From NCBI GenBank assembly GCA_965249535.1, contig OZ252241.1, positions 1,020,730 through 1,084,729 of the forward strand: a stretch of 64,000 nt of DNA, given 5' to 3'. Within the stretch, counting starts at the first letter, position 1; every line of letters begins with the position of its first letter. The notes under the pieces are model-generated. The model ran no database searches. It was not told the DNA's origin and saw nothing but the letters and a program-made list of their open reading frames with translations. The translations under genes and the position numbers were made by a program. The stretch is from Vicinamibacterales bacterium (lineage in GTDB: Bacteria; Acidobacteriota; Vicinamibacteria; Vicinamibacterales; G965249535). Shown in pieces: positions 1 to 64,000 of this stretch.

Positions 1-672
1 ATCCTCTCGAGCGGTAACGAGTGCACCAGCCAACACGTCAGAGTGCCCATTAAGTTGTTTCGTGGCCGAGTGAATCACTAGGTCCACACCGAACTCAATA
101 GGCTTACAGAGGACCGGCGTTGCAAGTGTTCCATCCGCAACAACGGTCGCACCAGCCGCATGAGCGATCTCAGCTGTGGCTGCAATGTCAGTGATATCGC
201 ACGTGGGATTGGCGGGTGTTTCAAGCCAAACGATCTTAGTTCGACCTGGTCGAAGGGCCATCCTCAATGCATCGAGGTCCCCGTTAGGAATAAAATCAAG
301 CTGGATCCTTCCTCGACTCATCAGAGACTCCAGCCAAACTCGAATTGTCCAGTACATCATTCGGGGCGCGATAACATGATCTCCCGGAGACAATGTCTCA
401 AAGACCGTTGTTCCTGCGGCCATACCTGAGCTAAACAACAACGAGGCCTTTCCACCTTCAAGCTGTGCCAAAAGTGCCTCCGCCTGATCGTAGGTCGGAT
501 TTTGATCACGTGTATAAACGCGACCATCTGGACAACTACTGTCAGCCGAGCGCTCATAAATTTTTGAAGGGTAAATCGCCGGAACGACTGATCGTGTAGA
601 TGGTTCAATCCATCCCAACGCCTGCGCCGCCAAAGTTGAAGGTTTCAAAGGTGATCGATGTTCGTCGGTCAT
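1..672 (-). CDS. Cys/Met-metabolism PLP-dependent enzyme (cystathionine gamma-synthase/beta-lyase family); C-terminal part cut by window edge
   Basis: Not in ORF track because it runs off the edge. My minus-strand translation from ATG at 672 gives MTDEHRSPLKPSTLAAQALG...GVDLVIHSATKQLNGHSDVLAG. It carries the S-x-T-K PLP-lysine motif of the trans-sulfuration family and stays in frame to position 1. Confidence 0.75.
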   Translation of the reverse strand, partial: MTDEHRSPLKPSTLAAQALGWIEPSTRSVVPAIYPSKIYERSADSSCPDGRVYTRDQNPTYDQAEALLAQLEGGKASLLFSSGMAAGTTVFETLSPGDHVIAPRMMYWTIRVWLESLMSRGRIQLDFIPNGDLDALRMALRPGRTKIVWLETPANPTCDITDIAATAEIAHAAGATVVADGTLATPVLCKPIEFGVDLVIHSATKQLNGHSDVLAGALVTARED

Positions 673-695
673 TATTGTTGTGCTCCGAGATAAGA

Positions 696-2102
696 CTAAG
701 TGTGGGTTAGTCCGATATCAACTGTGATGTTTCTCCATTTCTCCTGCCGAAAACGGAAAAAACTAAACACTGCTCGACTGATGTGCCCACTCAGGATTGC
801 CATCCAAATGTCATTGGGTTGAAGAGTACGACTTGCCTGTATTACTACGCAAATTCCGAGGGGAACCATAATCTGCGAGACCAAAGATATATAGAGTGGA
901 CTTCTGGTATCACCTGTGCCCTGGAGAGCACCCGTGTAGGTTAGGGCAACCGTGACGAACAATCCTGAAAACGCCAAGTATCCTAGCAGCTGCCGTCCGA
1001 TCCCCACTATGAGTCCATCGGTCATCCCAAAGATTGCGAACAGATATTCTGGAATGCTAAGAAAAAACACACCAATGATACACGCAACCACAAGACCAAT
1101 ACAGGAGGCGACCTGTGCAGCTCGAATACTCCGCTCTGGACAACCCGCTCCAAGATTCTGTCCAGCTATCGCCGCTGTTGCACCCATCAAGCCAACTGAT
1201 GTCCAGGTAATCAAAGAGAACAGTTCGGAATAAGCCACCGCGTATACCGCCTGTGTCTCCGCGCTATACTCGAGTGAACCAATGAACCTCAATAACAAGA
1301 CACCAGCAATGTTCATCACAACACCTTGGAAACCAGCCGGTAGTCCAAACCTGAACAGTTCTCGTATTACAGGGAGGTCAGGTCGCCAGTCCATTAAATT
1401 CGAAAACTGAATAACGAGGCGACGGGAGAAAAATAGCCAGACAAACACAGTACTCACGATACCATCTGCCATGACCGTTGCCATGGCAGCACCACGTGTC
1501 CCGAATGCTGGAATAGGCCCAAGACCAGGGATAAGAATCCCATTTAGAATAATGTTCAAAACCGTGAGCGCAATGCCTAGATATAGTGGTGTCCTTGCAT
1601 CACCGGCCGCCCTTAAAGCACCGGCACACATAAAGAACATCAGCAGGCCAATACTAAAAACGAACATAATCCTGAGATAAGGGAGAGCTTCAGCCCTAAC
1701 ATCTGGTGAGGGATTCACTATGTCGAGTAGATGGGGTGCGAAAATATAACCAAGTGGTGCCATCACACCGATGGCCAGCAAGACTGAGAGCAGAAAAGCT
1801 TGATAGACACACCGATTGACCTTGTCTGGTTCACTGGCCCCAGTAAAACGGGCCACCAGTACTGCCATACCCGTATAGACTGAGGAAATAAAAACAATAA
1901 CGACAAGTAATATCTGGAAACTGATACCAATCGCCGCATTCCCAACATGACCAACGAATTGGCCAACCATGATCTGATCAGCGATTCCCTGAAGACCACC
2001 CAACAAATTCAGTAACATTGTAGGCCAAGCAAGTTTCCAAACCGCCCTTGCAATTGAACCCTCAATCAGGCTTCGATCGAATTGTGTCGTAGGTTGAGTC
2101 AA
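696..2102 (-). CDS. MATE family efflux transporter
   Basis: 468-aa polytopic ORF. N-terminal WPTMLLNLLGGLQGIADQIMVGQFVG and the overall 12-helix pattern are typical of NorM/DinF-type MATE proteins. Confidence 0.85.
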   Translation of the reverse strand: MTQPTTQFDRSLIEGSIARAVWKLAWPTMLLNLLGGLQGIADQIMVGQFVGHVGNAAIGISFQILLVVIVFISSVYTGMAVLVARFTGASEPDKVNRCVYQAFLLSVLLAIGVMAPLGYIFAPHLLDIVNPSPDVRAEALPYLRIMFVFSIGLLMFFMCAGALRAAGDARTPLYLGIALTVLNIILNGILIPGLGPIPAFGTRGAAMATVMADGIVSTVFVWLFFSRRLVIQFSNLMDWRPDLPVIRELFRFGLPAGFQGVVMNIAGVLLLRFIGSLEYSAETQAVYAVAYSELFSLITWTSVGLMGATAAIAGQNLGAGCPERSIRAAQVASCIGLVVACIIGVFFLSIPEYLFAIFGMTDGLIVGIGRQLLGYLAFSGLFVTVALTYTGALQGTGDTRSPLYISLVSQIMVPLGICVVIQASRTLQPNDIWMAILSGHISRAVFSFFRFRQEKWRNITVDIGLTHT

Positions 2103-2633
2103 CTTGATGATCCGAGTCTGTCAAACGATCCCGCAACTATCACTATTCAAAAGGTATGACCAACTATGGAATCTTACTCCAACAACCGTTAGACTTCAGC
2201 GAGCTCGTTGTTCGCTCAAAAAGATCCAATGCAGACTCTTGGACTCTCTCGACTCTCTTCCCGATCCCAGGGGGATTGGTGACATGGATGCTTGCCTGGA
2301 GAGTTCAAACGAGCGGCAATTCCCCTATCGCTTTGCCCTAATTTGCACAAATCATACATAGTACCGACCATCCGAACAGGAGGTCTAGCTGAGCACGCCG
2401 ATCAGGCTTTATTACCTTGTGGTAAGGTGGAATCGGTAGAAGCCGTTGGGCAAGCACCGTTGGGGGAAGAAGCAGAACAAATCCCGAGCGTCAGCTCGCT
2501 GACACCCTTGTATACTCCGATCATCGCTTTTAGCCTTCACTTCATTGCCGGTGTCGAAGATTCTCGATCAGACTTCCGTGCCACAGACACAAAAGTTGCC
2601 AAAGTTTTAGAGATTAAATTGGAGGCATGAATA

Positions 2634-5084
2634 TTGGCCAAGCGCAGCCGCCGAACCCGAAAAACTCCCCTATTCGAGCAACCCGGTTCCACTGAAGTCG
2701 ACACCCTAGTTACTTCGAAACCACACCGCGATGAAAATGCGCTGGCCCTCCACGAAACCGTGCAGACCCAATATCTAAACTATGCACTCTCCGTCATCAC
2801 TTCACGCGCACTACCTGATGTCCGCGATGGTCTCAAACCCGTTCAGCGCCGTATTCTTTACACCATGTGGCAGCAGAACCTAACGGCTGAGACCAGGTTT
2901 CGCAAATGCGCAAAAATTGTCGGCGACGTGATGGGAAACTATCACCCACACGGCGATGTTGCCCTTTACGAAACATTGGTCCGAATGGCTCAACCATTTG
3001 CTCTACGTTACCCACTCGTTGAGGGTTCAGGCAACTTCGGTTCGCTAGACGGCGACAATGCAGCCGCCATGCGCTATACGGAGTGTCGACTGGCTAAACC
3101 GAGCACAGAATTACTATCGGAACTCAAGCAAGAAACCGTAAGCTTTCGGCCGAACTACGATGGAACCAAATTTGAACCTGTCGTTCTTCCTGCCAGGTTG
3201 CCAAATCTACTTATTAACGGTGCAACGGGAATTGCCGTAGGTATGGCCACTAACATCCCACCACACAGTCTGAACGAGATCTGCACTGCTCTTCTAAAGC
3301 TCTTGGAAAATTCCAATCTCAGCAGTGTCCAACTTTGCCGATACGTAAAGGGGCCAGAGTTCCCTACCGGCGGACAGATTCTTAATTCATTCGACGAAAT
3401 AAAAACTATCTACGAGACCGGTTCAGGCTCTATCCGCTTACGAGGAACTTGGGAATCTGGACCTGCCACTCGTTCATTCAAGACATTGTACATTACCAGT
3501 GTTCCATATACCGTGAGTAAGGCACAGCTAGTTGCACGGATCACCGACGTGGCGCTGTCACTGAAGCTACCGCCGTTACTCGATGTTAAGGACATCTCAA
3601 CCGACGATGTAAAAATAGCACTAGAACTTAAACCAGATGCTGATGAAAAAAAGGTTATGTCCTACCTGTTTAAGCACACACCACTCCAAACAAGCTTTAT
3701 GGTCAACCTTACGTGTCTAGTTCCGACAGACAACCCAGAAATTAGCCGACCAGAGCGCGTGAATCTCAAGTCAGCACTTTGGTACTTTCTTCGCTTCAGA
3801 CTTGAGGTTACAACCAAGAGACTAGAATATGAACTCACGTCCCTCAAAACACGAATCCACATCCTCGAAGGATTTAAACAAGTCTTTGATGCTCTTGACG
3901 AAGTCATCAAACTCATCCGTCGATCTGACGGAAAAAAAGATTCCGCTGACAAAATCAAACGCAGATTTAATCTTGATTTAGAGCAAGTCAACGCTATTCT
4001 AGAACTAAGAATATATCGCTTAGCGCGACTAGAAATTCTCGTTATTCGGGATGAACTCACAGCGAAGCGTAAACGAGCTCTGCAAATTCGTGGATTCCTT
4101 AAGCACGAGAGTCGTCGGTGGTTGCTTGTACGCGATGAAATTCAAGAAATTCAAGAAACGTACGCTGACCCAACAAAGGACTCACGAAGAACAACGATTA
4201 AAAGTGATCCCCAGGAAATCGAATTTAGTGCTGACGATTTCATCGTTGATGAAGATAACGTCGTATTAATTTCACGTGACGGATGGATAAAGCGCCAAAA
4301 GGAATTGCGGGATGCTGCGAGCACCCGTTTACGAGAGGGTGATTCCCTACTCGCAGTTCTGCGGGGTAGTACCCGTGCATGCGTTGTATTTTTCTCCACT
4401 TCTGGTGTCGCCTATACGAGTCGGATTGTCGATATCCCCGCATCAACAGGGCACGGTGAACCGATCCAGCGATTATTCAAGCTGAAGGATGGCGAGAAAA
4501 TCGTCGCAGCACTCAGCCTGGATGAACGTATAGCACCGAATATTTCTACCGCTAAGAAGGATCGCATACCAGCAACTCATGCTGTGGCGGTATCTAGTGA
4601 TGGATATGCTCTTCGCTTCGGCCTAGACTCATTTGCAGAACCCAGTACCCGTGCAGGTCGACGATTCACCAGACTTAATGAAAATGCCGAGGTAGTTGGG
4701 GTGGCGAAGACAGAGGGTACCGAAGTGATAATTGCCGCAACCCGTCAAGCACGAGCGATACTATGCAGGATCAACGGGGTCAATTATCTTTCTGGGCCCG
4801 GCAAAGGCGTGATTTTACTTAAGATCTTAGGTGGGGTGGACCGGGTAATCGGCTTCATCCTATCAAGTGGTAACCGCCGAGACTTACTGACTGTTGAAAC
4901 TAGTCGAGGTGCTACACAGACAATTAGCACGGCCAAGTATGAAGTGACAAACCGAGGAGGGAAAGGTCGTGAATTACTACAGCGCGGTCGATTCACCAAG
5001 GTCCTCACTCCAGTTACGGAAGATCTCCATCTAATTGCAGTTGAACCAGGCAAAACCGTTAGTAGGGACAGAATCTCTGACTGA
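2634..5084 (+). CDS. Type IIA DNA topoisomerase subunit A (GyrA/ParC family, ParC-like signature)
   Basis: 816-aa ORF with TTG start. Motifs: [27 protein letters not shown] and catalytic-Tyr region AAMRYTE. KPVQRRI is the variant I associate with ParC rather than GyrA (KPVHRRV). A basic extension of about 45 aa precedes the conserved core. Confidence 0.85.
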
Positions 5085-5389
5085 AAGGTAACAAACTGAC
5101 TCTACCATTGACGACACTGCGCAGTTCAAATGTCAACTGTGAATCCAGCCCATTAAACCTATCGACATATGATTCTGATCCATGCGATCATGAACGCTAG
5201 ATATACGAAACTGGAGAGATTCACACTGTCCGTCCAGAGCAACGTCGATCAAGATATTTTTACCATTACATCCATGTAATGTTGTGAGCTCGTGTTTTTT
5301 TTGCTCCGAATAATTCAGGCTCCTAAAACCTTAATTGCTCAAAAGTGTGACTCTTCCATGATGATGAGCAGGGTACCGTTCGCCGCGCT

Positions 5390-7312
5390 ATGACCTCAAC
5401 ATATACAACAAAAGACATAACGGTTTTACAGGGACTGGAGCCCGTCCGAAAGCATCCTGGAATGTACATTGGCGGAGTCGGATCCACAGGACTGCATCAT
5501 CTACTTTGGGAACTTATTGATAACTCAGTCGACGAGGCCATAAATGGCCATGCGTCAAACATTGGCGTAATCCTCCATGTTGATAGAACGTCTTTGACAG
5601 TGACCGACGATGGACGAGGAATCCCAGTCGATAAACAAGCAAAAACAGGTAAGAGCGCATTAGAAATCATCTTTAGCACCTTGCATGCAGGCGGAAAATT
5701 TGAGAGCCGTGCTTATAAGACTTCTGGTGGTCTTCACGGTGTTGGGGCAAGTGTCGTAAACGCACTCTCTAAGGAACTGGTCGCATCCTCTAAGCGTAAC
5801 GGGTTTGAGTGGCGGCAGCGTTTCAAAGAGGGCAAGCCGGTCGGTCCAGTTGAAAAAGTTGGTTCCGTCCGTGGAACTGGTACGAGCGTATTCTTCCGGC
5901 CAAGTCCAACTATATTTCCAAAAGTTGAGTTCGATCCTGACGTTATCCGTAATCGGTTGGAAGTGACAAGCTACTTACACAAGGGCATAAAGGTCATTTT
6001 TGAAGATAAAGCCACTAAACACAAGCACGTCTTCGAAAGTAGTAATGGACTCATTGATTATTTGCAGAGGCTAATCATGGGTCGAACCGCCAGTCCAGTA
6101 CACGACGCTCCATTTACACTACTTAAGCACCATGAAGATAGCGGCCTACAGATCAATCTAGTACTGAAGTGGACTCAGTCAACGGATGAGTATCTCCTTA
6201 GCTTTGCGAACGGTATCCCGACCGGTTCAGGAGGTACCCACGAAAATGGACTACGGTCAAGCCTGAGCAAAGGTTTGCGGAACTTTATCGAAACACACAA
6301 ACTGTTAACTAAAGGAGTAACTATTGCCGCTGAAGATATCCGGGAAGGACTTATCGGTGTATTGAGTGTATTTATGCGTGACCCTCAATTCGAGGGACAA
6401 ACCAAGGATCGTCTGAACAATCCTGAACTACTTACACTTGTCGACTCAATAGTTCGCCCTGCCTTGGAGCACTGGTTGCATACCAATATCAGCGCGGCTG
6501 AATCAATTGTTAGCCGTATCATCCTGGCAGCCCGTGCACGCGAGGCTAGCCGCGCGGTACAGCAAGAGGTGTCACGGAGAGGCGCTTCAACTAGTCGTAT
6601 TAATCTGCCGGTAAAACTCAGCGACTGTACAACTCCTGGCGCTAGAAGCTCTGAACTGTTTATTGTAGAGGGTGACTCGGCTGGTGGTTCAGCGAAACAG
6701 GGCCGTGATCGCGTTCGGCAAGCTATCTTACCGCTTCGTGGCAAGGTACTGAACGTCGAAAGCGCGTCACTTGCAAAAGTAATGGAAAACAACGAGCTGA
6801 ACGATCTAATTACCTCCCTAGGATGCGGATTTGGGAAAACATTCAATCTGTCGCGCCTACGATATGGAAAAGTCATCATCCTAGCTGATGCGGACTCCGA
6901 CGGGAATCACATTGCTACACTCTTATTAACTTTCATTTACCGCCACCTGCCACAACTCATAACAAACGGAAAGATCTACCTGGCACAGCCACCGCTCTAC
7001 CGGATCGACGTCGGAAAAGAGACCTACTGGGCACTCGACGAGCCCCAGCGTGACGTTATTCTTAAACGGGTAAGTTCAGAAAACGGTCAACCTATACCTG
7101 AAATAACTCGTTTCAAGGGCCTAGGTGAAATGATGCCAAAAATTCTGTGGGAAACCACCCTAAACCCAGAAACCAGGCGACTATTACGTATTGATATCAC
7201 TAATCCAATCGCCACTGATCGGATCATCAACGAGTTGATGGGAAGAGATCCCTCTGCTCGGTTTAGATTCATCATGGAACGGGCGGCAGGGGCGGAAAAA
7301 TTGGATCTCTAA
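5390..7312 (+). CDS. Type IIA DNA topoisomerase subunit B (GyrB/ParE family)
   Basis: 640-aa ORF. GHKL ATPase motifs LEPVRKHPGMYIGG and ELIDNSVDE, Toprim EGDSAGGSAKQGRD, PLRGKVLNV, and DADSDGNHI. Confidence 0.9.
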   Translation: MTSTYTTKDITVLQGLEPVRKHPGMYIGGVGSTGLHHLLWELIDNSVDEAINGHASNIGVILHVDRTSLTVTDDGRGIPVDKQAKTGKSALEIIFSTLHAGGKFESRAYKTSGGLHGVGASVVNALSKELVASSKRNGFEWRQRFKEGKPVGPVEKVGSVRGTGTSVFFRPSPTIFPKVEFDPDVIRNRLEVTSYLHKGIKVIFEDKATKHKHVFESSNGLIDYLQRLIMGRTASPVHDAPFTLLKHHEDSGLQINLVLKWTQSTDEYLLSFANGIPTGSGGTHENGLRSSLSKGLRNFIETHKLLTKGVTIAAEDIREGLIGVLSVFMRDPQFEGQTKDRLNNPELLTLVDSIVRPALEHWLHTNISAAESIVSRIILAARAREASRAVQQEVSRRGASTSRINLPVKLSDCTTPGARSSELFIVEGDSAGGSAKQGRDRVRQAILPLRGKVLNVESASLAKVMENNELNDLITSLGCGFGKTFNLSRLRYGKVIILADADSDGNHIATLLLTFIYRHLPQLITNGKIYLAQPPLYRIDVGKETYWALDEPQRDVILKRVSSENGQPIPEITRFKGLGEMMPKILWETTLNPETRRLLRIDITNPIATDRIINELMGRDPSARFRFIMERAAGAEKLDL

Positions 7313-7346
7313 ATTTTCGAACTCAGGTGCCCAAGGACGAAATTAG

Positions 7347-7375
7347 TTGAATTATGCTAAGGTCGCGGCTAAAAT
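7347..7375 (+). promoter_or_regulatory. Sigma70-like promoter upstream of TonB-dependent receptor
   Basis: TTGAAT (7347-7352), a 17-nt spacer, then TAAAAT (7370-7375), 27 nt upstream of the GTG start at 7403. Confidence 0.4.
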
Positions 7376-7402
7376 ATTTCTAGTGGATAAGGACGACAGG
7401 GC

Positions 7403-10400
7403 GTGAGTAGTTTCGTAACATCTTTGACAAGCAGGACAAAAACTAGCAGTTGCAATGGCATAGCGTGCTTGTTGGGCCTGTTCCTGTCGTTACATCTTGG
7501 GTTGTCATCCGCAGGTGCTGAACAGACTCACCTCGGTTCAATTGGTGGAACGGTTACTGACCCATCAGGAGCAGTGATCATTGACGCGGAAATAAAGCTC
7601 ACTCATGAACAAACCAACCTAACGCGCAGGACTATTTCTGCATCAGACGGTGCGTTCAGCATTTCACAGCTCGAACCTGGCACTTATCAACTACAAGTTG
7701 AACTCACGGGCTACAAGACATTCCTAAGTCGTGCCACCGTGCAGGTTAATCACCACCTTAGAATCGAGGTCTCACTAGAAATCGGAAATCTAAACGAACA
7801 AATTATCGTCTCGGCCCCAGCAACGCTAATCGAACAAGATTCCGTAGCGCTGGGTACAATCATTAACAATAGACAAATCATAAGCTTGCCACTCGACGGA
7901 CGGAATTTCCTCTTGCTGTCGTTAATTGCACCAGGCACATCCCCGGCAGCGCAAGGTTCGGCTGGTTCAGTTCGTGGAGACTTCACATTCAGCGTCAATG
8001 GGGCACGTGAGGATATGAATTCTTTCCTTCTCGACGGCGCCCTCAACATCGATCCTAAACTCAACACGCCTAGCGTCCACTCGCCAGTGGATGCCATTGG
8101 CGAATTTCAGGTGTTGACGAGCACCTATGACGCAGCATTCGGTCAACATGCAGGTGGACACGTGAACGTGATCACGAAGTCTGGAACCAATCAGATAAAT
8201 GGTACGCTGTACGAATTCTTCCGAAGTCAAACCATGAACGCGAGAAACTCCTTCGCCTCGCGAGCCACTGAGGACCCCGATTACAACCGTAACCAGTTCG
8301 GTGCTTCGTTGGGTGGACCCTTGATCCAAAATCGAACCTTTTTCTTCGTGAATTACGAAGGCTCAAGACTCTCGGAGGGAATCACACGCGTGACGAATGT
8401 TCCTACATTGGCAGAACGAACAGGTGACTTTTCTCAGAGCGCATTGCCAAAACCGATTGATCCATGGACGGGACAACCCTTTCCAAATGGGAAGATCCCT
8501 CAACCTTACTTAAATCCCATCGGAGTGGCGATTGCTGGACTTTACCCAGCACCAAATCGTAGCGTAACATCTGAAAATTTCGTTTCTTCTCCAACACTGC
8601 GCGATCGGAAAAATCACTTTAATATCCGATTAGATCGCGCTCTCGGCAGTGACTCACAGCTAACCACTAGATATAGCGTAAGTGACCGACGGTTATTCGA
8701 GCCGTTCTCAGGGCAGGGCTTCTCTGCTGTTCCTGGTTTTGGAACGAACGTACCTAGGCGAGCACAAAATTTAATGATCAGCAACACGTCCGTCCTGTCC
8801 TCAACTCTTGTTAATGATGTCCGTGTAGTTTTTAATAGAGTCTCAGGAGGTTCCTTTCACGAAAACACTGGAACTAGTATTAATCGGACTATCGGCCTCC
8901 CTGAACTCTCAGACAACCCGAGAGACTGGGGATTAAGCTTTATAACAGTCTCTGGCTTTTCCCCCCTCGGCGACGAGTTCAACAACCCGCAGCAAAGCAC
9001 GACCAATACGTTCCAAATCCGTGACACGCTAACTTACGCGCACGGAGGTCATCTGCTAAAGTTTGGCTTCGACGCACGTACTATTCGGCAGGATGCCTTT
9101 CGAGACGTACAATCTAGAGGACTCATGACGTTTTCAAGCATGCCATCCATCACGGGTAACTCACTAGCTGACTTGTTGATGGGATTGCCGTTACTGACGG
9201 GTGGAGCCGTGCTGGATAACTCGCAACGTCTCCGCACCGAAAGCTACAGCTTGTTCGTCCACGACAATCTACGCCTAAGCCCGAACCTAACGTTGTCTGC
9301 CGGACTACGCTACGAATACAACTCACCCCCAGTAGACGTAGATGATCGCGCTAATACCTACGACCCCACCACACAATCTCTAATCCAAGTGGGAACGAGA
9401 GGTATTCCCAGAGCCGCGTACAGTGCCGATAAGAACAACTTTTCCCCTAGAGTTGGTCTCTCTTGGTCACCAACAGCTGATGGTAAGACAGTTCTCCGAG
9501 GCGGTTACGGTATCTACTACGACACCTCATCGCTCGCACCGAATGAAGGGTTGTATTTCAATCCTCCATTCTTCGACTTCAGTTTATATTTCCCAGTCCA
9601 AGGACTGCCACTAACTCTGTACGACCCTTTTCCGGAATTTTTCCCAATTCCAATTCCCTCATCAGCACTGGCATTCCAACGGGACATGCGGACACCGTAT
9701 CTCCAACGTTGGAGCGCCAACGTGCAACGGCAACTCGGTTCGAGTCGTAGCTTGGAATTCGGGTACGTCGGTTCACGTGGTAGCAATCTCATAGGAGCAC
9801 GTGACATCAATCAGGCAACTCCGAGCCCACAACCATTCAACCTAAGACCCGTCCCCCATTTTGCCGACATCGTTTCTCTTGAATCCCGTGGAAGCTCTCT
9901 CTATAACAGCTTGCAGATCAAGTTCATCCAGCGGCTCGACTCTGGATTTTCACTGCTATCGACCTATACACTCGGAAAATCAACAGACGATGTATCAAAT
10001 TTCTTTCCGAGCACTGGCGATCCGAATTTTCCGCAGGACAGCAATAATCCAGAAGCGGAACAGGGACGCTCAAACTTCGATGTTAGGCACCGAATCGCCC
10101 TAATTTTTCTTTATGAACTGCCCTTCGGAAGTGGACACCGATACCTCAATAACGGAGGTTGGACATCTCGGCTCTTCGAGAACTGGCAACTTGTTGGCAT
10201 GACGACGTTACAGAGCGGTCGACCGTTTACCGTGGCACTCCGACCAGAAATTGACAACAGCAACACTGGTCGGGCAGCTCTCGGATTCGGAGCCAATGAT
10301 CGTCCGAATCTGGTTGGTGATCCGAACCTTTCTAACCGTTCTGCTAGTCAGTGGTTCAACACCGGAGCGTTCGCCCTTCCTCCCTTCGGGCACTTCGGTG

Positions 10401-10636
10401 ACGCAGGGCGTAATATCCTGGATGGCCCAGGATTTCAAAATGCGAGCATAGCTTTACTTAAACAGATACCTCTTAATGAGGATGTCAGACTGCAGCTTCG
10501 ATTTGAAGCTTTTAATCTCCTAAACCGTGTCAATCTTCATCTACCAGATAATTTTTTTGGATCGCCGACCTTTGGACGGATTCTCTCGTCTGGATCCCCA
10601 CGCCGACTACAACTCGGTCTGAAACTGCTATTTTGA
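7403..10636 (+). CDS. TonB-dependent receptor with N-terminal carboxypeptidase-regulatory-like domain
   Basis: 1077 aa with a signal peptide. CarboxypepD_reg-like segment GTVTDPSGAVIIDAEIKL...GTYQLQVELTGYKTF, plug-like ISLPLDGRNFLLL, and a long beta-barrel ending in a terminal Phe (LGLKLLF). Confidence 0.85.
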   Translation: MSSFVTSLTSRTKTSSCNGIACLLGLFLSLHLGLSSAGAEQTHLGSIGGTVTDPSGAVIIDAEIKLTHEQTNLTRRTISASDGAFSISQLEPGTYQLQVELTGYKTFLSRATVQVNHHLRIEVSLEIGNLNEQIIVSAPATLIEQDSVALGTIINNRQIISLPLDGRNFLLLSLIAPGTSPAAQGSAGSVRGDFTFSVNGAREDMNSFLLDGALNIDPKLNTPSVHSPVDAIGEFQVLTSTYDAAFGQHAGGHVNVITKSGTNQINGTLYEFFRSQTMNARNSFASRATEDPDYNRNQFGASLGGPLIQNRTFFFVNYEGSRLSEGITRVTNVPTLAERTGDFSQSALPKPIDPWTGQPFPNGKIPQPYLNPIGVAIAGLYPAPNRSVTSENFVSSPTLRDRKNHFNIRLDRALGSDSQLTTRYSVSDRRLFEPFSGQGFSAVPGFGTNVPRRAQNLMISNTSVLSSTLVNDVRVVFNRVSGGSFHENTGTSINRTIGLPELSDNPRDWGLSFITVSGFSPLGDEFNNPQQSTTNTFQIRDTLTYAHGGHLLKFGFDARTIRQDAFRDVQSRGLMTFSSMPSITGNSLADLLMGLPLLTGGAVLDNSQRLRTESYSLFVHDNLRLSPNLTLSAGLRYEYNSPPVDVDDRANTYDPTTQSLIQVGTRGIPRAAYSADKNNFSPRVGLSWSPTADGKTVLRGGYGIYYDTSSLAPNEGLYFNPPFFDFSLYFPVQGLPLTLYDPFPEFFPIPIPSSALAFQRDMRTPYLQRWSANVQRQLGSSRSLEFGYVGSRGSNLIGARDINQATPSPQPFNLRPVPHFADIVSLESRGSSLYNSLQIKFIQRLDSGFSLLSTYTLGKSTDDVSNFFPSTGDPNFPQDSNNPEAEQGRSNFDVRHRIALIFLYELPFGSGHRYLNNGGWTSRLFENWQLVGMTTLQSGRPFTVALRPEIDNSNTGRAALGFGANDRPNLVGDPNLSNRSASQWFNTGAFALPPFGHFGDAGRNILDGPGFQNASIALLKQIPLNEDVRLQLRFEAFNLLNRVNLHLPDNFFGSPTFGRILSSGSPRRLQLGLKLLF

Positions 10637-10819
10637 ACTTGATCTCGGCGAGGCGTACGGTGAATTAGAACCGACAACAAACGACGTCTAAGTCCGTACT
10701 GTTAGGACATTCGGTCCTAAGAATTGAATATTTTAAGAATTTATGATGGATCTGCCGATGCTCGACACAGGTTCGATTCTGGAGGTGCACGAGTGCATCG
10801 ATTACCCACCCTGGTAGCA

Positions 10820-12220
10820 ATGACATCAACTCTTGTTTTGTCTTGCCACCTCCTTCATTGGAATCTTTTCCTTCACGCTGAACGAGGTAACGCTCAGACG
10901 TCCTTCGCAACTCCTGTGAAGGAGATAACTACATTATCAGGACATACCTGTCGAGCGAAAAACGTGCGGACTACCCGTCTTGATTCTTTAAATGGACCTG
11001 TCTCGAACACATCATCTCCTTCAACAAGTTCAACACAAACCCGAAACGAATCTAAAAACATCTTCGTCGAAACTCTATCTTCATCCGCCACGTACCTCGG
11101 TCAGAATCAAAACCTTACTCTCGAATACCTCATATCTAAACCCTGGCTAAACAATACCCAACGGAACTTAGATGTATCGGAGAACGATTGGCCGCAGTTT
11201 CGAGGAAATGCACAACTCACTGGAGCCTCAGATTCCATGGTTCCGAGTGAACTGAAACTTCTTTGGACGTACGATGCAGGTGAAACAATTGACTCATCCG
11301 CTGCGATTGTGAACGGAATGGTCTATGTTGGAACCTATAATGGAGAACTTCTCGTTATTGACCTTGAAACAGGTAAGTTGCAATGGACATACCAAGCGAG
11401 TGTTGTCGGCATTGGGGAATCATCTCCGGCTGTTGACAAGGATACCGTTTACATAGGAGACCTATCAGGCGTCATCCACGCGGTTTCATTAACCAACGGT
11501 AAGGCAAAGTGGACTTTCCAGACGGACGGTGAAATTCGATCCTCCCCAGTCCTGGTCGACGACCGCGTACTAATTGGATCGTACGATGGACATCTTTATG
11601 CCCTGACGACCAGCGGTGGCAAGCTCATATGGAAGTTTGAAACAAGCAATTACGTGCACGGTACCCCAGCTATAGCTGATGGAATTGCTTACTTCGGAGG
11701 CTGCGATGAGTTATTCCGTGGGATAAGAATAGCTGACGGCAAGGAGATTTTTAGCCTGTCCTCAGGAGCATATACTGCCGCTTCTCCAGCACTACATAAC
11801 GGTTTCGCGTACTATGGGACGTTCAACAATGAAGTTCTCAGCCTTGATCTCAGTCGTCGCCGGGTTCTATGGCGTTACGAGCACCCTGATCGCCACTTCC
11901 CATTTTACTCCTCACCACTGGTGACCGATGACAGAATCGTCATTGGCGGACGAGATCGGATGATTCATGCGATCGATGCCAGAACGGGTGAAGCACTGTG
12001 GACCTTTATGACGCGATCACGGGTAGACTCTTCACCCGCTTCCGCCAACGGACGTGTTTACGTGGGTTCAAATGACGGACGACTGTACGTTCTCGATTTA
12101 GAACACGGCAAGAAACTGTGGGAATTCGAGGTCGGTGCACCGTTCTCAACCTCGGTAGCTATCGCAGACGGAAAAATCGTGCTTGGATCACAGGACGGAC
12201 AGCTCTACTGCTTTGGGTAA
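10820..12220 (+). CDS. PQQ-like beta-propeller repeat protein (BamB family fold)
   Basis: Repeated propeller motifs (GMVYVGTYNGELLVIDLETGKLQW, GHLYALTTSGGKLIWKF, GRLYVLDLEHGKKLWEF). The ORF track starts at 10724, but a signal-peptide-like MTSTLVLSCHLL begins at ATG 10820, and a small hairpin sits at 10702-10720. Confidence 0.75.
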   Translation: MTSTLVLSCHLLHWNLFLHAERGNAQTSFATPVKEITTLSGHTCRAKNVRTTRLDSLNGPVSNTSSPSTSSTQTRNESKNIFVETLSSSATYLGQNQNLTLEYLISKPWLNNTQRNLDVSENDWPQFRGNAQLTGASDSMVPSELKLLWTYDAGETIDSSAAIVNGMVYVGTYNGELLVIDLETGKLQWTYQASVVGIGESSPAVDKDTVYIGDLSGVIHAVSLTNGKAKWTFQTDGEIRSSPVLVDDRVLIGSYDGHLYALTTSGGKLIWKFETSNYVHGTPAIADGIAYFGGCDELFRGIRIADGKEIFSLSSGAYTAASPALHNGFAYYGTFNNEVLSLDLSRRRVLWRYEHPDRHFPFYSSPLVTDDRIVIGGRDRMIHAIDARTGEALWTFMTRSRVDSSPASANGRVYVGSNDGRLYVLDLEHGKKLWEFEVGAPFSTSVAIADGKIVLGSQDGQLYCFG

Positions 12221-12410
12221 GCTAAGAACAGCGCCCGTACAGAAGCAGGAAAAGGTGATTTCCAACCGATTCGGCCGCAGTCGATTTAATACGGAGGAGG
12301 AAGTAGATTATGTCATCGAAAAGGTGACACAAGTTGTAACCCATTTACGTGGAAGCTCTTCGTTACTACAGCTCCCAACCGAGAAAAATGATGACCAACT
12401 AGAAAGTTGA
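12221..12410 (+). pseudogene. Relic of the 3' end of a cysteine desulfurase (IscS/NifS, class V aminotransferase) gene
   Basis: The frame of ORF 12183..12410 reads ...EKVISNRFGRSRFNTEEEVDYVIEKVTQVVTHLRGSS. This matches the conserved C-terminal SLGRFTTEEEIDYTIE..V......LR segment of IscS/NifS. No upstream body of the gene is present. Confidence 0.55.
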
Positions 12411-12475
12411 TGGTAACTCAAACTAATTCCAGCAAGCATTTTCGAATAAGATCTTAATCTAGGAGGATCCATAAT

Positions 12476-13465
12476 TTGTACACGATCTTACGTGCTCTAC
12501 ATATTAGTTTTTGGCTAGGAATCGTAGCAATCTTGTCAGCCTGCGGTGGACTTCAACCCTCAAGCAACGAACCGAAACATACCTTCCTGAGTCTCGGGAC
12601 AGCCCCCCCAGGAGGAGCTTTCTTCGTCGTCGGTAGCGCCCTTGCCGAAGTTTTGAACACAAAGAGTGACGATTTGCATTCGAGTACCACAGCCGAAGCT
12701 ACAAGCGGCTCACAGGAAAATATCAGGCGCCTAGTCAATGGCGAACTAAATTTTGCACTCTCGAATTCTGCTATTACCTATTTCGCTGTACGCGGCATAG
12801 AAGGTTGGGATCGTGCCTACCCAATACGAACGGTGATGACTCTCGCACCAAATGTCGCTCTGTTCATTACATCGTCCAACTCCGGAGTGGTTAATCTAGC
12901 CAATCTTAAGGGTAAGCGGGTAGTAGTCGGACCGGCTGGTGCAGGCTTTGAGTTCTTCATTAAGCCACTACTGGCTGCACATGACATCAGTTACGAAGAT
13001 TTCTCACCACTGAATGCAACTCAACAAGCAGCGGTCGATATGCTGACAGATGGTTCAGCCACTGCAGCATTTCTAGGTGGTGCTGTACCAACAGCATCAA
13101 TTACGCAGGCTTCGATGTCTCAGGATATCCTCTTTCTCCCATTTGATGAAAAAAGTATGGAACAGCTCATCAAAGATTACCTGTTCTTCAGACCAGCAAT
13201 AATTCCAGCAAAAACTTATAGAGGCCAAACGGAAGATTTTCACTGTCTTGATGTAGGTTCGATGCATCTGATCACAACTGTAGAACAGTCTCAAGATTTA
13301 GTTTATAACGTCACAAAGATACTGTACGAGAATCGTGAGCAGGTCGTTGCGAAACATCCTGCTGGTCGTGCAATTAATGCAATGAATGCCATCAGGAATA
13401 CTGGGACTGAGTTTCATCCTGGTGCGATTCGCTACTACAAGGAGATTGGCATCTGGTTGGACTAA
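12476..13465 (+). CDS. TAXI-family TRAP transporter solute-binding lipoprotein
   Basis: 329 aa. AGGAGG RBS 9 nt before the TTG start, lipobox LSAC, the TAXI signature GTAPPGGAFFVVGSALAEVLN, and a C-terminal FHPGAIRYYKE. Confidence 0.85.
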   Translation: MYTILRALHISFWLGIVAILSACGGLQPSSNEPKHTFLSLGTAPPGGAFFVVGSALAEVLNTKSDDLHSSTTAEATSGSQENIRRLVNGELNFALSNSAITYFAVRGIEGWDRAYPIRTVMTLAPNVALFITSSNSGVVNLANLKGKRVVVGPAGAGFEFFIKPLLAAHDISYEDFSPLNATQQAAVDMLTDGSATAAFLGGAVPTASITQASMSQDILFLPFDEKSMEQLIKDYLFFRPAIIPAKTYRGQTEDFHCLDVGSMHLITTVEQSQDLVYNVTKILYENREQVVAKHPAGRAINAMNAIRNTGTEFHPGAIRYYKEIGIWLD

Positions 13466-15468
13466 CCCCCCACCACAGTCGCACAATTTTCGACATTCGT
13501 GGGCACGTAACCTGTCTACTGAGTGTTGTCCTATGTATATACACAATAGTAGAGGTAAATTATCCAGTTCTTACACCACAGGCACGACTCGCCCTCTTCG
13601 CAACTCTTGGGTTAATACTCTGTTTCTTAAATATTCCTTTGCACCCTAGCCTTCAACATAAGAAGGCTGCTCAAGTATTGGACCTGCTACTGATAGTTCT
13701 AACCCTCCTTTGCTGCGGATTCATATTCGTGCAAAACGAACCGCTATTCGAATCTTGGTGGCTAACCGGAAGGTCGCTCGGAAACCGAGCGGGGCTCGAG
13801 ACAATAGTAGACTCCACCATCGGAACCATTGGACTTATGCTTGTTATGGAAGCTGCTCGCCGATCGCTCGGGATCGCACTTCCATTACTATCGTTAACGT
13901 TCCTCATTTATGCCTACTTCGGTTTCGCTCTACCTTCCTGGTTATTTCCTCATCGTGGATATAGCATCGAACGAATCGTTTCGCAGACATTTCTACATAC
14001 ACAGGGCATCTTTGGCATTGCTCTAAATGTGATGTTTACCTACGTGTTCCTGTTCGTTATCTTCGGAGCATTCTTAGAAGCGACGGGTGCAATGCGATTC
14101 ATTATCGCGTTCGCTCAAAAGGTATTTGGTCACAAACCGGCAGGCCCCGCCAAGGTTGCGGTATTGTGCAGTGGAATAATGGGATCATTGTCAGGTAGTG
14201 CAGTAGCGAACACAGCAACTACCGGAACGTTTACTATCCCAATGATGCGGAGTGCTGGATTTCGTCCAGTGACAGCAGCTGGTATTCAGGCAGCGGCTAG
14301 CTCAGGTGGTGCACTAATGCCACCGGTCATGGGGGCTGGTGCATACATGATGCTTGAGATCATCGAACCTCAGGTGACCTATCTTGAAATAATTCGAGCT
14401 GCCTTGATACCTGCTGTTCTTTACTACATGTCCCTTCTGTTAATTGTTCACTTCCATGCTAGACGTTTTGCGATGGATAGGTCTTCTGTTGAGCCACAAC
14501 TGGATTCTCAGGTATCTGATGCGTCTTCAAGTGACATTAGACTACACTCGTTCGACTCAGGATCTCATTTCGACGGACTGGTATTTGCGACAAGCTTCAG
14601 TGCTCTTTTGTTGTTCCTTGTCCTGAGTTATACGCCGTTTCGCGCTGTGACGTTTTCGCTGCTAGTGCTCCTGACTGTCAGTGCCCTTAATAAGCGAACG
14701 CGGCTAACGTTGCAAGATACGGCCGATGCCCTCATTAAATCTGCTCGTAACATCGTACCACTCATAGCAGCCGCGGCATGTGTTGGAATAGTCATCGGGA
14801 CCGTAACGCTCACTGGCATTGGAACACGACTCCCAGCCACGATCTTACCTCTAGCTGAGGCAAGTCTTTTACTTGCTTTGATCCTGATCATGGCATCATC
14901 GATCATTCTTGGAATGGGTCTACCATCGGCAGCGTGCTACCTTTTAATGGCCACATTGATCGGACCTGTACTTAGTAACCTTGGCGTCGTACCACTCGCC
15001 GCACATCTTTTCATCTTCTACTTCGGTATGATGTCCATGGTGACGCCACCGGTAGCACTTGCCGCGTATACAGCTGCGTCGATTGCAGGAACAAACATTA
15101 TGAGTACAGGTGTTGCTGCGTTTCGCTTTGCACTTGTTGGTTTCACACTACCCTACATGTTTGTATATCGACCACAACTCCTGATGCTGGATCCTTCGGG
15201 TGGAAAAGCTACGGTCTGGAGTACGGTGCTTTCGTTGGGAATAGCAATCCTTGGTGTCACTTCGTTCGCAACTGCCATTACTGGATACTTTCGAAATCCA
15301 CTTTCCATCTCATCACGCCTACTGATGTTCTGCGCTGCCGCACTGCTACTAACCCCTGGACCCACAACTAGTATTGCAGGGTTCCAGATTCCGTTCCTCA
15401 ACGTTCTAGGTGTCTTCTTGTTTAGTAGCGTACTCACGTTAAACGCACTAAGAAAGAATCACGGCTAA
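13453..15468 (+). CDS. TRAP transporter fused 4TM/12TM permease (TAXI-associated)
   Basis: Polytopic ORF. The track starts at TTG 13639 (609 aa), but the same frame is open from 13411. It encodes a conserved-looking N-terminus (IRGHVTCLLSVVLCIYTIVEVNYPVLTPQARLALFATLGLILCFLNIP). The only SD-supported start is CTG 13453, with AAGGAG 8 nt upstream. Confidence 0.8.
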   Translation: MVGLTPHHSRTIFDIRGHVTCLLSVVLCIYTIVEVNYPVLTPQARLALFATLGLILCFLNIPLHPSLQHKKAAQVLDLLLIVLTLLCCGFIFVQNEPLFESWWLTGRSLGNRAGLETIVDSTIGTIGLMLVMEAARRSLGIALPLLSLTFLIYAYFGFALPSWLFPHRGYSIERIVSQTFLHTQGIFGIALNVMFTYVFLFVIFGAFLEATGAMRFIIAFAQKVFGHKPAGPAKVAVLCSGIMGSLSGSAVANTATTGTFTIPMMRSAGFRPVTAAGIQAAASSGGALMPPVMGAGAYMMLEIIEPQVTYLEIIRAALIPAVLYYMSLLLIVHFHARRFAMDRSSVEPQLDSQVSDASSSDIRLHSFDSGSHFDGLVFATSFSALLLFLVLSYTPFRAVTFSLLVLLTVSALNKRTRLTLQDTADALIKSARNIVPLIAAAACVGIVIGTVTLTGIGTRLPATILPLAEASLLLALILIMASSIILGMGLPSAACYLLMATLIGPVLSNLGVVPLAAHLFIFYFGMMSMVTPPVALAAYTAASIAGTNIMSTGVAAFRFALVGFTLPYMFVYRPQLLMLDPSGGKATVWSTVLSLGIAILGVTSFATAITGYFRNPLSISSRLLMFCAAALLLTPGPTTSIAGFQIPFLNVLGVFLFSSVLTLNALRKNHG

Positions 15469-15764
15469 AAACCCCCTGCCCAGTAGGAACTAAGCGTATT
15501 AACACCTGTGTCTGCAATCTAAGATAAACAGTGTCCAAACATCCTCAATAATCGCAGTACGTGGAAATCATTAAACAGAGCAACTCTTGCGCAGCCACAA
15601 ACGAGGAAGTGGCTAACACATCGGGGCCATTCAACCCTCAAGCATGACCATAGACAGATCAATCAACAGTGCCAACTTATGAGATCATGGTCTATGTTAA
15701 GATCCTCCTCGTACCAAGCGTCGATACAACTGCGGCTGTTAATTCGTATCCGTCGCACTGAGTT

Positions 15765-17420
15765 TTGTCTGAACTAGGTAGGATAACTCCCGTGAGTCAT
15801 TGTCCACAGTTTGGCGTTTGGTTGTCGCTCCTATCCACTGTCCTGACTCTGAATGTTTCTGCTTCACAGAGCACGACTGGTCCGAAGGCAGAAGGTATGG
15901 ATCGATCGGCTGCCGGGTCAAGCTCAGAAATTTCACGCCCTAAGTTCACAATAGCTACGACGGAACAGTTTGATGTGAGGTCTATTCCTAAATACCTGGG
16001 CAGCCACGACGAAATCTACGAATATATCGACTCGAATCTAGCTCAACACCTGAAGAACCTCCGCCGTTGGGTCAGCCAGCCATCTGTAAGTGCCGAGAAT
16101 CGCGGTATTCATGAAATGGCCGAAATGCTCAAGAACGATCTAAAAGAGCTTGGCTTCGACGAAGCAGAGGTAGTGCCAACGTCTGGTCACCCAGGCGTAT
16201 GGGGCTACTATGATGCGGATGCCGAACAGACGCTAGCGATCTACATGATGTATGACGTCCAACCCGTAGATCAGGAGAACTGGCAAGTGGACGCCTTTGG
16301 CGGAGTGATAGTCGAAGCTCCATTGGGTCGCGTGCTAATGGCACGCGGTGCAATAAATCAAAAGGGACCTGAAAGAGCATTCTTGAACGCTCTAGACGCC
16401 GTCCTCGGGAGTGGTGAACAACTGCCAATGAATTTGATGATTCTCGCTGAAGGCGAAGAGGAGCTGGGTTCGACCCATTATCCAGAACTGGTCGAGCAGT
16501 ATGCCGATCGGCTCCGAACCGCCACCGGAGTACTCTTTCCTCGAACGAGCCAAACACCAGATGGTTCAGTATCGCTGGCGCTGGGTACCAAGGGAATTGT
16601 CTATTTTGAACTCGAAGCCAGAGGAAGTGCGCTTGGTGGCCCGACTACAGCAGAAATCCACGGTTCGTTCAAAGCGATAACAGACTCCCCAGTATGGCGA
16701 CTCACCCAAGCACTTACGAGCATGACAACTTCTGACGGTAACACTATCTTAGTACCTGGTTACTACGACGCAATCCGTCCACCAACACTCGAGGAGCAGC
16801 GCCTTGTGAACGGAATGCTTGGAGCGTGGACTGAAAGTGAATCAACGATACGTGAGAGCCTTAGTGTAGAACGCTGGATGGATGGGATCAGCGGACGCGA
16901 ATCATTAATGGAATATCTATTCGGCACTTCTCTGAATATCGACGGACTCTGGTCTGGGTACATAGGACCTGGTACTAAAACGATCCTCCCGCACACTGCT
17001 ACGGCAAAATTAGACTCAAGATTAGTGCCGAACCAGACTCCCGAGGAATCACTCAAATTAATTCGTCAACATCTCGACAAACAGGGGTTTTCAGACATTG
17101 AAATCCGACGATTGGCAGGATATCCTCCAGCACAGACATCGGTTAAGTCTTCTTTGGTCCGTGCGGCCATCAGTGTGTTTGCCAAGTATGATCAACTGCC
17201 TGCTGTTGCACCCCGAGTAGCTGGAAGTGCTCCCTACTACGTCTTCACTGAAGGGCTAAACTTACCCTTGATTTCTGCTGGTCTCGGTCACGGCTCTGGA
17301 ATGCACGCTCCCAACGAGTACATGGTCATAGAACCAAGAAATGGTTCAACAATTGCCGGACTTGCTGAAGTTGAGAAATTTTATGTGGATCTACTCTACG
17401 CCATCGCTGAGGCAAAATGA
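15765..17420 (+). CDS. M20-family (CNDP/PepV-like) metallopeptidase homologue, secreted, with substituted metal ligands
   Basis: 551 aa with a signal peptide (alternative GTG start at 15792). Family motifs are YMMYDVQP, ARGAINQKGP, LAEGEEELGS and GMHAPNEY. The usual GH in YGHxDVQP and DD in GRGxxDDKGP are replaced. Confidence 0.75.
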   Translation: MSELGRITPVSHCPQFGVWLSLLSTVLTLNVSASQSTTGPKAEGMDRSAAGSSSEISRPKFTIATTEQFDVRSIPKYLGSHDEIYEYIDSNLAQHLKNLRRWVSQPSVSAENRGIHEMAEMLKNDLKELGFDEAEVVPTSGHPGVWGYYDADAEQTLAIYMMYDVQPVDQENWQVDAFGGVIVEAPLGRVLMARGAINQKGPERAFLNALDAVLGSGEQLPMNLMILAEGEEELGSTHYPELVEQYADRLRTATGVLFPRTSQTPDGSVSLALGTKGIVYFELEARGSALGGPTTAEIHGSFKAITDSPVWRLTQALTSMTTSDGNTILVPGYYDAIRPPTLEEQRLVNGMLGAWTESESTIRESLSVERWMDGISGRESLMEYLFGTSLNIDGLWSGYIGPGTKTILPHTATAKLDSRLVPNQTPEESLKLIRQHLDKQGFSDIEIRRLAGYPPAQTSVKSSLVRAAISVFAKYDQLPAVAPRVAGSAPYYVFTEGLNLPLISAGLGHGSGMHAPNEYMVIEPRNGSTIAGLAEVEKFYVDLLYAIAEAK

Positions 17421-17612
17421 CCCCGACGTGAGGCTTAATTGCTTCGACAAGGCAATGTACGTCCAATCAGAACTCGAAGGGAAGTACTGCTAATCGGATC
17501 AGTCTCACATGCTTCAATGACTATTACTTATTTCTCTGAACCAACTTATCACTTTTGACGCTAGCTTTCAGCAGAACCGTTAAACATACTTCGATCCGAA
17601 GAGAGGGAGATC

Positions 17613-19103
17613 ATGAAACTCTCAACGCAACTGGCAAGCATGGCAGCAGTAGAGCTCGCAGCGCGAATCAGACGTAGAGAAATTTCTCCGGTAGAAGTCG
17701 TGGAGACGTTTATTGAGCGTATCGAAAAACGAAACAAGAGTATGAACGCCTTTGTCTATTTTGGTTACGAAGATGCAAGGAATCGAGCTAAGAAAGCCGA
17801 AACCGCACTTATGGCTGGCGACTTACTAGGCCCCCTCCACGGTGTACCAACCGCCATGAAGGATCTTTTCGATTTTAAACCAGGTTGGGTAAGCACTTTT
17901 GGCGGTGTTCGAGCCTTCAAGGACTTTGTTGCGGATTCCTATTGCACCTACGCCGAGCGTATAGAGAAGGCAGGTGCAATACTACTTGGGGGAAAAAAAA
18001 CAAACAGCCCTACCATGGGTTTTAGAGGCGCCTGTGACAACTACCTATTCGGTCCGTCCAAGAATCCATTCAATTTATCAAAAAATACCGGTGGATCCTC
18101 TGGAGGAAGTGCAGCAGCGGTTGCGGATCGTCTGGTACCTCTTGCAGAAGGAACGGACGGTGGAGGTTCCATTCGTATTCCAGCGGCATGGTGTGGTGTT
18201 TATGGATACAAAGCTTCTTTTGGACGCGTTCCACTCATACTGAGACCGAATGCCTTCGAAGGTAGCACTCCTTTTATTTTTGAGGGTCCGATAACTAGAA
18301 CTGTAGAGGACGCGGCATTAGCACTTACGGCTCTAACTGGCTACGACTCGCGTGATCTATTTAGCCTCGATCAGAAAGTTGACTTTAGGACCTCAACTGA
18401 ACGTTCAATAAAGGGATGGAAAATTGCATATAGTCCGAACTTTGATGTCTTCCCAGTGGACCGAAAGATTGAGGAGAAAGTTGGTAAAACCGTGAGAGCA
18501 TTTGAAGAAGCAGGCGCTCATGTTGATGAGGTGAAGGTCGGGATCAAACGTCCTCAACAAGTGTTGAGTGACGTTTGGTGCCGACTGATTATGCCCATAA
18601 ATGTAGCAATGTTTGAGAACTTTAAGGCTACTGGACTAGATCTTCTCAAAGATCACAAAAACGACTTTCCTCAACAATATCTGGAATGGGTAGAAAAGGG
18701 ATACAGAATGTCCACTGCAGACTTTTGTAAAGACCAAGAAATACGAACAGAAGTCTATGATGCCATCGAGAGTGTTTTTGAAAAATACGATCTCTTGGTA
18801 ACGCCCACAGTGGCATGTCTCCAAGTGGATAACGCAAGTGATGGTAATACTATGGGCCCTATGGAAATCAACGGTGAGACAATTGACCCACTGATCAGTT
18901 GGTGTCTAACTTACTTCATCAATTTCTCTGGGCATCCCGCAGCTTCAATTCCGGCCGGACTGACAGATGATAAGTTGCCTGTCGGGATGCAAATTATCGG
19001 TCGACGTTACGCAGATACTGATGTGCTAGCGGCAAGTGCCGCCTTTGAAAGAATCAGGCCTTGGAATGACATCTATGACATCTGTGCAAGTAGAGCACTC
19101 TAG
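17613..19103 (+). CDS. Amidase (amidase-signature family)
   Basis: 496 aa with a GGGAG RBS. Lys in PTAMKDLF, the GGSSGGSAAAVA signature, and GTDGGGSIRIPAAWCG. Confidence 0.9.
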   Translation: MKLSTQLASMAAVELAARIRRREISPVEVVETFIERIEKRNKSMNAFVYFGYEDARNRAKKAETALMAGDLLGPLHGVPTAMKDLFDFKPGWVSTFGGVRAFKDFVADSYCTYAERIEKAGAILLGGKKTNSPTMGFRGACDNYLFGPSKNPFNLSKNTGGSSGGSAAAVADRLVPLAEGTDGGGSIRIPAAWCGVYGYKASFGRVPLILRPNAFEGSTPFIFEGPITRTVEDAALALTALTGYDSRDLFSLDQKVDFRTSTERSIKGWKIAYSPNFDVFPVDRKIEEKVGKTVRAFEEAGAHVDEVKVGIKRPQQVLSDVWCRLIMPINVAMFENFKATGLDLLKDHKNDFPQQYLEWVEKGYRMSTADFCKDQEIRTEVYDAIESVFEKYDLLVTPTVACLQVDNASDGNTMGPMEINGETIDPLISWCLTYFINFSGHPAASIPAGLTDDKLPVGMQIIGRRYADTDVLAASAAFERIRPWNDIYDICASRAL

Positions 19104-19213
19104 TGGAACGCTGATACTCGCTGTTGCCAGCTTGGAGACACTCGACTGGCTCTGTAGCCATCTTTTATGAACTACAACCCGAAAACACGTTTTGTAATTC
19201 GACCACCCCTTGT

Positions 19214-20200
19214 ATGACTAAATATCTGGAGCAACTAATGACACTCAAAACAAACATGACGTGGACTACGCTCACCGTTCTTTTTTGCACATTCGGAACA
19301 ATTGCTGCGAGTGAATTAAATACGCTCGGACAAGAACAAGACTGGTACCCATCACAGTGGGGAGCTACCGATCAAAAAGGAGCCGCGAACCGTCTGAACC
19401 AAGAAAAAGTACTTCAAGCAAAGAATCTCATTCAAAACGGGAAGATATATCAGTTGGGACACCTGTATGAAGCCGGAATGCCACTCTTCGGTGATCGTCA
19501 TTATAGTCTTCGCATTCCTTTTCCAGCTCAGCCATTAGGTAAAAATCAGGTGACCTACAACGAGGAAATCTTCAGTGGTGAACTGGGACAAGTCGGCACC
19601 CAATTCGATGGCCTCGGACACATTGGCATTGGAGATCTTTATTATAACGGAAATTCGAGACGAGAATTCGGAAGCGCAGAGGGGCTCACCAAACTTGGCG
19701 TCGAAAATGCAGGAGTGTTTGTGAGTCGAGGTGTTCTACTAGATGTCGCTGGCTATAAGGGGGTCACCATGTTGGGTGACACCTACGAAATTACTGCAGA
19801 GGATATCAATGGTACACTGCAGCACCAGAACATAGAGATTCACCCGGGTGATGTTGTGCTCATTCACACTGGTTGGGGTTCACTTTGGATGAATGATAAT
19901 GATCGATATACTCGGTCGGAACCCGGTATCGGACTTGAAGCTGCAAAGTTTCTTGCGGGTCAAGAAATTGTGATGGTCGGTGCCGATAATTGGAGCACCG
20001 AAGTCATCCCAAATCCGGATGAGTCACTTGCCTTCCCAGTTCATCAATTGCTCCTGGCGAAAAATGGTATCTATAACCTCGAAAATCTCATCACAGAAGA
20101 TCTAGCGAGGGATAAAGTCTACGAGTTTGCATTTATGTTCGCACCTCTCCGTCTCAAGGGTGCTACAGGATCTCCTGGAAATCCCATAGCGATCCATTAG
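19214..20200 (+). CDS. Cyclase-family protein (kynurenine formamidase-like fold), secreted
   Basis: ORF 19124..20200. A signal-peptide-like segment follows the internal ATGs at 19214, 19238 and 19256. The family motif variant is GQVGTQFDGLGHIG, and the protein has the usual cyclase size. Confidence 0.7.
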   Translation: MTKYLEQLMTLKTNMTWTTLTVLFCTFGTIAASELNTLGQEQDWYPSQWGATDQKGAANRLNQEKVLQAKNLIQNGKIYQLGHLYEAGMPLFGDRHYSLRIPFPAQPLGKNQVTYNEEIFSGELGQVGTQFDGLGHIGIGDLYYNGNSRREFGSAEGLTKLGVENAGVFVSRGVLLDVAGYKGVTMLGDTYEITAEDINGTLQHQNIEIHPGDVVLIHTGWGSLWMNDNDRYTRSEPGIGLEAAKFLAGQEIVMVGADNWSTEVIPNPDESLAFPVHQLLLAKNGIYNLENLITEDLARDKVYEFAFMFAPLRLKGATGSPGNPIAIH

Positions 20201-20440
20201 GAGTGTAAAAGTAGAAACCTCAAGAGCCCAGAAACTTACTAAACAGAAACTGTCTCTCCTTGCAAGCACGAATGTCGTTTCGGTTAACAGTATGGTACGA
20301 TGGGAATCATCTGTCAGACGAGAGATACAGTGGTACTTGAAGTAGATGACCTTGTGGATCCGACGGTCTCGAGAAGTATTATTACAATCGTGTGTTAGAT
20401 GTTGGTACCTAAAACCATAATTAAACACTTGGAGTTGATC

Positions 20441-21241
20441 ATGATACGAGGATTGCTTTTATGCACTTTGATCCTCTTTAGCTCTTCACTCGCGAGTGCT
20501 CAGTCAACTATCGCAGGTCTCACTCAGGATGATCTCGTCAATGGTGAACGGCTGTTCGAAGGTCAATGTGCCCGCTGTCATGGAATCGGTGGTACCGGTG
20601 GCGAAGGTCCTCCCTTGTCAAGACCTAGACTACGGCATGCTGTCGACGATGAAGTCCTCTTTACGCTTATTAAGGAAGGTATTCCGGGAACTGGAATGCC
20701 AGACACGTGGCAAATGAGCGACGCGGAAATCTGGCAGGTGGCCGGCTATGTCCGATCACTGGGAAGGACCGCACCGGAGTCCATTTCAGGAAACCCTGAC
20801 CAGGGCCAGATACTCTACGATGTGACCGGTTGCGCAAGCTGTCATATTGTCAATGGAAACGGAGAGGGTCTTGGTCCAGAGTTGACTGAAATCGGAGCAC
20901 TGCGGGGTTCTGATTACCTTCGTGAAGCATTGATAGACCCCAGTGCCACACTTCCAAAGGGTACTATCCCCTACTATACCTCGGGGTATTTAGAATACTT
21001 ACCAGTTCTGATTGTGACCAGAGATGGGCAACAGGTGCTCGGCATTCGGATCAACGAAGATACATTCACAATTCAGATCCGTGACGGCAACGGAAGATTT
21101 CGGTCCTTTAGGAAACACGAACTAACGAAAATCGAACACCAGCCTGATAAGAGCCCGATGCCCAATTATCGTGACCAACTATCAGCCACTCAACTGGACG
21201 ATTTGATTGCATACCTCGTGAATTTGAGAGGTGAACCATGA
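20441..21241 (+). CDS. Dihaem c-type cytochrome
   Basis: Two CxxCH sites (CARCHG, CASCHI). GGAG RBS before ATG 20441 and a signal peptide. The C-terminal segment (LIVTRDGQQVLG...SPMPNY..LSATQLDDLIAYL) resembles the Pirellula/Verrucomicrobium-type haem-binding domain. Confidence 0.85.
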   Translation: MIRGLLLCTLILFSSSLASAQSTIAGLTQDDLVNGERLFEGQCARCHGIGGTGGEGPPLSRPRLRHAVDDEVLFTLIKEGIPGTGMPDTWQMSDAEIWQVAGYVRSLGRTAPESISGNPDQGQILYDVTGCASCHIVNGNGEGLGPELTEIGALRGSDYLREALIDPSATLPKGTIPYYTSGYLEYLPVLIVTRDGQQVLGIRINEDTFTIQIRDGNGRFRSFRKHELTKIEHQPDKSPMPNYRDQLSATQLDDLIAYLVNLRGEP

Positions 21242-22830
21242 AACGTATCATCCTCCTTTTAATAGCTTCGTTCGTGGCCGCACAGGCGGCGTTTGCTCAG
21301 GTACCGTATGAACGGCTTCGTGATGCCCAGGATCAACCTGAAAGCTGGTTAACGTACTCTGGCAGCTACCGGTCTGATCGCTTCTCAAATCTTGACCAAA
21401 TAACACCTGAAAATACTGCCAACTTAAGAACAGCTTGGATATATCAGGTTCCTGATCTAAACATTGTCGAAACCACACCGCTGGTGGTAGACGATGTGAT
21501 GTATATCACTGAGCCGCACAGCCGTGTAGTAGCTCTCGACGCTAGATCTGGTCGCCTTCTTTGGAAATGGTCACCGACCATGTCCAAAGATCTCCGCTTC
21601 ATTGGATTCCCACCAGTTAATCGTGGCGTTGCAATTCTTGATGATACCGTGTTTGTCGGGACGCTCGATGCCCACCTCGTAGCACTAGACGCGAGGTCTG
21701 GTGCCGTTCGCTGGGATATCATTGTCGCTGACAACTCAACTGGCCACTCACTGACCGTAGCACCTCTTGCAATAGACGGAAAAATTGTTGTTGGGATTAG
21801 TGGTGGCGAAGCTGGCATCCGTGGCTTCCTCGACGCCTATGATGCGAAAACCGGCGAGAGGAAGTGGCGATTTTGGACCATTCCAGATCCAGACGATCCT
21901 GGTGCAGATACATGGGGAGGCGAAAGCTGGCGGACAGGTGGAGGTGCAACTTGGTTGACCGGGTCTTTTGATCCAGAACTCAATCTAATTTATTGGGGTG
22001 TCGGAAACCCGGCACCAGACTGGAATGGAGACGCCCGCCCTGGAGACAACCTCTACACTTGTTCACTTATTGCTGTCGATGCGGACACCGGAGAGCTCCG
22101 TTGGCACTTTCAGTATACACCGCACGACGTCCATGACTGGGACGCCAACCAAATCCCGGTACTGTTGGATACGACAATCGATGAACAGTCACGCAAACTA
22201 GTGGCAATGGCTAACAGAAACGGTTTCTACTATTTACTAGACCGTGAGACAGGTGAATTTCTTCTGGGTACGGAATACGCCAAACAGACGTGGGCTGAGG
22301 GTCTAGACACTCTGGGTCGTCCAATTGTTAAACCTGGCGTAGAACCAAGTGTCGAAGGAACCCTTGTCTATCCAAGCCTCCAAGGTGCGACAAATTGGTT
22401 CAGCCCGTCGTACAGCTCACAGACAGGACTCCTTTACGTTTCCGTCCGAGAGATGGGGTCACTTTATTTCAAGGGCGAGGCTGAATACATTCCAGGCACT
22501 TTCTTTACAGCAGGTGGTGAACAAGCATTGAGTGGAGACGATGCCTCAGGGGCTGTTCGAGCTCTTGACGTCAAGACAGGGGAAGTAAGGTGGAACTTCC
22601 CACTCTATTCACCACCATGGGCCGGCGTACTGTCAACGGCCGGTGGTTTGGTGTTTGGGGGTACAGAAGAGGGGAACTTCTTCGCTCTCGACGCTTTGAC
22701 TGGCGATGTAGCGTGGGAGTTCCAAACGGGCGGTAGCATCAGGGCTAACCCTATTTCCTTCAGCCTCGATGACAAACAGCACATAGCAATCGCTGCCGGG
22801 CAAGCGATATTTGTGTTTACCTTACCGTAA
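21238..22830 (+). CDS. PQQ-dependent dehydrogenase (methanol/ethanol-family-like quinoprotein)
   Basis: 530 aa with an ATGA overlap to the cytochrome gene and a signal peptide. N-terminal signature ESWLTYSGSYRSDRFSNLDQIT, and six A-x-D-x-x-T-G-x-x-x-W propeller motifs. Confidence 0.85.
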   Translation: MKRIILLLIASFVAAQAAFAQVPYERLRDAQDQPESWLTYSGSYRSDRFSNLDQITPENTANLRTAWIYQVPDLNIVETTPLVVDDVMYITEPHSRVVALDARSGRLLWKWSPTMSKDLRFIGFPPVNRGVAILDDTVFVGTLDAHLVALDARSGAVRWDIIVADNSTGHSLTVAPLAIDGKIVVGISGGEAGIRGFLDAYDAKTGERKWRFWTIPDPDDPGADTWGGESWRTGGGATWLTGSFDPELNLIYWGVGNPAPDWNGDARPGDNLYTCSLIAVDADTGELRWHFQYTPHDVHDWDANQIPVLLDTTIDEQSRKLVAMANRNGFYYLLDRETGEFLLGTEYAKQTWAEGLDTLGRPIVKPGVEPSVEGTLVYPSLQGATNWFSPSYSSQTGLLYVSVREMGSLYFKGEAEYIPGTFFTAGGEQALSGDDASGAVRALDVKTGEVRWNFPLYSPPWAGVLSTAGGLVFGGTEEGNFFALDALTGDVAWEFQTGGSIRANPISFSLDDKQHIAIAAGQAIFVFTLP

Positions 22831-22961
22831 CTTAGTCACTTCACCCGATGGTGCTTCGAACATTCTAAGTCGTCAATCACTAGGCGGCGGGACGAAAAAT
22901 TCAAACTATTATCAAGTGTCCAGAATTTCACTTTCAACGGAAAGGTACCCCACGAAACCAA

Positions 22962-23891
22962 ATGTGCGGAATAGCTGGTTATTTCGATAAGAGACCAGGT
23001 GGTCAAGCCTCCGTCGGTGGCCTCATCCTATCGATGCTCACCGCGCTAGAACGACGAGGACCAGACTCGGCTGGAGTCGCCCTTTATGGAGCATCACCCG
23101 GAGTGGTGCTACGGACTAAACTTGGGGAAAGCGGTGATCTTGTAAAGCGAGCAACCGCTGTTACGAACCTGGTGCGGACGTTCGCCAAAGTCACTAACCA
23201 GCAGATACAAGATCGCTTCTTACGACTCGTAGTGGACTCCTTACAAGATGTACGGTGCCTGGAACGTGCTATCGAATCGGTTCATCCAGATATTGAGTTA
23301 GTAAGTGCCGGACGTTGTCTGGAGCTTGTGAAACAGGTGGGAACGCCAGCCGATCTCGAAACCTCATTCGCCGTGTCTCAATTTAAGGGCACGCACGGAA
23401 TTGGTCACACGCGCCTCTCCACAGAGAGCCGTGTCGATCTTTCTCACTCACAACCTTTCTGGTCTCATGGCACATTAGATCTAAGTCTGGTACACAACGG
23501 CCACATTACTAACTACCACAAACTTCGTCGACAGTACGAACAGAATGGAATCCGTTTCTACACTGACAATGACTCTGAAATTATTGGCATCTACCTCTCT
23601 CGACAGATGGAATCCGGCCTCGGATTCGAAGAAGCTCTCCTCTCGTCGCTAGACGATCTAGACGGGAGCTTCTCGTACGTGGCTGCGACAGCAACTTCAT
23701 TCGGCTACGCGAGGGATTGTTTTTGTCTAAAACCTCTAATCGTCACAGAAAATGATGCCTTCGTAGCCATCGCCACTGAAGAGATCGCCTTAAATCATAC
23801 CTTCACAGAAAAATTAGATAGCCGTGAACCCACAAATAAACACGTAAGGGTGTGGACGGTTCCTGGTAAAAGCGAGAACTCTGATGCGTGA
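22962..23891 (+). CDS. Class-II (Ntn) glutamine amidotransferase, MgsA/GlxB-like
   Basis: 309 aa beginning MCGIAGYF (catalytic Cys after Met). Size and position match the first gene of mgsABC/glxBCD clusters. Confidence 0.8.
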   Translation: MCGIAGYFDKRPGGQASVGGLILSMLTALERRGPDSAGVALYGASPGVVLRTKLGESGDLVKRATAVTNLVRTFAKVTNQQIQDRFLRLVVDSLQDVRCLERAIESVHPDIELVSAGRCLELVKQVGTPADLETSFAVSQFKGTHGIGHTRLSTESRVDLSHSQPFWSHGTLDLSLVHNGHITNYHKLRRQYEQNGIRFYTDNDSEIIGIYLSRQMESGLGFEEALLSSLDDLDGSFSYVAATATSFGYARDCFCLKPLIVTENDAFVAIATEEIALNHTFTEKLDSREPTNKHVRVWTVPGKSENSDA

Positions 23892-24589
23892 GTAACACTA
23901 TGTGTATAGTGGACTGTTCAAACAAAACGACGCGACAAATCAATCGTGAGATTCGTCGATACATCGAGACAAGTCAACCAGAAATCTTGCTTAAACATTC
24001 GGGAGGTCGCCACAACCTTGCTGTCGCGATACTCGATCCTGTCCGGATTATTATCGAGGAAAGTGTCGGATACTATTGTGCAGGATTGATCGACGGTCCC
24101 ACTGTCGAAATTCGAGGCTCAGCAGGTTGGGGTTTGGCTGAAGGTATGATGAGGGGTACCGTAACCGTAGACGGAAATGCCGGAAACGGTGCGGCGGCGG
24201 CTATCCGTGGGGGAACAGTTGTTGTTCGGGGAGACGCCGCGGCGCGCGCCGGTATCTCTATGAAGGGTGGACGTCTGATCATTCAAGGAAATGCAGGGTA
24301 CATGAGTGGATTCATGGCCCAGAAAGGAACGATCATTATCCTCGGTGACGCCCATGGAGCGCTCGCTGACTCCATGTACGAAACTCAAGTGTTCATTGCA
24401 GGTCGAATTACCGACCTTGGAAATGACGCCGTTATCGAAAAACCCAGTAAAGCTGAATTGCAAGAAATCGATTCCACACTAGATCGTTTCGCTCTCCCAA
24501 GACCGAAGAACTTCCAGAAGATAATCTCTGGCCGTAAACTCTGGAACTTTGATAAAAGAGACTATGACTCATGGAAAGAAGCCCTCTAG
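23888..24589 (+). CDS. GXGXG-motif protein (glutamate synthase alpha-subunit C-terminal-domain fold), MgsB/GlxC-like
   Basis: 233 aa. Repeated Gly-rich beta-helix units (RGSAGWGLAEGM, GNAGNGAAAAIRGG, RGDAAARAGISMKGG, QGNAGYMSGFMAQKG). GTGA overlap with the upstream gene. Confidence 0.8.
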   Translation: MSNTMCIVDCSNKTTRQINREIRRYIETSQPEILLKHSGGRHNLAVAILDPVRIIIEESVGYYCAGLIDGPTVEIRGSAGWGLAEGMMRGTVTVDGNAGNGAAAAIRGGTVVVRGDAAARAGISMKGGRLIIQGNAGYMSGFMAQKGTIIILGDAHGALADSMYETQVFIAGRITDLGNDAVIEKPSKAELQEIDSTLDRFALPRPKNFQKIISGRKLWNFDKRDYDSWKEAL

Positions 24590-25893
24590 AGGTGCTGCGT
24601 CCGAGTGGAATTTTCTCACGGGACGTCATCGAAGACATTCAGATTAAAGCTGAGCTCGGACGCTACCGAATTCGTGGCTTCGGAACATTGCGCCAGCGTC
24701 CTCTTCCTTCGTTCGACGACCTCACTTTTATTCCTGGCACCCTAACCAGAGTTCCACTTGAGGGTTATCGGGAAAAGTGTGTCACTAAAACGATCTTGGG
24801 TAGCCGTTTCGCTGAACATCCCATAGAACTCGACATCCCAGTCATGATAACTGGAATGAGTTATGGAGCACTTTCGTACAACGCTAAAGTGGCTCTCGCA
24901 CAAGGCGCTACCAAAGCTGGAACATCAACAACTACTGGTGATGGCGGAATGCTACCGGCTGAACGTGAGTATTCAAAGGTGCTCATCTACGAAGTGCTGC
25001 CGAGCAGGTACGGCTTGGATGTCCATCACCTGAAATCAGCAGATGGTATCGAAATCACCGTTGGACAAGGTGCGAAACCAAGTACGGGAGGATTACTACT
25101 CGGCGCAAAAGTCTCTAAAACCATCGCGAAGATGCGGGACCTGCCGGAAGGAGTTGATCAACGGAGCCCATGCCGTCACCCTGAGTTTCTCGGGCCTGAT
25201 GATTTGATCCTTAAGATTGAAGAATTCCGTGAGGCCACGGATTGGCAAGTTCCAGTTTTTGTCAAAATGGGAGCGACTCGTACGTACGACGACGTAAAGT
25301 TGGCTGCTAAAGTCGGTGCCGACGTTATCGTGGTAGACGGTATGGAAGGTGGTACTGGGGCTTCACCAGATCTTCTTATGGACCATACTGGAATCCCAAC
25401 ATTGGCAGCAGTTTGTGAAGCAAGGCGTGCTTTAGAAGAGTTAGGTCTATACGGGAAGGTTGGACTAATAATCGCCGGAGGCATTCGAAACGGAACCGAC
25501 GCAGCAAAGGCAATCGCACTCGGAGCTGATGCCATTTACATTGGCACGGCTGCACTAATCGCACTGAATTGCAACAAACCTACTTATCTAGAGGATTACC
25601 GGAAGCTCGGCACAGAAGCCGGTGCCTGCCATCACTGTCACACGGGTCTTTGTCCTGTCGGAATTACGACACAGGATCCTCAGCTCATGGAACGACTACC
25701 GATCCCAGACGCATCTGAACGGGTGGCAAATTTTCTCCAGGCAATGACTCTCGAAATTCAGATGCTGGCACGGGCTTGCGGAAAGAGAAACGTTCACGAC
25801 TTGGAACCGGAAGACCTTCGAGCCCTCACCATCGAATCCTCAGCCATCACCGGTCTACCGCTCGTCGGGACCAACTGGGTTCCTGGACGTTGA
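24571..25893 (+). CDS. FMN-binding glutamate-synthase-family protein, MgsC/GlxD-like
   Basis: 440 aa. GQGAKPSTGGLL, VVDGMEGGTGASP and IAGGIRNGTDAAKA are typical of the GltB FMN domain. Confidence 0.85.
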   Translation: MERSPLEVLRPSGIFSRDVIEDIQIKAELGRYRIRGFGTLRQRPLPSFDDLTFIPGTLTRVPLEGYREKCVTKTILGSRFAEHPIELDIPVMITGMSYGALSYNAKVALAQGATKAGTSTTTGDGGMLPAEREYSKVLIYEVLPSRYGLDVHHLKSADGIEITVGQGAKPSTGGLLLGAKVSKTIAKMRDLPEGVDQRSPCRHPEFLGPDDLILKIEEFREATDWQVPVFVKMGATRTYDDVKLAAKVGADVIVVDGMEGGTGASPDLLMDHTGIPTLAAVCEARRALEELGLYGKVGLIIAGGIRNGTDAAKAIALGADAIYIGTAALIALNCNKPTYLEDYRKLGTEAGACHHCHTGLCPVGITTQDPQLMERLPIPDASERVANFLQAMTLEIQMLARACGKRNVHDLEPEDLRALTIESSAITGLPLVGTNWVPGR

Positions 25894-26025
25894 GTGCTGG
25901 ATCTCACGGTAGGTGTGGACGAGTTAGTTCTTCACCGCGGCTCACATCGGAGAGAAAAAATCTGATCATATCTAATTAGACATTCTATAGCAGTTGACGG
26001 CAGGCTCGAAGTGAGGAAGTAATCC

Positions 26026-27384
26026 ATGATGAAAGAAGAAGTCAAAAACAGACTTGAAAAAGACAAAGCGAGTTACCTGTTAGCACAGTACGTAGACATC
26101 CACGGCACTCCACGATGCAAAGGGATTCCAGCGCGGGCATTTGACAATTTCGTTAATGGAAGTGCTGGATTCGCTGGTGCCGCAGTCTGGGGAATGGGTC
26201 AAGGACCACACTCTAATGACATGATCGCCATTCCAGATCTAGATACTTATACGCCACTACTCTGGGAAGATGGGGTGGTTCGCTTTGCCTGTGACATACA
26301 AGTGAACGGAAAGGAATGGCCTTACTGTTCGCGTACCATCCTCAAGCGAGCCATCAATGACCTCTACCGTGAGGGCTACGTGATGATGGTAGGAATCGAA
26401 GCCGAACATATGCTAGTTACACGTAAAGACGACGGGACTTTGAGGCCATTTAATCCTGATGGATTCGACACAATGAAAAAACCCTGTTATGACTTCAAGA
26501 GTCTGGCAGCCAACATGAAATATCTACGAACCTTGATCGACTATATGGAAAGACTCGGCTGGGGACCTTACGCTTCTGATCACGAAGATGGTAATGGTCA
26601 GTACGAAGTTAATTGGAATTTTTCTGATGCACTTACTTTAGCCGACCGGTACACTTTCTTCAAAATGATGACCAGTCAAGTCGCACGTCGGTTCGGAGCA
26701 ATTGCTACACATATGCCAAAACCCTTTGCTCATCTTACAGGCAACGGTAGCCATCTCCATTTTTCGCTCTGGGATCCGACTGAAAAGACCAATCTTTTTC
26801 GAGATGACAAGGATAAACGTGGTCTTGGTATGTCAAAGCTTGCCTACCACTTCCTCGGAGGACTAATTTCTCATGCGCCAGCTCTCACATGCCTGGTGGC
26901 ACCTACGGTGAACTGTTACAAACGTCTATCGGTTGGTGAATTGTTGACAGGGGGTTCATCAGGTTTTTCATGGACTCCAGCATGCATTAGCTACGGTGGC
27001 AACAACAGAACTCAAATGTTTCGGGCTCCTGAATCTGGTCGATTCGAATGTCGCACGGTTTCTGGTGCCGTCAACCCATACCTAGGCATAGCCGCTTTCA
27101 TAACTGCTGGACTTGATGGTCTTCGGAAGAAAATTGATCCTGGTGAACCGAATACTACTAACCTTTACGACCTCACCTTAGAGGAGATAGCACAGCGGAA
27201 CTTGCGGTTCATTCCTCAGAGCCTAGATGAGGCTCTCGGTGAATTCGAAAAAGATGAAGTGATACAATCCTCCTTGGGACCTGCACTAACGAATGAATTC
27301 CTACAGGTAAAAAAACGGGAATGGATCCAATACCATAGCAGGATCTCACCTTGGGAAGAGGAGGAATATCTAACCCGTTTTTAA
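26026..27384 (+). CDS. Type III glutamine-synthetase-like ligase (GmaS/GlnT-like)
   Basis: 452 aa. GS catalytic-domain motifs (HMPKPFAHLTGNGSHLHFSLW, NCYKRL, GGNNRTQMFR). It follows the mgsABC-like genes directly. Confidence 0.8.
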   Translation: MMKEEVKNRLEKDKASYLLAQYVDIHGTPRCKGIPARAFDNFVNGSAGFAGAAVWGMGQGPHSNDMIAIPDLDTYTPLLWEDGVVRFACDIQVNGKEWPYCSRTILKRAINDLYREGYVMMVGIEAEHMLVTRKDDGTLRPFNPDGFDTMKKPCYDFKSLAANMKYLRTLIDYMERLGWGPYASDHEDGNGQYEVNWNFSDALTLADRYTFFKMMTSQVARRFGAIATHMPKPFAHLTGNGSHLHFSLWDPTEKTNLFRDDKDKRGLGMSKLAYHFLGGLISHAPALTCLVAPTVNCYKRLSVGELLTGGSSGFSWTPACISYGGNNRTQMFRAPESGRFECRTVSGAVNPYLGIAAFITAGLDGLRKKIDPGEPNTTNLYDLTLEEIAQRNLRFIPQSLDEALGEFEKDEVIQSSLGPALTNEFLQVKKREWIQYHSRISPWEEEEYLTRF

Positions 27385-27458
27385 GTTCAACTAATGCAGC
27401 AATGAAAATGTCTTCAACAACTGCAGTCCCGGCACTCTAATCAACAAAGGAGATTCTA

Positions 27459-27860
27459 GTGGAACGGCGGACCATTAATCCATGGACTTGGCAGGATCAG
27501 CACGGATTCGAACAGGCGATTGAAATCGCTGGAGCTAGCCGTACGCTCATCTGTTCCGGTCAGACAGCAATTGATAAAAATGGGCATTCAGCTCACGCAG
27601 GAGACATTGGAGCCCAAACAAAACTCGCCCTCGACAACTTGGAAACAGTGCTGACTAAAGCAAGTTTTACTCTATCTGACGTTGTACGGATGACCATCTA
27701 CACTACGGATGTTGACGCATATATTGGAAAAGGAGGTTCAGAATCACTCACGATTCGGTTAAACTCAGCCGGCTGTAAATCGGCACAAACACTGATAGGC
27801 GTGGCCAGATTGGCCTTCCCAGAATTGATGGTTGAGATCGAAGCAACGGCAATGAAGTGA
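27459..27860 (+). CDS. ridA: RidA/YjgF-family reactive-intermediate deaminase
   Basis: 133 aa with an AGGAG RBS before the GTG start. SGQTAIDKNG...DIGAQTKLALDNLETVL...RMTIYTTD and a C-terminal MVEIEATA. Confidence 0.8.
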   Translation: MERRTINPWTWQDQHGFEQAIEIAGASRTLICSGQTAIDKNGHSAHAGDIGAQTKLALDNLETVLTKASFTLSDVVRMTIYTTDVDAYIGKGGSESLTIRLNSAGCKSAQTLIGVARLAFPELMVEIEATAMK

Positions 27861-28005
27861 CTCGATTACAACAAATTCTGGGAAGTGTGTCTCACAAAAC
27901 CGACGCCATGCTTAAAGATAACGAACCGAGAATTTTCATTTTCTGCTTTTCTGGATTTTAAAAATATTTCTTACTGAAAACCATTGTTCGAGTCAGATGA
28001 GAGTA

Positions 28006-30096
28006 CTATCCGTTAATCCCAGCAAGGTCGAGTAAGAAGGCATAGTTCAAGGCAGTCTCACGGTAGCGCTTGTAGCGTCCTGATGCGCCACTATGACCAG
28101 CGTCCATATTCGTTTTCAAGATCACCAGATTTTGATCTGATTTTACTGCTCGTAACTTAGCGACCCATTTCGCTGGCTCCCAATACTGCACCTGAGAATC
28201 ATGCAACCCAGCCGTAACTAGGATATATGGATATCGCTTATACTCAACGTTGTCGTAGGGTGAATACGAAAGCATGTAATCAAAATATTCTCGATCATTT
28301 GGATTACCCCATTCATCGTATTCACCTGTCGTCAATGGAACATCTTCGTCAAGCATCGTAGTAACCACATCAACAAATGGCACCAGTGCAAGCACACCTT
28401 TAAAAAGTTCAGGACGCATGTTCAAGACCGCACCTACTAAGAGACCTCCAGCGCTACCGCCCATGGCAAATAGACGATCTGAGCTCGAGTAGCCCTCTTG
28501 AATGAGGTGATCAGCACAAGCAATGAAGTCAGTAAAAGTGTTCTTCTTGTTGAGAAGCTTTCCATCTTCATACCAAGACCGACCGAGTTCCTGTCCCCCT
28601 CTGACATGCGCGATTGCGTATGTGAAACCACGATCAATCAGACTTAATCGGGGAGAACTAAAAGTTGAATCGAGACTAAGACCATAGGAACCATAGCCGT
28701 AAAGTAACAACGGCCTTCCCCCATCCCGCATAAATTCTTTTCGATACACCAGCGAAATTGGAATTTTTGTTCCATCAGCAGCTGTCGCATACACACGATC
28801 AGTCACGTAGTCAGTAGCGTTAAATCTACCTAGAATCTCATCACGTTTTAGTAAAACATTTTTTCTCGATATCATGTCGTAGTCATAAATGGAATTTGGC
28901 GTGGTCATCGACGTGTAGCCATATCGAAGGACATGCGTGTTCTGCTCTGGATTATCACCAATATATGTAGAGTAAGTCTGTTCCTGGAAGTTAAGATAGC
29001 GCTCTCTCTGACCAGACCATTCCTGGATGCAAATCCTGGTTAGTCCTGCCTCTCTCTCATGAAGCACCAAATGATCCTTAAAGATCTCTATGCCGGCTAA
29101 CAGTACACCTGGCCGGTGAGAAACAACCTCATGCCAATGTGATACCCCAGTGTGTTTTATCGATGTTTCTATTAATCTAAAATTTTTCGCGTTGAGATTA
29201 GTACGAACGTAAAACTTATCCCCTTTGTGATCCACATGGTATTCGTGCTCACGAGATCGAGATAAGAATAATGTGAAGGACCCAGTAGAGCCATCAGCCT
29301 CCAAATCCAAGAACCGATACTCTGTTGAAACCGTTTGAGTCGATACCACCATCATGTACTTCTTAGATTTAGTTTTGAATACTGATGTAGTAAAGGTCTC
29401 GTCCGTCTCTTCGTACACGAGTTCGTCTTCTGACACGTCTGTTCCAAGTGAGTGACGGTAAACGCAATTCGGTCTTAAAGTTTTTGGATCCTGTTTTACG
29501 TAGAAAAGCGTACGGTTGTCGTTTGCCCAGGCTATGTTGCTGGTCACGTTTGGAATAACATCGGGGAGAAACTCGCCTGTCTCTAGATTCCTGAACTGAA
29601 TGGAACAAATCAGACGTCCCACAGTGTCCACCGCATAGGCTAGGATGTTTTGACTGGAGCTAATCGCATGGTTCTCAACAGCATAGAAATCATACCCTTT
29701 CGCCATGACGTTAACATCGAGTATCGTTTGCTCCGCACCATCCAAAGTTTCTTTTTTGCGACAATAGATTGGATATTCTTTTGATTCCTCGAAGCGCATG
29801 TAGTAGTAGTAATTTCCCTGCCTATAGGGTACAGACATGTCAGCCTGTTTAATCCGCTCCTTGATCTCTTTAAACAACAACTCTTGTAAGGGTTCAGTAT
29901 GCGCCATCACGCTCTTGCAATAATTATTTTCCTCCTTAAGGTGGTTGACGACTTCTTGTGTATGCCGCTCGCAAAGCCAATAATAGGGATCAACTCTAAC
30001 TTGGCCGTGTTTTACTAGCTTTGTCAGAGAAACTCTTGCCAGTGGGGGCTTGACTCTATTCGCTGCACGTCTTGACGAGGTATTTTGTAAAGCCAC
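28006..30096 (-). CDS. ptrB: Oligopeptidase B (S9A prolyl-oligopeptidase family)
   Basis: 696 aa. N-terminal DPYYWL, a beta-propeller region, catalytic Ser in GGSAGGLLVGAV, and a C-terminal DAGHSGASGRY. Confidence 0.8.
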   Translation of the reverse strand: MALQNTSSRRAANRVKPPLARVSLTKLVKHGQVRVDPYYWLCERHTQEVVNHLKEENNYCKSVMAHTEPLQELLFKEIKERIKQADMSVPYRQGNYYYYMRFEESKEYPIYCRKKETLDGAEQTILDVNVMAKGYDFYAVENHAISSSQNILAYAVDTVGRLICSIQFRNLETGEFLPDVIPNVTSNIAWANDNRTLFYVKQDPKTLRPNCVYRHSLGTDVSEDELVYEETDETFTTSVFKTKSKKYMMVVSTQTVSTEYRFLDLEADGSTGSFTLFLSRSREHEYHVDHKGDKFYVRTNLNAKNFRLIETSIKHTGVSHWHEVVSHRPGVLLAGIEIFKDHLVLHEREAGLTRICIQEWSGQRERYLNFQEQTYSTYIGDNPEQNTHVLRYGYTSMTTPNSIYDYDMISRKNVLLKRDEILGRFNATDYVTDRVYATAADGTKIPISLVYRKEFMRDGGRPLLLYGYGSYGLSLDSTFSSPRLSLIDRGFTYAIAHVRGGQELGRSWYEDGKLLNKKNTFTDFIACADHLIQEGYSSSDRLFAMGGSAGGLLVGAVLNMRPELFKGVLALVPFVDVVTTMLDEDVPLTTGEYDEWGNPNDREYFDYMLSYSPYDNVEYKRYPYILVTAGLHDSQVQYWEPAKWVAKLRAVKSDQNLVILKTNMDAGHSGASGRYKRYRETALNYAFLLDLAGING

Positions 30097-30126
30097 TAGG
30101 ATTTCATTGCTCGTAGAGGATACTGG

Positions 30127-32241
30127 CTACTCACCGATCTGCCAGTGAAGAAAACTGAGAGTATCCACCATTTCGTCGATCCGTTGGCTGACAGGCTGTC
30201 CACCAGAATGGCCGGCGGCAGTATGGTACCTGAGCAAGATGGGTCTCTCTGATTCACCGTTCGCTTGAAGTAGTGCCGTCATCTTCCTAGCATGCAATGG
30301 TGCTACTCGTGTGTCACCATCACCGGTAATAAACAATGTTGCCGGATAATTAGCAGCATCGGTCACGTTATGGTACGGAGAGTAGTCGAGAAGGTACCTG
30401 AACTGCTCAGGATCGTCGCTCGATCCGTACTCAGGTATCCAGAAACTAGCGACAAGAAACTTATGATAGCGAATCATATCTAGAAGAGGATAGGTACACA
30501 CCACAGCACCAAACAGCTCAGGTCGTTGATTCGCAACCGCACCAACAAGAAGCCCTCCGTTACTCCCACCCTGAATCGCTAGCCGTTCTACACGAGTGTA
30601 ATTCTCAGAAATTAAGTGCTCTGCTGCTGCGATAAAGTCGTCAAAAACATTCTGCTTGTTTTTCAACATTCCACCACGATGCCACTCTTCACCAAATTCT
30701 CCACCGCCGCGTAAATTGGCAACAGCGTATATACCTCCCATGTGAATCCAGGCCGCAGCAAACGCCGAAAAGTTCGGAACCCTGCTCACATTGAAGCCGC
30801 CATAACCGGTTAAAAGTGTCAGTCTATTGCTATCACGTTCAAGATTCATAGGATGAATAATAAACATCGGAACCATCGTGCCGTCCTTAGATTTATAGTA
30901 AGTCTGCCTTACCTCAGTATTCTCTATGTCAATAGGTAATTCCGTTACCGCCCATTTTTCTTGTCTTTCGGTTTCAACGTCATACTGGTAGATCGTCGGT
31001 GGCATATGAAATGATGAAAAAGTAAAAAACATCTCGTTACTAGTCCACGACCCACGGCCATCACCTACTGAACCGACGCTATCGAAACTTATATCCCTAA
31101 TCCTGGTCCCATCTGTCTGATAAAATGAAGCTCTGAGTTGAACATCCTTGAGGTACGAGACAAAAAGTTTCCCCCCAACTGCAGAAACGTCTTCTAATAC
31201 CACATCCTTTCGTTCAGGAATTATTTCCTTCCAATAATCTACTGACGGTCGAGTTAAATCAGCGACCACAATACGTTTGTTTGGTGCCTTCAAGTTAGTG
31301 ACGACAACAAGCTCATCACCAGCGAAGATAGCAAATGAAATTGACTCGCCGTCGCTGATGACAGTCTCAAAGGGTCTATCAGTCAACAGATCCTTCACGT
31401 ATATTTCTGTCGGACCAGAAGATCCCTCGATCACGTGCACCATAAGCCACCGACCGTTATCCGAAAGAGCGCAAATGGGAATGTCTTGCTGTGTATATCC
31501 TTCACCAAAGAGCACACGATCTCTGGCATGGTCGGTGCCAAATTCATGATAGTAAACTCTCGGATCGGCATATCCGTAGCTACTGTAATAGAAACCCGCC
31601 TTATCCGGCGTTAACACAACACTTCCATAGCGACCCGCTGGAAGCACATCTTCTAAATCCTGCCGACTATCTACATCCATTGCTCGAACAGCGATCTCAT
31701 CTACACCTCCTTCACGAACTCCGTATACAACAAGCCGCCCGTCATCTGAAATATCAAGAAACATCACACTCGTGGCGTGATCATCACTCATTGGGTGTGG
31801 ATCAATGAGAACTTGATCTGCACCGTCATACCCTTCACGAAAATACAGGACAGAGAGATTCTGGTTGGCCTTCCGCCGACTAAAAAAATATCTGCCTCCT
31901 TTTTCTCTTGGTACATCAATTGTGTCAATCTCAAGAAATTGACGGACCATTTCCCTCAATTCTCCTCGTCCAGAACGCGCATGCAGAAGTGAATCCGTGT
32001 ACTTGTTTTGAGCGTCGATCCATGTGCGCGTTTCAGCAGAGTCTTGATCTTCTAACCATCGGTACGGATCTCCTATCTCAATTCCATGCAGAACTTCATT
32101 CATATCTTGGACCCTAGAAGGCGGCGTCTCGAGTTCCAGGTCAGGCGGGTTCGAGCAATCCACCAAGATGAAAACCCAACCAACCAAAAACACTTGTAGA
32201 ACTCGAGTCAACCACAATGGAAACGACAGAGACGGTTTCAC
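30127..32241 (-). CDS. Prolyl endopeptidase (S9A), secreted or lipoprotein
   Basis: 704 aa. DPYRWLED, catalytic Ser in GGSNGGLLVGAV, and AAGHSGG near the C-terminus. Only 30 bp separate it from ptrB. Confidence 0.85.
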   Translation of the reverse strand: MKPSLSFPLWLTRVLQVFLVGWVFILVDCSNPPDLELETPPSRVQDMNEVLHGIEIGDPYRWLEDQDSAETRTWIDAQNKYTDSLLHARSGRGELREMVRQFLEIDTIDVPREKGGRYFFSRRKANQNLSVLYFREGYDGADQVLIDPHPMSDDHATSVMFLDISDDGRLVVYGVREGGVDEIAVRAMDVDSRQDLEDVLPAGRYGSVVLTPDKAGFYYSSYGYADPRVYYHEFGTDHARDRVLFGEGYTQQDIPICALSDNGRWLMVHVIEGSSGPTEIYVKDLLTDRPFETVISDGESISFAIFAGDELVVVTNLKAPNKRIVVADLTRPSVDYWKEIIPERKDVVLEDVSAVGGKLFVSYLKDVQLRASFYQTDGTRIRDISFDSVGSVGDGRGSWTSNEMFFTFSSFHMPPTIYQYDVETERQEKWAVTELPIDIENTEVRQTYYKSKDGTMVPMFIIHPMNLERDSNRLTLLTGYGGFNVSRVPNFSAFAAAWIHMGGIYAVANLRGGGEFGEEWHRGGMLKNKQNVFDDFIAAAEHLISENYTRVERLAIQGGSNGGLLVGAVANQRPELFGAVVCTYPLLDMIRYHKFLVASFWIPEYGSSDDPEQFRYLLDYSPYHNVTDAANYPATLFITGDGDTRVAPLHARKMTALLQANGESERPILLRYHTAAGHSGGQPVSQRIDEMVDTLSFLHWQIGE

Positions 32242-32280
32242 TCAATCTCCAGTTGGCCCGACAGATCTAAAGGTCTGCGC

Positions 32281-32319
32281 GCCAATTCCTCGAGACCACT
32301 AGTGGCTCGAGGAATTGGC
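32281..32319. repeat. 39-nt near-perfect palindrome (candidate operator or stem-loop)
   Basis: GCCAATTCCTCGAG-A-CCACTAGTGG-CTCGAGGAATTGGC. The arms are 14 bp and perfect, the centre is itself a perfect 10-bp palindrome, and one A is unpaired. It lies 40-78 nt upstream of the prolyl endopeptidase start, with no U-tail on either strand. Confidence 0.7.
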
Positions 32320-32458
32320 CGGATCTCTCGCTGCCAGTCAATTCACGTAAGGAAGAACAAGCCCATCCAATGCGAGCATGTACCAAAGCAGAAATAAATT
32401 AGAAGCTGCTCCTGCGCAGCAATGTGTACAAAAGTACAAGTAGCTTTTACTTAAATCA

Positions 32459-34246
32459 CTACCTTGGAATGATCGGAAGTGTAACAACGGACGGGCGATC
32501 TCCCTCATGAAAGATCGTCTGCTGAGCTGTAACCATTCCAGAACTGTTGAACGTCTGTTCGCCTGTATTCAGATTCCGGTTGAAGCGGGGAAAGTTGCTG
32601 CTGGAAATATATAAACGAATCCTGTGACCACGCTTAAATAAATTACTTGTTGCCCATAAATCGATTGTGTATTTGTAGATCTTGCCGGGTTCAATAAACT
32701 CGGCATTTGTTGTATCGCTGCGAAAGCGCGCACGCGTGATCCCGTCAGTAATAAATCGTGCATAACCAGATGGATCAACATCGATGAGCATCGCAGTGAA
32801 ATCTGTGTCACGTGCTGTCGAACTAGCATAGAGGTCAACTGTGACGTGTCCCGTCACTTCTATCTCTCGTTCGAGAGGTGGGGTCGAGTAAATGAGCACA
32901 TCGGTGCGACCTTCATTGGGCCGCTGATCGAATGGCCCTGGCGGAACAGCATCCCCGCAACAAAGCCTACCGCCGAGTGTCCACACGGGATTCGCTGGAT
33001 CATAGGAATAACGGTCCGGCTCTTCTCCTTCCGGTGCTTCCACGCTAAGGACCCCATCGCCCCTAATCGAATTCGCACCGTTCGTCGAGTGAAGATAATA
33101 TTGTGTGTACTCAGTCCTATCGAGCGGCCACTCATTTTCATTACGCCATAGGTTCTCACCCATGACAAATAGTCGAATCGGAGCTCCAGTGGCGTAATCA
33201 TTTTGACTATCCTTGAGCGCGTAGTCGAACCATTCAAGCGCGACCTGGTCCATATCTACAACCGCCTGCTCACCAAAGACAACGTCACCGATTTTTCCCT
33301 CGGCTGACGTTGCGGCATGTGCCCAAGGCCCCATCAGCATTCGCTGACCTGCCCGAGCTTCCGGCGTCTTAGCACTCGAACGAAGCCCCGTGAAGTTCTT
33401 AATTGACCCCTTCAAGAAAATATCATGCCACCCCATTCCATGAAGACCCTTAACGCTCATCTCTGAGTAGTAGTCAGAAATCTTCCAGCGCTTCCAGAAC
33501 TCATCTTCTGTTTCGTGCTCAACCCAATCATCGAAATAGGGCGCAAGTTCATCAGGATTTGGTAGATTCATTAACTTGTAATCTTCTACAGGTAACTGCC
33601 AAGTCCAATCGGTAAACCTGGCCCGCTCACTCACTTTGCGTCTTAGAGTATCTGCCGCCAAACTTGAGGTCCAGGAACTTGTAAACCACTGCATCAGGGC
33701 GCCGTTTTGGTAGGTCCAACCATCATAATACTCACTCGCTGTCACGTACGGAAAGATTGCCTGAAGGTGTGGAGGCGCCGCCATAGCCGCGAGCATCTGC
33801 GTCGCTCCGACATAAGAACCTCCGAACATTCCTACACGTCCATTCGAATAAGCAAGAGCGGCTACCCACTCCACAGTGTCATAGCCATCGTTTGACTCAT
33901 AAAGAAACGGATAAAATTCTCCTCCGGAATCATAGCGGCCACGAGTGTCCTGAAAAACAACCACGTAGCCGTGCGAGGCCAATACGGGTCCAGACTGTCG
34001 ACCACCGTCACGGTCATATGGCGTTCTTTGAAGTATTACTGGAAATTGGCCATCCGCCTTTGGTCGATAAATGTCAGCCGTCAGTTGCACTCCATCACGC
34101 ATCTCGGCCTTGATCCCACGCTCAATAACTACCTCATACGGACCTTGTTCGGCCGCGAGCACAGTTTCCACTCGAGAAGCCCACAGAAAACTGTGCAATA
34201 GAAAAAGAATTGTTACCCACCGTAATTCACTGGATTGAATTTTCAT
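32459..34246 (-). CDS. CocE/NonD-family hydrolase (S15 X-Pro dipeptidyl-peptidase fold), secreted
   Basis: The ORF track extends to 34474, but a signal peptide (MKIQSSELRWVTILFLLHSFLWA) begins at ATG 34246. Motifs are PVILQRTPYDR, the nucleophile elbow MFGGSYVGATQ, and a C-terminal jelly-roll region. Confidence 0.8.
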   Translation of the reverse strand: MKIQSSELRWVTILFLLHSFLWASRVETVLAAEQGPYEVVIERGIKAEMRDGVQLTADIYRPKADGQFPVILQRTPYDRDGGRQSGPVLASHGYVVVFQDTRGRYDSGGEFYPFLYESNDGYDTVEWVAALAYSNGRVGMFGGSYVGATQMLAAMAAPPHLQAIFPYVTASEYYDGWTYQNGALMQWFTSSWTSSLAADTLRRKVSERARFTDWTWQLPVEDYKLMNLPNPDELAPYFDDWVEHETEDEFWKRWKISDYYSEMSVKGLHGMGWHDIFLKGSIKNFTGLRSSAKTPEARAGQRMLMGPWAHAATSAEGKIGDVVFGEQAVVDMDQVALEWFDYALKDSQNDYATGAPIRLFVMGENLWRNENEWPLDRTEYTQYYLHSTNGANSIRGDGVLSVEAPEGEEPDRYSYDPANPVWTLGGRLCCGDAVPPGPFDQRPNEGRTDVLIYSTPPLEREIEVTGHVTVDLYASSTARDTDFTAMLIDVDPSGYARFITDGITRARFRSDTTNAEFIEPGKIYKYTIDLWATSNLFKRGHRIRLYISSSNFPRFNRNLNTGEQTFNSSGMVTAQQTIFHEGDRPSVVTLPIIPR

Positions 34247-34340
34247 TGCTCCAGACCTCACAAGGCATTTGATTTCAACAGCCGACAGTAACCCTACACC
34301 CCACCAGTTTCTCAGACTCAGTGGGAAAGAGTTTCCGGTA

Positions 34341-34386
34341 CAAAAAAACCTGCGCGCGGCAGTTGATGCAACAACCGCCGCGCAAA
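34341..34386 (-). terminator. Rho-independent terminator downstream of the PQQ/quinohaemoprotein gene
   Basis: On the minus strand, a GC-only stem GCGCGGC/GCCGCGC (34377-34383 paired with 34354-34360) has a 16-nt loop. A U7 run follows (plus-strand A7 at 34342-34348). It lies about 75 nt after the stop at 34461. Confidence 0.55.
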
Positions 34387-34460
34387 AACCACAACGAAAA
34401 CGAAGATTGAAAATCTCGTCATCGGCAACTCTGAATTGAGTACAACGGACGTCACAAACA

Positions 34461-36161
34461 CTAATCAATACCAAACGCTAGTAGCACATTACCAGTTACC
34501 CCTCCCGCAATGGCGTAGCCCGACCCGGTGTAGAGCATCCCGCCAAGGACGGTTGGTCCCGGACCATTCAGTGCTCCGCCTTTGGCTTCGACGGCATTGA
34601 CCGTCTCGAACTTCTGAGCCGTATCGTACTCCCAAATAATAGTCCCGTCGTTAGTCGAGTACGCTCGGAGCATACCGTCCATGGCACCTGAAAACACAAC
34701 GCCTGGAATTGCAGTAGCAGCTCCATTATGACCAGAGCTGCACCCATTTGCAGTACCTTCGTGACAACGATCGTCTGGTGGCGTTGGCGTGTACCACGCC
34801 AGCTCACCTGTCCCTACACGAATTGCCGCCACCCCACCAGTTGGACGAGGTGCCTCCTCCGGTATATCCAGTCCACGGTGTTCTTCTGGTTGGAACAAAA
34901 TGGGAAAATAAACGAGTCGGCCATCGCTAGCGCCACCGAAAGTGATAACTCCACGATCACTTGCCCCGGGATAAAGTTGCCAGATCACCGCTCCTTCACG
35001 ATCAGGATCAAGGGCGTAAACTCGGCCAGTTTGCTGACCAACAATGAGAATCGTCCGGCCGTCTGTAAGTCTATGGAGCATGACTGCCTGGACGTCAACA
35101 TCAATATTCTCCGTGAGTTGATCAGGATCTGGACAGTTAAGAAACAGCGGATCCTGATAATCAGTCGGCTCTGGATTTCTGGCTCGACTTTTCTGATTTA
35201 TTCGACCTGGACAATTTATAAGGAAGGTGTCATTGGGCGTTAGTTGGTGCCACCACAGGCGCTCCCCAGTCTCAAGATCAAGGGCAATAACGGAGTCAGT
35301 ATCATTAGCAGAAGGTTGAGTGTACCCGTTTCCACTGCCAACGTACAACACCCCTCGGGCAGCATCAATCACTGGTGAGTTCCAAACGGCTCCTCCAGCT
35401 GGTGCCCGTTGTTGGACACCCTCAGAGTTCTTTGTCGTTGGCTTGGGTTCTTCAGCAACCGAATAACTCTTCCAAAGTTGTTCGCCCGTATGGGCATTAT
35501 ACGCCACCACACTGCCTCGGAACGTGCAGCACTCGTACCAAGAAAATCGACCTGCCGCTTCTTCGAGCGAAGAAACGGGTACGTAGAGTCGGTCCCCATG
35601 AAGTTTCGGAGCACCAGTGACCCTGGCGATCGGGTGGTCATCGGCCTGCTGCGTCCACAGCAGGTCACCGGTTTCGGCATTCACCGCATACGCGTTTGCC
35701 TTGACATCTCCAAAGTAAGCAGCGTACTGGGCGCTTCCGTGGCCAGTAATGGAACCAATCGTAATTGAAGACCGGACGCCACCTTTGGCCTCAAATGACC
35801 AGTACACGCACCCGCTGGCCGCATCGAGTGAGTAGACAAACCCAGTATCAGAACCCACAAAAATCCGGCCGCCGACGATTGTCGGTGAACCTGAGGCAGC
35901 TGAAGCTCCTCCCGGGTACCCAAATGCCCACTTTAATGTCAGGCGCGGTACCTGATCAGGGCTTAATCCGGCAGCCTCGGCTGGTTGAAAACGTGAATTC
36001 CCTACGTCTGGGCTCCAGCCATTCCACACGGCACCCGCAAACGGATCATCGAACGATTGACTCGGACACTGATTGGGCATCTCCGAGGCGTCCCCGCCCA
36101 CTGCTCCCAGCACTCGGGCCGCGGCCCATTCTGCTGCATCACGCTTTTCTTGATCGGTCAT
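34461..36161 (-). CDS. PQQ beta-propeller dehydrogenase portion of a polyvinyl-alcohol-dehydrogenase-like quinohaemoprotein (frame-disrupted, see findings)
   Basis: Frame of ORF 34461..36290. From MTDQEKRDAAEWAAARVLG onward the sequence reads as real protein, including WNGWSPDVGNSRFQP and several D-x-x-T/S-G-x-x-x-W propeller motifs. There is no signal peptide of its own. Confidence 0.7.
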   Translation of the reverse strand: MTDQEKRDAAEWAAARVLGAVGGDASEMPNQCPSQSFDDPFAGAVWNGWSPDVGNSRFQPAEAAGLSPDQVPRLTLKWAFGYPGGASAASGSPTIVGGRIFVGSDTGFVYSLDAASGCVYWSFEAKGGVRSSITIGSITGHGSAQYAAYFGDVKANAYAVNAETGDLLWTQQADDHPIARVTGAPKLHGDRLYVPVSSLEEAAGRFSWYECCTFRGSVVAYNAHTGEQLWKSYSVAEEPKPTTKNSEGVQQRAPAGGAVWNSPVIDAARGVLYVGSGNGYTQPSANDTDSVIALDLETGERLWWHQLTPNDTFLINCPGRINQKSRARNPEPTDYQDPLFLNCPDPDQLTENIDVDVQAVMLHRLTDGRTILIVGQQTGRVYALDPDREGAVIWQLYPGASDRGVITFGGASDGRLVYFPILFQPEEHRGLDIPEEAPRPTGGVAAIRVGTGELAWYTPTPPDDRCHEGTANGCSSGHNGAATAIPGVVFSGAMDGMLRAYSTNDGTIIWEYDTAQKFETVNAVEAKGGALNGPGPTVLGGMLYTGSGYAIAGGVTGNVLLAFGID

Positions 36162-36400
36162 TTTTCCGGCACTCGCCCCATAAGCGCCATTGGACCATCC
36201 GTGAGTGCATCCAGGATTCGTTCTGGTGTGAACTGTCGAAGAGTTTCTCGATCGGGGGCTCGAGTGCTGGGATCTGGATCCCCATGACAAGCTGCACAGT
36301 ACTCCTCAAAGTAAAAAGAGCCACGTATCGGTTGAGCCAGGCTAGTCACGGGTATTAAGACCATGGCCACCATCAGCGAGATACTGAAAGTTTTTAGCAT
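36158..36400 (-). CDS. Signal peptide plus c-type cytochrome domain (N-terminal part of the same quinohaemoprotein)
   Basis: ORF 36158..36412. GGAGG lies 5 nt before the internal ATG at 36400. Signal peptide MLKTFSISLMVAMVLIPVTSLAQ, CAACH haem site and a distal Met (DGPMALM). The expected C-terminal helix of the domain is in the other frame. Confidence 0.7.
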   Translation of the reverse strand: MLKTFSISLMVAMVLIPVTSLAQPIRGSFYFEEYCAACHGDPDPSTRAPDRETLRQFTPERILDALTDGPMALMGRVPEK

Positions 36401-36563
36401 GCCGTCCTCCATTATTTAGGCAAGGATCTTACACGATCATCAGCACTTTGCTAGCTACGCCGAAACCCGCAAGACCGCTTACCAACGGGCTCGGTTGGCG
36501 CAATATAGCGCCAGATAACAAATCAAAAAAGTCTCCAAATCCACTCGGTACCATATCTAAGCT

Positions 36564-39500
36564 CTATTCGGCTTTTAGAGACGGAAGGAGTGGCGAACGA
36601 AGCGCCACCATTGTAGCCATTACCGAGGTCACTAATCCCGTCAATGCAATAGCCACGAGAAATCCACCGAGTGAGGCGACTGACATTCGGTCTCCTCTTT
36701 CGAACAAGGCCGGCACAATAGCCAGAAGGGCGCAGACAGTACCAATCATCAAACCGAGAAATAATAGAAATGCGTTTTCGGCAAGCACGATAATGGAGAG
36801 GTGTCTGGCATTGTACCCCACCGCACGAAGTAGAGCAAGTTCACGGTGCCGCTCGAGCACGTTGCGGAGTAAAACTGCCGCGAGTCCAAAAGTCCCTAGC
36901 AGTAGTCCGAAACCACCGAGCAATTGAAACGTCTGTAGGTACGTATTCTCTACTCGGTGAAAAGCCGCCAGTTGCTCGCTCGCCGAGACCACATCGAACC
37001 CGAAATCTGAAAGTCGGTCTTCCAATGCCACGGTCACGGCCGCCTCTTCTTCCGGAGGAGTGTCCAGTAGGAAGAAACGGTACCCTTCCTGATCTGGGAA
37101 TAGATCAAGAAAGTGATTCTCAGAAATGATCAACTCGCGTTGGAAGATACTATCTGACAATGCTGCAACGATGCGCAAGCGGATGGGGTGATCGGTCTCT
37201 CTATTTATGAGGAACTCGTCGCCCACATCCAAGTGAAGTACCCAGGTGAGCGACGTCGCATCAGCAATTGCTGGAATAGCACCATCCGGTTGCTCTCGGT
37301 CAAGTAACAACCATGGATTTTTTCTTTCGGCCTCACTCCTTGCTAGGGAATTCCTAAAAGTAAATCGACCACTTTTCAGGAACTCACCTGTTGGAGCTAG
37401 AATCCTTGGATTCTTTGCCTGGTAAAGATTTAGACAGCTCACATCTTCGCCGGGTCGCACACGGAATCTCTCAAAGAATATCTTGCCGACGATATCGTCT
37501 CCAAGATCGCCCAAATAAAGCTCTTCAATTCCTTCGTCCGTCCCCAGATCATGGATTATCGGCAATACCGAGTCGGCCAGCAATGTGTACCCGCCAGTAC
37601 CAGATGTTCGGTCGAGTAACACCTCGTGGCCTTCCCGACGAAATGCATCAACTGCAACAATTATGAATGTGGCTGAAGTAATCAAACCAATACAAAGCAG
37701 GCTTCGACCTGGATGGTACCTCGCATTCCGAAAACCTATGTGCATTAATGACCATGTCCCTGTTACTAACGGGCGACCCGCAACTTCATAGTGGAGCCAG
37801 GCCCACACCGCAGTTAACAAGGCACACAAAAACAACATGCCTGCTCCGAAAAATCCTGAAGTATTACTTATTAGCCCGAGTAAGCTGCCCCCAAGTAAAA
37901 CTAGTCCCATAATCGAAAGAATGACAGCTACCACTAACAACGAAAGCCTTCTGTAAAGTCTAGAAAAGAGAGTGCCTGAGGATTCGTCCACCCTGCAAAT
38001 ATTCTCCTGCAGATCTTCACGAAGACCGCTCACGGCGTCAGGTAACGATCCTGCTAGAAGGGTTCGTGGCGTTGCACGACTGAGCATTTTCAGTGTTAAC
38101 GCAATCGATGCAAGTGCCGCAATGATCCCTCCTATAGCTCCAAAAAACAAAGAGTAGGGTGACACATGCAACTCAAGGGCGGTGGTCCCCACTGCGTCCA
38201 CCCACCACGTTCGGAGACCGTGCATGATAACGTCGGCATAGACAATCGCACCAACCATCCCCACAGCACTTCCAACAGCCGAAAGAATGAGAGCCTCACT
38301 CCAAAAAACGATTCGAATTCTAGGGGATGAAAATCCGAATGCTCGAAGCATGCCAATTTCTTTTAGCCGTTGCTCCACTCCCAACCTGAAAAACAAGCTG
38401 GTTAGGAGAAGCGCCGATACCACAAGGAAGAAGCTGAAGTAGGTAAAGTACTCTCCAAAATCAGTTACACCTGCCGAAGCCTCGAGAGCCAATGCCCGTG
38501 CTGGATACACGACAAAACCGTTTGCAACTGGATCGATTGATGCACGGAGCTCCTCAGTAAACATCGTAAGTGTCGGTTCAAGTAAACCTTCAGGAGGCAA
38601 GAACCGCAAAGATGTCAATTGACCCCAACGGGATTTCCACAAATCTTGGCCAACCGCTAATGAGATAAATCCCTTCGGTGTTGTGCGATACCGATCCCAG
38701 TAATCCTCGTCTTGTGGCCGAATCAAGGCCAAATTTATTGGAAACGGCGGATCCCACTGAAAAACACTGTCCGCCTTCGTAATTCCAGGGTACTCTGGAG
38801 CGAGGTCTTGATCAGCTGCAGCTCCTGCAAGGGGTACCACCCCCGTCAACTGAAATTTCGTTTCCCGCGTTAATAAACGTCCCTCATCCGCCCAAACATA
38901 GTACTCGACCGAAAGAAGATCTCCCAAGTCAGCCCCAAGTTCATCAGCAGTCCACTCGTTGACGACAATCAATGGAAAACCTGAGCCCTCCGACCCAGAA
39001 CCCCGAGATAACGAACCCGATGTTAGGGATTCAGAAACCCTATCTAAATCCAACGCGGTAAGAAGTGAATATGGAATCTCACGATCACCGAGACGGATAC
39101 GATTCACGAGATACGTCAGAATCGGCTGAACGTCGGTTCCTAATCGGTGAGCTGTCGATAGCGCAGTTTCAGTCAATGCATCGGTCAAAAATCCCGCATC
39201 ACTTTCCATAAGAATGGCACCGTGCGTTTCTAACGCGCGTAACTTGATGCCAAGATCTTCAAGACTCACGAGTTTTCTCAAACTGTCTTCTACGAAAGTA
39301 ATGTCAGAACTTGCTGAGCCACTTCGATTTTCAAATCGACGATCAATATTGCCTAGGAGGACCATGTTAACTTGGCGCTGGCGATCTAAATCCCGCTGCA
39401 ACCGCTTAAGGGACATAAAAATTGAGCGAGAAGGAGCCTGCTGCGGGTGAATTGAAAACTCTCCCAACTCCTCCGGCGAAAGGACTGCCTGGCTCGAAAG

Positions 39501-40052
39501 CCTGAAGGTTCGACCCACGTCGTCTTTCTGGCCATGCAACGAGCCGAGTGGGATAGCCGACGGCCTTTCCACCCGAACGAGAAGAGCGTCACCAAGCGCG
39601 TTACCAAGTTCGCGCGCCAGTCCTTGACTGAGCAATACGTCGTTATTGCCAGTTACTCGGTCGGTTGAATCGCGCCTATGAAACCGCCAGAACCGTTCGT
39701 CCACGCCGTAGACCTGCACGCCAGCGGCACGACGACCACTACCTTGGTGAGTGACAAATCCCTCAAGAATTATCAACGGGGCGGTATTGCTTAGAGTACC
39801 AACGACATCACCATCGGACGCCGAATGAAGCTGGTCGGCTAGGTCTTCTCGAAAAAATCCTCCAGACGTCACAACATGGTCCACTTCTCCTAAACGAAGT
39901 AGAGCTAGGCCATGCAAACTGTCTCGAACCGAGCTACCAACCAAAAGTGCACCGGCGAGCACGGCAACCGCAACACCAACCCCAGCGGTAACTGCCAAAT
40001 TCGTTCGCCAGAAATGCGTGAGATTCCGATAGACCAATCTGCGGACATTCAT
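36564..40052 (-). CDS. Very large duplicated FtsX-domain ABC permease (MacB-like)
   Basis: About 1162 aa from ATG 40052 (the track starts at 40091). There are two FtsX-type 4-helix modules, one mid-protein and one C-terminal (LRAVGYNARHLSIIVLAENAFLLFLG), and each follows a large extracytoplasmic region. Confidence 0.8.
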   Translation of the reverse strand: MNVRRLVYRNLTHFWRTNLAVTAGVGVAVAVLAGALLVGSSVRDSLHGLALLRLGEVDHVVTSGGFFREDLADQLHSASDGDVVGTLSNTAPLIILEGFVTHQGSGRRAAGVQVYGVDERFWRFHRRDSTDRVTGNNDVLLSQGLARELGNALGDALLVRVERPSAIPLGSLHGQKDDVGRTFRLSSQAVLSPEELGEFSIHPQQAPSRSIFMSLKRLQRDLDRQRQVNMVLLGNIDRRFENRSGSASSDITFVEDSLRKLVSLEDLGIKLRALETHGAILMESDAGFLTDALTETALSTAHRLGTDVQPILTYLVNRIRLGDREIPYSLLTALDLDRVSESLTSGSLSRGSGSEGSGFPLIVVNEWTADELGADLGDLLSVEYYVWADEGRLLTRETKFQLTGVVPLAGAAADQDLAPEYPGITKADSVFQWDPPFPINLALIRPQDEDYWDRYRTTPKGFISLAVGQDLWKSRWGQLTSLRFLPPEGLLEPTLTMFTEELRASIDPVANGFVVYPARALALEASAGVTDFGEYFTYFSFFLVVSALLLTSLFFRLGVEQRLKEIGMLRAFGFSSPRIRIVFWSEALILSAVGSAVGMVGAIVYADVIMHGLRTWWVDAVGTTALELHVSPYSLFFGAIGGIIAALASIALTLKMLSRATPRTLLAGSLPDAVSGLREDLQENICRVDESSGTLFSRLYRRLSLLVVAVILSIMGLVLLGGSLLGLISNTSGFFGAGMLFLCALLTAVWAWLHYEVAGRPLVTGTWSLMHIGFRNARYHPGRSLLCIGLITSATFIIVAVDAFRREGHEVLLDRTSGTGGYTLLADSVLPIIHDLGTDEGIEELYLGDLGDDIVGKIFFERFRVRPGEDVSCLNLYQAKNPRILAPTGEFLKSGRFTFRNSLARSEAERKNPWLLLDREQPDGAIPAIADATSLTWVLHLDVGDEFLINRETDHPIRLRIVAALSDSIFQRELIISENHFLDLFPDQEGYRFFLLDTPPEEEAAVTVALEDRLSDFGFDVVSASEQLAAFHRVENTYLQTFQLLGGFGLLLGTFGLAAVLLRNVLERHRELALLRAVGYNARHLSIIVLAENAFLLFLGLMIGTVCALLAIVPALFERGDRMSVASLGGFLVAIALTGLVTSVMATMVALRSPLLPSLKAE

Positions 40053-40065
40053 GGCAACCGTGAAA

Positions 40066-40731
40066 CTACCTTTCTGTAAGCCGATGATCAATCAACTCAA
40101 ATCGTCTGGAGCATTTTCCCGCTAGTTCAGGATTATGGGTAACGATGATGAGGATTACTTCCCTCTGCCCGCACAACTCTAGAAGAATTGACGCTACGAT
40201 TCCGGCTGAGTCACGGTCGAGATTACCGGTTGGTTCGTCACAAAGGAGAAGCAGTGGGTTGCGGATCAAAGCTCTCGCGATCGCAACTCTTTGCTTTTCT
40301 CCTCCAGAAAGCTCGGCGGGCAGATGGTCGAGTCTCTCCTTCAGGCCTACTTGACCTAACAGACTGGTGGCCCTGTCGACACCCCCTTGAAATGCATCAC
40401 CCACTAGAGTCGGGATCAGAACGTTCTCGAGTACCGTACACTGAGGTAAGAGTAAATGGTCCTGGAATACAAAGCCGATAAACTGGTTCCGAAACATCGC
40501 CAGTTCTCTCTCACTCAGTTGGAATGGGTTTTTCCCATCGAGTAAGACACTCCCTGAGTTTGGCGTCTCAAGTGCTCCAAGAATGTAGAGGAGTGTGCTC
40601 TTGCCGCTACCGGACGGCCCCATGATCGATGCTGCCTCACCGCGCGAGAGCGTTAGCGTTACGCGGGACAGGATTTCTAGCTGACCACGCGGTGTTGAGT
40701 AGTGTTTGGTTATGTTGGAAACTTCAAGCAA
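40066..40731 (-). CDS. ABC transporter ATP-binding protein (LolD/MacB-type)
   Basis: 221 aa. Walker A GPSGSGKST, signature LSGGEKQRVAIARAL, Walker B LLLCDEPT. Confidence 0.9.
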   Translation of the reverse strand: MLEVSNITKHYSTPRGQLEILSRVTLTLSRGEAASIMGPSGSGKSTLLYILGALETPNSGSVLLDGKNPFQLSERELAMFRNQFIGFVFQDHLLLPQCTVLENVLIPTLVGDAFQGGVDRATSLLGQVGLKERLDHLPAELSGGEKQRVAIARALIRNPLLLLCDEPTGNLDRDSAGIVASILLELCGQREVILIIVTHNPELAGKCSRRFELIDHRLTER

Positions 40732-40886
40732 AGGGATGCTCTTCTTGGACTAGTGTAACTCCTACAGGTTCACTTCTAGTAGTCTCACGAGTTCTTCACC
40801 AAGACACACGCTGAAGCTATAACACCCGATCTAAAAATTTCTTGGTCATCGCCTTTACGAAGTCATTCGTTAAGTTCGGCCGACAC

Positions 40887-42305
40887 CTACGACATCTGAA
40901 ACGCTCTCGGTCGAAAGAGAAAATCCACAATATTGCCTTCATGAGGTTGAAGCCAGTTGAGCTGAGTTGTCGGGATCGCACCTAGGTTCAATCGATCGAT
41001 ATTCGTCGCATCAAGAAGCGCTCGTCGAAATGAACTATTCTCAGTGATACCAGTCGCTACAAGAGTTGGACCTATCGAGTTAATGATCCGATCTTCCGGG
41101 CACTGGACAACGGTTACAAACGGGTACATGTATTCTTTGTTGGCAATTGACGCACCTGGGGTCTCGCAATGTACTACCGTGGGCCTTAAATAGTCGCACC
41201 GCTCAAGACTCACAAGTCGATCCCCGTCTCTGTACTTAGCCGTGATTTCTTCCGCTCCAGACTCCTGTAGGGCCACATCGATGTCCTTCGAGATAGCCGC
41301 TGCCTGGCCTGGTACCGTAAAAGCCGCCAGAACAGCCTCCGGATCATCTGGAGGAAGTGGACCCATGGGACCTACTCTGGTAGCCAACGCCTCAGCGATC
41401 TCCCGCGTATGCCGAGGCGCCCAAATGCTTGAGCAATTGACACAGCTACGCCCACTGTTGACAACCACGCTATCAACCATGAGATCTATATAATTCTCCC
41501 ATTCATCGATAGTGTCATCGCCGAAGATGATTTTGCTGAATCCAGGGCCGTGCACCTGGACTGCTGGGTTATTTTTATATAGCTCCACCGTTGGCGCTCC
41601 CCCGAAGATGAGGCTCCGTGAACAGTTATTGACAACCGCCGCACCAATCTCTCCTAATCCAGGATAGAGTGCAATCGCCTGCTTAGGTACTCCTGCTTGA
41701 AAGAAGGCTTGAGTCATCCTCCATGGCGTCCAGGGTTCTTGTGGACCGGGTTTAAGCATTAGCCCTATCTGAAGTGGGATAACCGGCAACCAAAGGCTAT
41801 GTACCCCCGGCGAGTTAGACGGAAGCACGCTGCCAAGTACAGGAGTCGTAGCCTGATAACTTCGCATTACTCCATCTTCCTGTCCAAATCCATCTGTCAG
41901 GATCTGCCAATCGAGGTTCCGGGTAAGCGCTTCAAGAATTTCGTCCAACTGGTCAAGTACATATCTAAGCTTTAGAACGTTCATCCGACACATATGCTCG
42001 GGTAATCCTGTTGTGGCGGACTGTTGCCGTACAAATTCATCGGGTGTTTGTGTTCCTTCACCCAACGGCAACGACTCTGAAGTAAACAGGGTCGCTGCTT
42101 TCTTAACCATCTTCAATAATTCGATGCAGGGAACCTCCCGCAGAACGTCTCGCGCCCGACAAGCATGTCGCGCGTCTCTCGCGATCAACCCAGGATTAGC
42201 CTGACTAACTTCGGCAACCGGCTCTCCAGTAGCAAAATGCACGACTCTTTCTACTTGGAGGCTCTTGTAGGGCTCGCCCCAGCGTAAAACCGGAAAATGA
42301 ACCAC
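40887..42305 (-). CDS. Divergent aldehyde-dehydrogenase-superfamily protein (ALDH/LuxC-like acyl reductase candidate)
   Basis: 472 aa. ALDH-like segments LPSNSPGVHSLWLPVIPLQIGLMLKPGPQEP, HGPGFSKIIFGDD (in place of ELGGK) and VNSGRSCVNCSS (catalytic Cys region). Confidence 0.6.
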   Translation of the reverse strand: MVHFPVLRWGEPYKSLQVERVVHFATGEPVAEVSQANPGLIARDARHACRARDVLREVPCIELLKMVKKAATLFTSESLPLGEGTQTPDEFVRQQSATTGLPEHMCRMNVLKLRYVLDQLDEILEALTRNLDWQILTDGFGQEDGVMRSYQATTPVLGSVLPSNSPGVHSLWLPVIPLQIGLMLKPGPQEPWTPWRMTQAFFQAGVPKQAIALYPGLGEIGAAVVNNCSRSLIFGGAPTVELYKNNPAVQVHGPGFSKIIFGDDTIDEWENYIDLMVDSVVVNSGRSCVNCSSIWAPRHTREIAEALATRVGPMGPLPPDDPEAVLAAFTVPGQAAAISKDIDVALQESGAEEITAKYRDGDRLVSLERCDYLRPTVVHCETPGASIANKEYMYPFVTVVQCPEDRIINSIGPTLVATGITENSSFRRALLDATNIDRLNLGAIPTTQLNWLQPHEGNIVDFLFRPRAFQMS

Positions 42306-42324
42306 TGGATCCTTAATCCGAAAC

Positions 42325-42825
42325 TCACTCTACAGTGATGTTAATGACAGCAGACAGACCTGCAAGCGTCCGATGTTCTGCATCACCGGCTTGCATGCAG
42401 AAGCTATGGTCACCAGGTTCTAACTGCATCTCGATTTCTGTTGATGCATCCCCGAAGTGGATCCAAGGATCGCCTTGGGGAACAATCTCCCCAGCCGGTA
42501 AACACTCCGTATCAACGCCAAGATGATGGTGGCCAGCTCCTCCGTGGATCTCACCATCGCCAACCGGTTCAATAACAAAATTCTCAGCACCAAACATGAA
42601 GGCGACCGGACTCTGTACCGTTGCCCCATCCGCGGGTTCAACGAAGAATACTTTGGGAGTGGCATTCTCGACTTCCTCAGGGGACGCTTCTGGTTGTGGT
42701 GCACTTTCTGGTTCTGGAGCAGGACCTTCACCCCCACAACCAACCACTGAAAGAGCTGCCGTAAGACAAATCACGCCGAAAAAGATTTCACTTTCCGTTA
42801 GCATCTGGTTAGGCTCTTGACACAT
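42325..42825 (-). CDS. DUF4399-domain lipoprotein
   Basis: 166 aa with GGAGG 9 nt before ATG 42825. Lipobox VVGCGG, a Pro/Glu-rich linker, then VFFVEPADGATV...GAGHHHLGVD...IHFGDASTE...LEPGDHSFCMQAGDAEH, which is typical of DUF4399. Confidence 0.7.
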   Translation of the reverse strand: MCQEPNQMLTESEIFFGVICLTAALSVVGCGGEGPAPEPESAPQPEASPEEVENATPKVFFVEPADGATVQSPVAFMFGAENFVIEPVGDGEIHGGAGHHHLGVDTECLPAGEIVPQGDPWIHFGDASTEIEMQLEPGDHSFCMQAGDAEHRTLAGLSAVINITVE

Positions 42826-42955
42826 TGGTATCTACCTCCATTACTAGTAGGGCGTTGGCTGAAACTCGCGACGTCAAGGTACCTCAATACGAGGTAGCAA
42901 TCAGATCCTGGTCATATCTCAAAACTAGTCAACACGAACAACAGACCATTACACA

Positions 42956-44059
42956 CTAGTACACACCCACCGTTGTCGTCGTAGCCAAGCGACTAAATGG
43001 TCGTACGCCACTTACACCATCCCAATGATACATTTCACAGGGAGGTTCACGTTCTCCTTCATCACGTTCCTCAAAGCGAGGCATAAAAAATTCTTTTGTT
43101 AAAGTCGTCAACATGACCCTCCCCGTTTCTCCGTATTCGACTACTCTGTCAGAATCATCAGCATCAACCACCTGTAGTACTGCGCGAGGGTGTGGAGCAT
43201 AATAAGTAATCTTGTAATCATTGTGCGGCCCACTCGGAGAACTCGCCGCTAATCCCATAAGGGTATTGCCGTACGTAGGTGTCATATAGACGCCGTCGAG
43301 TAATTCCTCACGCGCGAAACGGTTCCACTGTGGCGTAAACTCAGTACCACCCGAGAAAATACCCGTGATACCCGCTTGCTTAAGGTTCGATCCATCCTTT
43401 TCAAAACGCGTAGCAAGGGCTTCAAGTAACTTTGGGGTGGTAAACAGGCACTTTATGTCATGTTGAGCCGAAAGTATAGCAACGGCCTGGTCGACAACGT
43501 GTTCCTGATAGGCCCTCAAATGTTCCATCCAACCCTTCTGGATAAGCTTAACAACCCATCGTGGATCAAGATCAACACAAAAACAAATGCCACCACGATA
43601 CTGAGCGAGGTGCTCGACGGCAAGGCGCAACCGACGGGGACCACTGGGGCCTAGCATAAGCCAGTTCGACCCTCGCGGAAAATGCTCGTCCGGAAGAGTC
43701 TGGGAAAACAGTTCGTAGTCGACACGAAAGTCATTGATGCTAATCCGGCTCTTGGGAACACCCGTTGTGCCACCGGTCTCAAACACGTAAACCGGCTGGT
43801 CAGCATAGGCGCGTGGCACCCATCGGCTAACTGGACCACCTCGCAGTAAGTCACCCTCAAAATGTCCAAATTTCTCTAAATCGTTAAATGTGCGGATCTG
43901 CTTGCGAGGGTCCCAACCGGCCCTGTTGGCCCAATCCAGCCAGAAGGGACAGCCCGTTGCCGGGTCGAAATGCCAGGCTACGACTTCGCAGACCCACTCA
44001 TCTAAAGCTTCACCCAGCGCTTGAGCCGCCACTCGGTTAGAACGGGTCTCTGTACTCAT
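42956..44059 (-). CDS. PaaK/LuxE-like adenylate-forming enzyme lacking the C-terminal ANL subdomain
   Basis: 367 aa. FETGGTTGVPK (P-loop equivalent of SSGTTGKP), TYGNTLMG, and GETGRVMLTTLTKEFFMPRFEERDEG (compare PaaK GE.GELV.T.LTKEA.P.IRYRTRD). The ORF ends about 35 aa later. Confidence 0.6.
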   Translation of the reverse strand: MSTETRSNRVAAQALGEALDEWVCEVVAWHFDPATGCPFWLDWANRAGWDPRKQIRTFNDLEKFGHFEGDLLRGGPVSRWVPRAYADQPVYVFETGGTTGVPKSRISINDFRVDYELFSQTLPDEHFPRGSNWLMLGPSGPRRLRLAVEHLAQYRGGICFCVDLDPRWVVKLIQKGWMEHLRAYQEHVVDQAVAILSAQHDIKCLFTTPKLLEALATRFEKDGSNLKQAGITGIFSGGTEFTPQWNRFAREELLDGVYMTPTYGNTLMGLAASSPSGPHNDYKITYYAPHPRAVLQVVDADDSDRVVEYGETGRVMLTTLTKEFFMPRFEERDEGEREPPCEMYHWDGVSGVRPFSRLATTTTVGVY

Positions 44060-44109
44060 TTATGGTGAGAATCTTACACTAACTCGCATCTGGATTCTGA
44101 CGACCACGT

Positions 44110-44439
44110 TCAGCGGGACTGGTCAACCTTCGCAGCGAAGATGAAATCGCTTTCGGTTAACCCATCGATCTTGTGTGTCCAGATTGTTACTTTAACCTCT
44201 CCCCATGCCAGATGAATATCTGGATGGTGATCTTGCTGCTCCGCAAGTTCTCCAATGTGCCACGTGAAATCTAGGGCTTCACGGAAATTCTTAAATCGGA
44301 AAACCTTTTCGAGATGATGTTCATTCATTACGTTCCAATTATTTCCCAATTTTTCATGCAAACTTTGAATACCAGTACCCTTTAAAGGAGGAACACCGCC
44401 CCGGCAGGGAACACACTGCTTTGATGCAAGTTGGTTCAC
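44110..44439 (-). CDS. phhB: Pterin-4a-carbinolamine dehydratase (PCD/DCoH)
   Basis: 109 aa. CVPCRGG...F.F.NF..A..F...I..LAEQQDHHPDI...W..V.V...TH pattern. Confidence 0.85.
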   Translation of the reverse strand: MNQLASKQCVPCRGGVPPLKGTGIQSLHEKLGNNWNVMNEHHLEKVFRFKNFREALDFTWHIGELAEQQDHHPDIHLAWGEVKVTIWTHKIDGLTESDFIFAAKVDQSR

Positions 44440-44616
44440 AGCAACTTCCTTTCTAGCATAACCACAAATCGGAGCACTGACTTTGACACTGATCTCTTAG
44501 AAGTGCCTGCACTGAAGGATGATACTGACTGACTAAACCAGGTTACCTTTAGAAAACCCCACCTCTGCAGAAACAACTTAATTTATAGAGAACTATCTCA
44601 TAATATTTCTCTTCCG

Positions 44617-45612
44617 TTGCGAAGACTATACAATGGGCCGAACTTGAAAACACTTACGTTCTTGACCGCCGCGTTTCCCGGATGGGTACTTGTTGCAAGC
44701 CTACTTGCTCTCTTCTGGCCACATCTCTTCACATGGTTCAATGGTCCACTGATTACGATTGGACTAGGCGTCATCATGCTGAGCATGGGGATGACGTTGG
44801 AGTTCGAGGATTTCCGGCGTATAGCGAGAAACCGGTACCAGGTTCTGCCAGGCGTTGTGCTCCAGTATACAGTCATGCCAGCTCTTGGCTGGAGTCTCTC
44901 CTACCTCTTCGCCCTACCGACTCCTTTCGCTGTGGGGTTAATTCTAGTTTCCTGTTGTCCAGGAGGAACGGCTTCAAATGTAATAGCCTTTCTGGCTCGG
45001 GCTGATGTCGCGCTCTCGGTAACGATGACATCCCTCTCTACATTGCTTGCGGTCGCACTAACACCAACGCTTGCAGCGCTCTTGGCTGGAAGCCGCGTAG
45101 ACGTGCCGGTTAGTGGACTCCTTCTAAGCACAGTACAAATCGTAATCCTTCCCGTCATCGCAGGTGTATCGGTGAACCGCTACCTTCCTTCAGCCACAAA
45201 AAAAATACTCCCGATTGCACCACTGGTTGCCGTCATTATGATCACTCTCATCGTCGCTTCAGTGATCGGCAGCGGCCGTCAACAAGTTCTAGACGCTGGC
45301 TTCCGACTTGTAATAGCCGTCTTTTCACTGCACGCAGCAGGTTTTATGTTCGGGTACCTTGGCGGCCAACTTCTAATCGGTCAAATTCTCACATCTCGAA
45401 CAATCTCAATCGAGGTTGGTATGCAGAATTCTGGGCTAGGGGTCGTCTTAGCACAGCAGAACTTTACGAGCCCGCTAGTTGCTATTCCAAGCGCGATCTC
45501 GAGTGTTTTCCATTCTCTCATCGGGAGCCTTGTCGCTGCAGTCTGGCGCACATTCAAAGCGGCAGAGGCAACACTCCCCATAAACAGTAGAGCACCCTCC
45601 AAAGGCCCGTAG
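44617..45612 (+). CDS. Bile acid:sodium symporter (BASS) family transporter
   Basis: 331 aa, polytopic. IMLSMGMTLEFEDF, CCPGGTASNV and EVGMQNSGLGVVLA motifs. Confidence 0.85.
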   Translation: MRRLYNGPNLKTLTFLTAAFPGWVLVASLLALFWPHLFTWFNGPLITIGLGVIMLSMGMTLEFEDFRRIARNRYQVLPGVVLQYTVMPALGWSLSYLFALPTPFAVGLILVSCCPGGTASNVIAFLARADVALSVTMTSLSTLLAVALTPTLAALLAGSRVDVPVSGLLLSTVQIVILPVIAGVSVNRYLPSATKKILPIAPLVAVIMITLIVASVIGSGRQQVLDAGFRLVIAVFSLHAAGFMFGYLGGQLLIGQILTSRTISIEVGMQNSGLGVVLAQQNFTSPLVAIPSAISSVFHSLIGSLVAAVWRTFKAAEATLPINSRAPSKGP

Positions 45613-45714
45613 CAACGTGTTCTGACTCAACCAAAAGAGCATCCACTACTACAACAGTACATGTTGTCGCCTGCATACAATCCTAAGTTGTGAATCGTGA
45701 GAACCCAGACAGTT

Positions 45715-46326
45715 TTACGCCTCTGTCAGAGCCCTCTTAATGACGCTACGAACGGCGTCCGGAAGGGTTAGTGCTAGCGCGGCTTGGTGACCTTGGGGTG
45801 ACATCTTCTTCCATGTCTTACGAATAATTCTAACGATTTTATCTTCGTCGTGCTGCTTGGCAAAATCTGAAAAATGATTCTCAAGAAAGACCAAACAGAT
45901 GACATCCTCAAGAACTTGGACCTCTGGATCTAGTTTGAGTTTCTCCTTCCGCAAAAGGGTCTTTACGCGTTCCACGGTCTGCTCATCATAGTCAGAGTCT
46001 TTGAGAATCTCTCCCGCTCTATCAGCATGAAACTCTGCCGCCCGCGCTCGCCAGACCTTGTAACCAGATCGATCCATTGGATAATCGCTTCTTGGAATGG
46101 TCCACCTGAGGATATGCTGACATCGCGCGGCGAGTCGCAATGCCTCAGGGGCTTCTGGCATCATTTTTACTAGCCACGCCGTCATACGTTGCGCGTACAG
46201 CAGCTCTTTGGGGCGCTCGACTCCGTTAAAAAATTCGAGTCTTGGATCGTCCGAGTTCGCCGTATCAAAACGAGCAATAGCTAACTCAAAACGTTGTCGG
46301 GCAGACCCATTTTCAGACCCCAACAT
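45715..46326 (-). CDS. DUF4202-domain protein
   Basis: 203 aa. FDTANSDDPR...ELLYAQRMT.WL....P.A.EAL.LAARCQHI.RW.IPR..YP....GY..WR and LEDVICLVFLE. Its start overlaps the sat-cysC stop by 14 nt. Confidence 0.7.
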   Translation of the reverse strand: MLGSENGSARQRFELAIARFDTANSDDPRLEFFNGVERPKELLYAQRMTAWLVKMMPEAPEALRLAARCQHILRWTIPRSDYPMDRSGYKVWRARAAEFHADRAGEILKDSDYDEQTVERVKTLLRKEKLKLDPEVQVLEDVICLVFLENHFSDFAKQHDEDKIVRIIRKTWKKMSPQGHQAALALTLPDAVRSVIKRALTEA

Positions 46327-48034
46327 AGCCCTCTTGTTTCAAGTGTACGAGGATCTGCTGTGCTGCTAGTTCAGGGGTAATATCGGTTGTATCAATAACC
46401 AGGTGAGCGTCTGACGGTTCCTCATAGGGATCCGAAATTCCCGTAAATTCCTTAATGATTCCTGCTCGGGCTTTGGCGTATAAACCTTTTCTATCTCGTT
46501 GTTCACAGATCTCCAGCGGTGTCGCGACGTGTACCAGGATAAAACCACCCAAGGGACTTACCATACCCCGAACCTGTTTTCTAACCGCGTCGTAAGGTGC
46601 TATCGGCGCACAGAGAGCAATTCCACCGTTCTTGGTTATCTCTGAAGCAACGTACCCAATCCGATTAATGTTGAGATCACGATGTTCTCTGGAAAAACCA
46701 AGTTCCGATGAGAGGTGTCGGCGGACAATGTCGCCGTCCAGAAGTGTAACAGGCCGTCCTCCCATTTCGAGGAACTTAACCAATAGAACATTAGCAATGG
46801 TTGACTTCCCTGAACCCGAAAGCCCCGTGAACAAAACCGTAAAACCCTGTCGATTACGTGGAGGGTGACTTCGTCTCAATTCATCAGCCACGTCAGGAAA
46901 AGTAAACCATGGTGGAATATCTCGACCTTCTGCAAGATGATGTCTTAGGTCTGTACCCGATATGTTTAAAGCGTGTTTTCCTGTCGGCACCTCGTCCTGA
47001 GCAACGTATGAATCAAGCTCTTGGACGTATACCATCATCTTGAACGGCACCATCCTTACACCTACCTCTTCCTCATACTTCCTGAGGAGATCCTGTGCTT
47101 CGTAAGGCCCGTAAAAAGGATTCCCCGCTGAGTCACTACCGGGACCAGCGTGGTCCCGACCGACGATCAGGTGACTACAGCCATAGTTCTTACGAATGAT
47201 GGCATGCCATACCACCTCCCGAGGTCCAGCCATTCGCATGGCCAGTGGAAGAAGTGAAAGCATAGCCGTCTTCTTGGGATACCGATCAATAAGGGCCTGA
47301 TAGCAACGGACTCGGGTATAGTGATCAACATCACCAGGCTTAGTCATTCCGACAACTGGGTGAATCAGTAGGTTAGCTTTTGCCTCCCTAGCTGCTCGGA
47401 GCGTGATCTCCTGATGCGCACGATGCATCGGATTTCTAGTCTGGAATGCTACGACCTCTCGCCAGTCTCGCTTGCTGAACTCAGTCCGCAGGTTAGCAGG
47501 CGTGTGTCTCAATTGCTGATAGTCGTAATGTGATACCTCCTGAAGTCCTTCGAGACGTCCCCCGACATAAAATGTTTTTGTTGAGTCAAGAAGATAGGAA
47601 ACACCTGGATGATCTTGATTAACCGAACTAAACACGGCTTCAGCTTCAGCCTTACGATCTGGCTGCCAAACGTCCTCCACATGCAGGACGGCGAGCATCA
47701 CACCTTCTTCATCCCTCAATGCCAGAACAGAATCGAGCTTTAAGGTCTTAGCCACTTCCTCGGTTACGTCTAACATTACTGGCACTGGCCATAAAAGACC
47801 ATTGCTTAGCCGCATCGACTGGCATACACCCTCATAGTCAATCCGGGTCATGTAACCACTGAGCGGTGAAAATCCACCATTTAGTAAAAGCTCAAGATCG
47901 CACAACTGGCGCCCTGTAAGGTCATGGGATGGCCAATCCCGCGACCCTGCCTTTATTTCGATCGCTCGTTCACGATCAACAATGAGATCGACCAGTTTTC
48001 CCCCATGGGGATCAGGAAAGGTCTCTTTCACCAC
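46313..48034 (-). CDS. sat: Bifunctional sulfate adenylyltransferase / adenylylsulfate kinase
   Basis: 573 aa with a GTG start and GGAG RBS. ATP-sulfurylase motifs QTRNPMHRAHQE and VGRDHAG. The C-terminal APS-kinase domain has an intact P-loop (FTGLSGSGKSTIA) and LDGDIVR. Confidence 0.9.
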   Translation of the reverse strand: MVKETFPDPHGGKLVDLIVDRERAIEIKAGSRDWPSHDLTGRQLCDLELLLNGGFSPLSGYMTRIDYEGVCQSMRLSNGLLWPVPVMLDVTEEVAKTLKLDSVLALRDEEGVMLAVLHVEDVWQPDRKAEAEAVFSSVNQDHPGVSYLLDSTKTFYVGGRLEGLQEVSHYDYQQLRHTPANLRTEFSKRDWREVVAFQTRNPMHRAHQEITLRAAREAKANLLIHPVVGMTKPGDVDHYTRVRCYQALIDRYPKKTAMLSLLPLAMRMAGPREVVWHAIIRKNYGCSHLIVGRDHAGPGSDSAGNPFYGPYEAQDLLRKYEEEVGVRMVPFKMMVYVQELDSYVAQDEVPTGKHALNISGTDLRHHLAEGRDIPPWFTFPDVADELRRSHPPRNRQGFTVLFTGLSGSGKSTIANVLLVKFLEMGGRPVTLLDGDIVRRHLSSELGFSREHRDLNINRIGYVASEITKNGGIALCAPIAPYDAVRKQVRGMVSPLGGFILVHVATPLEICEQRDRKGLYAKARAGIIKEFTGISDPYEEPSDAHLVIDTTDITPELAAQQILVHLKQEGYVGV

Positions 48035-48416
48035 ATAATCTCCAGAAAAATTAGGAAAATCTACAAGGCCTTGACCGTTGGATATAAGTGGTCCAAAAGA
48101 TCAAGGTAACTACATCACTCGTTACTCATTCTGCATAGGCACAATCAACTGCCAATGTGTCTTTCCGTGGAGCCAAAGTCTTCGAAAGGAGATATGCTCA
48201 CCTGGAACACTTGCGGTAACTGGATATGCTCCATTTCAACCCGCTCCTACTAGACTACCCTCATATTATACCTTAAGCTGATCGGATTTTACTGACTAAC
48301 AGAGCTGCGTGAGATAAAGCTTCAGTGCGAGTGCGTTAGTTTGTCTTATTCTATCTCTATAGTTTTTAATGCTGGCTATGTTTAAGGAAGCAACGAAGAT
48401 AAGGTAGGGTAACCTT

Positions 48417-49046
48417 GTGGGAAAATTTTTGAGCCGTTTCTTCCAAAGTCACAAAACATTGAATAACCCTATCATTGTTGTTTCGGGTCTTCCACGATCT
48501 GGTACGTCCATGATGATGGGCATGCTGGAAAGTGGAGGACTCGATCTTTTGACTGACGGTATCAGAACGGCCGATGAAGACAACCCTAAGGGATACTACG
48601 AATTTGAGCGCGTAAAGGGACTCGACAAGACCGAAGACACATCGTGGCTTAGGTCTGCCCAGAACAAAGGAGTGAAGATCATTTCGTTCCTGTTACAGCA
48701 CTTACCTGATACCTACAGCTACAAGATTATCTTTATGCGCCGCAGTATCAACGAAGTACTCGCTTCACAGAGCACGATGCTCTCGCGGCGGGCCGAGTCG
48801 CCAGGTAAAGTTAATGACACGGATATGGCTAAAATGTTTTCGCAGAATCTGAAAAAGATCGAAGTACTCATCGCTAAACGAACTAATTGTGACGTAATGT
48901 ACGTCGATTACCGGGAGGCCCTCGATTCGCCGACAACGGTAGCGAAAAAGGTTAATCATTTTCTTGGCGGAACTCTGGATGTCGAAAAAATGTCCCAAGT
49001 AATCGACGGACGACTGTATCGTAATCGAGCTAATCCTAAGAATTAA
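48417..49046 (+). CDS. Small PAPS-dependent sulfotransferase-family protein
   Basis: 209 aa. 5'-PSB-loop-like GLPRSGTSMMMGML near the N-terminus, and a later IIFMRRSINEVLAS (3'-PB-like) segment. Confidence 0.65.
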   Translation: MGKFLSRFFQSHKTLNNPIIVVSGLPRSGTSMMMGMLESGGLDLLTDGIRTADEDNPKGYYEFERVKGLDKTEDTSWLRSAQNKGVKIISFLLQHLPDTYSYKIIFMRRSINEVLASQSTMLSRRAESPGKVNDTDMAKMFSQNLKKIEVLIAKRTNCDVMYVDYREALDSPTTVAKKVNHFLGGTLDVEKMSQVIDGRLYRNRANPKN

Positions 49047-49099
49047 GGTAAAGCTCTAGGCAATTATCAGAATCCAAACTGTTGTAACCGGAGTGAGCG

Positions 49100-51268
49100 G
49101 TGAAGTGTTCCATCCGTAAATTGCCAATAGTAATGTTGATCGTTGGTTTGCTGCTGTTTGCATCAGGCACGGCGGATGCGTACGTAGGCCCAGGTGCCGG
49201 CTTTGCCTTCGTTTCCTCCTTCTTTATCCTCATTTTCACGATGTTCCTAGCCTTCCTTACGATGCTAACCTGGCCATTTCGGCTAGTGATGCAACGTATC
49301 CGTGGAAGAAAAGCACATGCAGCAAGCCGCGTTCAGCAAGTCGTCATCCTTGGCTTAGATGGACAGGACCCGGAATTGACTCAGCAATTCATGAACAAAG
49401 GTCTACTTCCAAATTTTTCACGATTGAAAGAAAAAGGGACATTTCTACCCTTAGAGACGACGCTGCTCGCCGAATCGCCGGTTGCATGGACATCATTTCA
49501 GACTGGCTGCAACCCCGGCAAGCACCGAATATTTGATTTTCTAGTCCCAAATCGTAAGTCATACCTTCCAGAACTGTCTTCGGCCAAAGTAAGCTCATCC
49601 AAACGAACACTCAGTATCGGACGTATCCGTATCCCGATAGGAAAACCGAACATTCAAGGCGGTCGTAGGAGTCAAACCTTTTGGAAGATTCTCGGAGCAC
49701 ATGGAATCTTTAGCACAATTCTCCGAGTCCCGATCACATTCCCTCCAGAGAAATTCAACGGAGTAATGTTGTCGGCGATGAGTGTGCCGGATCTGAAAGG
49801 GACTCAAGGGACCTACTATTACTTCACTAGTGATCCACTTGAACGGATACAACTTACTAGCGGAGAGCGCTTTCCGATTGAGCTCAACGATGGAACGGCC
49901 AAGGGAGTGATTCATGGACCAGAGAATACTTTAAGCCGTACTGGCGGTGAAATGCATCTTCCATTCGAGATAAAAATAGGAAAAGGCCAACTTTTGTCAA
50001 AAATTCAACTCGCTGGTAAAACGTATCCTCTAAAGCTCAAGGATTACACGCCGTGGATTCCTTTAGGATTCAGAGCCGGACCAGGAATCAAGGTCCAGGG
50101 CATTGTGCGTTTCTACCTTCTTGAAACCTCGCCGCACGTGAAACTGTATATGACGCCAATCAATATCGATCCTGAAAAACCCGCTTTACCAATCTCGTAC
50201 CCCTTCACGTACGCCATTTACTTAGCCAAAACACAGGGACGCTATTCAACTCTAGGTCTGGCCGAAGACACGTCGGCTTTAAATGAAAATGTGGTAGACG
50301 AAGATGCTTTCCTAGCGCAAACCTATCTGATTCATCAGGAACGTGAACGCATGTTTTTTGATGCACTTAATAAAACAACTCGAGGTGCGACTGTTTGTGT
50401 ATTCGACATTACGGACCGCCTTCAACATATGTTTTTTCGTCATCTCGACCGTAGCCATCCGGCTAATCGCGGACGAAATGTCACGAAACACCGTGATGCC
50501 ATAAAGAAACTGTACCGGGATATGGACGACCTCGTCGGACGAACCATGAACCTGTTAGACGATAAAACAGTACTCATCGTCATGTCTGATCATGGCTTCA
50601 AATCTTTTAGACGCGGTGTCAATCTAAACAGCTGGCTCCATCAAAATGGATTTCTGGCCGTTAAGCATAAACCTACTGGAATAGATATGTTCCAAGATGT
50701 TGATTGGGAAAATACGAAGGCTTACGCCGTTGGTTTCGGTGGTATCTACTTAAATGTTGTTGGCAGGGAAGCTCAAGGAACCGTGACGCCAGGAGAGGCA
50801 GCTGAGAGCGTCAAACTGGAAATTAGAGAAGGGTTGCAACGCCTATACGACGAAAAAGAAGATGTCTACCCAGTTAAATCGGTTTATGACTCGAAAAAAG
50901 TGTACACGGGCCCTTATGTATCAGATGCTCCTGATCTTATCGTTGGGTTTCGTCCAGGGCATAGGGTCGCCTGGGGATCAGTCACAGGTAGTATTAGCGA
51001 CGAGATCATCGAAGACAACGACCGCTATTGGAGTGGAGATCATAATTTCAATCCGCCTGATGTCCCTGGAATGTTCTTCTGCAATTGGAAGATTGCAACT
51101 AAAACCCCCAGCATTCTTGATCTCGGTCCCACAGTGCTGGACTTGTTTGGCGTGCCCATACCGCCCTATTGTGACGGTAAGTCTCTGATCCCGAGAATTA
51201 CAAAACCCAAGGTAATTAGTGAAACGTCCGATGACCAATCACAGTTAAAGCAAGTGGCCATTCGATGA
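49100..51268 (+). CDS. Alkaline-phosphatase-superfamily protein (nucleotide pyrophosphatase/phosphodiesterase-like), membrane anchored
   Basis: 722 aa. Two N-terminal hydrophobic segments flank YVGPGAG. VVILGLDGQDPEL, ESPVAWTSFQTGCNPGKHRIFDF (nucleophile region) and VMSDHGF. Confidence 0.7.
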   Translation: MKCSIRKLPIVMLIVGLLLFASGTADAYVGPGAGFAFVSSFFILIFTMFLAFLTMLTWPFRLVMQRIRGRKAHAASRVQQVVILGLDGQDPELTQQFMNKGLLPNFSRLKEKGTFLPLETTLLAESPVAWTSFQTGCNPGKHRIFDFLVPNRKSYLPELSSAKVSSSKRTLSIGRIRIPIGKPNIQGGRRSQTFWKILGAHGIFSTILRVPITFPPEKFNGVMLSAMSVPDLKGTQGTYYYFTSDPLERIQLTSGERFPIELNDGTAKGVIHGPENTLSRTGGEMHLPFEIKIGKGQLLSKIQLAGKTYPLKLKDYTPWIPLGFRAGPGIKVQGIVRFYLLETSPHVKLYMTPINIDPEKPALPISYPFTYAIYLAKTQGRYSTLGLAEDTSALNENVVDEDAFLAQTYLIHQERERMFFDALNKTTRGATVCVFDITDRLQHMFFRHLDRSHPANRGRNVTKHRDAIKKLYRDMDDLVGRTMNLLDDKTVLIVMSDHGFKSFRRGVNLNSWLHQNGFLAVKHKPTGIDMFQDVDWENTKAYAVGFGGIYLNVVGREAQGTVTPGEAAESVKLEIREGLQRLYDEKEDVYPVKSVYDSKKVYTGPYVSDAPDLIVGFRPGHRVAWGSVTGSISDEIIEDNDRYWSGDHNFNPPDVPGMFFCNWKIATKTPSILDLGPTVLDLFGVPIPPYCDGKSLIPRITKPKVISETSDDQSQLKQVAIR

Positions 51269-53304
51269 ACAAGAAAAAGAAAAGGCTGGTTCGTCTGATC
51301 ATCTACTCTGTTTTAGCAACGACCTGTGTATCGGTCGCGTTTACCATCGAAACAAACGAAAATCGGAGAGTCATTATCATAGGAATCGATGGCCTGGATC
51401 CAAAGCTGCTCGAACGTTTCATCGCTGACGGCCGCCTACCGAACTTTAAACAGCTCGTTTCACAAGGCGACCTCAAACCCCTCGAGACCAGTATGCCTCC
51501 CCTCAGTCCGGTTGCATGGTCGAACTTCATAACGGGAATGAAGTCTGGTGGCCATGGGATCTTCGATTTCATTCATCGCGATCCGGAAACATATCTCCCG
51601 TACGACTCAATCTACAGAGTTGGCCAACCCGGTCGCAGCCTAGGATTCGGAACATGGGTCATTCCTTTCTCTGGCGGAGAAGTAGAGCTCTTAAGAAAGG
51701 GACAAGCTTTTTGGGAAATTCTTGAAGACGAAGGTGTACCTACTACCATTTTCCGAATGCCAGTCAACTTCCCTCCGGTTAAAACAAATGGTCGGTCTCT
51801 CTCAGGTATGGGAACACCTGATATCCTCGGTACGCATGGAACATTCTCCTTCTATACGGATTCCCCACTCGACAATGCAACCGAGATCTCTGGTGGAGCA
51901 GTTTACCTCGTAGACGTTATCGGCAACCGAGTAAAAGAAAAACTCAGAGGACCGCCAAATACTTTCCGGAGATTCCCTAAGTCGTCCTCATCATCTCGTT
52001 ATGGCCTCAGTCAACCTGGAGAGCCTCAATACGAGAATCCTGAGCTAGCTGTTGATTTCGAAGTGTTTCTGGATCCTGATAATGCCGCGGCAAAATTTGT
52101 CGTTCAAGATACTGAATTCATCCTGAACGAAGGTGAGTGGAGCGATTGGATCGAGGTGAACTTCGAAGCCGTACCTTACGTCGTAAACATAAGTGCAGTC
52201 GCCCATTTCTATTTGAAACAAGTGAGGCCTGACTTCAAGCTTTACGTAACGCCACTCCAAATTAGCCTGAAGAATCCTGCACTACCGATATCAACCCCAG
52301 AAGGCTGGGCCAGTGAACTCTACAACGAACTCGGTCACATTTACACACAAGAACTCCCCGAAGATACCAAGGCATTCACAACCGGTATTTTCTCGGGTCA
52401 AGAATTTTGGGAACAATCACAGCTCATTTACAAAGAACGACGCAGGGCACTCGATTACATGCTCGACTCCTTCGAAGATGAGGGACTGCTGTTTTTCTAC
52501 TTTTCCTCAGTAGATCAAGGAACTCACATGCTCTACCACTACATGGATGAGGCTCACCCAGCATTCACCCGAGAGGCTCAGCTGTTCGATGGAATCGGAA
52601 CCCTCTACGAAGAGATGGATGAGGCCATTGGGAGAGTTCTTGAAGAAGTGGATAACGATACAACCTTGATCGTTATGTCAGACCACGGATTCTCTCCGTT
52701 CTACTGGGGAGTAAATCTGAACACGTGGTTACTCGAAAACGGCTACGTAACATTAAAGAATCCAGCGAATCAGGGCCAACTACCTCTTTACCTTAACGTT
52801 GACTGGTCCGCCACAAAGGCCTATGCGGCTGGACTCAACGGTCTTTACATTAATCTCAAGGGTCGTGAACGAAACGGCATCGTCGAGCCAGGGCTAGAGT
52901 ACGAACAACTACTCACCCAACTGGAAATAGACTTGCTGGCTATGCGAGACGACCGGACAGGCCAACAAGCTGTTACACTGGCTCTCCGAGCCGATCAAGA
53001 GTTTGAAGGAGACTATCCATCGGTCGGTCCAGATCTCGTGGTTGGTTACAATTGGGGTTATCGTAGTTCCTGGGAAAACCCGTTGGGTGAATTTCCACCA
53101 GAGATCTTCGTGGACAATGACGACCCTTGGAGTGGTGACCACGCCATCGACTATCGACTGGTTCCGGGTGTCCTTCTCACCAATCAACGAATCACACTTA
53201 AGGAACCAACACTCTACGATCTCACAGTCGCCGTTCTCGACGAATTCGGCGTCTCGCCCCTACCCGAAATGATAGGTGAGGATTGCCTAGAGCCAAGAAA
53301 ATAG
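51265..53304 (+). CDS. Alkaline-phosphatase-superfamily protein, paralogue of the upstream gene
   Basis: 679 aa with an ATGA overlap and a single N-terminal anchor. VIIIGIDGLDPKL, LSPVAWSNFITGMKSGGHGIFDF and VMSDHGF. It is collinear with the 49100 gene. Confidence 0.7.
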   Translation: MNKKKKRLVRLIIYSVLATTCVSVAFTIETNENRRVIIIGIDGLDPKLLERFIADGRLPNFKQLVSQGDLKPLETSMPPLSPVAWSNFITGMKSGGHGIFDFIHRDPETYLPYDSIYRVGQPGRSLGFGTWVIPFSGGEVELLRKGQAFWEILEDEGVPTTIFRMPVNFPPVKTNGRSLSGMGTPDILGTHGTFSFYTDSPLDNATEISGGAVYLVDVIGNRVKEKLRGPPNTFRRFPKSSSSSRYGLSQPGEPQYENPELAVDFEVFLDPDNAAAKFVVQDTEFILNEGEWSDWIEVNFEAVPYVVNISAVAHFYLKQVRPDFKLYVTPLQISLKNPALPISTPEGWASELYNELGHIYTQELPEDTKAFTTGIFSGQEFWEQSQLIYKERRRALDYMLDSFEDEGLLFFYFSSVDQGTHMLYHYMDEAHPAFTREAQLFDGIGTLYEEMDEAIGRVLEEVDNDTTLIVMSDHGFSPFYWGVNLNTWLLENGYVTLKNPANQGQLPLYLNVDWSATKAYAAGLNGLYINLKGRERNGIVEPGLEYEQLLTQLEIDLLAMRDDRTGQQAVTLALRADQEFEGDYPSVGPDLVVGYNWGYRSSWENPLGEFPPEIFVDNDDPWSGDHAIDYRLVPGVLLTNQRITLKEPTLYDLTVAVLDEFGVSPLPEMIGEDCLEPRK

Positions 53305-53463
53305 TGCGAGTTCCTCTTCTTGATTTGACAGCCATCCCGGCTCTGCTAACTCTTAGGCAATCAACAATGTCTACCCAACAAGAGAAATGTTGAAGACGAT
53401 GAACCCATAAGGTAGTTATAAGATGTCCGTGTAATCGACTTTAGTTAGAGGAGGTTGGCTAAC

Positions 53464-53655
53464 ATGTTCGGATCCAGGATCAAGATTGATAAAACCCTCC
53501 TTACCAGAGCCACGAAATACTCTGCGATTGCGGGTTACTCTTCTGTTGAAGAATTCGTGAACCATGCACTGGAAAAAGAACTCGTCCAACTCGAGGGAGC
53601 TGACTCTGAAGAAGAGATAAAAAAACGACTCAAAGGTTTAGGGTACATCTCGTAG
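53464..53655 (+). CDS. Small hypothetical protein (possible ribbon-helix-helix-like)
   Basis: GAGGAGG RBS 9 nt before ATG 53464 (the track starts at TTG 53455). 63 aa: MFGSRIKIDKTLLTRATKYSAIAGYSSVEEFVNHALEKEL...GLGYIS. Confidence 0.45.
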   Translation: MFGSRIKIDKTLLTRATKYSAIAGYSSVEEFVNHALEKELVQLEGADSEEEIKKRLKGLGYIS

Positions 53656-53742
53656 GTAACAGAAAAAGTCGCAGCGCGTTGGTCGTCTACTGAAAAGACA
53701 CGTCGATATGCGGCACTCGAAGATTAGCAAACAAAAGAGGAA

Positions 53743-54576
53743 ATGATAGCGCTTACCCAAACAATCAACGCTACCCTTACTTTCATTTTCGACATAATCT
53801 CGTGGCCGTTACAGGCATTAGACCCTATTTGGGCGATGGCCGTGATCTCACTGTTGGTTGGTCCGTTAATGGTCTGGATCTTTGGAAAAATCTCAAATCA
53901 AGAAGCCATCAAGTTAATCCGAGATCGGATCAGAGGTAATTTGATCGGGGTTCGCTTGTTTCAAAACAATGTGCGCGTTGTGCTCACTTTGCAAGGAATG
54001 ATCGCACGTGACACCCTTCGATTCATGGCGCACGCGCTATTTCCAATGCTAGTTCTCCTAATACCTCTTGTCCTGGTGATGACTCAACTTAACCTCCGGT
54101 TCTCGGCACGCCCCTTACGACCGGGAGAAAACGCTGTCGTAAAGGTCCAGGTTCGGAATGATGCTGCGCTTCTTGAACGAATACAACTCGAGCCGTCCCA
54201 AGGAGTCACTATTGAAACACCCGCTGTACGAATCCCTTCCAAACGCGAGGTCGCCTGGCGCGTAAGGGCCGAAGTCGCCGGATCGCATTCTCTCGTAGTT
54301 CAGATAGGCAACGACTCGATAAAAAAGGGTCTGATTGCTGGTAGCGGTTGGACGACCGTATCAGGACTACGAACCGGGCGAAGTCTCTGGGAAATCCTTC
54401 TATATCCAGGCGAAAAACCAATACCAAGTTCAGTAGTCGTGGAATCCATAGAGATTAACTATCCGTCACTCGATCTGATAATCTTGGGTTGGAATTTCCA
54501 GTGGTTAGTCTTGTTCCTAGTCCTATCTATGGGCTCAGGTTTCGCATTCAAAGGCGTCTTGGGAGTCGAGGTCTAG
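53743..54576 (+). CDS. Hypothetical membrane protein
   Basis: 277 aa. Two or three N-terminal helices, a soluble beta-rich middle region and a C-terminal helix. I recognise no family. Confidence 0.5.
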   Translation: MIALTQTINATLTFIFDIISWPLQALDPIWAMAVISLLVGPLMVWIFGKISNQEAIKLIRDRIRGNLIGVRLFQNNVRVVLTLQGMIARDTLRFMAHALFPMLVLLIPLVLVMTQLNLRFSARPLRPGENAVVKVQVRNDAALLERIQLEPSQGVTIETPAVRIPSKREVAWRVRAEVAGSHSLVVQIGNDSIKKGLIAGSGWTTVSGLRTGRSLWEILLYPGEKPIPSSVVVESIEINYPSLDLIILGWNFQWLVLFLVLSMGSGFAFKGVLGVEV

Positions 54577-54621
54577 CACCTCCCTTTAACTCAGGGAACA
54601 TGCGACGACACTTCTTACTAC

Positions 54622-54651
54622 TTGACGGATAGGGCTCTTACCAGTTATAAA
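54622..54651 (+). promoter_or_regulatory. Sigma70-like promoter of the cys leader/operon
   Basis: TTGACG (54622-54627), a 17-nt spacer, then TTATAA (54645-54650); or an 18-nt spacer to TATAAA. The predicted start site is only a few nt before ATG 54663. Confidence 0.5.
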
Positions 54652-54662
54652 ATAGGGGTAAG

Positions 54663-54761
54663 ATGATGAATGTGAACGTTTACCGGTGCTCCTGTTGCTG
54701 TTGTACGGAGGTCCAATTGGGCCCCCGCGCCGACGGTCGTTGTGTGTACCAAGATTTCTAA
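54663..54761 (+). CDS. 32-codon Cys-rich leader ORF (MMNVNVYRCSCCCCTEVQLGPRADGRCVYQDF)
   Basis: Read by hand; it is below the ORF-track size cutoff. ATG ATG ... TGC TCC TGT TGC TGT TGT (54687-54704) ... TAA at 54759-54761. It sits between the promoter and the terminator, upstream of the sulfate-assimilation operon. Confidence 0.6.
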   Translation: MMNVNVYRCSCCCCTEVQLGPRADGRCVYQDF

Positions 54762-54786
54762 GACTGACACCAATAACTGACACGAA

Positions 54787-54836
54787 CGACAAAAGGCCCG
54801 GGTGGTTAGAAACCGCCCGGGCCTTTTGTCGTTTTT
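54787..54836 (+). terminator. Strong intrinsic terminator/attenuator hairpin
   Basis: CGACAAAAGGCCCGGG (54787-54802) pairs perfectly with CCCGGGCCTTTTGTCG (54816-54831). The stem is extendable by U-G, G-C and G-C to 19 bp with a 7-nt loop. TTTTT follows at 54832-54836, 17 nt before the next start codon. Confidence 0.8.
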
Positions 54837-54853
54837 GCGATCGAGAGGCGGCC

Positions 54854-55081
54854 ATGCTTGAAGAAAGTCCGATTCGGTCTGTAGTAAAAGCCATTTCCTG
54901 GCGTGTCTTGGCCTCGACAGCTACGATTATCCTAGTACTAATTTTTACGGGAGAGCTAGCTACAGCGATGACAGTAGGTGCTTTCGAAATGTTTATGAAG
55001 ATGATCCTCTACTTCGTCCACGAACGAGTATGGAATAAATTCACTCTCGGACGTAGGGAATTGCAAGGAATATCCTCATGA
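54854..55081 (+). CDS. DUF2061-domain small membrane protein
   Basis: 75 aa from ATG 54854: MLEESPIRSVVKAISWRVLASTATIILVLIFTGELATAMTVGAFEMFMKMILYFVHERVWNKF. The track ORF 54686..55081 includes spurious upstream codons that span the terminator. Confidence 0.75.
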   Translation: MLEESPIRSVVKAISWRVLASTATIILVLIFTGELATAMTVGAFEMFMKMILYFVHERVWNKFTLGRRELQGISS

Positions 55082-55812
55082 GAAATACAGTTACTGGCCT
55101 TTCTGATGGCGTATCAAAGAACAAGCTGAGACAATACGCACAGTCGATGGAAGGGTGGGCAGCCCTTGATATCCTCAAGTGGGCATCGACTTCCTTTTCC
55201 AAACGAGTAACTTGTGCCACAGGGTTCGGACCAGAGGGGTGCGTCCTCATCGATCTAATCGGGCGACACCAGCTCCCAATCGACTTATTCACGCTGGACA
55301 CAGGGTTACTTTTTCAAGAAACCTATACGCTCAAGAACCAGGTCGAACATCGCTACGGGATCGTCATACGAAGTATAAAGCCAAAGTTGACCGTCCAGGA
55401 ACAAGCCAACAAGCTAGGTCCAAATCTCTGGGATGCCAAACCAGACCTCTGTTGCGAAATTCGAAAGGTAGCTCCTCTTCGAGAAACACTCTCAGCGTTT
55501 GAAGCTTGGATCACAGCTATCCGCCGCGAACAGACCGCTACGCGAGCGAATGCTCAGGTAGTTGAGTGGGATGAAAATTTCCAACTGATCAAAGTAAACC
55601 CCCTTGCTCTGTGGTCAAACGAAGAAGTATGGAAATACCTACACGAACACAAGGTTCCATATAACTCCCTCCATGATGAGAACTACCCTAGCATCGGCTG
55701 CACACCGTGCACCAGTCCAGTTAAGCCCGGAGAGGGTTTGCGCAGTGGGCGATGGCGGGGCAAGTCTAAGTCAGAGTGTGGACTCCATGATTCACAAAGA
55801 ATCTCGGCTTGA
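55078..55812 (+). CDS. cysH: Assimilatory adenylylsulfate (APS) reductase, Fe-S type CysH
   Basis: 244 aa with an ATGA overlap to DUF2061. PAPS-reductase fold, C-terminal KSECGLH, plus the Cys pairs LCCEIRKVAPL and SIGCTPCT that mark the 4Fe-4S APS-reductase subgroup. Confidence 0.85.
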   Translation: MRNTVTGLSDGVSKNKLRQYAQSMEGWAALDILKWASTSFSKRVTCATGFGPEGCVLIDLIGRHQLPIDLFTLDTGLLFQETYTLKNQVEHRYGIVIRSIKPKLTVQEQANKLGPNLWDAKPDLCCEIRKVAPLRETLSAFEAWITAIRREQTATRANAQVVEWDENFQLIKVNPLALWSNEEVWKYLHEHKVPYNSLHDENYPSIGCTPCTSPVKPGEGLRSGRWRGKSKSECGLHDSQRISA

Positions 55813-56489
55813 TTCCAACAAACTGGCAACACTCAAACCTTGGTAGAATCAAATATGAAGGCGCGTTGGATGAAATGAGAGAAGACGACCTTTATCCATT
55901 GTTTGCGAAACTTGCCGGCCGCAAAGTAGTCTTGGTAGGCGGTGGTAAAGTTGCAGCATCGAAGCTCCCAGCACTTTTGACAGCGGCAGCTGAAGTCACC
56001 GTGGTCGCACCAAGGATTCGGCGGGACATCCAGGGACCCAAAGTTAAGCTTGTGCGCCGGGCGTTCGTGTCTCAAGATTTGAATGGGGCTTGGTTTGTGA
56101 TTGCAGCAGCACCGCAGCAGATAAACAGAGAGGTTTCAATCGCTGCGGAAGAGCGGCAGCTTTTCGTAAATGCTGTCGATGACCCAGCTAATGCTACCGC
56201 TTACTTGGGAGGAGTCGTTCGAAACAGTGGTGTCACTGTTGCAATATCGACGAACGGTCGTTCGCCCGCACTCGTTGGTCTTATACGAGAGGGGTTCGAA
56301 GCAGTACTCCCCTCTGCAGATCTGGAATCGTGGACAATTCAAGCACAAGCTACAAGAAAAGATTGGCAGGTTCGGATGGTTCCAATCGCTGATCGACGTC
56401 CCTTACTACTCCAAGCACTCAACCGCCTGTACGAAGAATCGGCCAAACAACGGAACCCGGATAACCACACACCACGAGTGAATCGATGA
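55809..56489 (+). CDS. Precorrin-2 dehydrogenase / sirohydrochlorin ferrochelatase (CysG N-terminal-domain type, SirC/Met8-like)
   Basis: Rossmann motif GRKVVLVGGGKVAASK. The TTG start at 55809 overlaps the cysH stop (TTGA); an alternative ATG lies at 55875. Confidence 0.8.
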   Translation: MIPTNWQHSNLGRIKYEGALDEMREDDLYPLFAKLAGRKVVLVGGGKVAASKLPALLTAAAEVTVVAPRIRRDIQGPKVKLVRRAFVSQDLNGAWFVIAAAPQQINREVSIAAEERQLFVNAVDDPANATAYLGGVVRNSGVTVAISTNGRSPALVGLIREGFEAVLPSADLESWTIQAQATRKDWQVRMVPIADRRPLLLQALNRLYEESAKQRNPDNHTPRVNR

Positions 56490-57265
56490 AGAAAACGGGA
56501 CTTGTGTCAATCATCGGAGCAGGTCCCGGAGATCCGGAACTACTAACTCAGAAGGCCGTTCGTCGCTTGAATCAGGCGGACTTTGTCTTGCATGATGCCC
56601 TGATTCCTCAGGAAATACTTGATCTCGCTCCACAGGCACGACGCTTCTTGGTGGGTCGCCGAGTCGGCCAACCACGACCCAGCCACGAAACTGTTAATCA
56701 ACTCCTTATCCATGCTGCGACGTGGGGCAAGCGGTTAGTGAGACTCAAGGGTGGCGATCCATTCGTTCTTGGACGTGGAGGTGAGGAATTGCAGTTCCTC
56801 AGAAAGATGGGGATTCCTTTCGAAGTTATCCCCGGAATCAGTTCCGCGATCGCAGCGCCGGCATTTGCTGGGATTCCGGTCACTCATCGCGGACTTGCTT
56901 CAGGTTTTACGGTAGTATCCGGTCATGCTGAGTCGGCGTATCTCCAAATTCTCAAAGCAATTGTCCCAAATTCATTAACTCTGATTGTTCTAATGGGCAT
57001 CAAACGCAGAGCTGAACTAGTGAGCGTCCTATTAGCTCAGGGGTGGAAACAAGTGACGCCAACCGCGGTCGTATTCGGAGCCTGCACACCACAGGGCCAC
57101 ACATGGATAGGAACTCTAGAGAACCTCGGTATGGCTCCATGCGAATCGTTCCCTGATATTCCAGGAACGATTATCGTCGGTGACGTTGTTTCCCTGAGTC
57201 CGATCGCTAAAGGAGACACAGGCGAACTTACTCCTTTGCTAGCTACAGCTAGTCGTGGACATTAA
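56486..57265 (+). CDS. cobA: Uroporphyrinogen-III C-methyltransferase (SUMT)
   Basis: 259 aa with an ATGA overlap. VSIIGAGPGDPELLT, VRLKGGDPFVLGRGGEE and IPGISSAIAAPAFAGIPVTHR. Confidence 0.9.
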   Translation: MKKTGLVSIIGAGPGDPELLTQKAVRRLNQADFVLHDALIPQEILDLAPQARRFLVGRRVGQPRPSHETVNQLLIHAATWGKRLVRLKGGDPFVLGRGGEELQFLRKMGIPFEVIPGISSAIAAPAFAGIPVTHRGLASGFTVVSGHAESAYLQILKAIVPNSLTLIVLMGIKRRAELVSVLLAQGWKQVTPTAVVFGACTPQGHTWIGTLENLGMAPCESFPDIPGTIIVGDVVSLSPIAKGDTGELTPLLATASRGH

Positions 57266-59561
57266 ATTGCCCGGAGGTATGATGACGCTGACCCAGCATC
57301 TAACGTGGAAAGAAAGACTGGCCGACAAGATCGATCCTACTCTGGCAAGAGAAATCGAAGTCTATGAAAGCCAGATAGCACTGAAGCGTAAAGGCAAGCT
57401 CGACGACAAAGTGTTTGCGGAGACGCGGCTCCGTCGAGGTGTATATGGCCAACGATACGACAGTGGCCAGCGAAACGATGGAAAGGGTGTTCAGCAACTT
57501 GAATATCCATCAGAAGAACTGACCAAAGGCCCAGAAACACTGTGGGACGCACCAGGTATGCAGCGGATCAAGATTCCATTCGGAGGTTTGAATCCAAAAC
57601 AAATGGACTTACTAGCTGACCTGGCTGAGGAATATTCAGACGAAGTGTGCCACGTGACTACGCGCCAAGATGTCCAACTCCATTATATACATATTGACGA
57701 CACACCGTCCTTAATGCGACGTCTAGCTGCTACTGGAATAACCACCCGTGAGGCATGTGGTAACTCCGTCCGTAACGTTACTGCGTGTCCATTGGCAGGC
57801 GTGTGTCGTGATGAACCTTTCGACGTTACACCTTATGCGCAGGCGTGCTCGAGATTTCTACTCGGACATCCAGACTGCCAGGATTTTGGTCGAAAGTTCA
57901 AGATGGCATTTTCTGGGTGTAAGCAGCATGCCTGTGGATTGGTCAACATGCACGACTTCGGAGCCATCGCGGTCAAGAAGTTTAAAAACGGTGTCGAACG
58001 GAGGGGCTTCGAACTGCACGTTGGAGGCGGCCTTGGAGCCGTACCGCATGAGGCAAAGCTGTTCGATGCCTTTCTAGCAGAAGAGGAATTATTGCCGACA
58101 GCGCAGGCAATTGCTCGTGTTTTTGCACGACTTGGCGAGAAACGTAACAGAGCTCGTGCGCGTATTAAGTTCTTAGTTAACCGACTAGGTATTGATGAAT
58201 TCCGCCGAGTCGTTTTAGAAGAGCGAGCAAAGTTACCACACGACGAACAGTGGACAACCTACCTGTCTGGACTAGCTAAATACAGTGAAAAACCTCTCAG
58301 ACTCGACTCACCCTTAAACGGAAAAGAAAGGCCAAACGGTTTCGATGAGTGGTGTACAACGAACGTTTACCGGCAGCGCCAATCTGGCTATAGCGTTGTG
58401 GACGTGACATTGCCGCTCGGAGATCTAACCTCACGACAGATGCGAAAACTTGCTGATATTGCACGTCGCTACGTCGGAGATTCTGTGCGCACAACGGTTG
58501 AACAAAACATCGCGCTACGGTGGGTACGCGACAGCGATCTACCCGATGTTTATAATGAACTAAAAACCATCGGTCTTAGTCAGTCAGGTGCCAAGACGAT
58601 TGTTGATATCACAGCATGTCCAGGAACAGATACCTGCAAACTGGGTATCGCTTCATCACGTGGGTTAGCAGCAGAACTCCGAATGCGTCTGATGGCAAAG
58701 TCGGTTGACCTGGACGAAGCCGTTCGAGCACTTCACATTAAGATCAGCGGCTGCATGAACTCCTGTGGACACCATCATATCGCGGATATTGGTTTCTACG
58801 GTGTTAGTAGAAACATTGGAGGTTATACCGTACCCCACTTCCAACTTGTACTTGGTGGAAAATGGACAGAAAACGCAGGCTCGTATGGTTTAGCTATCGG
58901 TGCAATCCCATCTAAAAATATCCCTGATGCTGTTTCACGCCTCACCCATCGATTTGTCAGTGACAGACGCCAAGGGGAAACATTTCAGAATTTCATCCAA
59001 CGGCTCGGTAGAAAGGCGTTGAAAGAATTGGTCGATGATCTAACTAGGGTGCCCACTTACGAGGACGACCGTAGCCACTACTCGGATTGGGGAGATCCTC
59101 GTGAGTTCACTATCGGCGATATGGGCATAGGCGAATGTGCCGGTGAGGTGGTGTCACTTGCAGACTTCGACATCGCTGCTGCCGAAGGTCAGGTATTTGA
59201 AGCACAACTTCACCTCGAGGACGGAAACTATCAGAAAGCAGATGAAATGTCTTTCGGTGCCATGCTGTTGGCCGCGAGGGGCCTTATCAAGACAGAGTAT
59301 GTAGACATCAGCGACGACCCCAACCAAATCGTCGAGTTATTCAAGGAGCGCTTTTATAACACTCAACTCTTCTTCGACAAGTATGCTGGCGGTAAGTTTG
59401 CCCAGTACCTCTTTCGTAGACACGCAGCCGAACATCCGTCCAAAACCCAAGAGACGTCACGCCGTCTAATAGAAGAAGCGCAACTGTTTCTCGAGGCGAC
59501 GCACGCCTGTCACACTCGTTTACTAGCCCAGCGAATGGACAAAACAGCAACCCGTCAGTAG
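57255..59561 (+). CDS. sir: Ferredoxin-type assimilatory sulfite reductase with a C-terminal extension of about 200 aa
   Basis: 768 aa (alternative ATGs at 57279 and 57282, after GGAGG). Two NiR/SiR repeats. Sirohaem-4Fe4S ligands TACPGTDTCKLG and SGCMNSCGHHH. Residues from about 560 onward lie beyond the usual SiR core. Confidence 0.8.
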   Translation: MDIKLPGGMMTLTQHLTWKERLADKIDPTLAREIEVYESQIALKRKGKLDDKVFAETRLRRGVYGQRYDSGQRNDGKGVQQLEYPSEELTKGPETLWDAPGMQRIKIPFGGLNPKQMDLLADLAEEYSDEVCHVTTRQDVQLHYIHIDDTPSLMRRLAATGITTREACGNSVRNVTACPLAGVCRDEPFDVTPYAQACSRFLLGHPDCQDFGRKFKMAFSGCKQHACGLVNMHDFGAIAVKKFKNGVERRGFELHVGGGLGAVPHEAKLFDAFLAEEELLPTAQAIARVFARLGEKRNRARARIKFLVNRLGIDEFRRVVLEERAKLPHDEQWTTYLSGLAKYSEKPLRLDSPLNGKERPNGFDEWCTTNVYRQRQSGYSVVDVTLPLGDLTSRQMRKLADIARRYVGDSVRTTVEQNIALRWVRDSDLPDVYNELKTIGLSQSGAKTIVDITACPGTDTCKLGIASSRGLAAELRMRLMAKSVDLDEAVRALHIKISGCMNSCGHHHIADIGFYGVSRNIGGYTVPHFQLVLGGKWTENAGSYGLAIGAIPSKNIPDAVSRLTHRFVSDRRQGETFQNFIQRLGRKALKELVDDLTRVPTYEDDRSHYSDWGDPREFTIGDMGIGECAGEVVSLADFDIAAAEGQVFEAQLHLEDGNYQKADEMSFGAMLLAARGLIKTEYVDISDDPNQIVELFKERFYNTQLFFDKYAGGKFAQYLFRRHAAEHPSKTQETSRRLIEEAQLFLEATHACHTRLLAQRMDKTATRQ

Positions 59562-59678
59562 CGTGAACACAAATGTACTTCAGTTCAACCGCACGGTGTG
59601 GGGGACTCGTAATGTTCCTAAACTTCCGCACAATAATTCCATACCAAGCTCGTAGTCTGACATGCCTCTAGCTGAAAA

Positions 59679-60305
59679 ATGCCAACTAGGAGGAACTCTT
59701 CTGTGAAAAACGCCATCGATGAAATTCAACGGATCAAACTCAAGCTCTTTATTGAAGATAGCAGAGGCTCGAACTCACCACAACCAAGAGATTTCATCCC
59801 AATCTTCCATGAATGGATACAAAAAAGTGCTGTTAATGGTGTACTGATCGACATCGCGAATTATGATCACCTCCCCGATGGACCAGGAGTAATGCTTATC
59901 ACTCACGAAGGTAACTACTGTATCGAACGCCGGAATGGCTGTTTAGGCTTACAGTATTCCCGTAAGTATCCAATCGAAGCACCTCTACCTCAACGTTTGA
60001 CGGCTATATGGCGGATCTTACTGAAGGCCGCTCAGCTCTTAAAAGAGGAACCACAGCTCAGTGGGCGCGTCGAATTTCGTGGCGATGAGATTCAGATCAT
60101 AGCAAATGACCGACTCCTCGCGCCCAATACAGAAGTCTCACTAACGAACTTACAGCCGGTGCTAACCGAGTTTCTCAATAAGCTTTACGGACCCAGCCAT
60201 TATCAAATCTTTCGTGATGCAGATCCACGGGAACTCCTGACTCTGACGGTCAAGAGCCTTCAACCCGTACCCTTCCAAACACTCCTTGACCGTACCTGCG
60301 CCTGA
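59679..60305 (+). CDS. Hypothetical protein, family not recognised
   Basis: 208-aa ORF. An AGGAGG followed 8 nt later by GTG 59703 suggests a slightly shorter product. No hydrophobic segments. Confidence 0.45.
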   Translation: MPTRRNSSVKNAIDEIQRIKLKLFIEDSRGSNSPQPRDFIPIFHEWIQKSAVNGVLIDIANYDHLPDGPGVMLITHEGNYCIERRNGCLGLQYSRKYPIEAPLPQRLTAIWRILLKAAQLLKEEPQLSGRVEFRGDEIQIIANDRLLAPNTEVSLTNLQPVLTEFLNKLYGPSHYQIFRDADPRELLTLTVKSLQPVPFQTLLDRTCA

Positions 60306-60381
60306 TATCCACCAGATAGACCAACTAATGGCCCTGTATTCGTTAAATTCATAGCATTAATATATTTAATTATAGTTTTTA

Positions 60382-61329
60382 TTGCCATTAGGGAATATTG
60401 TGCTAGAGTGTGCCGTGCATTTTGAAGCATTAAAAATCTTCTGTGATGTGATTCGCCATCAAAGTTTCTCACGTGGCGCCTCAGCGAATGCAATAAGCCA
60501 ATCAGCAGCGAGCCAGGCTATTCGCCAGCTTGAGACACGCTTAGGTGCCGACCTGATTGATCGTTCAAAGCGACCTTGTCAGCTCACTGAAGAGGGTCAA
60601 CTCTTCTTTGAGGGCTGCCAGGACATAATCGCGCGGTTCCAGGAACTGGAAAATAACGTCCGTCAGCGAATGTCACCAACTGGTTTTACTGTTCGTGTGG
60701 CGGCGATATATTCGATTGGTTTGCATGATATGGGCCAATATGTTGATCGCTTTCGGGCTTCCGTCCCAGGAGTGGATGTAGAACTGGAATACATGCACCC
60801 TAATCAAGTTTACGAACATGTACTAACTGACCAAACTCATTTTGGATTAATTTCGTTTGCTAATCCTGGACGTAAGTTAACAGCAATACCTTGGCGAACC
60901 GAACCGATGGTGGTCGCTTGTCTACCTAACCACCATTTAATCAAAAACAGAGAAGACAAAGAAAAAGGAATCGATCCCGCTTTGTTGAACGGTGAATATT
61001 TCGTCAGCTTTGACCGTGGATTAACAATTCGCCGCGAAACGGATCGCTTTTTGCGTCAGCACGATATTGACGTCGAGATTGTCGCCGAGTTTGACAATAT
61101 CGAAACGATTAAGCAAGCCGTTGAAGAAGGTACTGGCATTGCATTACTACCAGAACCCACGCTACGACGAGAAATTGTGCGTCGTACTCTGCTTTCCCTC
61201 CCCTTAACAGCATCATCTAGGAATGGACAATTCGTTCGTCCCCTGAGCATTATCCGTCGACGAGGACGGCGACTCAATATGGCAGTGAACGAATTCATTA
61301 AGCTTCTCTGCCAGGGAAACATCTCATGA
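60382..61329 (+). CDS. LysR-family transcriptional regulator
   Basis: 315 aa. N-terminal wHTH FEALKIFCDVIRHQSFSRGASANAISQSAASQAIRQLE, then a periplasmic-binding-protein-like effector domain. Confidence 0.85.
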   Translation: MPLGNIVLECAVHFEALKIFCDVIRHQSFSRGASANAISQSAASQAIRQLETRLGADLIDRSKRPCQLTEEGQLFFEGCQDIIARFQELENNVRQRMSPTGFTVRVAAIYSIGLHDMGQYVDRFRASVPGVDVELEYMHPNQVYEHVLTDQTHFGLISFANPGRKLTAIPWRTEPMVVACLPNHHLIKNREDKEKGIDPALLNGEYFVSFDRGLTIRRETDRFLRQHDIDVEIVAEFDNIETIKQAVEEGTGIALLPEPTLRREIVRRTLLSLPLTASSRNGQFVRPLSIIRRRGRRLNMAVNEFIKLLCQGNIS

Positions 61330-61458
61330 GGAAATTTCTGAATCGATGACCAAAGTGGAAAAGAGAAGCACAGTGATAAAGACAATGTGCGTATCGAACT
61401 TATTGCACACCATCAACAATAATTCTTTACCTGACTAAACAAAGTAGCCCAGAACACC

Positions 61459-64000
61459 ATGAGCAACGCGAGCACCCATTCAACCTCGAGACAGCTTCCT
61501 CTCAAACCACAAGGTTTGTACGACCCACGGTTTGAGCACGATGCTTGTGGCGTTGGGTTTGTAGTGAATATTAAGGGAAAGAAATCTCATCAGCTTGTCC
61601 GGCAGGCGTTTGAGGTAGTGGTCAACCTACTCCATCGCGGCGCCTGTGGTTGCGAACCCAATACAGGTGACGGAGCTGGCATGCTCATTCAGATTCCAGA
61701 CAAGTTCTTCCGGAAGATTACAGAACCTCTGGGGATCTCTCTTCCCAAAGTCGGCGAGTACGGTGTGGGAACAGTCTTTCTGCCACGCGACATGAATCAG
61801 TGTAAAGAAATTAAGTCTTTATTTGAACGACTCGTAACTGAAGAAGGTTGCCTGGTACTCGGTTGGCGAGACTTACCGACCAACGATAGCCTACTCGGAA
61901 ATACGGCGCGTACTTGCGAACCTCTGTTCAAACAAATCTTTGTCTGTCAAGAACAGCAAGTGAATAGCGTCCCCCCCCGGACGCTAAAACAGCATAGCGG
62001 GCAGCAAGTTGCCCAGACCTATTTTGAACGAAAGTTATATGTGATTCGTAAGCGCATGGAACACGCTGTCGACAGATCATCCCTTTCCGAGAAGCGGTCT
62101 TTCTACGTTCCCAGTCTTTCCTCAAATACCCTGATCTACAAAGGCATGCTGATCGCGGATCAAATGGAGACTATGTTTCCGGATCTGGCCGATCCAGACG
62201 TGGAATCTGCGCTTGCCTTGGTCCATCAACGTTTCAGTACAAACACGTTCCCATCATGGCCACTGGCTCACCCTTATCGTTACATAGCGCATAACGGTGA
62301 GATCAATACGCTCCGCAGCAACATCAACTGGATGCATGCACGTGAAGCAATGTGCCAATCCAGTATCCTTGGTGATGACCTATCTAAGATCCTGCCAATC
62401 GTCCGCGAAGGTGGAAGTGACACCGCGACCTTCGACAACGTACTTGAATTCCTCGTAATGGCAGGTCGTTCACTACCCCACGCAGTCCTGATGATGATTC
62501 CTGAACCCTGGAGTAAACACGAGGCAATGAGCGCCGAGCGTAAGGCTTTCTACGAATACCACAGCTGTCTGATGGAACCGTGGGACGGCCCGGCTTCGAT
62601 TGCTTTTACTGACGGCACAATGATTGGGGCCGTACTTGACCGGAATGGACTTCGTCCATCGCGCTATTACGTGACCAAAGATGACCTCGTGATAATGGCA
62701 TCGGAGGTGGGCATCCTAGATATTCCACCAGAAAACATCCTGCTCAAAGAGCGCCTCCATCCAGGTCGAATCTTTCTTGTTGACACCTCACAGGGACGAA
62801 TCATCGACGATGAAGAAATCAAACGGAACCTTACGGAAGAACACCCCTATGGCGAATGGCTTAAAAAACATCTCCTTAAGCTAGTAGACCTCCCGACCGT
62901 GACCAGTCACACCTCACCGGATCACGAGACTATTTTAAGGCGACAGAAAATCTTCGGTTACACGGAAGAGGATCTGCGGTTATTGATCGGCCCCTCGACT
63001 CTTGACGGTCAAGAACCGATTGGATCGATGGGGACTGATACCGCTCTGGCGATTCTGTCAGATCGACCTCGACTGCTTTACGACTACTTCAAGCAGCTAT
63101 TCGCACAAGTAACGAATCCACCTCTCGATTCAATTAGAGAACAACTCGTTACATCTATGGAGTCAACAATAGGTTCAGAGAAAAATTTACTCGAGCCTGA
63201 AATAGAATCTTGCCATCAAATTAAAATTACTCACCCGATCCTCGACAACGACGAACTTGCCACGCTTCGAAACATCAAAGACTCAACATTCCGTTCTGTC
63301 ACGTTGCCGATGTTGTACTCACTAAGCGATGGCGACGAAGGCCTTAAACGTGCAATGGACCAACTATGCCATCAAGCTAGCCAAGCAATCGTTGACGGAT
63401 TCACGATGATTATTCTCTCTGATCGGGATGTTGATCGCACGAATGCACCCATTCCCAGTCTCCTGGCAACCGCTGGGGTTCACCACCACTTAGTACGTGA
63501 AGGCACACGGACAAAATGTGGACTTTTAGTGGAATCCGGTGAAGCACGTGAAGTCCACCACATGGCACTACTGATCGGATACGGAGCCGGTGCAATCAAT
63601 CCCTACCTAACCTTCGAGACTATGGATGACATGATCCAACAGGGTCAACTCACAAACATCGATTACCGTACAGCGGTTAAGAACTACGTCCAGGCAATGA
63701 CTAAAGGTATCTTAAAAGTCATGTCAAAAATGGGGATTTCTACGCTACAAAGTTACCGCGGAGCGCAGATCTTCGAAGCAATTGGTCTCAGTCAGCCATT
63801 TGTCGATCGCTATTTCACCTGGACCGCGTCGAGAATTGGTGGAATTGGAATCGAAATGATCGAGGCAGAAGTGAGGCGGCGACACAAGAAAGCCTTTCCA
63901 GAACGGCCAATAAACGACTCCAAGTTGGACGCCGGTGGTGAATACCAGTGGCGCCGTGACGGCGAATACCACTTATTCAACCCAGAAACTGTGTTTAAAC
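61459..64000 (+). CDS. gltB: Glutamate synthase large subunit (GltB), N-terminal about 847 codons; continues past window end
   Basis: Not in the track because it runs off the edge. My translation from ATG 61459 gives MSNASTHS...LYDPRFEHDACGVGFVVNIKG (Ntn Cys), FERKLYVIRKR and VHQRFSTNTFPSWPLAHPYR. The frame stays open to 64000. Confidence 0.9.
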   Translation, partial: MSNASTHSTSRQLPLKPQGLYDPRFEHDACGVGFVVNIKGKKSHQLVRQAFEVVVNLLHRGACGCEPNTGDGAGMLIQIPDKFFRKITEPLGISLPKVGEYGVGTVFLPRDMNQCKEIKSLFERLVTEEGCLVLGWRDLPTNDSLLGNTARTCEPLFKQIFVCQEQQVNSVPPRTLKQHSGQQVAQTYFERKLYVIRKRMEHAVDRSSLSEKRSFYVPSLSSNTLIYKGMLIADQMETMFPDLADPDVESALALVHQRFSTNTFPSWPLAHPYRYIAHNGEINTLRSNINWMHAREAMCQSSILGDDLSKILPIVREGGSDTATFDNVLEFLVMAGRSLPHAVLMMIPEPWSKHEAMSAERKAFYEYHSCLMEPWDGPASIAFTDGTMIGAVLDRNGLRPSRYYVTKDDLVIMASEVGILDIPPENILLKERLHPGRIFLVDTSQGRIIDDEEIKRNLTEEHPYGEWLKKHLLKLVDLPTVTSHTSPDHETILRRQKIFGYTEEDLRLLIGPSTLDGQEPIGSMGTDTALAILSDRPRLLYDYFKQLFAQVTNPPLDSIREQLVTSMESTIGSEKNLLEPEIESCHQIKITHPILDNDELATLRNIKDSTFRSVTLPMLYSLSDGDEGLKRAMDQLCHQASQAIVDGFTMIILSDRDVDRTNAPIPSLLATAGVHHHLVREGTRTKCGLLVESGEAREVHHMALLIGYGAGAINPYLTFETMDDMIQQGQLTNIDYRTAVKNYVQAMTKGILKVMSKMGISTLQSYRGAQIFEAIGLSQPFVDRYFTWTASRIGGIGIEMIEAEVRRRHKKAFPERPINDSKLDAGGEYQWRRDGEYHLFNPETVFK

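Follow-up and report, generated by a model that had tools for sequence, protein, structure and literature searches.

Organization of the locus

The window – the whole 64-kb stretch of DNA analyzed here – contains the operon DUF2061-cysH-sirC-cobA-sir (54854..59561, forward strand). The identities of the genes, proposed in an earlier note on this DNA, were borne out by Pfam: DUF2061 (54854-55081; DUF2061), cysH (55078-55812; PAPS_reduct), a sirC-like gene (55809-56489; NAD_binding_7+Sirohm_synth_M), cobA (56486-57265; TP_methylase) and the sulfite reductase gene sir (57255-59561; NIR_SIR), all on the forward strand. Gene order is the same in all related loci, and the operon provides sulfide for cysteine. 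A LysR-type regulator gene lies just 3' of it. On the 5' side a 277-aa gene ends at 54576, leaving an intergenic gap (54577-54853, forward strand) that holds a promoter, a short upstream open reading frame (uORF) and a terminator, followed by the operon.

The sigma-70-like promoter (54622..54651, forward strand) was read from the sequence. A -35 box, TTGACG (54622-54627), is separated by a 17-nt spacer from TTATAA (54645-54650), just as the earlier note had it; TATAAA (54646-54651), with an 18-nt spacer, is an alternative -10 box. In the alignment of relatives every lineage has the boxes TTGAC and TAYAA unchanged. The promoter is absent from the listing of a consensus scan of the window because the second hexamer has a final A. 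Only 12-15 nt separate the -10 box from the start of the uORF, a distance that suggests a predicted 5' UTR of just a few nucleotides. Comparison of the lineages revealed no clear conserved Shine-Dalgarno sequence for the uORF, which counts against reading the leader as an attenuator.

The uORF encodes a leader peptide of 32 codons, MMNVNVYRCSCCCCTEVQLGPRADGRCVYQDF (54663..54761, forward strand; stop codon TAA at 54759-54761), which has no match in Pfam. These coordinates agree with those first proposed, but the start codon of relatives aligns with the second ATG (54666), which gives a 31-codon version in the window. Within the uORF lies the putative regulatory run Cys-Ser-Cys-Cys-Cys-Cys (TGC TCC TGT TGC TGT TGT; 54687..54704, forward strand), at the position originally reported. 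Across the six reading frames of the 64-kb window there is a single place with at least five Cys in six codons, and first-order Markov random sequences lead one to expect 0.02 such runs per window: chance is thus an unlikely source of the run, in keeping with the initial judgment that it was very unlikely. A Cys-run uORF was not found 5' of the window's sat-cysC gene (48035-48416 inspected). The fold of the leader has a z-score of -4.9 against dinucleotide shuffles.

Terminator and alternative RNA helices

The intrinsic terminator (54787..54836, forward strand) consists of a 21-bp stem including one G-U pair (54787-54807 with 54811-54831), a loop AGA and U5 at 54832-54836. Its position and T-run are those of the earlier note, but the stem is longer than the 16 or 19 bp given there. 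The terminator, a pairing of regions 3 and 4 (3:4), has an energy of -45.1 kcal/mol in the window and of -26 to -35 kcal/mol in relatives; every lineage retains the U-run and the AAGGCCCGGG core. The spacing of 17 nt between the U-run and the DUF2061 ATG (54854), reported previously and upheld here, is too short for another promoter, and the operon must therefore be transcribed through the terminator.

Three further segments of the leader, all on the forward strand, define alternative helices. Region 1 (54697..54714) takes in the final 8 nt of the Cys run, followed by ACGGAGGUCC; region 2 (GGGCCCCCGCGCCGACGGUCGUUGUGU; 54719..54745) can take either region 1 or region 3 as its partner; and region 3 (ACACGAACGACAAAAGGCCCGGGUGGUU; 54780..54807) is the 5' arm of the terminator (from 54787) plus 7 nt upstream. 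Region 1 forms the 5' arm of a 1:2 (anti-antiterminator) hairpin of 16 bp (54697-54737) that includes the last Cys codons. The energy of this hairpin is -20.3 kcal/mol in the window and -19 to -22 kcal/mol in relatives, and 96.9% of its alignment cells are paired over 14 sequences. The conserved 1:2 hairpin was absent from the earlier note.

Pairing of regions 2 and 3 gives an antiterminator of the form GGCCCCCG/CGGG.GGUU + GCC/GGC + GUCGUUGUGU/ACACgAACGAC, with an energy of -29.4 kcal/mol in the window and -38 to -43 kcal/mol in relatives. An antiterminator built from region 2 had been suggested, and folding shows it to be competitive: once the 3' arm of the terminator is withheld, every lineage has the 2:3 helix as its minimum-energy structure, with or without a ribosome footprint on the Cys codons. 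The helix is more extensive than first drawn, and the GGGCC/GGCCC pairing is replaced by another. It occupies 17 of the 24 nt of the terminator 5' arm in the window (17-19 of 24-25 across lineages). The duplex of regions 2 and 3 scores -27.1 compared to -16.3±3.0 for shuffled upstream sequence, and only one in 300 shuffles was as good. In the alignment, 97-99.6% of the cells of the 2:3 helix are paired; shifting the partner by 1-3 columns lowers this to 23-63%. In the distal part of the helix both sequence and register differ between the window and relatives, yet complementarity is retained. In one lineage (L128) joint changes in region 2 (GCC>GCU), region 3 (GGC>AGC) and region 4 (GCC>GCU) preserve both the 2:3 and the 3:4 pairing.

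The pairing regions hardly vary, and formal covariation is accordingly thin: a single compensatory pair was seen in 2:3, 1:2 has none, and the covariation score was equaled by shuffles in about 35 of 500 trials, a weak signal that counts against the attenuator reading. It is thus conservation of the alternative structures that is observed, and covariation does not prove them.

Three further points bear on how a switch could work, and they too count against the attenuator reading. Even when a ribosome occupies the Cys codons, the window terminator prevails thermodynamically, so that read-through would have to be kinetic, as in trp. The ribosome-free equilibrium fold also goes via 2:3 before region 4 appears, which makes the predicted outcome in the absence of translation uncertain. 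The stop codon of the uORF lies 3' of region 2, so that a ribosome terminating there could mask region 2 only in part. The earlier note had such a ribosome covering the antiterminator segment: in fact it would sit between regions 2 and 3 and reach the 3' edge of region 2 alone.

Conservation of the leader

The DUF2061 protein of the window is without an exact record; a 99%-identical protein on record (P0001) provided the route to relatives, all of which are metagenome-assembled. Relatives, where the earlier note had suggested that a conserved Cys-run uORF and alternative pairing be sought, carry both: the leader occurs with the same synteny in six further lineages (types L030, L032, L114, L127, L128 and L131), and there is a remote homologue in Luteitalea, 5' of cysH-sirC-cobA-sir. 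CysH proteins of the relatives are 59-61% identical to that of the window, and four-fold sites in cysH and DUF2061 are 22-36% identical to relatives, that is, synonymous sites are saturated.

The frame, start and stop of the uORF are kept in all lineages, while N-terminal residues vary. The Cys run reads CCCCCC, CCCCC or WCCCC in relatives – four to six consecutive Cys codons – and all indels within it are multiples of three. Third positions of the region 2 codons GGC CCC CGC GCC GAC GGT are identical to relatives in six cases out of six. A covariance model built from relatives alone has a single match in the window (54690-54833; 61.5 bits, E = 3.8e-13), and the covariance model of the leader found zero matches in 55 unrelated loci. 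Relatives differ from the window in the distance from terminator to DUF2061 start, which is ~100 nt. In a further locus (L115) the leader is kept despite an IS element in place of the upstream gene. The Luteitalea leader retains the hairpin and a Cys run (CVCCC); GPRADG, the peptide encoded by the six region 2 codons, is absent from it.

A predicted attenuator keyed to cysteinyl-tRNA

The element is probably a classical ribosome-mediated transcription attenuator keyed to cysteinyl-tRNA, judging from its sequence and conservation. From these we infer translation of the uORF, coupling of transcription and translation, kinetic behavior of the switch and the response to cysteine. According to this model, transcription would begin at the TTGAC/TAYAA promoter and the leader ORF would be translated at once. 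If Cys-tRNA(Cys) is scarce, then the ribosome is expected to stall on the CSCCCC run with its footprint over region 1 (54697-54714): the 1:2 hairpin would be blocked and region 2 (54719-54745) left free for region 3 (54780-54807), with which it would pair as soon as the latter is made, sequestering the 5' arm of the terminator. RNA polymerase would then go past the U-run into DUF2061-cysH-sirC-cobA-sir. If Cys-tRNA is plentiful, the ribosome should traverse region 2 and reach the stop codon (54759-54761) in the loop between regions 2 and 3; the 1:2 hairpin would re-form behind it, region 3 would pair with region 4, and transcription would stop at 54832-54836. Expression of the operon most likely goes up when cysteine is short.

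The same features could be arranged differently. The hairpin is the first terminator past the upstream 277-aa gene (end 54576) and might be a constitutive terminator, or insulator, of that gene, the Cys ORF being a chance occurrence in the 3' UTR and the operon having its own promoter, which the ~100-nt interval between terminator and DUF2061 in relatives could contain. In the window, however, a mere 17 nt lie between U-run and ATG; promoter boxes, frame, Cys run and alternative helices have all been retained although divergence is saturated; a run of five Cys in six codons is expected 0.02 times per 64 kb; and the L115 leader persists with an IS element replacing the upstream gene. We regard such an arrangement as extremely improbable. 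Somewhat less so, but still very unlikely, is translational control resembling that of mycobacteria, in which stalling alters RNA that hides the DUF2061 ribosome-binding site, with the terminator non-regulatory or with this translational effect as just one more layer. This is the mode of the mycobacterial polycysteine sORFs (bioRxiv 10.1101/834739), and a duplex of -20.7 kcal/mol is available between region 2 of the window and the DUF2061 Shine-Dalgarno region (54837-54860). On the other hand, the duplex of the Cys run with that region is weak (-13.2 kcal/mol), sequence close to the Shine-Dalgarno is not conserved, and the gene start is ~100 nt further off in relatives, whereas a strong terminator with its U-run and an antiterminator overlapping the 5' arm are kept in all lineages.

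Conservation of E-x-x-x-GPRADG at the peptide level in the window clade would fit a functional Cys-rich micropeptide – metal- or redox-binding, or an arrest peptide acting via GPRADG – with selection on the peptide and not on codon sensing. This we consider highly improbable: N- and C-terminal residues vary, as does the number of Cys, with W or S substitutions; the peptide lacks a Pfam match; Luteitalea does without GPRADG yet has hairpin and Cys run; and the GPRADG codons are synonymously invariant while neighboring genes are saturated, which points to constraint at the level of RNA, the nucleotides concerned lying in 1:2 and 2:3. As a further alternative, the conserved RNA could be a switch that binds a ligand (riboswitch-like) or is bound by an RNA-binding protein and acts on the terminator, with the uORF incidental. 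Some 60 nt are near-invariant, more than simple helices require, and the LysR-type gene 3' of the operon shows that other regulation exists, with the qualification that a LysR protein would act on DNA. However, all Rfam families score below threshold, frame-preserving indels fall precisely within the Cys run, neither start nor stop codon is lost, and leaders from Terriglobales share Cys codons and terminator logic alone, not sequence; a switch of this kind is therefore very unlikely.

Relationship to known systems

Textbook examples of classical leader-peptide attenuation are those for Trp, His, Leu, Thr, Ile/Val and Phe. Like the leaders of trp (E. coli), his (Salmonella), leu, thr, ilv and pheA, the window leader has a promoter-proximal short ORF rich in codons for the end product; it has four regions with mutually exclusive 1:2, 2:3 and 3:4 pairings, and a U-run terminator immediately ahead of the first structural gene. 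As is also true of trp, its terminator exceeds the antiterminator in stability, pointing to kinetic control. Thus a short ORF, a Cys codon cluster, terminator, antiterminator and 1:2 hairpin are all present in the window, while translation of the leader and a response to tRNA are predicted. It differs from classical attenuators in the amino acid (cysteine), in the operon (sulfate reduction and sirohaem), in its Acidobacteriota host, in the position of its stop codon (the loop separating regions 2 and 3, not the boundary of regions 1 and 2), and in a 5' UTR of apparently few nucleotides. Rfam 15 was applied as an E-value search of 54000-55500 and a gathering-threshold search of the whole window; no family reached its gathering threshold anywhere in the window. 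The best sub-threshold scores (cutoffs in parentheses), all matches to the terminator only, were mir-187, 24.9 (58), Thr_leader, 23.2 (55), and ar35, 20.9 (45). The Thr_leader model, at 20-23 bits against its cutoff of 55, thus gives no membership by sequence.

Cysteine itself has precedents, the nearest of which are mycobacterial polycysteine sORFs and a predicted cysS leader. In the mycobacterial 'Cys ribulon' the Cys tract of polycysteine leaderless sORFs pairs with the Shine-Dalgarno of the next gene, a translational mode without a terminator; the authors describe uORF-mediated attenuation for cysteine as previously undescribed (Canestrari et al. 2020, bioRxiv 10.1101/834739). Like these sORFs, the window leader has successive Cys codons in an unannotated ORF at the head of a cysteine-metabolism operon and (as proposed) stalling as the sensor; its 5' UTR may, on the predicted promoter, likewise be very short or absent. 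Unlike them it has a strong conserved terminator and antiterminator, and the predicted partner of its Cys tract is region 2 rather than the Shine-Dalgarno. Cys-codon-run leader ORFs before Actinobacteria cys/cbs operons, identified by comparative genomics, are likewise short and precede cysteine-biosynthesis genes, but they lack conserved terminator hairpins, and their mode was left open, with Rho suggested (Seliverstov et al. 2005, PMC1262725); the window, in contrast, has a complete conserved terminator/antiterminator. A further case is uORFC-8-2, a predicted attenuator in front of Rhodobacterales cysS, whose first stem contains two tandem Cys codons near codon 14-15 (Brewer et al. 2021, PMC8632094). 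In both, tandem Cys codons lie inside a first stem that is followed by a terminator stem and U-run, the function being predicted. The window leader precedes DUF2061-cysH-sir and not cysS, has four to six Cys codons at codons 8-14 instead of two, comes from Acidobacteriota and not Alphaproteobacteria, and shows no sequence similarity to uORFC-8-2.

The earlier note had claimed novelty, and in the searchable literature no terminator-type Cys attenuator ahead of a cysH-sir operon was found, the predicted cysS leader (PMC8632094) being on record; nor was there a described Cys terminator attenuator beyond the mycobacterial, Actinobacteria and cysS cases. On the sequence comparisons, the proposal that the leader adds cysteine to the classical leader-peptide attenuators is well supported: a complete conserved terminator/antiterminator before a sulfate-reduction operon would fill the cysteine gap in a known mechanism, and the leader would link the membrane protein DUF2061 to cysteine-regulated sulfur assimilation.

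Distribution

Searches beyond the window clade delimit the leader. The closest matches in a CysH scan of the genome collection were Myxococcota MAGs (L001-L003; 55-63% identity) with a stand-alone cysH, without DUF2061 and without the leader, and planctomycete, Bacillota and Arcobacter loci from the same scan had no Cys-run uORF upstream. In a metagenome scan with the DUF2061 alignment, none of 80 diverse loci had a convincing Cys-run uORF within 700 nt upstream: the leader thus belongs to a particular lineage and does not go with DUF2061 in general. L120-L124, a DUF2061 lineage with 56% identity, has another gene context and lacks the leader. Planctomycete-type domains encoded next to it first suggested Planctomycetota, an assignment given up once a topoisomerase search indicated Acidobacteriota/Vicinamibacterales. 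In one Acidobacteriota MAG (L136) there is only a CMC uORF, and a clear terminator was not found.

Acidobacteriota are a phylum abundant in soil, and to our knowledge hardly any work has addressed their gene regulation; the leader gives them a concrete regulatory element open to testing, and scanning for amino-acid-codon runs followed by terminators can reveal such elements in uncultured lineages. The balance of the evidence tips slightly towards cysteine-keyed, terminator-type ribosome-mediated attenuation of assimilatory sulfate reduction being widespread in Acidobacteriota and having evolved more than once. If so, the cysteine pathway would have its first classical transcription attenuator, and predicted attenuators would gain a function in a phylum in which hardly any has been given one (Naville & Gautheret 2010). 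Within this picture we marginally favor a single leader family for the window clade and Luteitalea, with Terriglobales having unrelated Cys-rich leaders that follow the same logic. Two Terriglobales MAGs have a Cys-rich uORF and terminator, unrelated to those of the window, before sir... and cysG-cysH-cysD operons. These leaders were not detected by the leader covariance model, which makes them analogues, not homologues; one of them (L004) has a clear antiterminator.

Leader and operon layout

The gap of 277 bp between the 277-aa ORF (end 54576) and the DUF2061 ATG (54854) holds every element that the earlier note had placed there, all on the forward strand: a promoter, read from the sequence (-35 TTGACG, 54622-27; -10 TTATAA, 54645-50, the two being 17 nt apart), a leader uORF with a run of Cys codons (54663-54761; product MMNVNVYRCSCCCCTEVQLGPRADGRCVYQDF) and a terminator hairpin (54787-54831) followed by T5 (54832-36). 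The observation itself is thus confirmed, with a correction to the hairpin: the terminator stem, put at 16 bp (19 bp with extension), comprises 21 bp including one G-U. Pfam bears out the gene identities proposed for the forward-strand operon: DUF2061 (54854-55081; DUF2061), cysH (55078-55812; PAPS_reduct), a sirC-like gene (55809-56489; NAD_binding_7 and Sirohm_synth_M), cobA (56486-57265; TP_methylase) and a sulfite reductase gene (57255-59561; NIR_SIR).

Because the -10 box ends 12–15 nt upstream of the uORF ATG, the uORF mRNA is predicted to be nearly leaderless; no conserved Shine-Dalgarno sequence is evident for the uORF. In the window 17 nt separate the U-run from the DUF2061 ATG: this leaves the operon no space for its own promoter, and its expression must therefore be by read-through. 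Over its six frames the window has a single run of at least five Cys in six codons (0.02 expected in composition-matched random sequence), and the 206-nt leader RNA folds at -85.1 kcal/mol (z = -4.9 vs shuffles). No Rfam family reached threshold in the leader surroundings or across the whole window, and the element stands outside every family of that database.

Conservation of the leader among relatives

Relatives of the window DUF2061 protein fall into one cluster at 99% identity and several at ~55–60%, and a CysH search gave three further lineages. Gene order is common to the relatives' contigs: phosphodiesterase-like gene, 63-aa ORF, 277-aa ORF, gap, DUF2061, cysH, sirC, cobA, sir. Outside the window's own species (L023-L029) there are six distinct leader types (loci L030/31, L032/33, L114-118, L127, L128 and L131-134), whose CysH and DUF2061 are 55–61% identical to the window proteins. 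At identical amino acids the four-fold degenerate sites of relatives and window agree in only 22–36% of cases: synonymous sites are therefore saturated. Despite this saturation in the neighboring genes, the intergenic leader can be aligned along its full length, with conserved blocks at the -35 (TTGAC) and -10 (TAYAA) boxes, the initiation codon (which is GTG in L118), the run of Cys codons, GAGGYCC....GGGCCCCCGYGCYGACGGTC, ACTGAC, AAGGCCCGGG and the terminator together with its U-run. A covariance model was derived from the relatives' sequences (alignment A6), the window being left out, and was searched against the window plus 350 kb of other loci. It gave a single window match (54690-54833; 61.5 bits, E = 3.8e-13) and, in the other loci, no further match except a weak terminator match in Luteitalea.

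The uORF peptides (MNARLTACCCCCCMEALAGPRADGQSAFMVLKY in L030, MNARLTGCCCCCCMEALAGPRADGQSAFMVLKY in L032, MNAKLTACCCCCMEALAGPRADGQSAFMVLKY in L127, MNARLTAWCCCCIEALAGPRADGQSAFMVLKY in L114-118, (MN)MNARATGCCCCCCMEAREGPRADGRSVFMVLKR in L128 and MDAKLAVCCCCCMEAREGPRADGRSVFMVLKR in L131) contain 4 to 6 Cys codons, the changes being 3-nt indels only. Frame, start and stop are maintained in all lineages – the relatives' start codon aligning with the window's second ATG (54666) – and the residues N-terminal to the Cys run vary freely. This is what would be predicted of codons that are sensed, rather than of a functional peptide.

Several local variants were recorded. In most strains of the window's species (L023, L025-L029) the equivalent of 54828 is A, not G, which places a C-A mismatch towards the bottom of the terminator stem; within the species only the upper 16–17 bp are strictly kept. 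In L115 the upstream 277-aa gene has given way to an IS element (L115:465-1816, with HTH_Tnp_1 and rve genes), the leader still being intact. L116 carries a 12-nt tandem duplication (GAGGTACAAGCA; L116:2476-2499) directly 5' of the point where DUF2061 begins, and in its region 2 a G>C change costs one 1:2 and one 2:3 pair (see below). These oddities may reflect true variation or errors in long-read assembly. Higher-GC relatives have a tandem heptamer repeat (GGCGCTA, ~4 copies; L030:2161-2187) just 5' of the promoter, and an 11-nt direct repeat, GGGCGAGTAGG, that brackets the attenuator before the -35 box and after the terminator (L030:2195-2205 and 2447-2457); both repeats are absent from the window.

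Alternative folds of the leader RNA

For each lineage one fold was free of constraints, a second lacked the 3' arm of the terminator, and a third kept 30 nt, centred on the Cys codons, covered as by a ribosome. The same four regions are found in every lineage folded. On the window's forward strand, region 1 (54697-54714) consists of the final 8 nt of the Cys run and ACGGAGGUCC; region 2 (54719-54745) reads GGGCCCCCGCGCCGACGGUCGUUGUGU, and region 3 (54780-54807) combines the 5' arm of the terminator with the 7 nt that precede it. Regions 1 and 2 form an anti-antiterminator hairpin of 16 bp (1:2; -20.3 kcal/mol in the window, -19 to -22 in relatives, -14.8 in Luteitalea), regions 2 and 3 the antiterminator (2:3; -29.4, -38 to -43, and not clear, respectively) and regions 3 and 4 the terminator (3:4; -45.1, -26 to -35 and -31.9). 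The window 2:3 pairing (GGCCCCCG/CGGG.GGUU, GCC/GGC and GUCGUUGUGU/ACACgAACGAC) occupies 17 of the 24 terminator-arm nucleotides; as a duplex it reaches -27.1 kcal/mol, where shuffling the upstream sequence gives -16.3 ± 3.0 and one shuffle in 300 did as well.

The terminator being more stable than the antiterminator, as it also is in E. coli trp, the decision must be kinetic. When the growing transcript was folded in series, 1:2 appeared earliest, distal 2:3 from 54796 and complete 2:3 at 54806; once region 4 had emerged, 3:4 together with 1:2 prevailed. A footprint on the Cys codons excluded 1:2, and the fold was then 2:3 until region 4 emerged.

On the alignments, 97.1% of 2:3 cells are paired for shared pairs (14 sequences) and 99.6% for the full helix (11 relatives), falling to 23–63% when the partner is slid by 1–3 columns; for 1:2 the figures are 96.9% and 34–56%. 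There is one compensatory pair in 2:3 and none in 1:2. That pair, in L128, joins region 2 GCC>GCU to region 3 GGC>AGC, and region 4 likewise changes GCC>GCU, so that both alternative pairings are retained; other variation in the helices is G-C to G-U. The observed covariation score is equalled by about 35 of 500 shuffles: the helices are consistent with the covariation data, and are not proven by that criterion. Three other features are stronger arguments. Six consecutive third-codon positions of region 2 (GGC CCC CGC GCC GAC GGT) are invariant where neighboring genes are saturated, which indicates an RNA-level constraint additional to the peptide. Distally, the 2:3 helix has one sequence and register in the window (continuous 10 bp) and another in the relatives (GGUC/GACC plus UGCGUU/AACGCG), with complementarity retained in both. 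In L128 and L131, region 1 (GAGGCCCGGGAGG) resembles region 3 (AAGGCCCGGGAGG), as a competitor for region 2 should.

The region 2 side (54715-54748) can also pair with the DUF2061 Shine-Dalgarno/start region (54837-54860; duplex -20.7 kcal/mol), which could provide a second, translational layer. In relatives the sequence 3' of the terminator is not conserved and the DUF2061 start lies ~100 nt further off.

A proposed model for cysteine attenuation

The trp/his/leu-type attenuation keyed to cysteine that the earlier note proposed is supported by comparative evidence – conserved leaders, and alternative folds in all lineages – and, as judged from sequence, this support is strong. If Cys-tRNA(Cys) is scarce, a ribosome would stall at 54687-54704 and mask region 1; region 2 would then pair with region 3, allowing read-through into DUF2061-cysH-sirC-cobA-sir. 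With plentiful Cys-tRNA the ribosome would traverse region 2 and arrive at the stop codon (54759-61), inside the loop that separates region 2 from region 3 and contacting the 3' edge of region 2. Behind it 1:2 would re-form, region 3 would pair with region 4 and transcription would end at the U-run.

At the sequence level the element qualifies in every respect as a classical leader-peptide attenuator. The mechanism is well known; the amino acid, pathway and phylum are new. Mycobacterial polycysteine sORFs act translationally, the Cys tract pairing with the Shine-Dalgarno sequence of the next gene, and have no terminator; their authors considered uORF-mediated attenuation for cysteine previously undescribed (bioRxiv 10.1101/834739). 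The window element, in contrast, has a strong conserved terminator and an antiterminator, and its Cys tract pairs with region 2. Actinobacterial Cys leader peptides come without terminators (PMC1262725), unlike the window element. The predicted motif uORFC-8-2, with two Cys codons, controls cysS in Rhodobacterales (PMC8632094), whereas the target here is DUF2061-cysH-sirC-cobA-sir. In the literature searched, nothing further turned up on a Cys terminator attenuator, or on a leader-peptide attenuator in Acidobacteria. Among classical attenuators the element would close the gap at cysteine, and it offers a testable regulatory element for an under-studied phylum; specialists should find it satisfying, not astonishing.

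Leaders in other Acidobacteriota

The best named relatives of the window's type II topoisomerase A subunit (2634-5084) are Acidobacteriota and Vicinamibacterales MAGs (71–72% identity), and its CysH also matches Luteitalea and Acidobacteriota; the assignment to phylum is from the names of these matches only. Luteitalea sp. (L135, GCA_009377495.1) has a cysH-sirC-cobA-sir operon that lacks DUF2061 and is directly preceded by a leader (L135:3791-3967): the leader therefore accompanies the cysH operon rather than DUF2061. It comprises a uORF (MRIAQPNCVCCCRVARIGPLGCGLCVATEPV; L135:3791-3886), a GGCCA-GAAU-UGGCC hairpin immediately 3' of the Cys run, a distal pairing (UGUGCGU/ACGCACA) and a terminator (AAAGGCCCGGGGGCUC...GAGCUCCCGGGCCUUUCUGUUUUUU) whose core, AAGGCCCGGG, is shared with the window family. 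By these features it is a remote homologue, its antiterminator being less clear.

Two Terriglobales/Acidobacteriaceae MAGs have unrelated Cys-rich uORFs: MLSQNLQAMCMCTGCCCAFVCSGAGRLPT (L004:590-679), with a terminator (708-748) directly before a sulfite reductase...cysH operon, and MLNAFQNMCLCCCGCPCTSVLGSVFDLK (L005:2321-2407), with a terminator (~2432-2478) directly before cysG-cysH-cysD. The L004 antiterminator is clear, uORF segment CUCUGGCGCGGGG pairing with terminator arm CCCACCGCCAGA. A search with R1, the covariance model of the window's leader family, detected neither leader, and for this reason the logic that they share with it seems to have arisen independently – a hint that Cys attenuation has evolved repeatedly. 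No comparable Cys-run uORF was present at 80 diverse DUF2061 loci or at the non-acidobacterial cysH loci examined. In a further Acidobacteriota MAG a short uORF precedes cysH-sir (L136:3772-3843), but just two of its codons are for Cys (MAMRCMCPRPEGLARAGGVLLQS) and no terminator is obvious; the control there may be degenerate or take a different form.

Surrounding genes

A reverse-strand gene for a fused ATP-sulfurylase/APS-kinase (46313-48034; PUA_2, ATP-sulfurylase and APS_kinase) lies 6.5 kb upstream. No Cys-run uORF precedes it (48035-48416), and the leader is therefore not common to all sulfate-assimilation genes here; in L131-L134 the same gene adjoins the leader-operon divergently. The operon is followed by a 208-aa ORF (59679-60305) that matches nothing in Pfam and, just after it, by a forward-strand LysR-family gene (60382-61329; HTH_1 and LysR_substrate), whose product may be a transcriptional regulator of the CysB type, working in parallel with the attenuator. 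Upstream of the leader, a forward-strand block kept in nearly all relatives (49100-54576) contains two paralogous genes of the phosphodiesterase/alkaline-phosphatase superfamily (weak sulfatase match), a 63–66-aa ORF and the 277-aa ORF, which is membrane-protein-like and matches no Pfam family; the block may represent a linked sulfur-scavenging function. L128 has a sulfotransferase-domain gene at this place.
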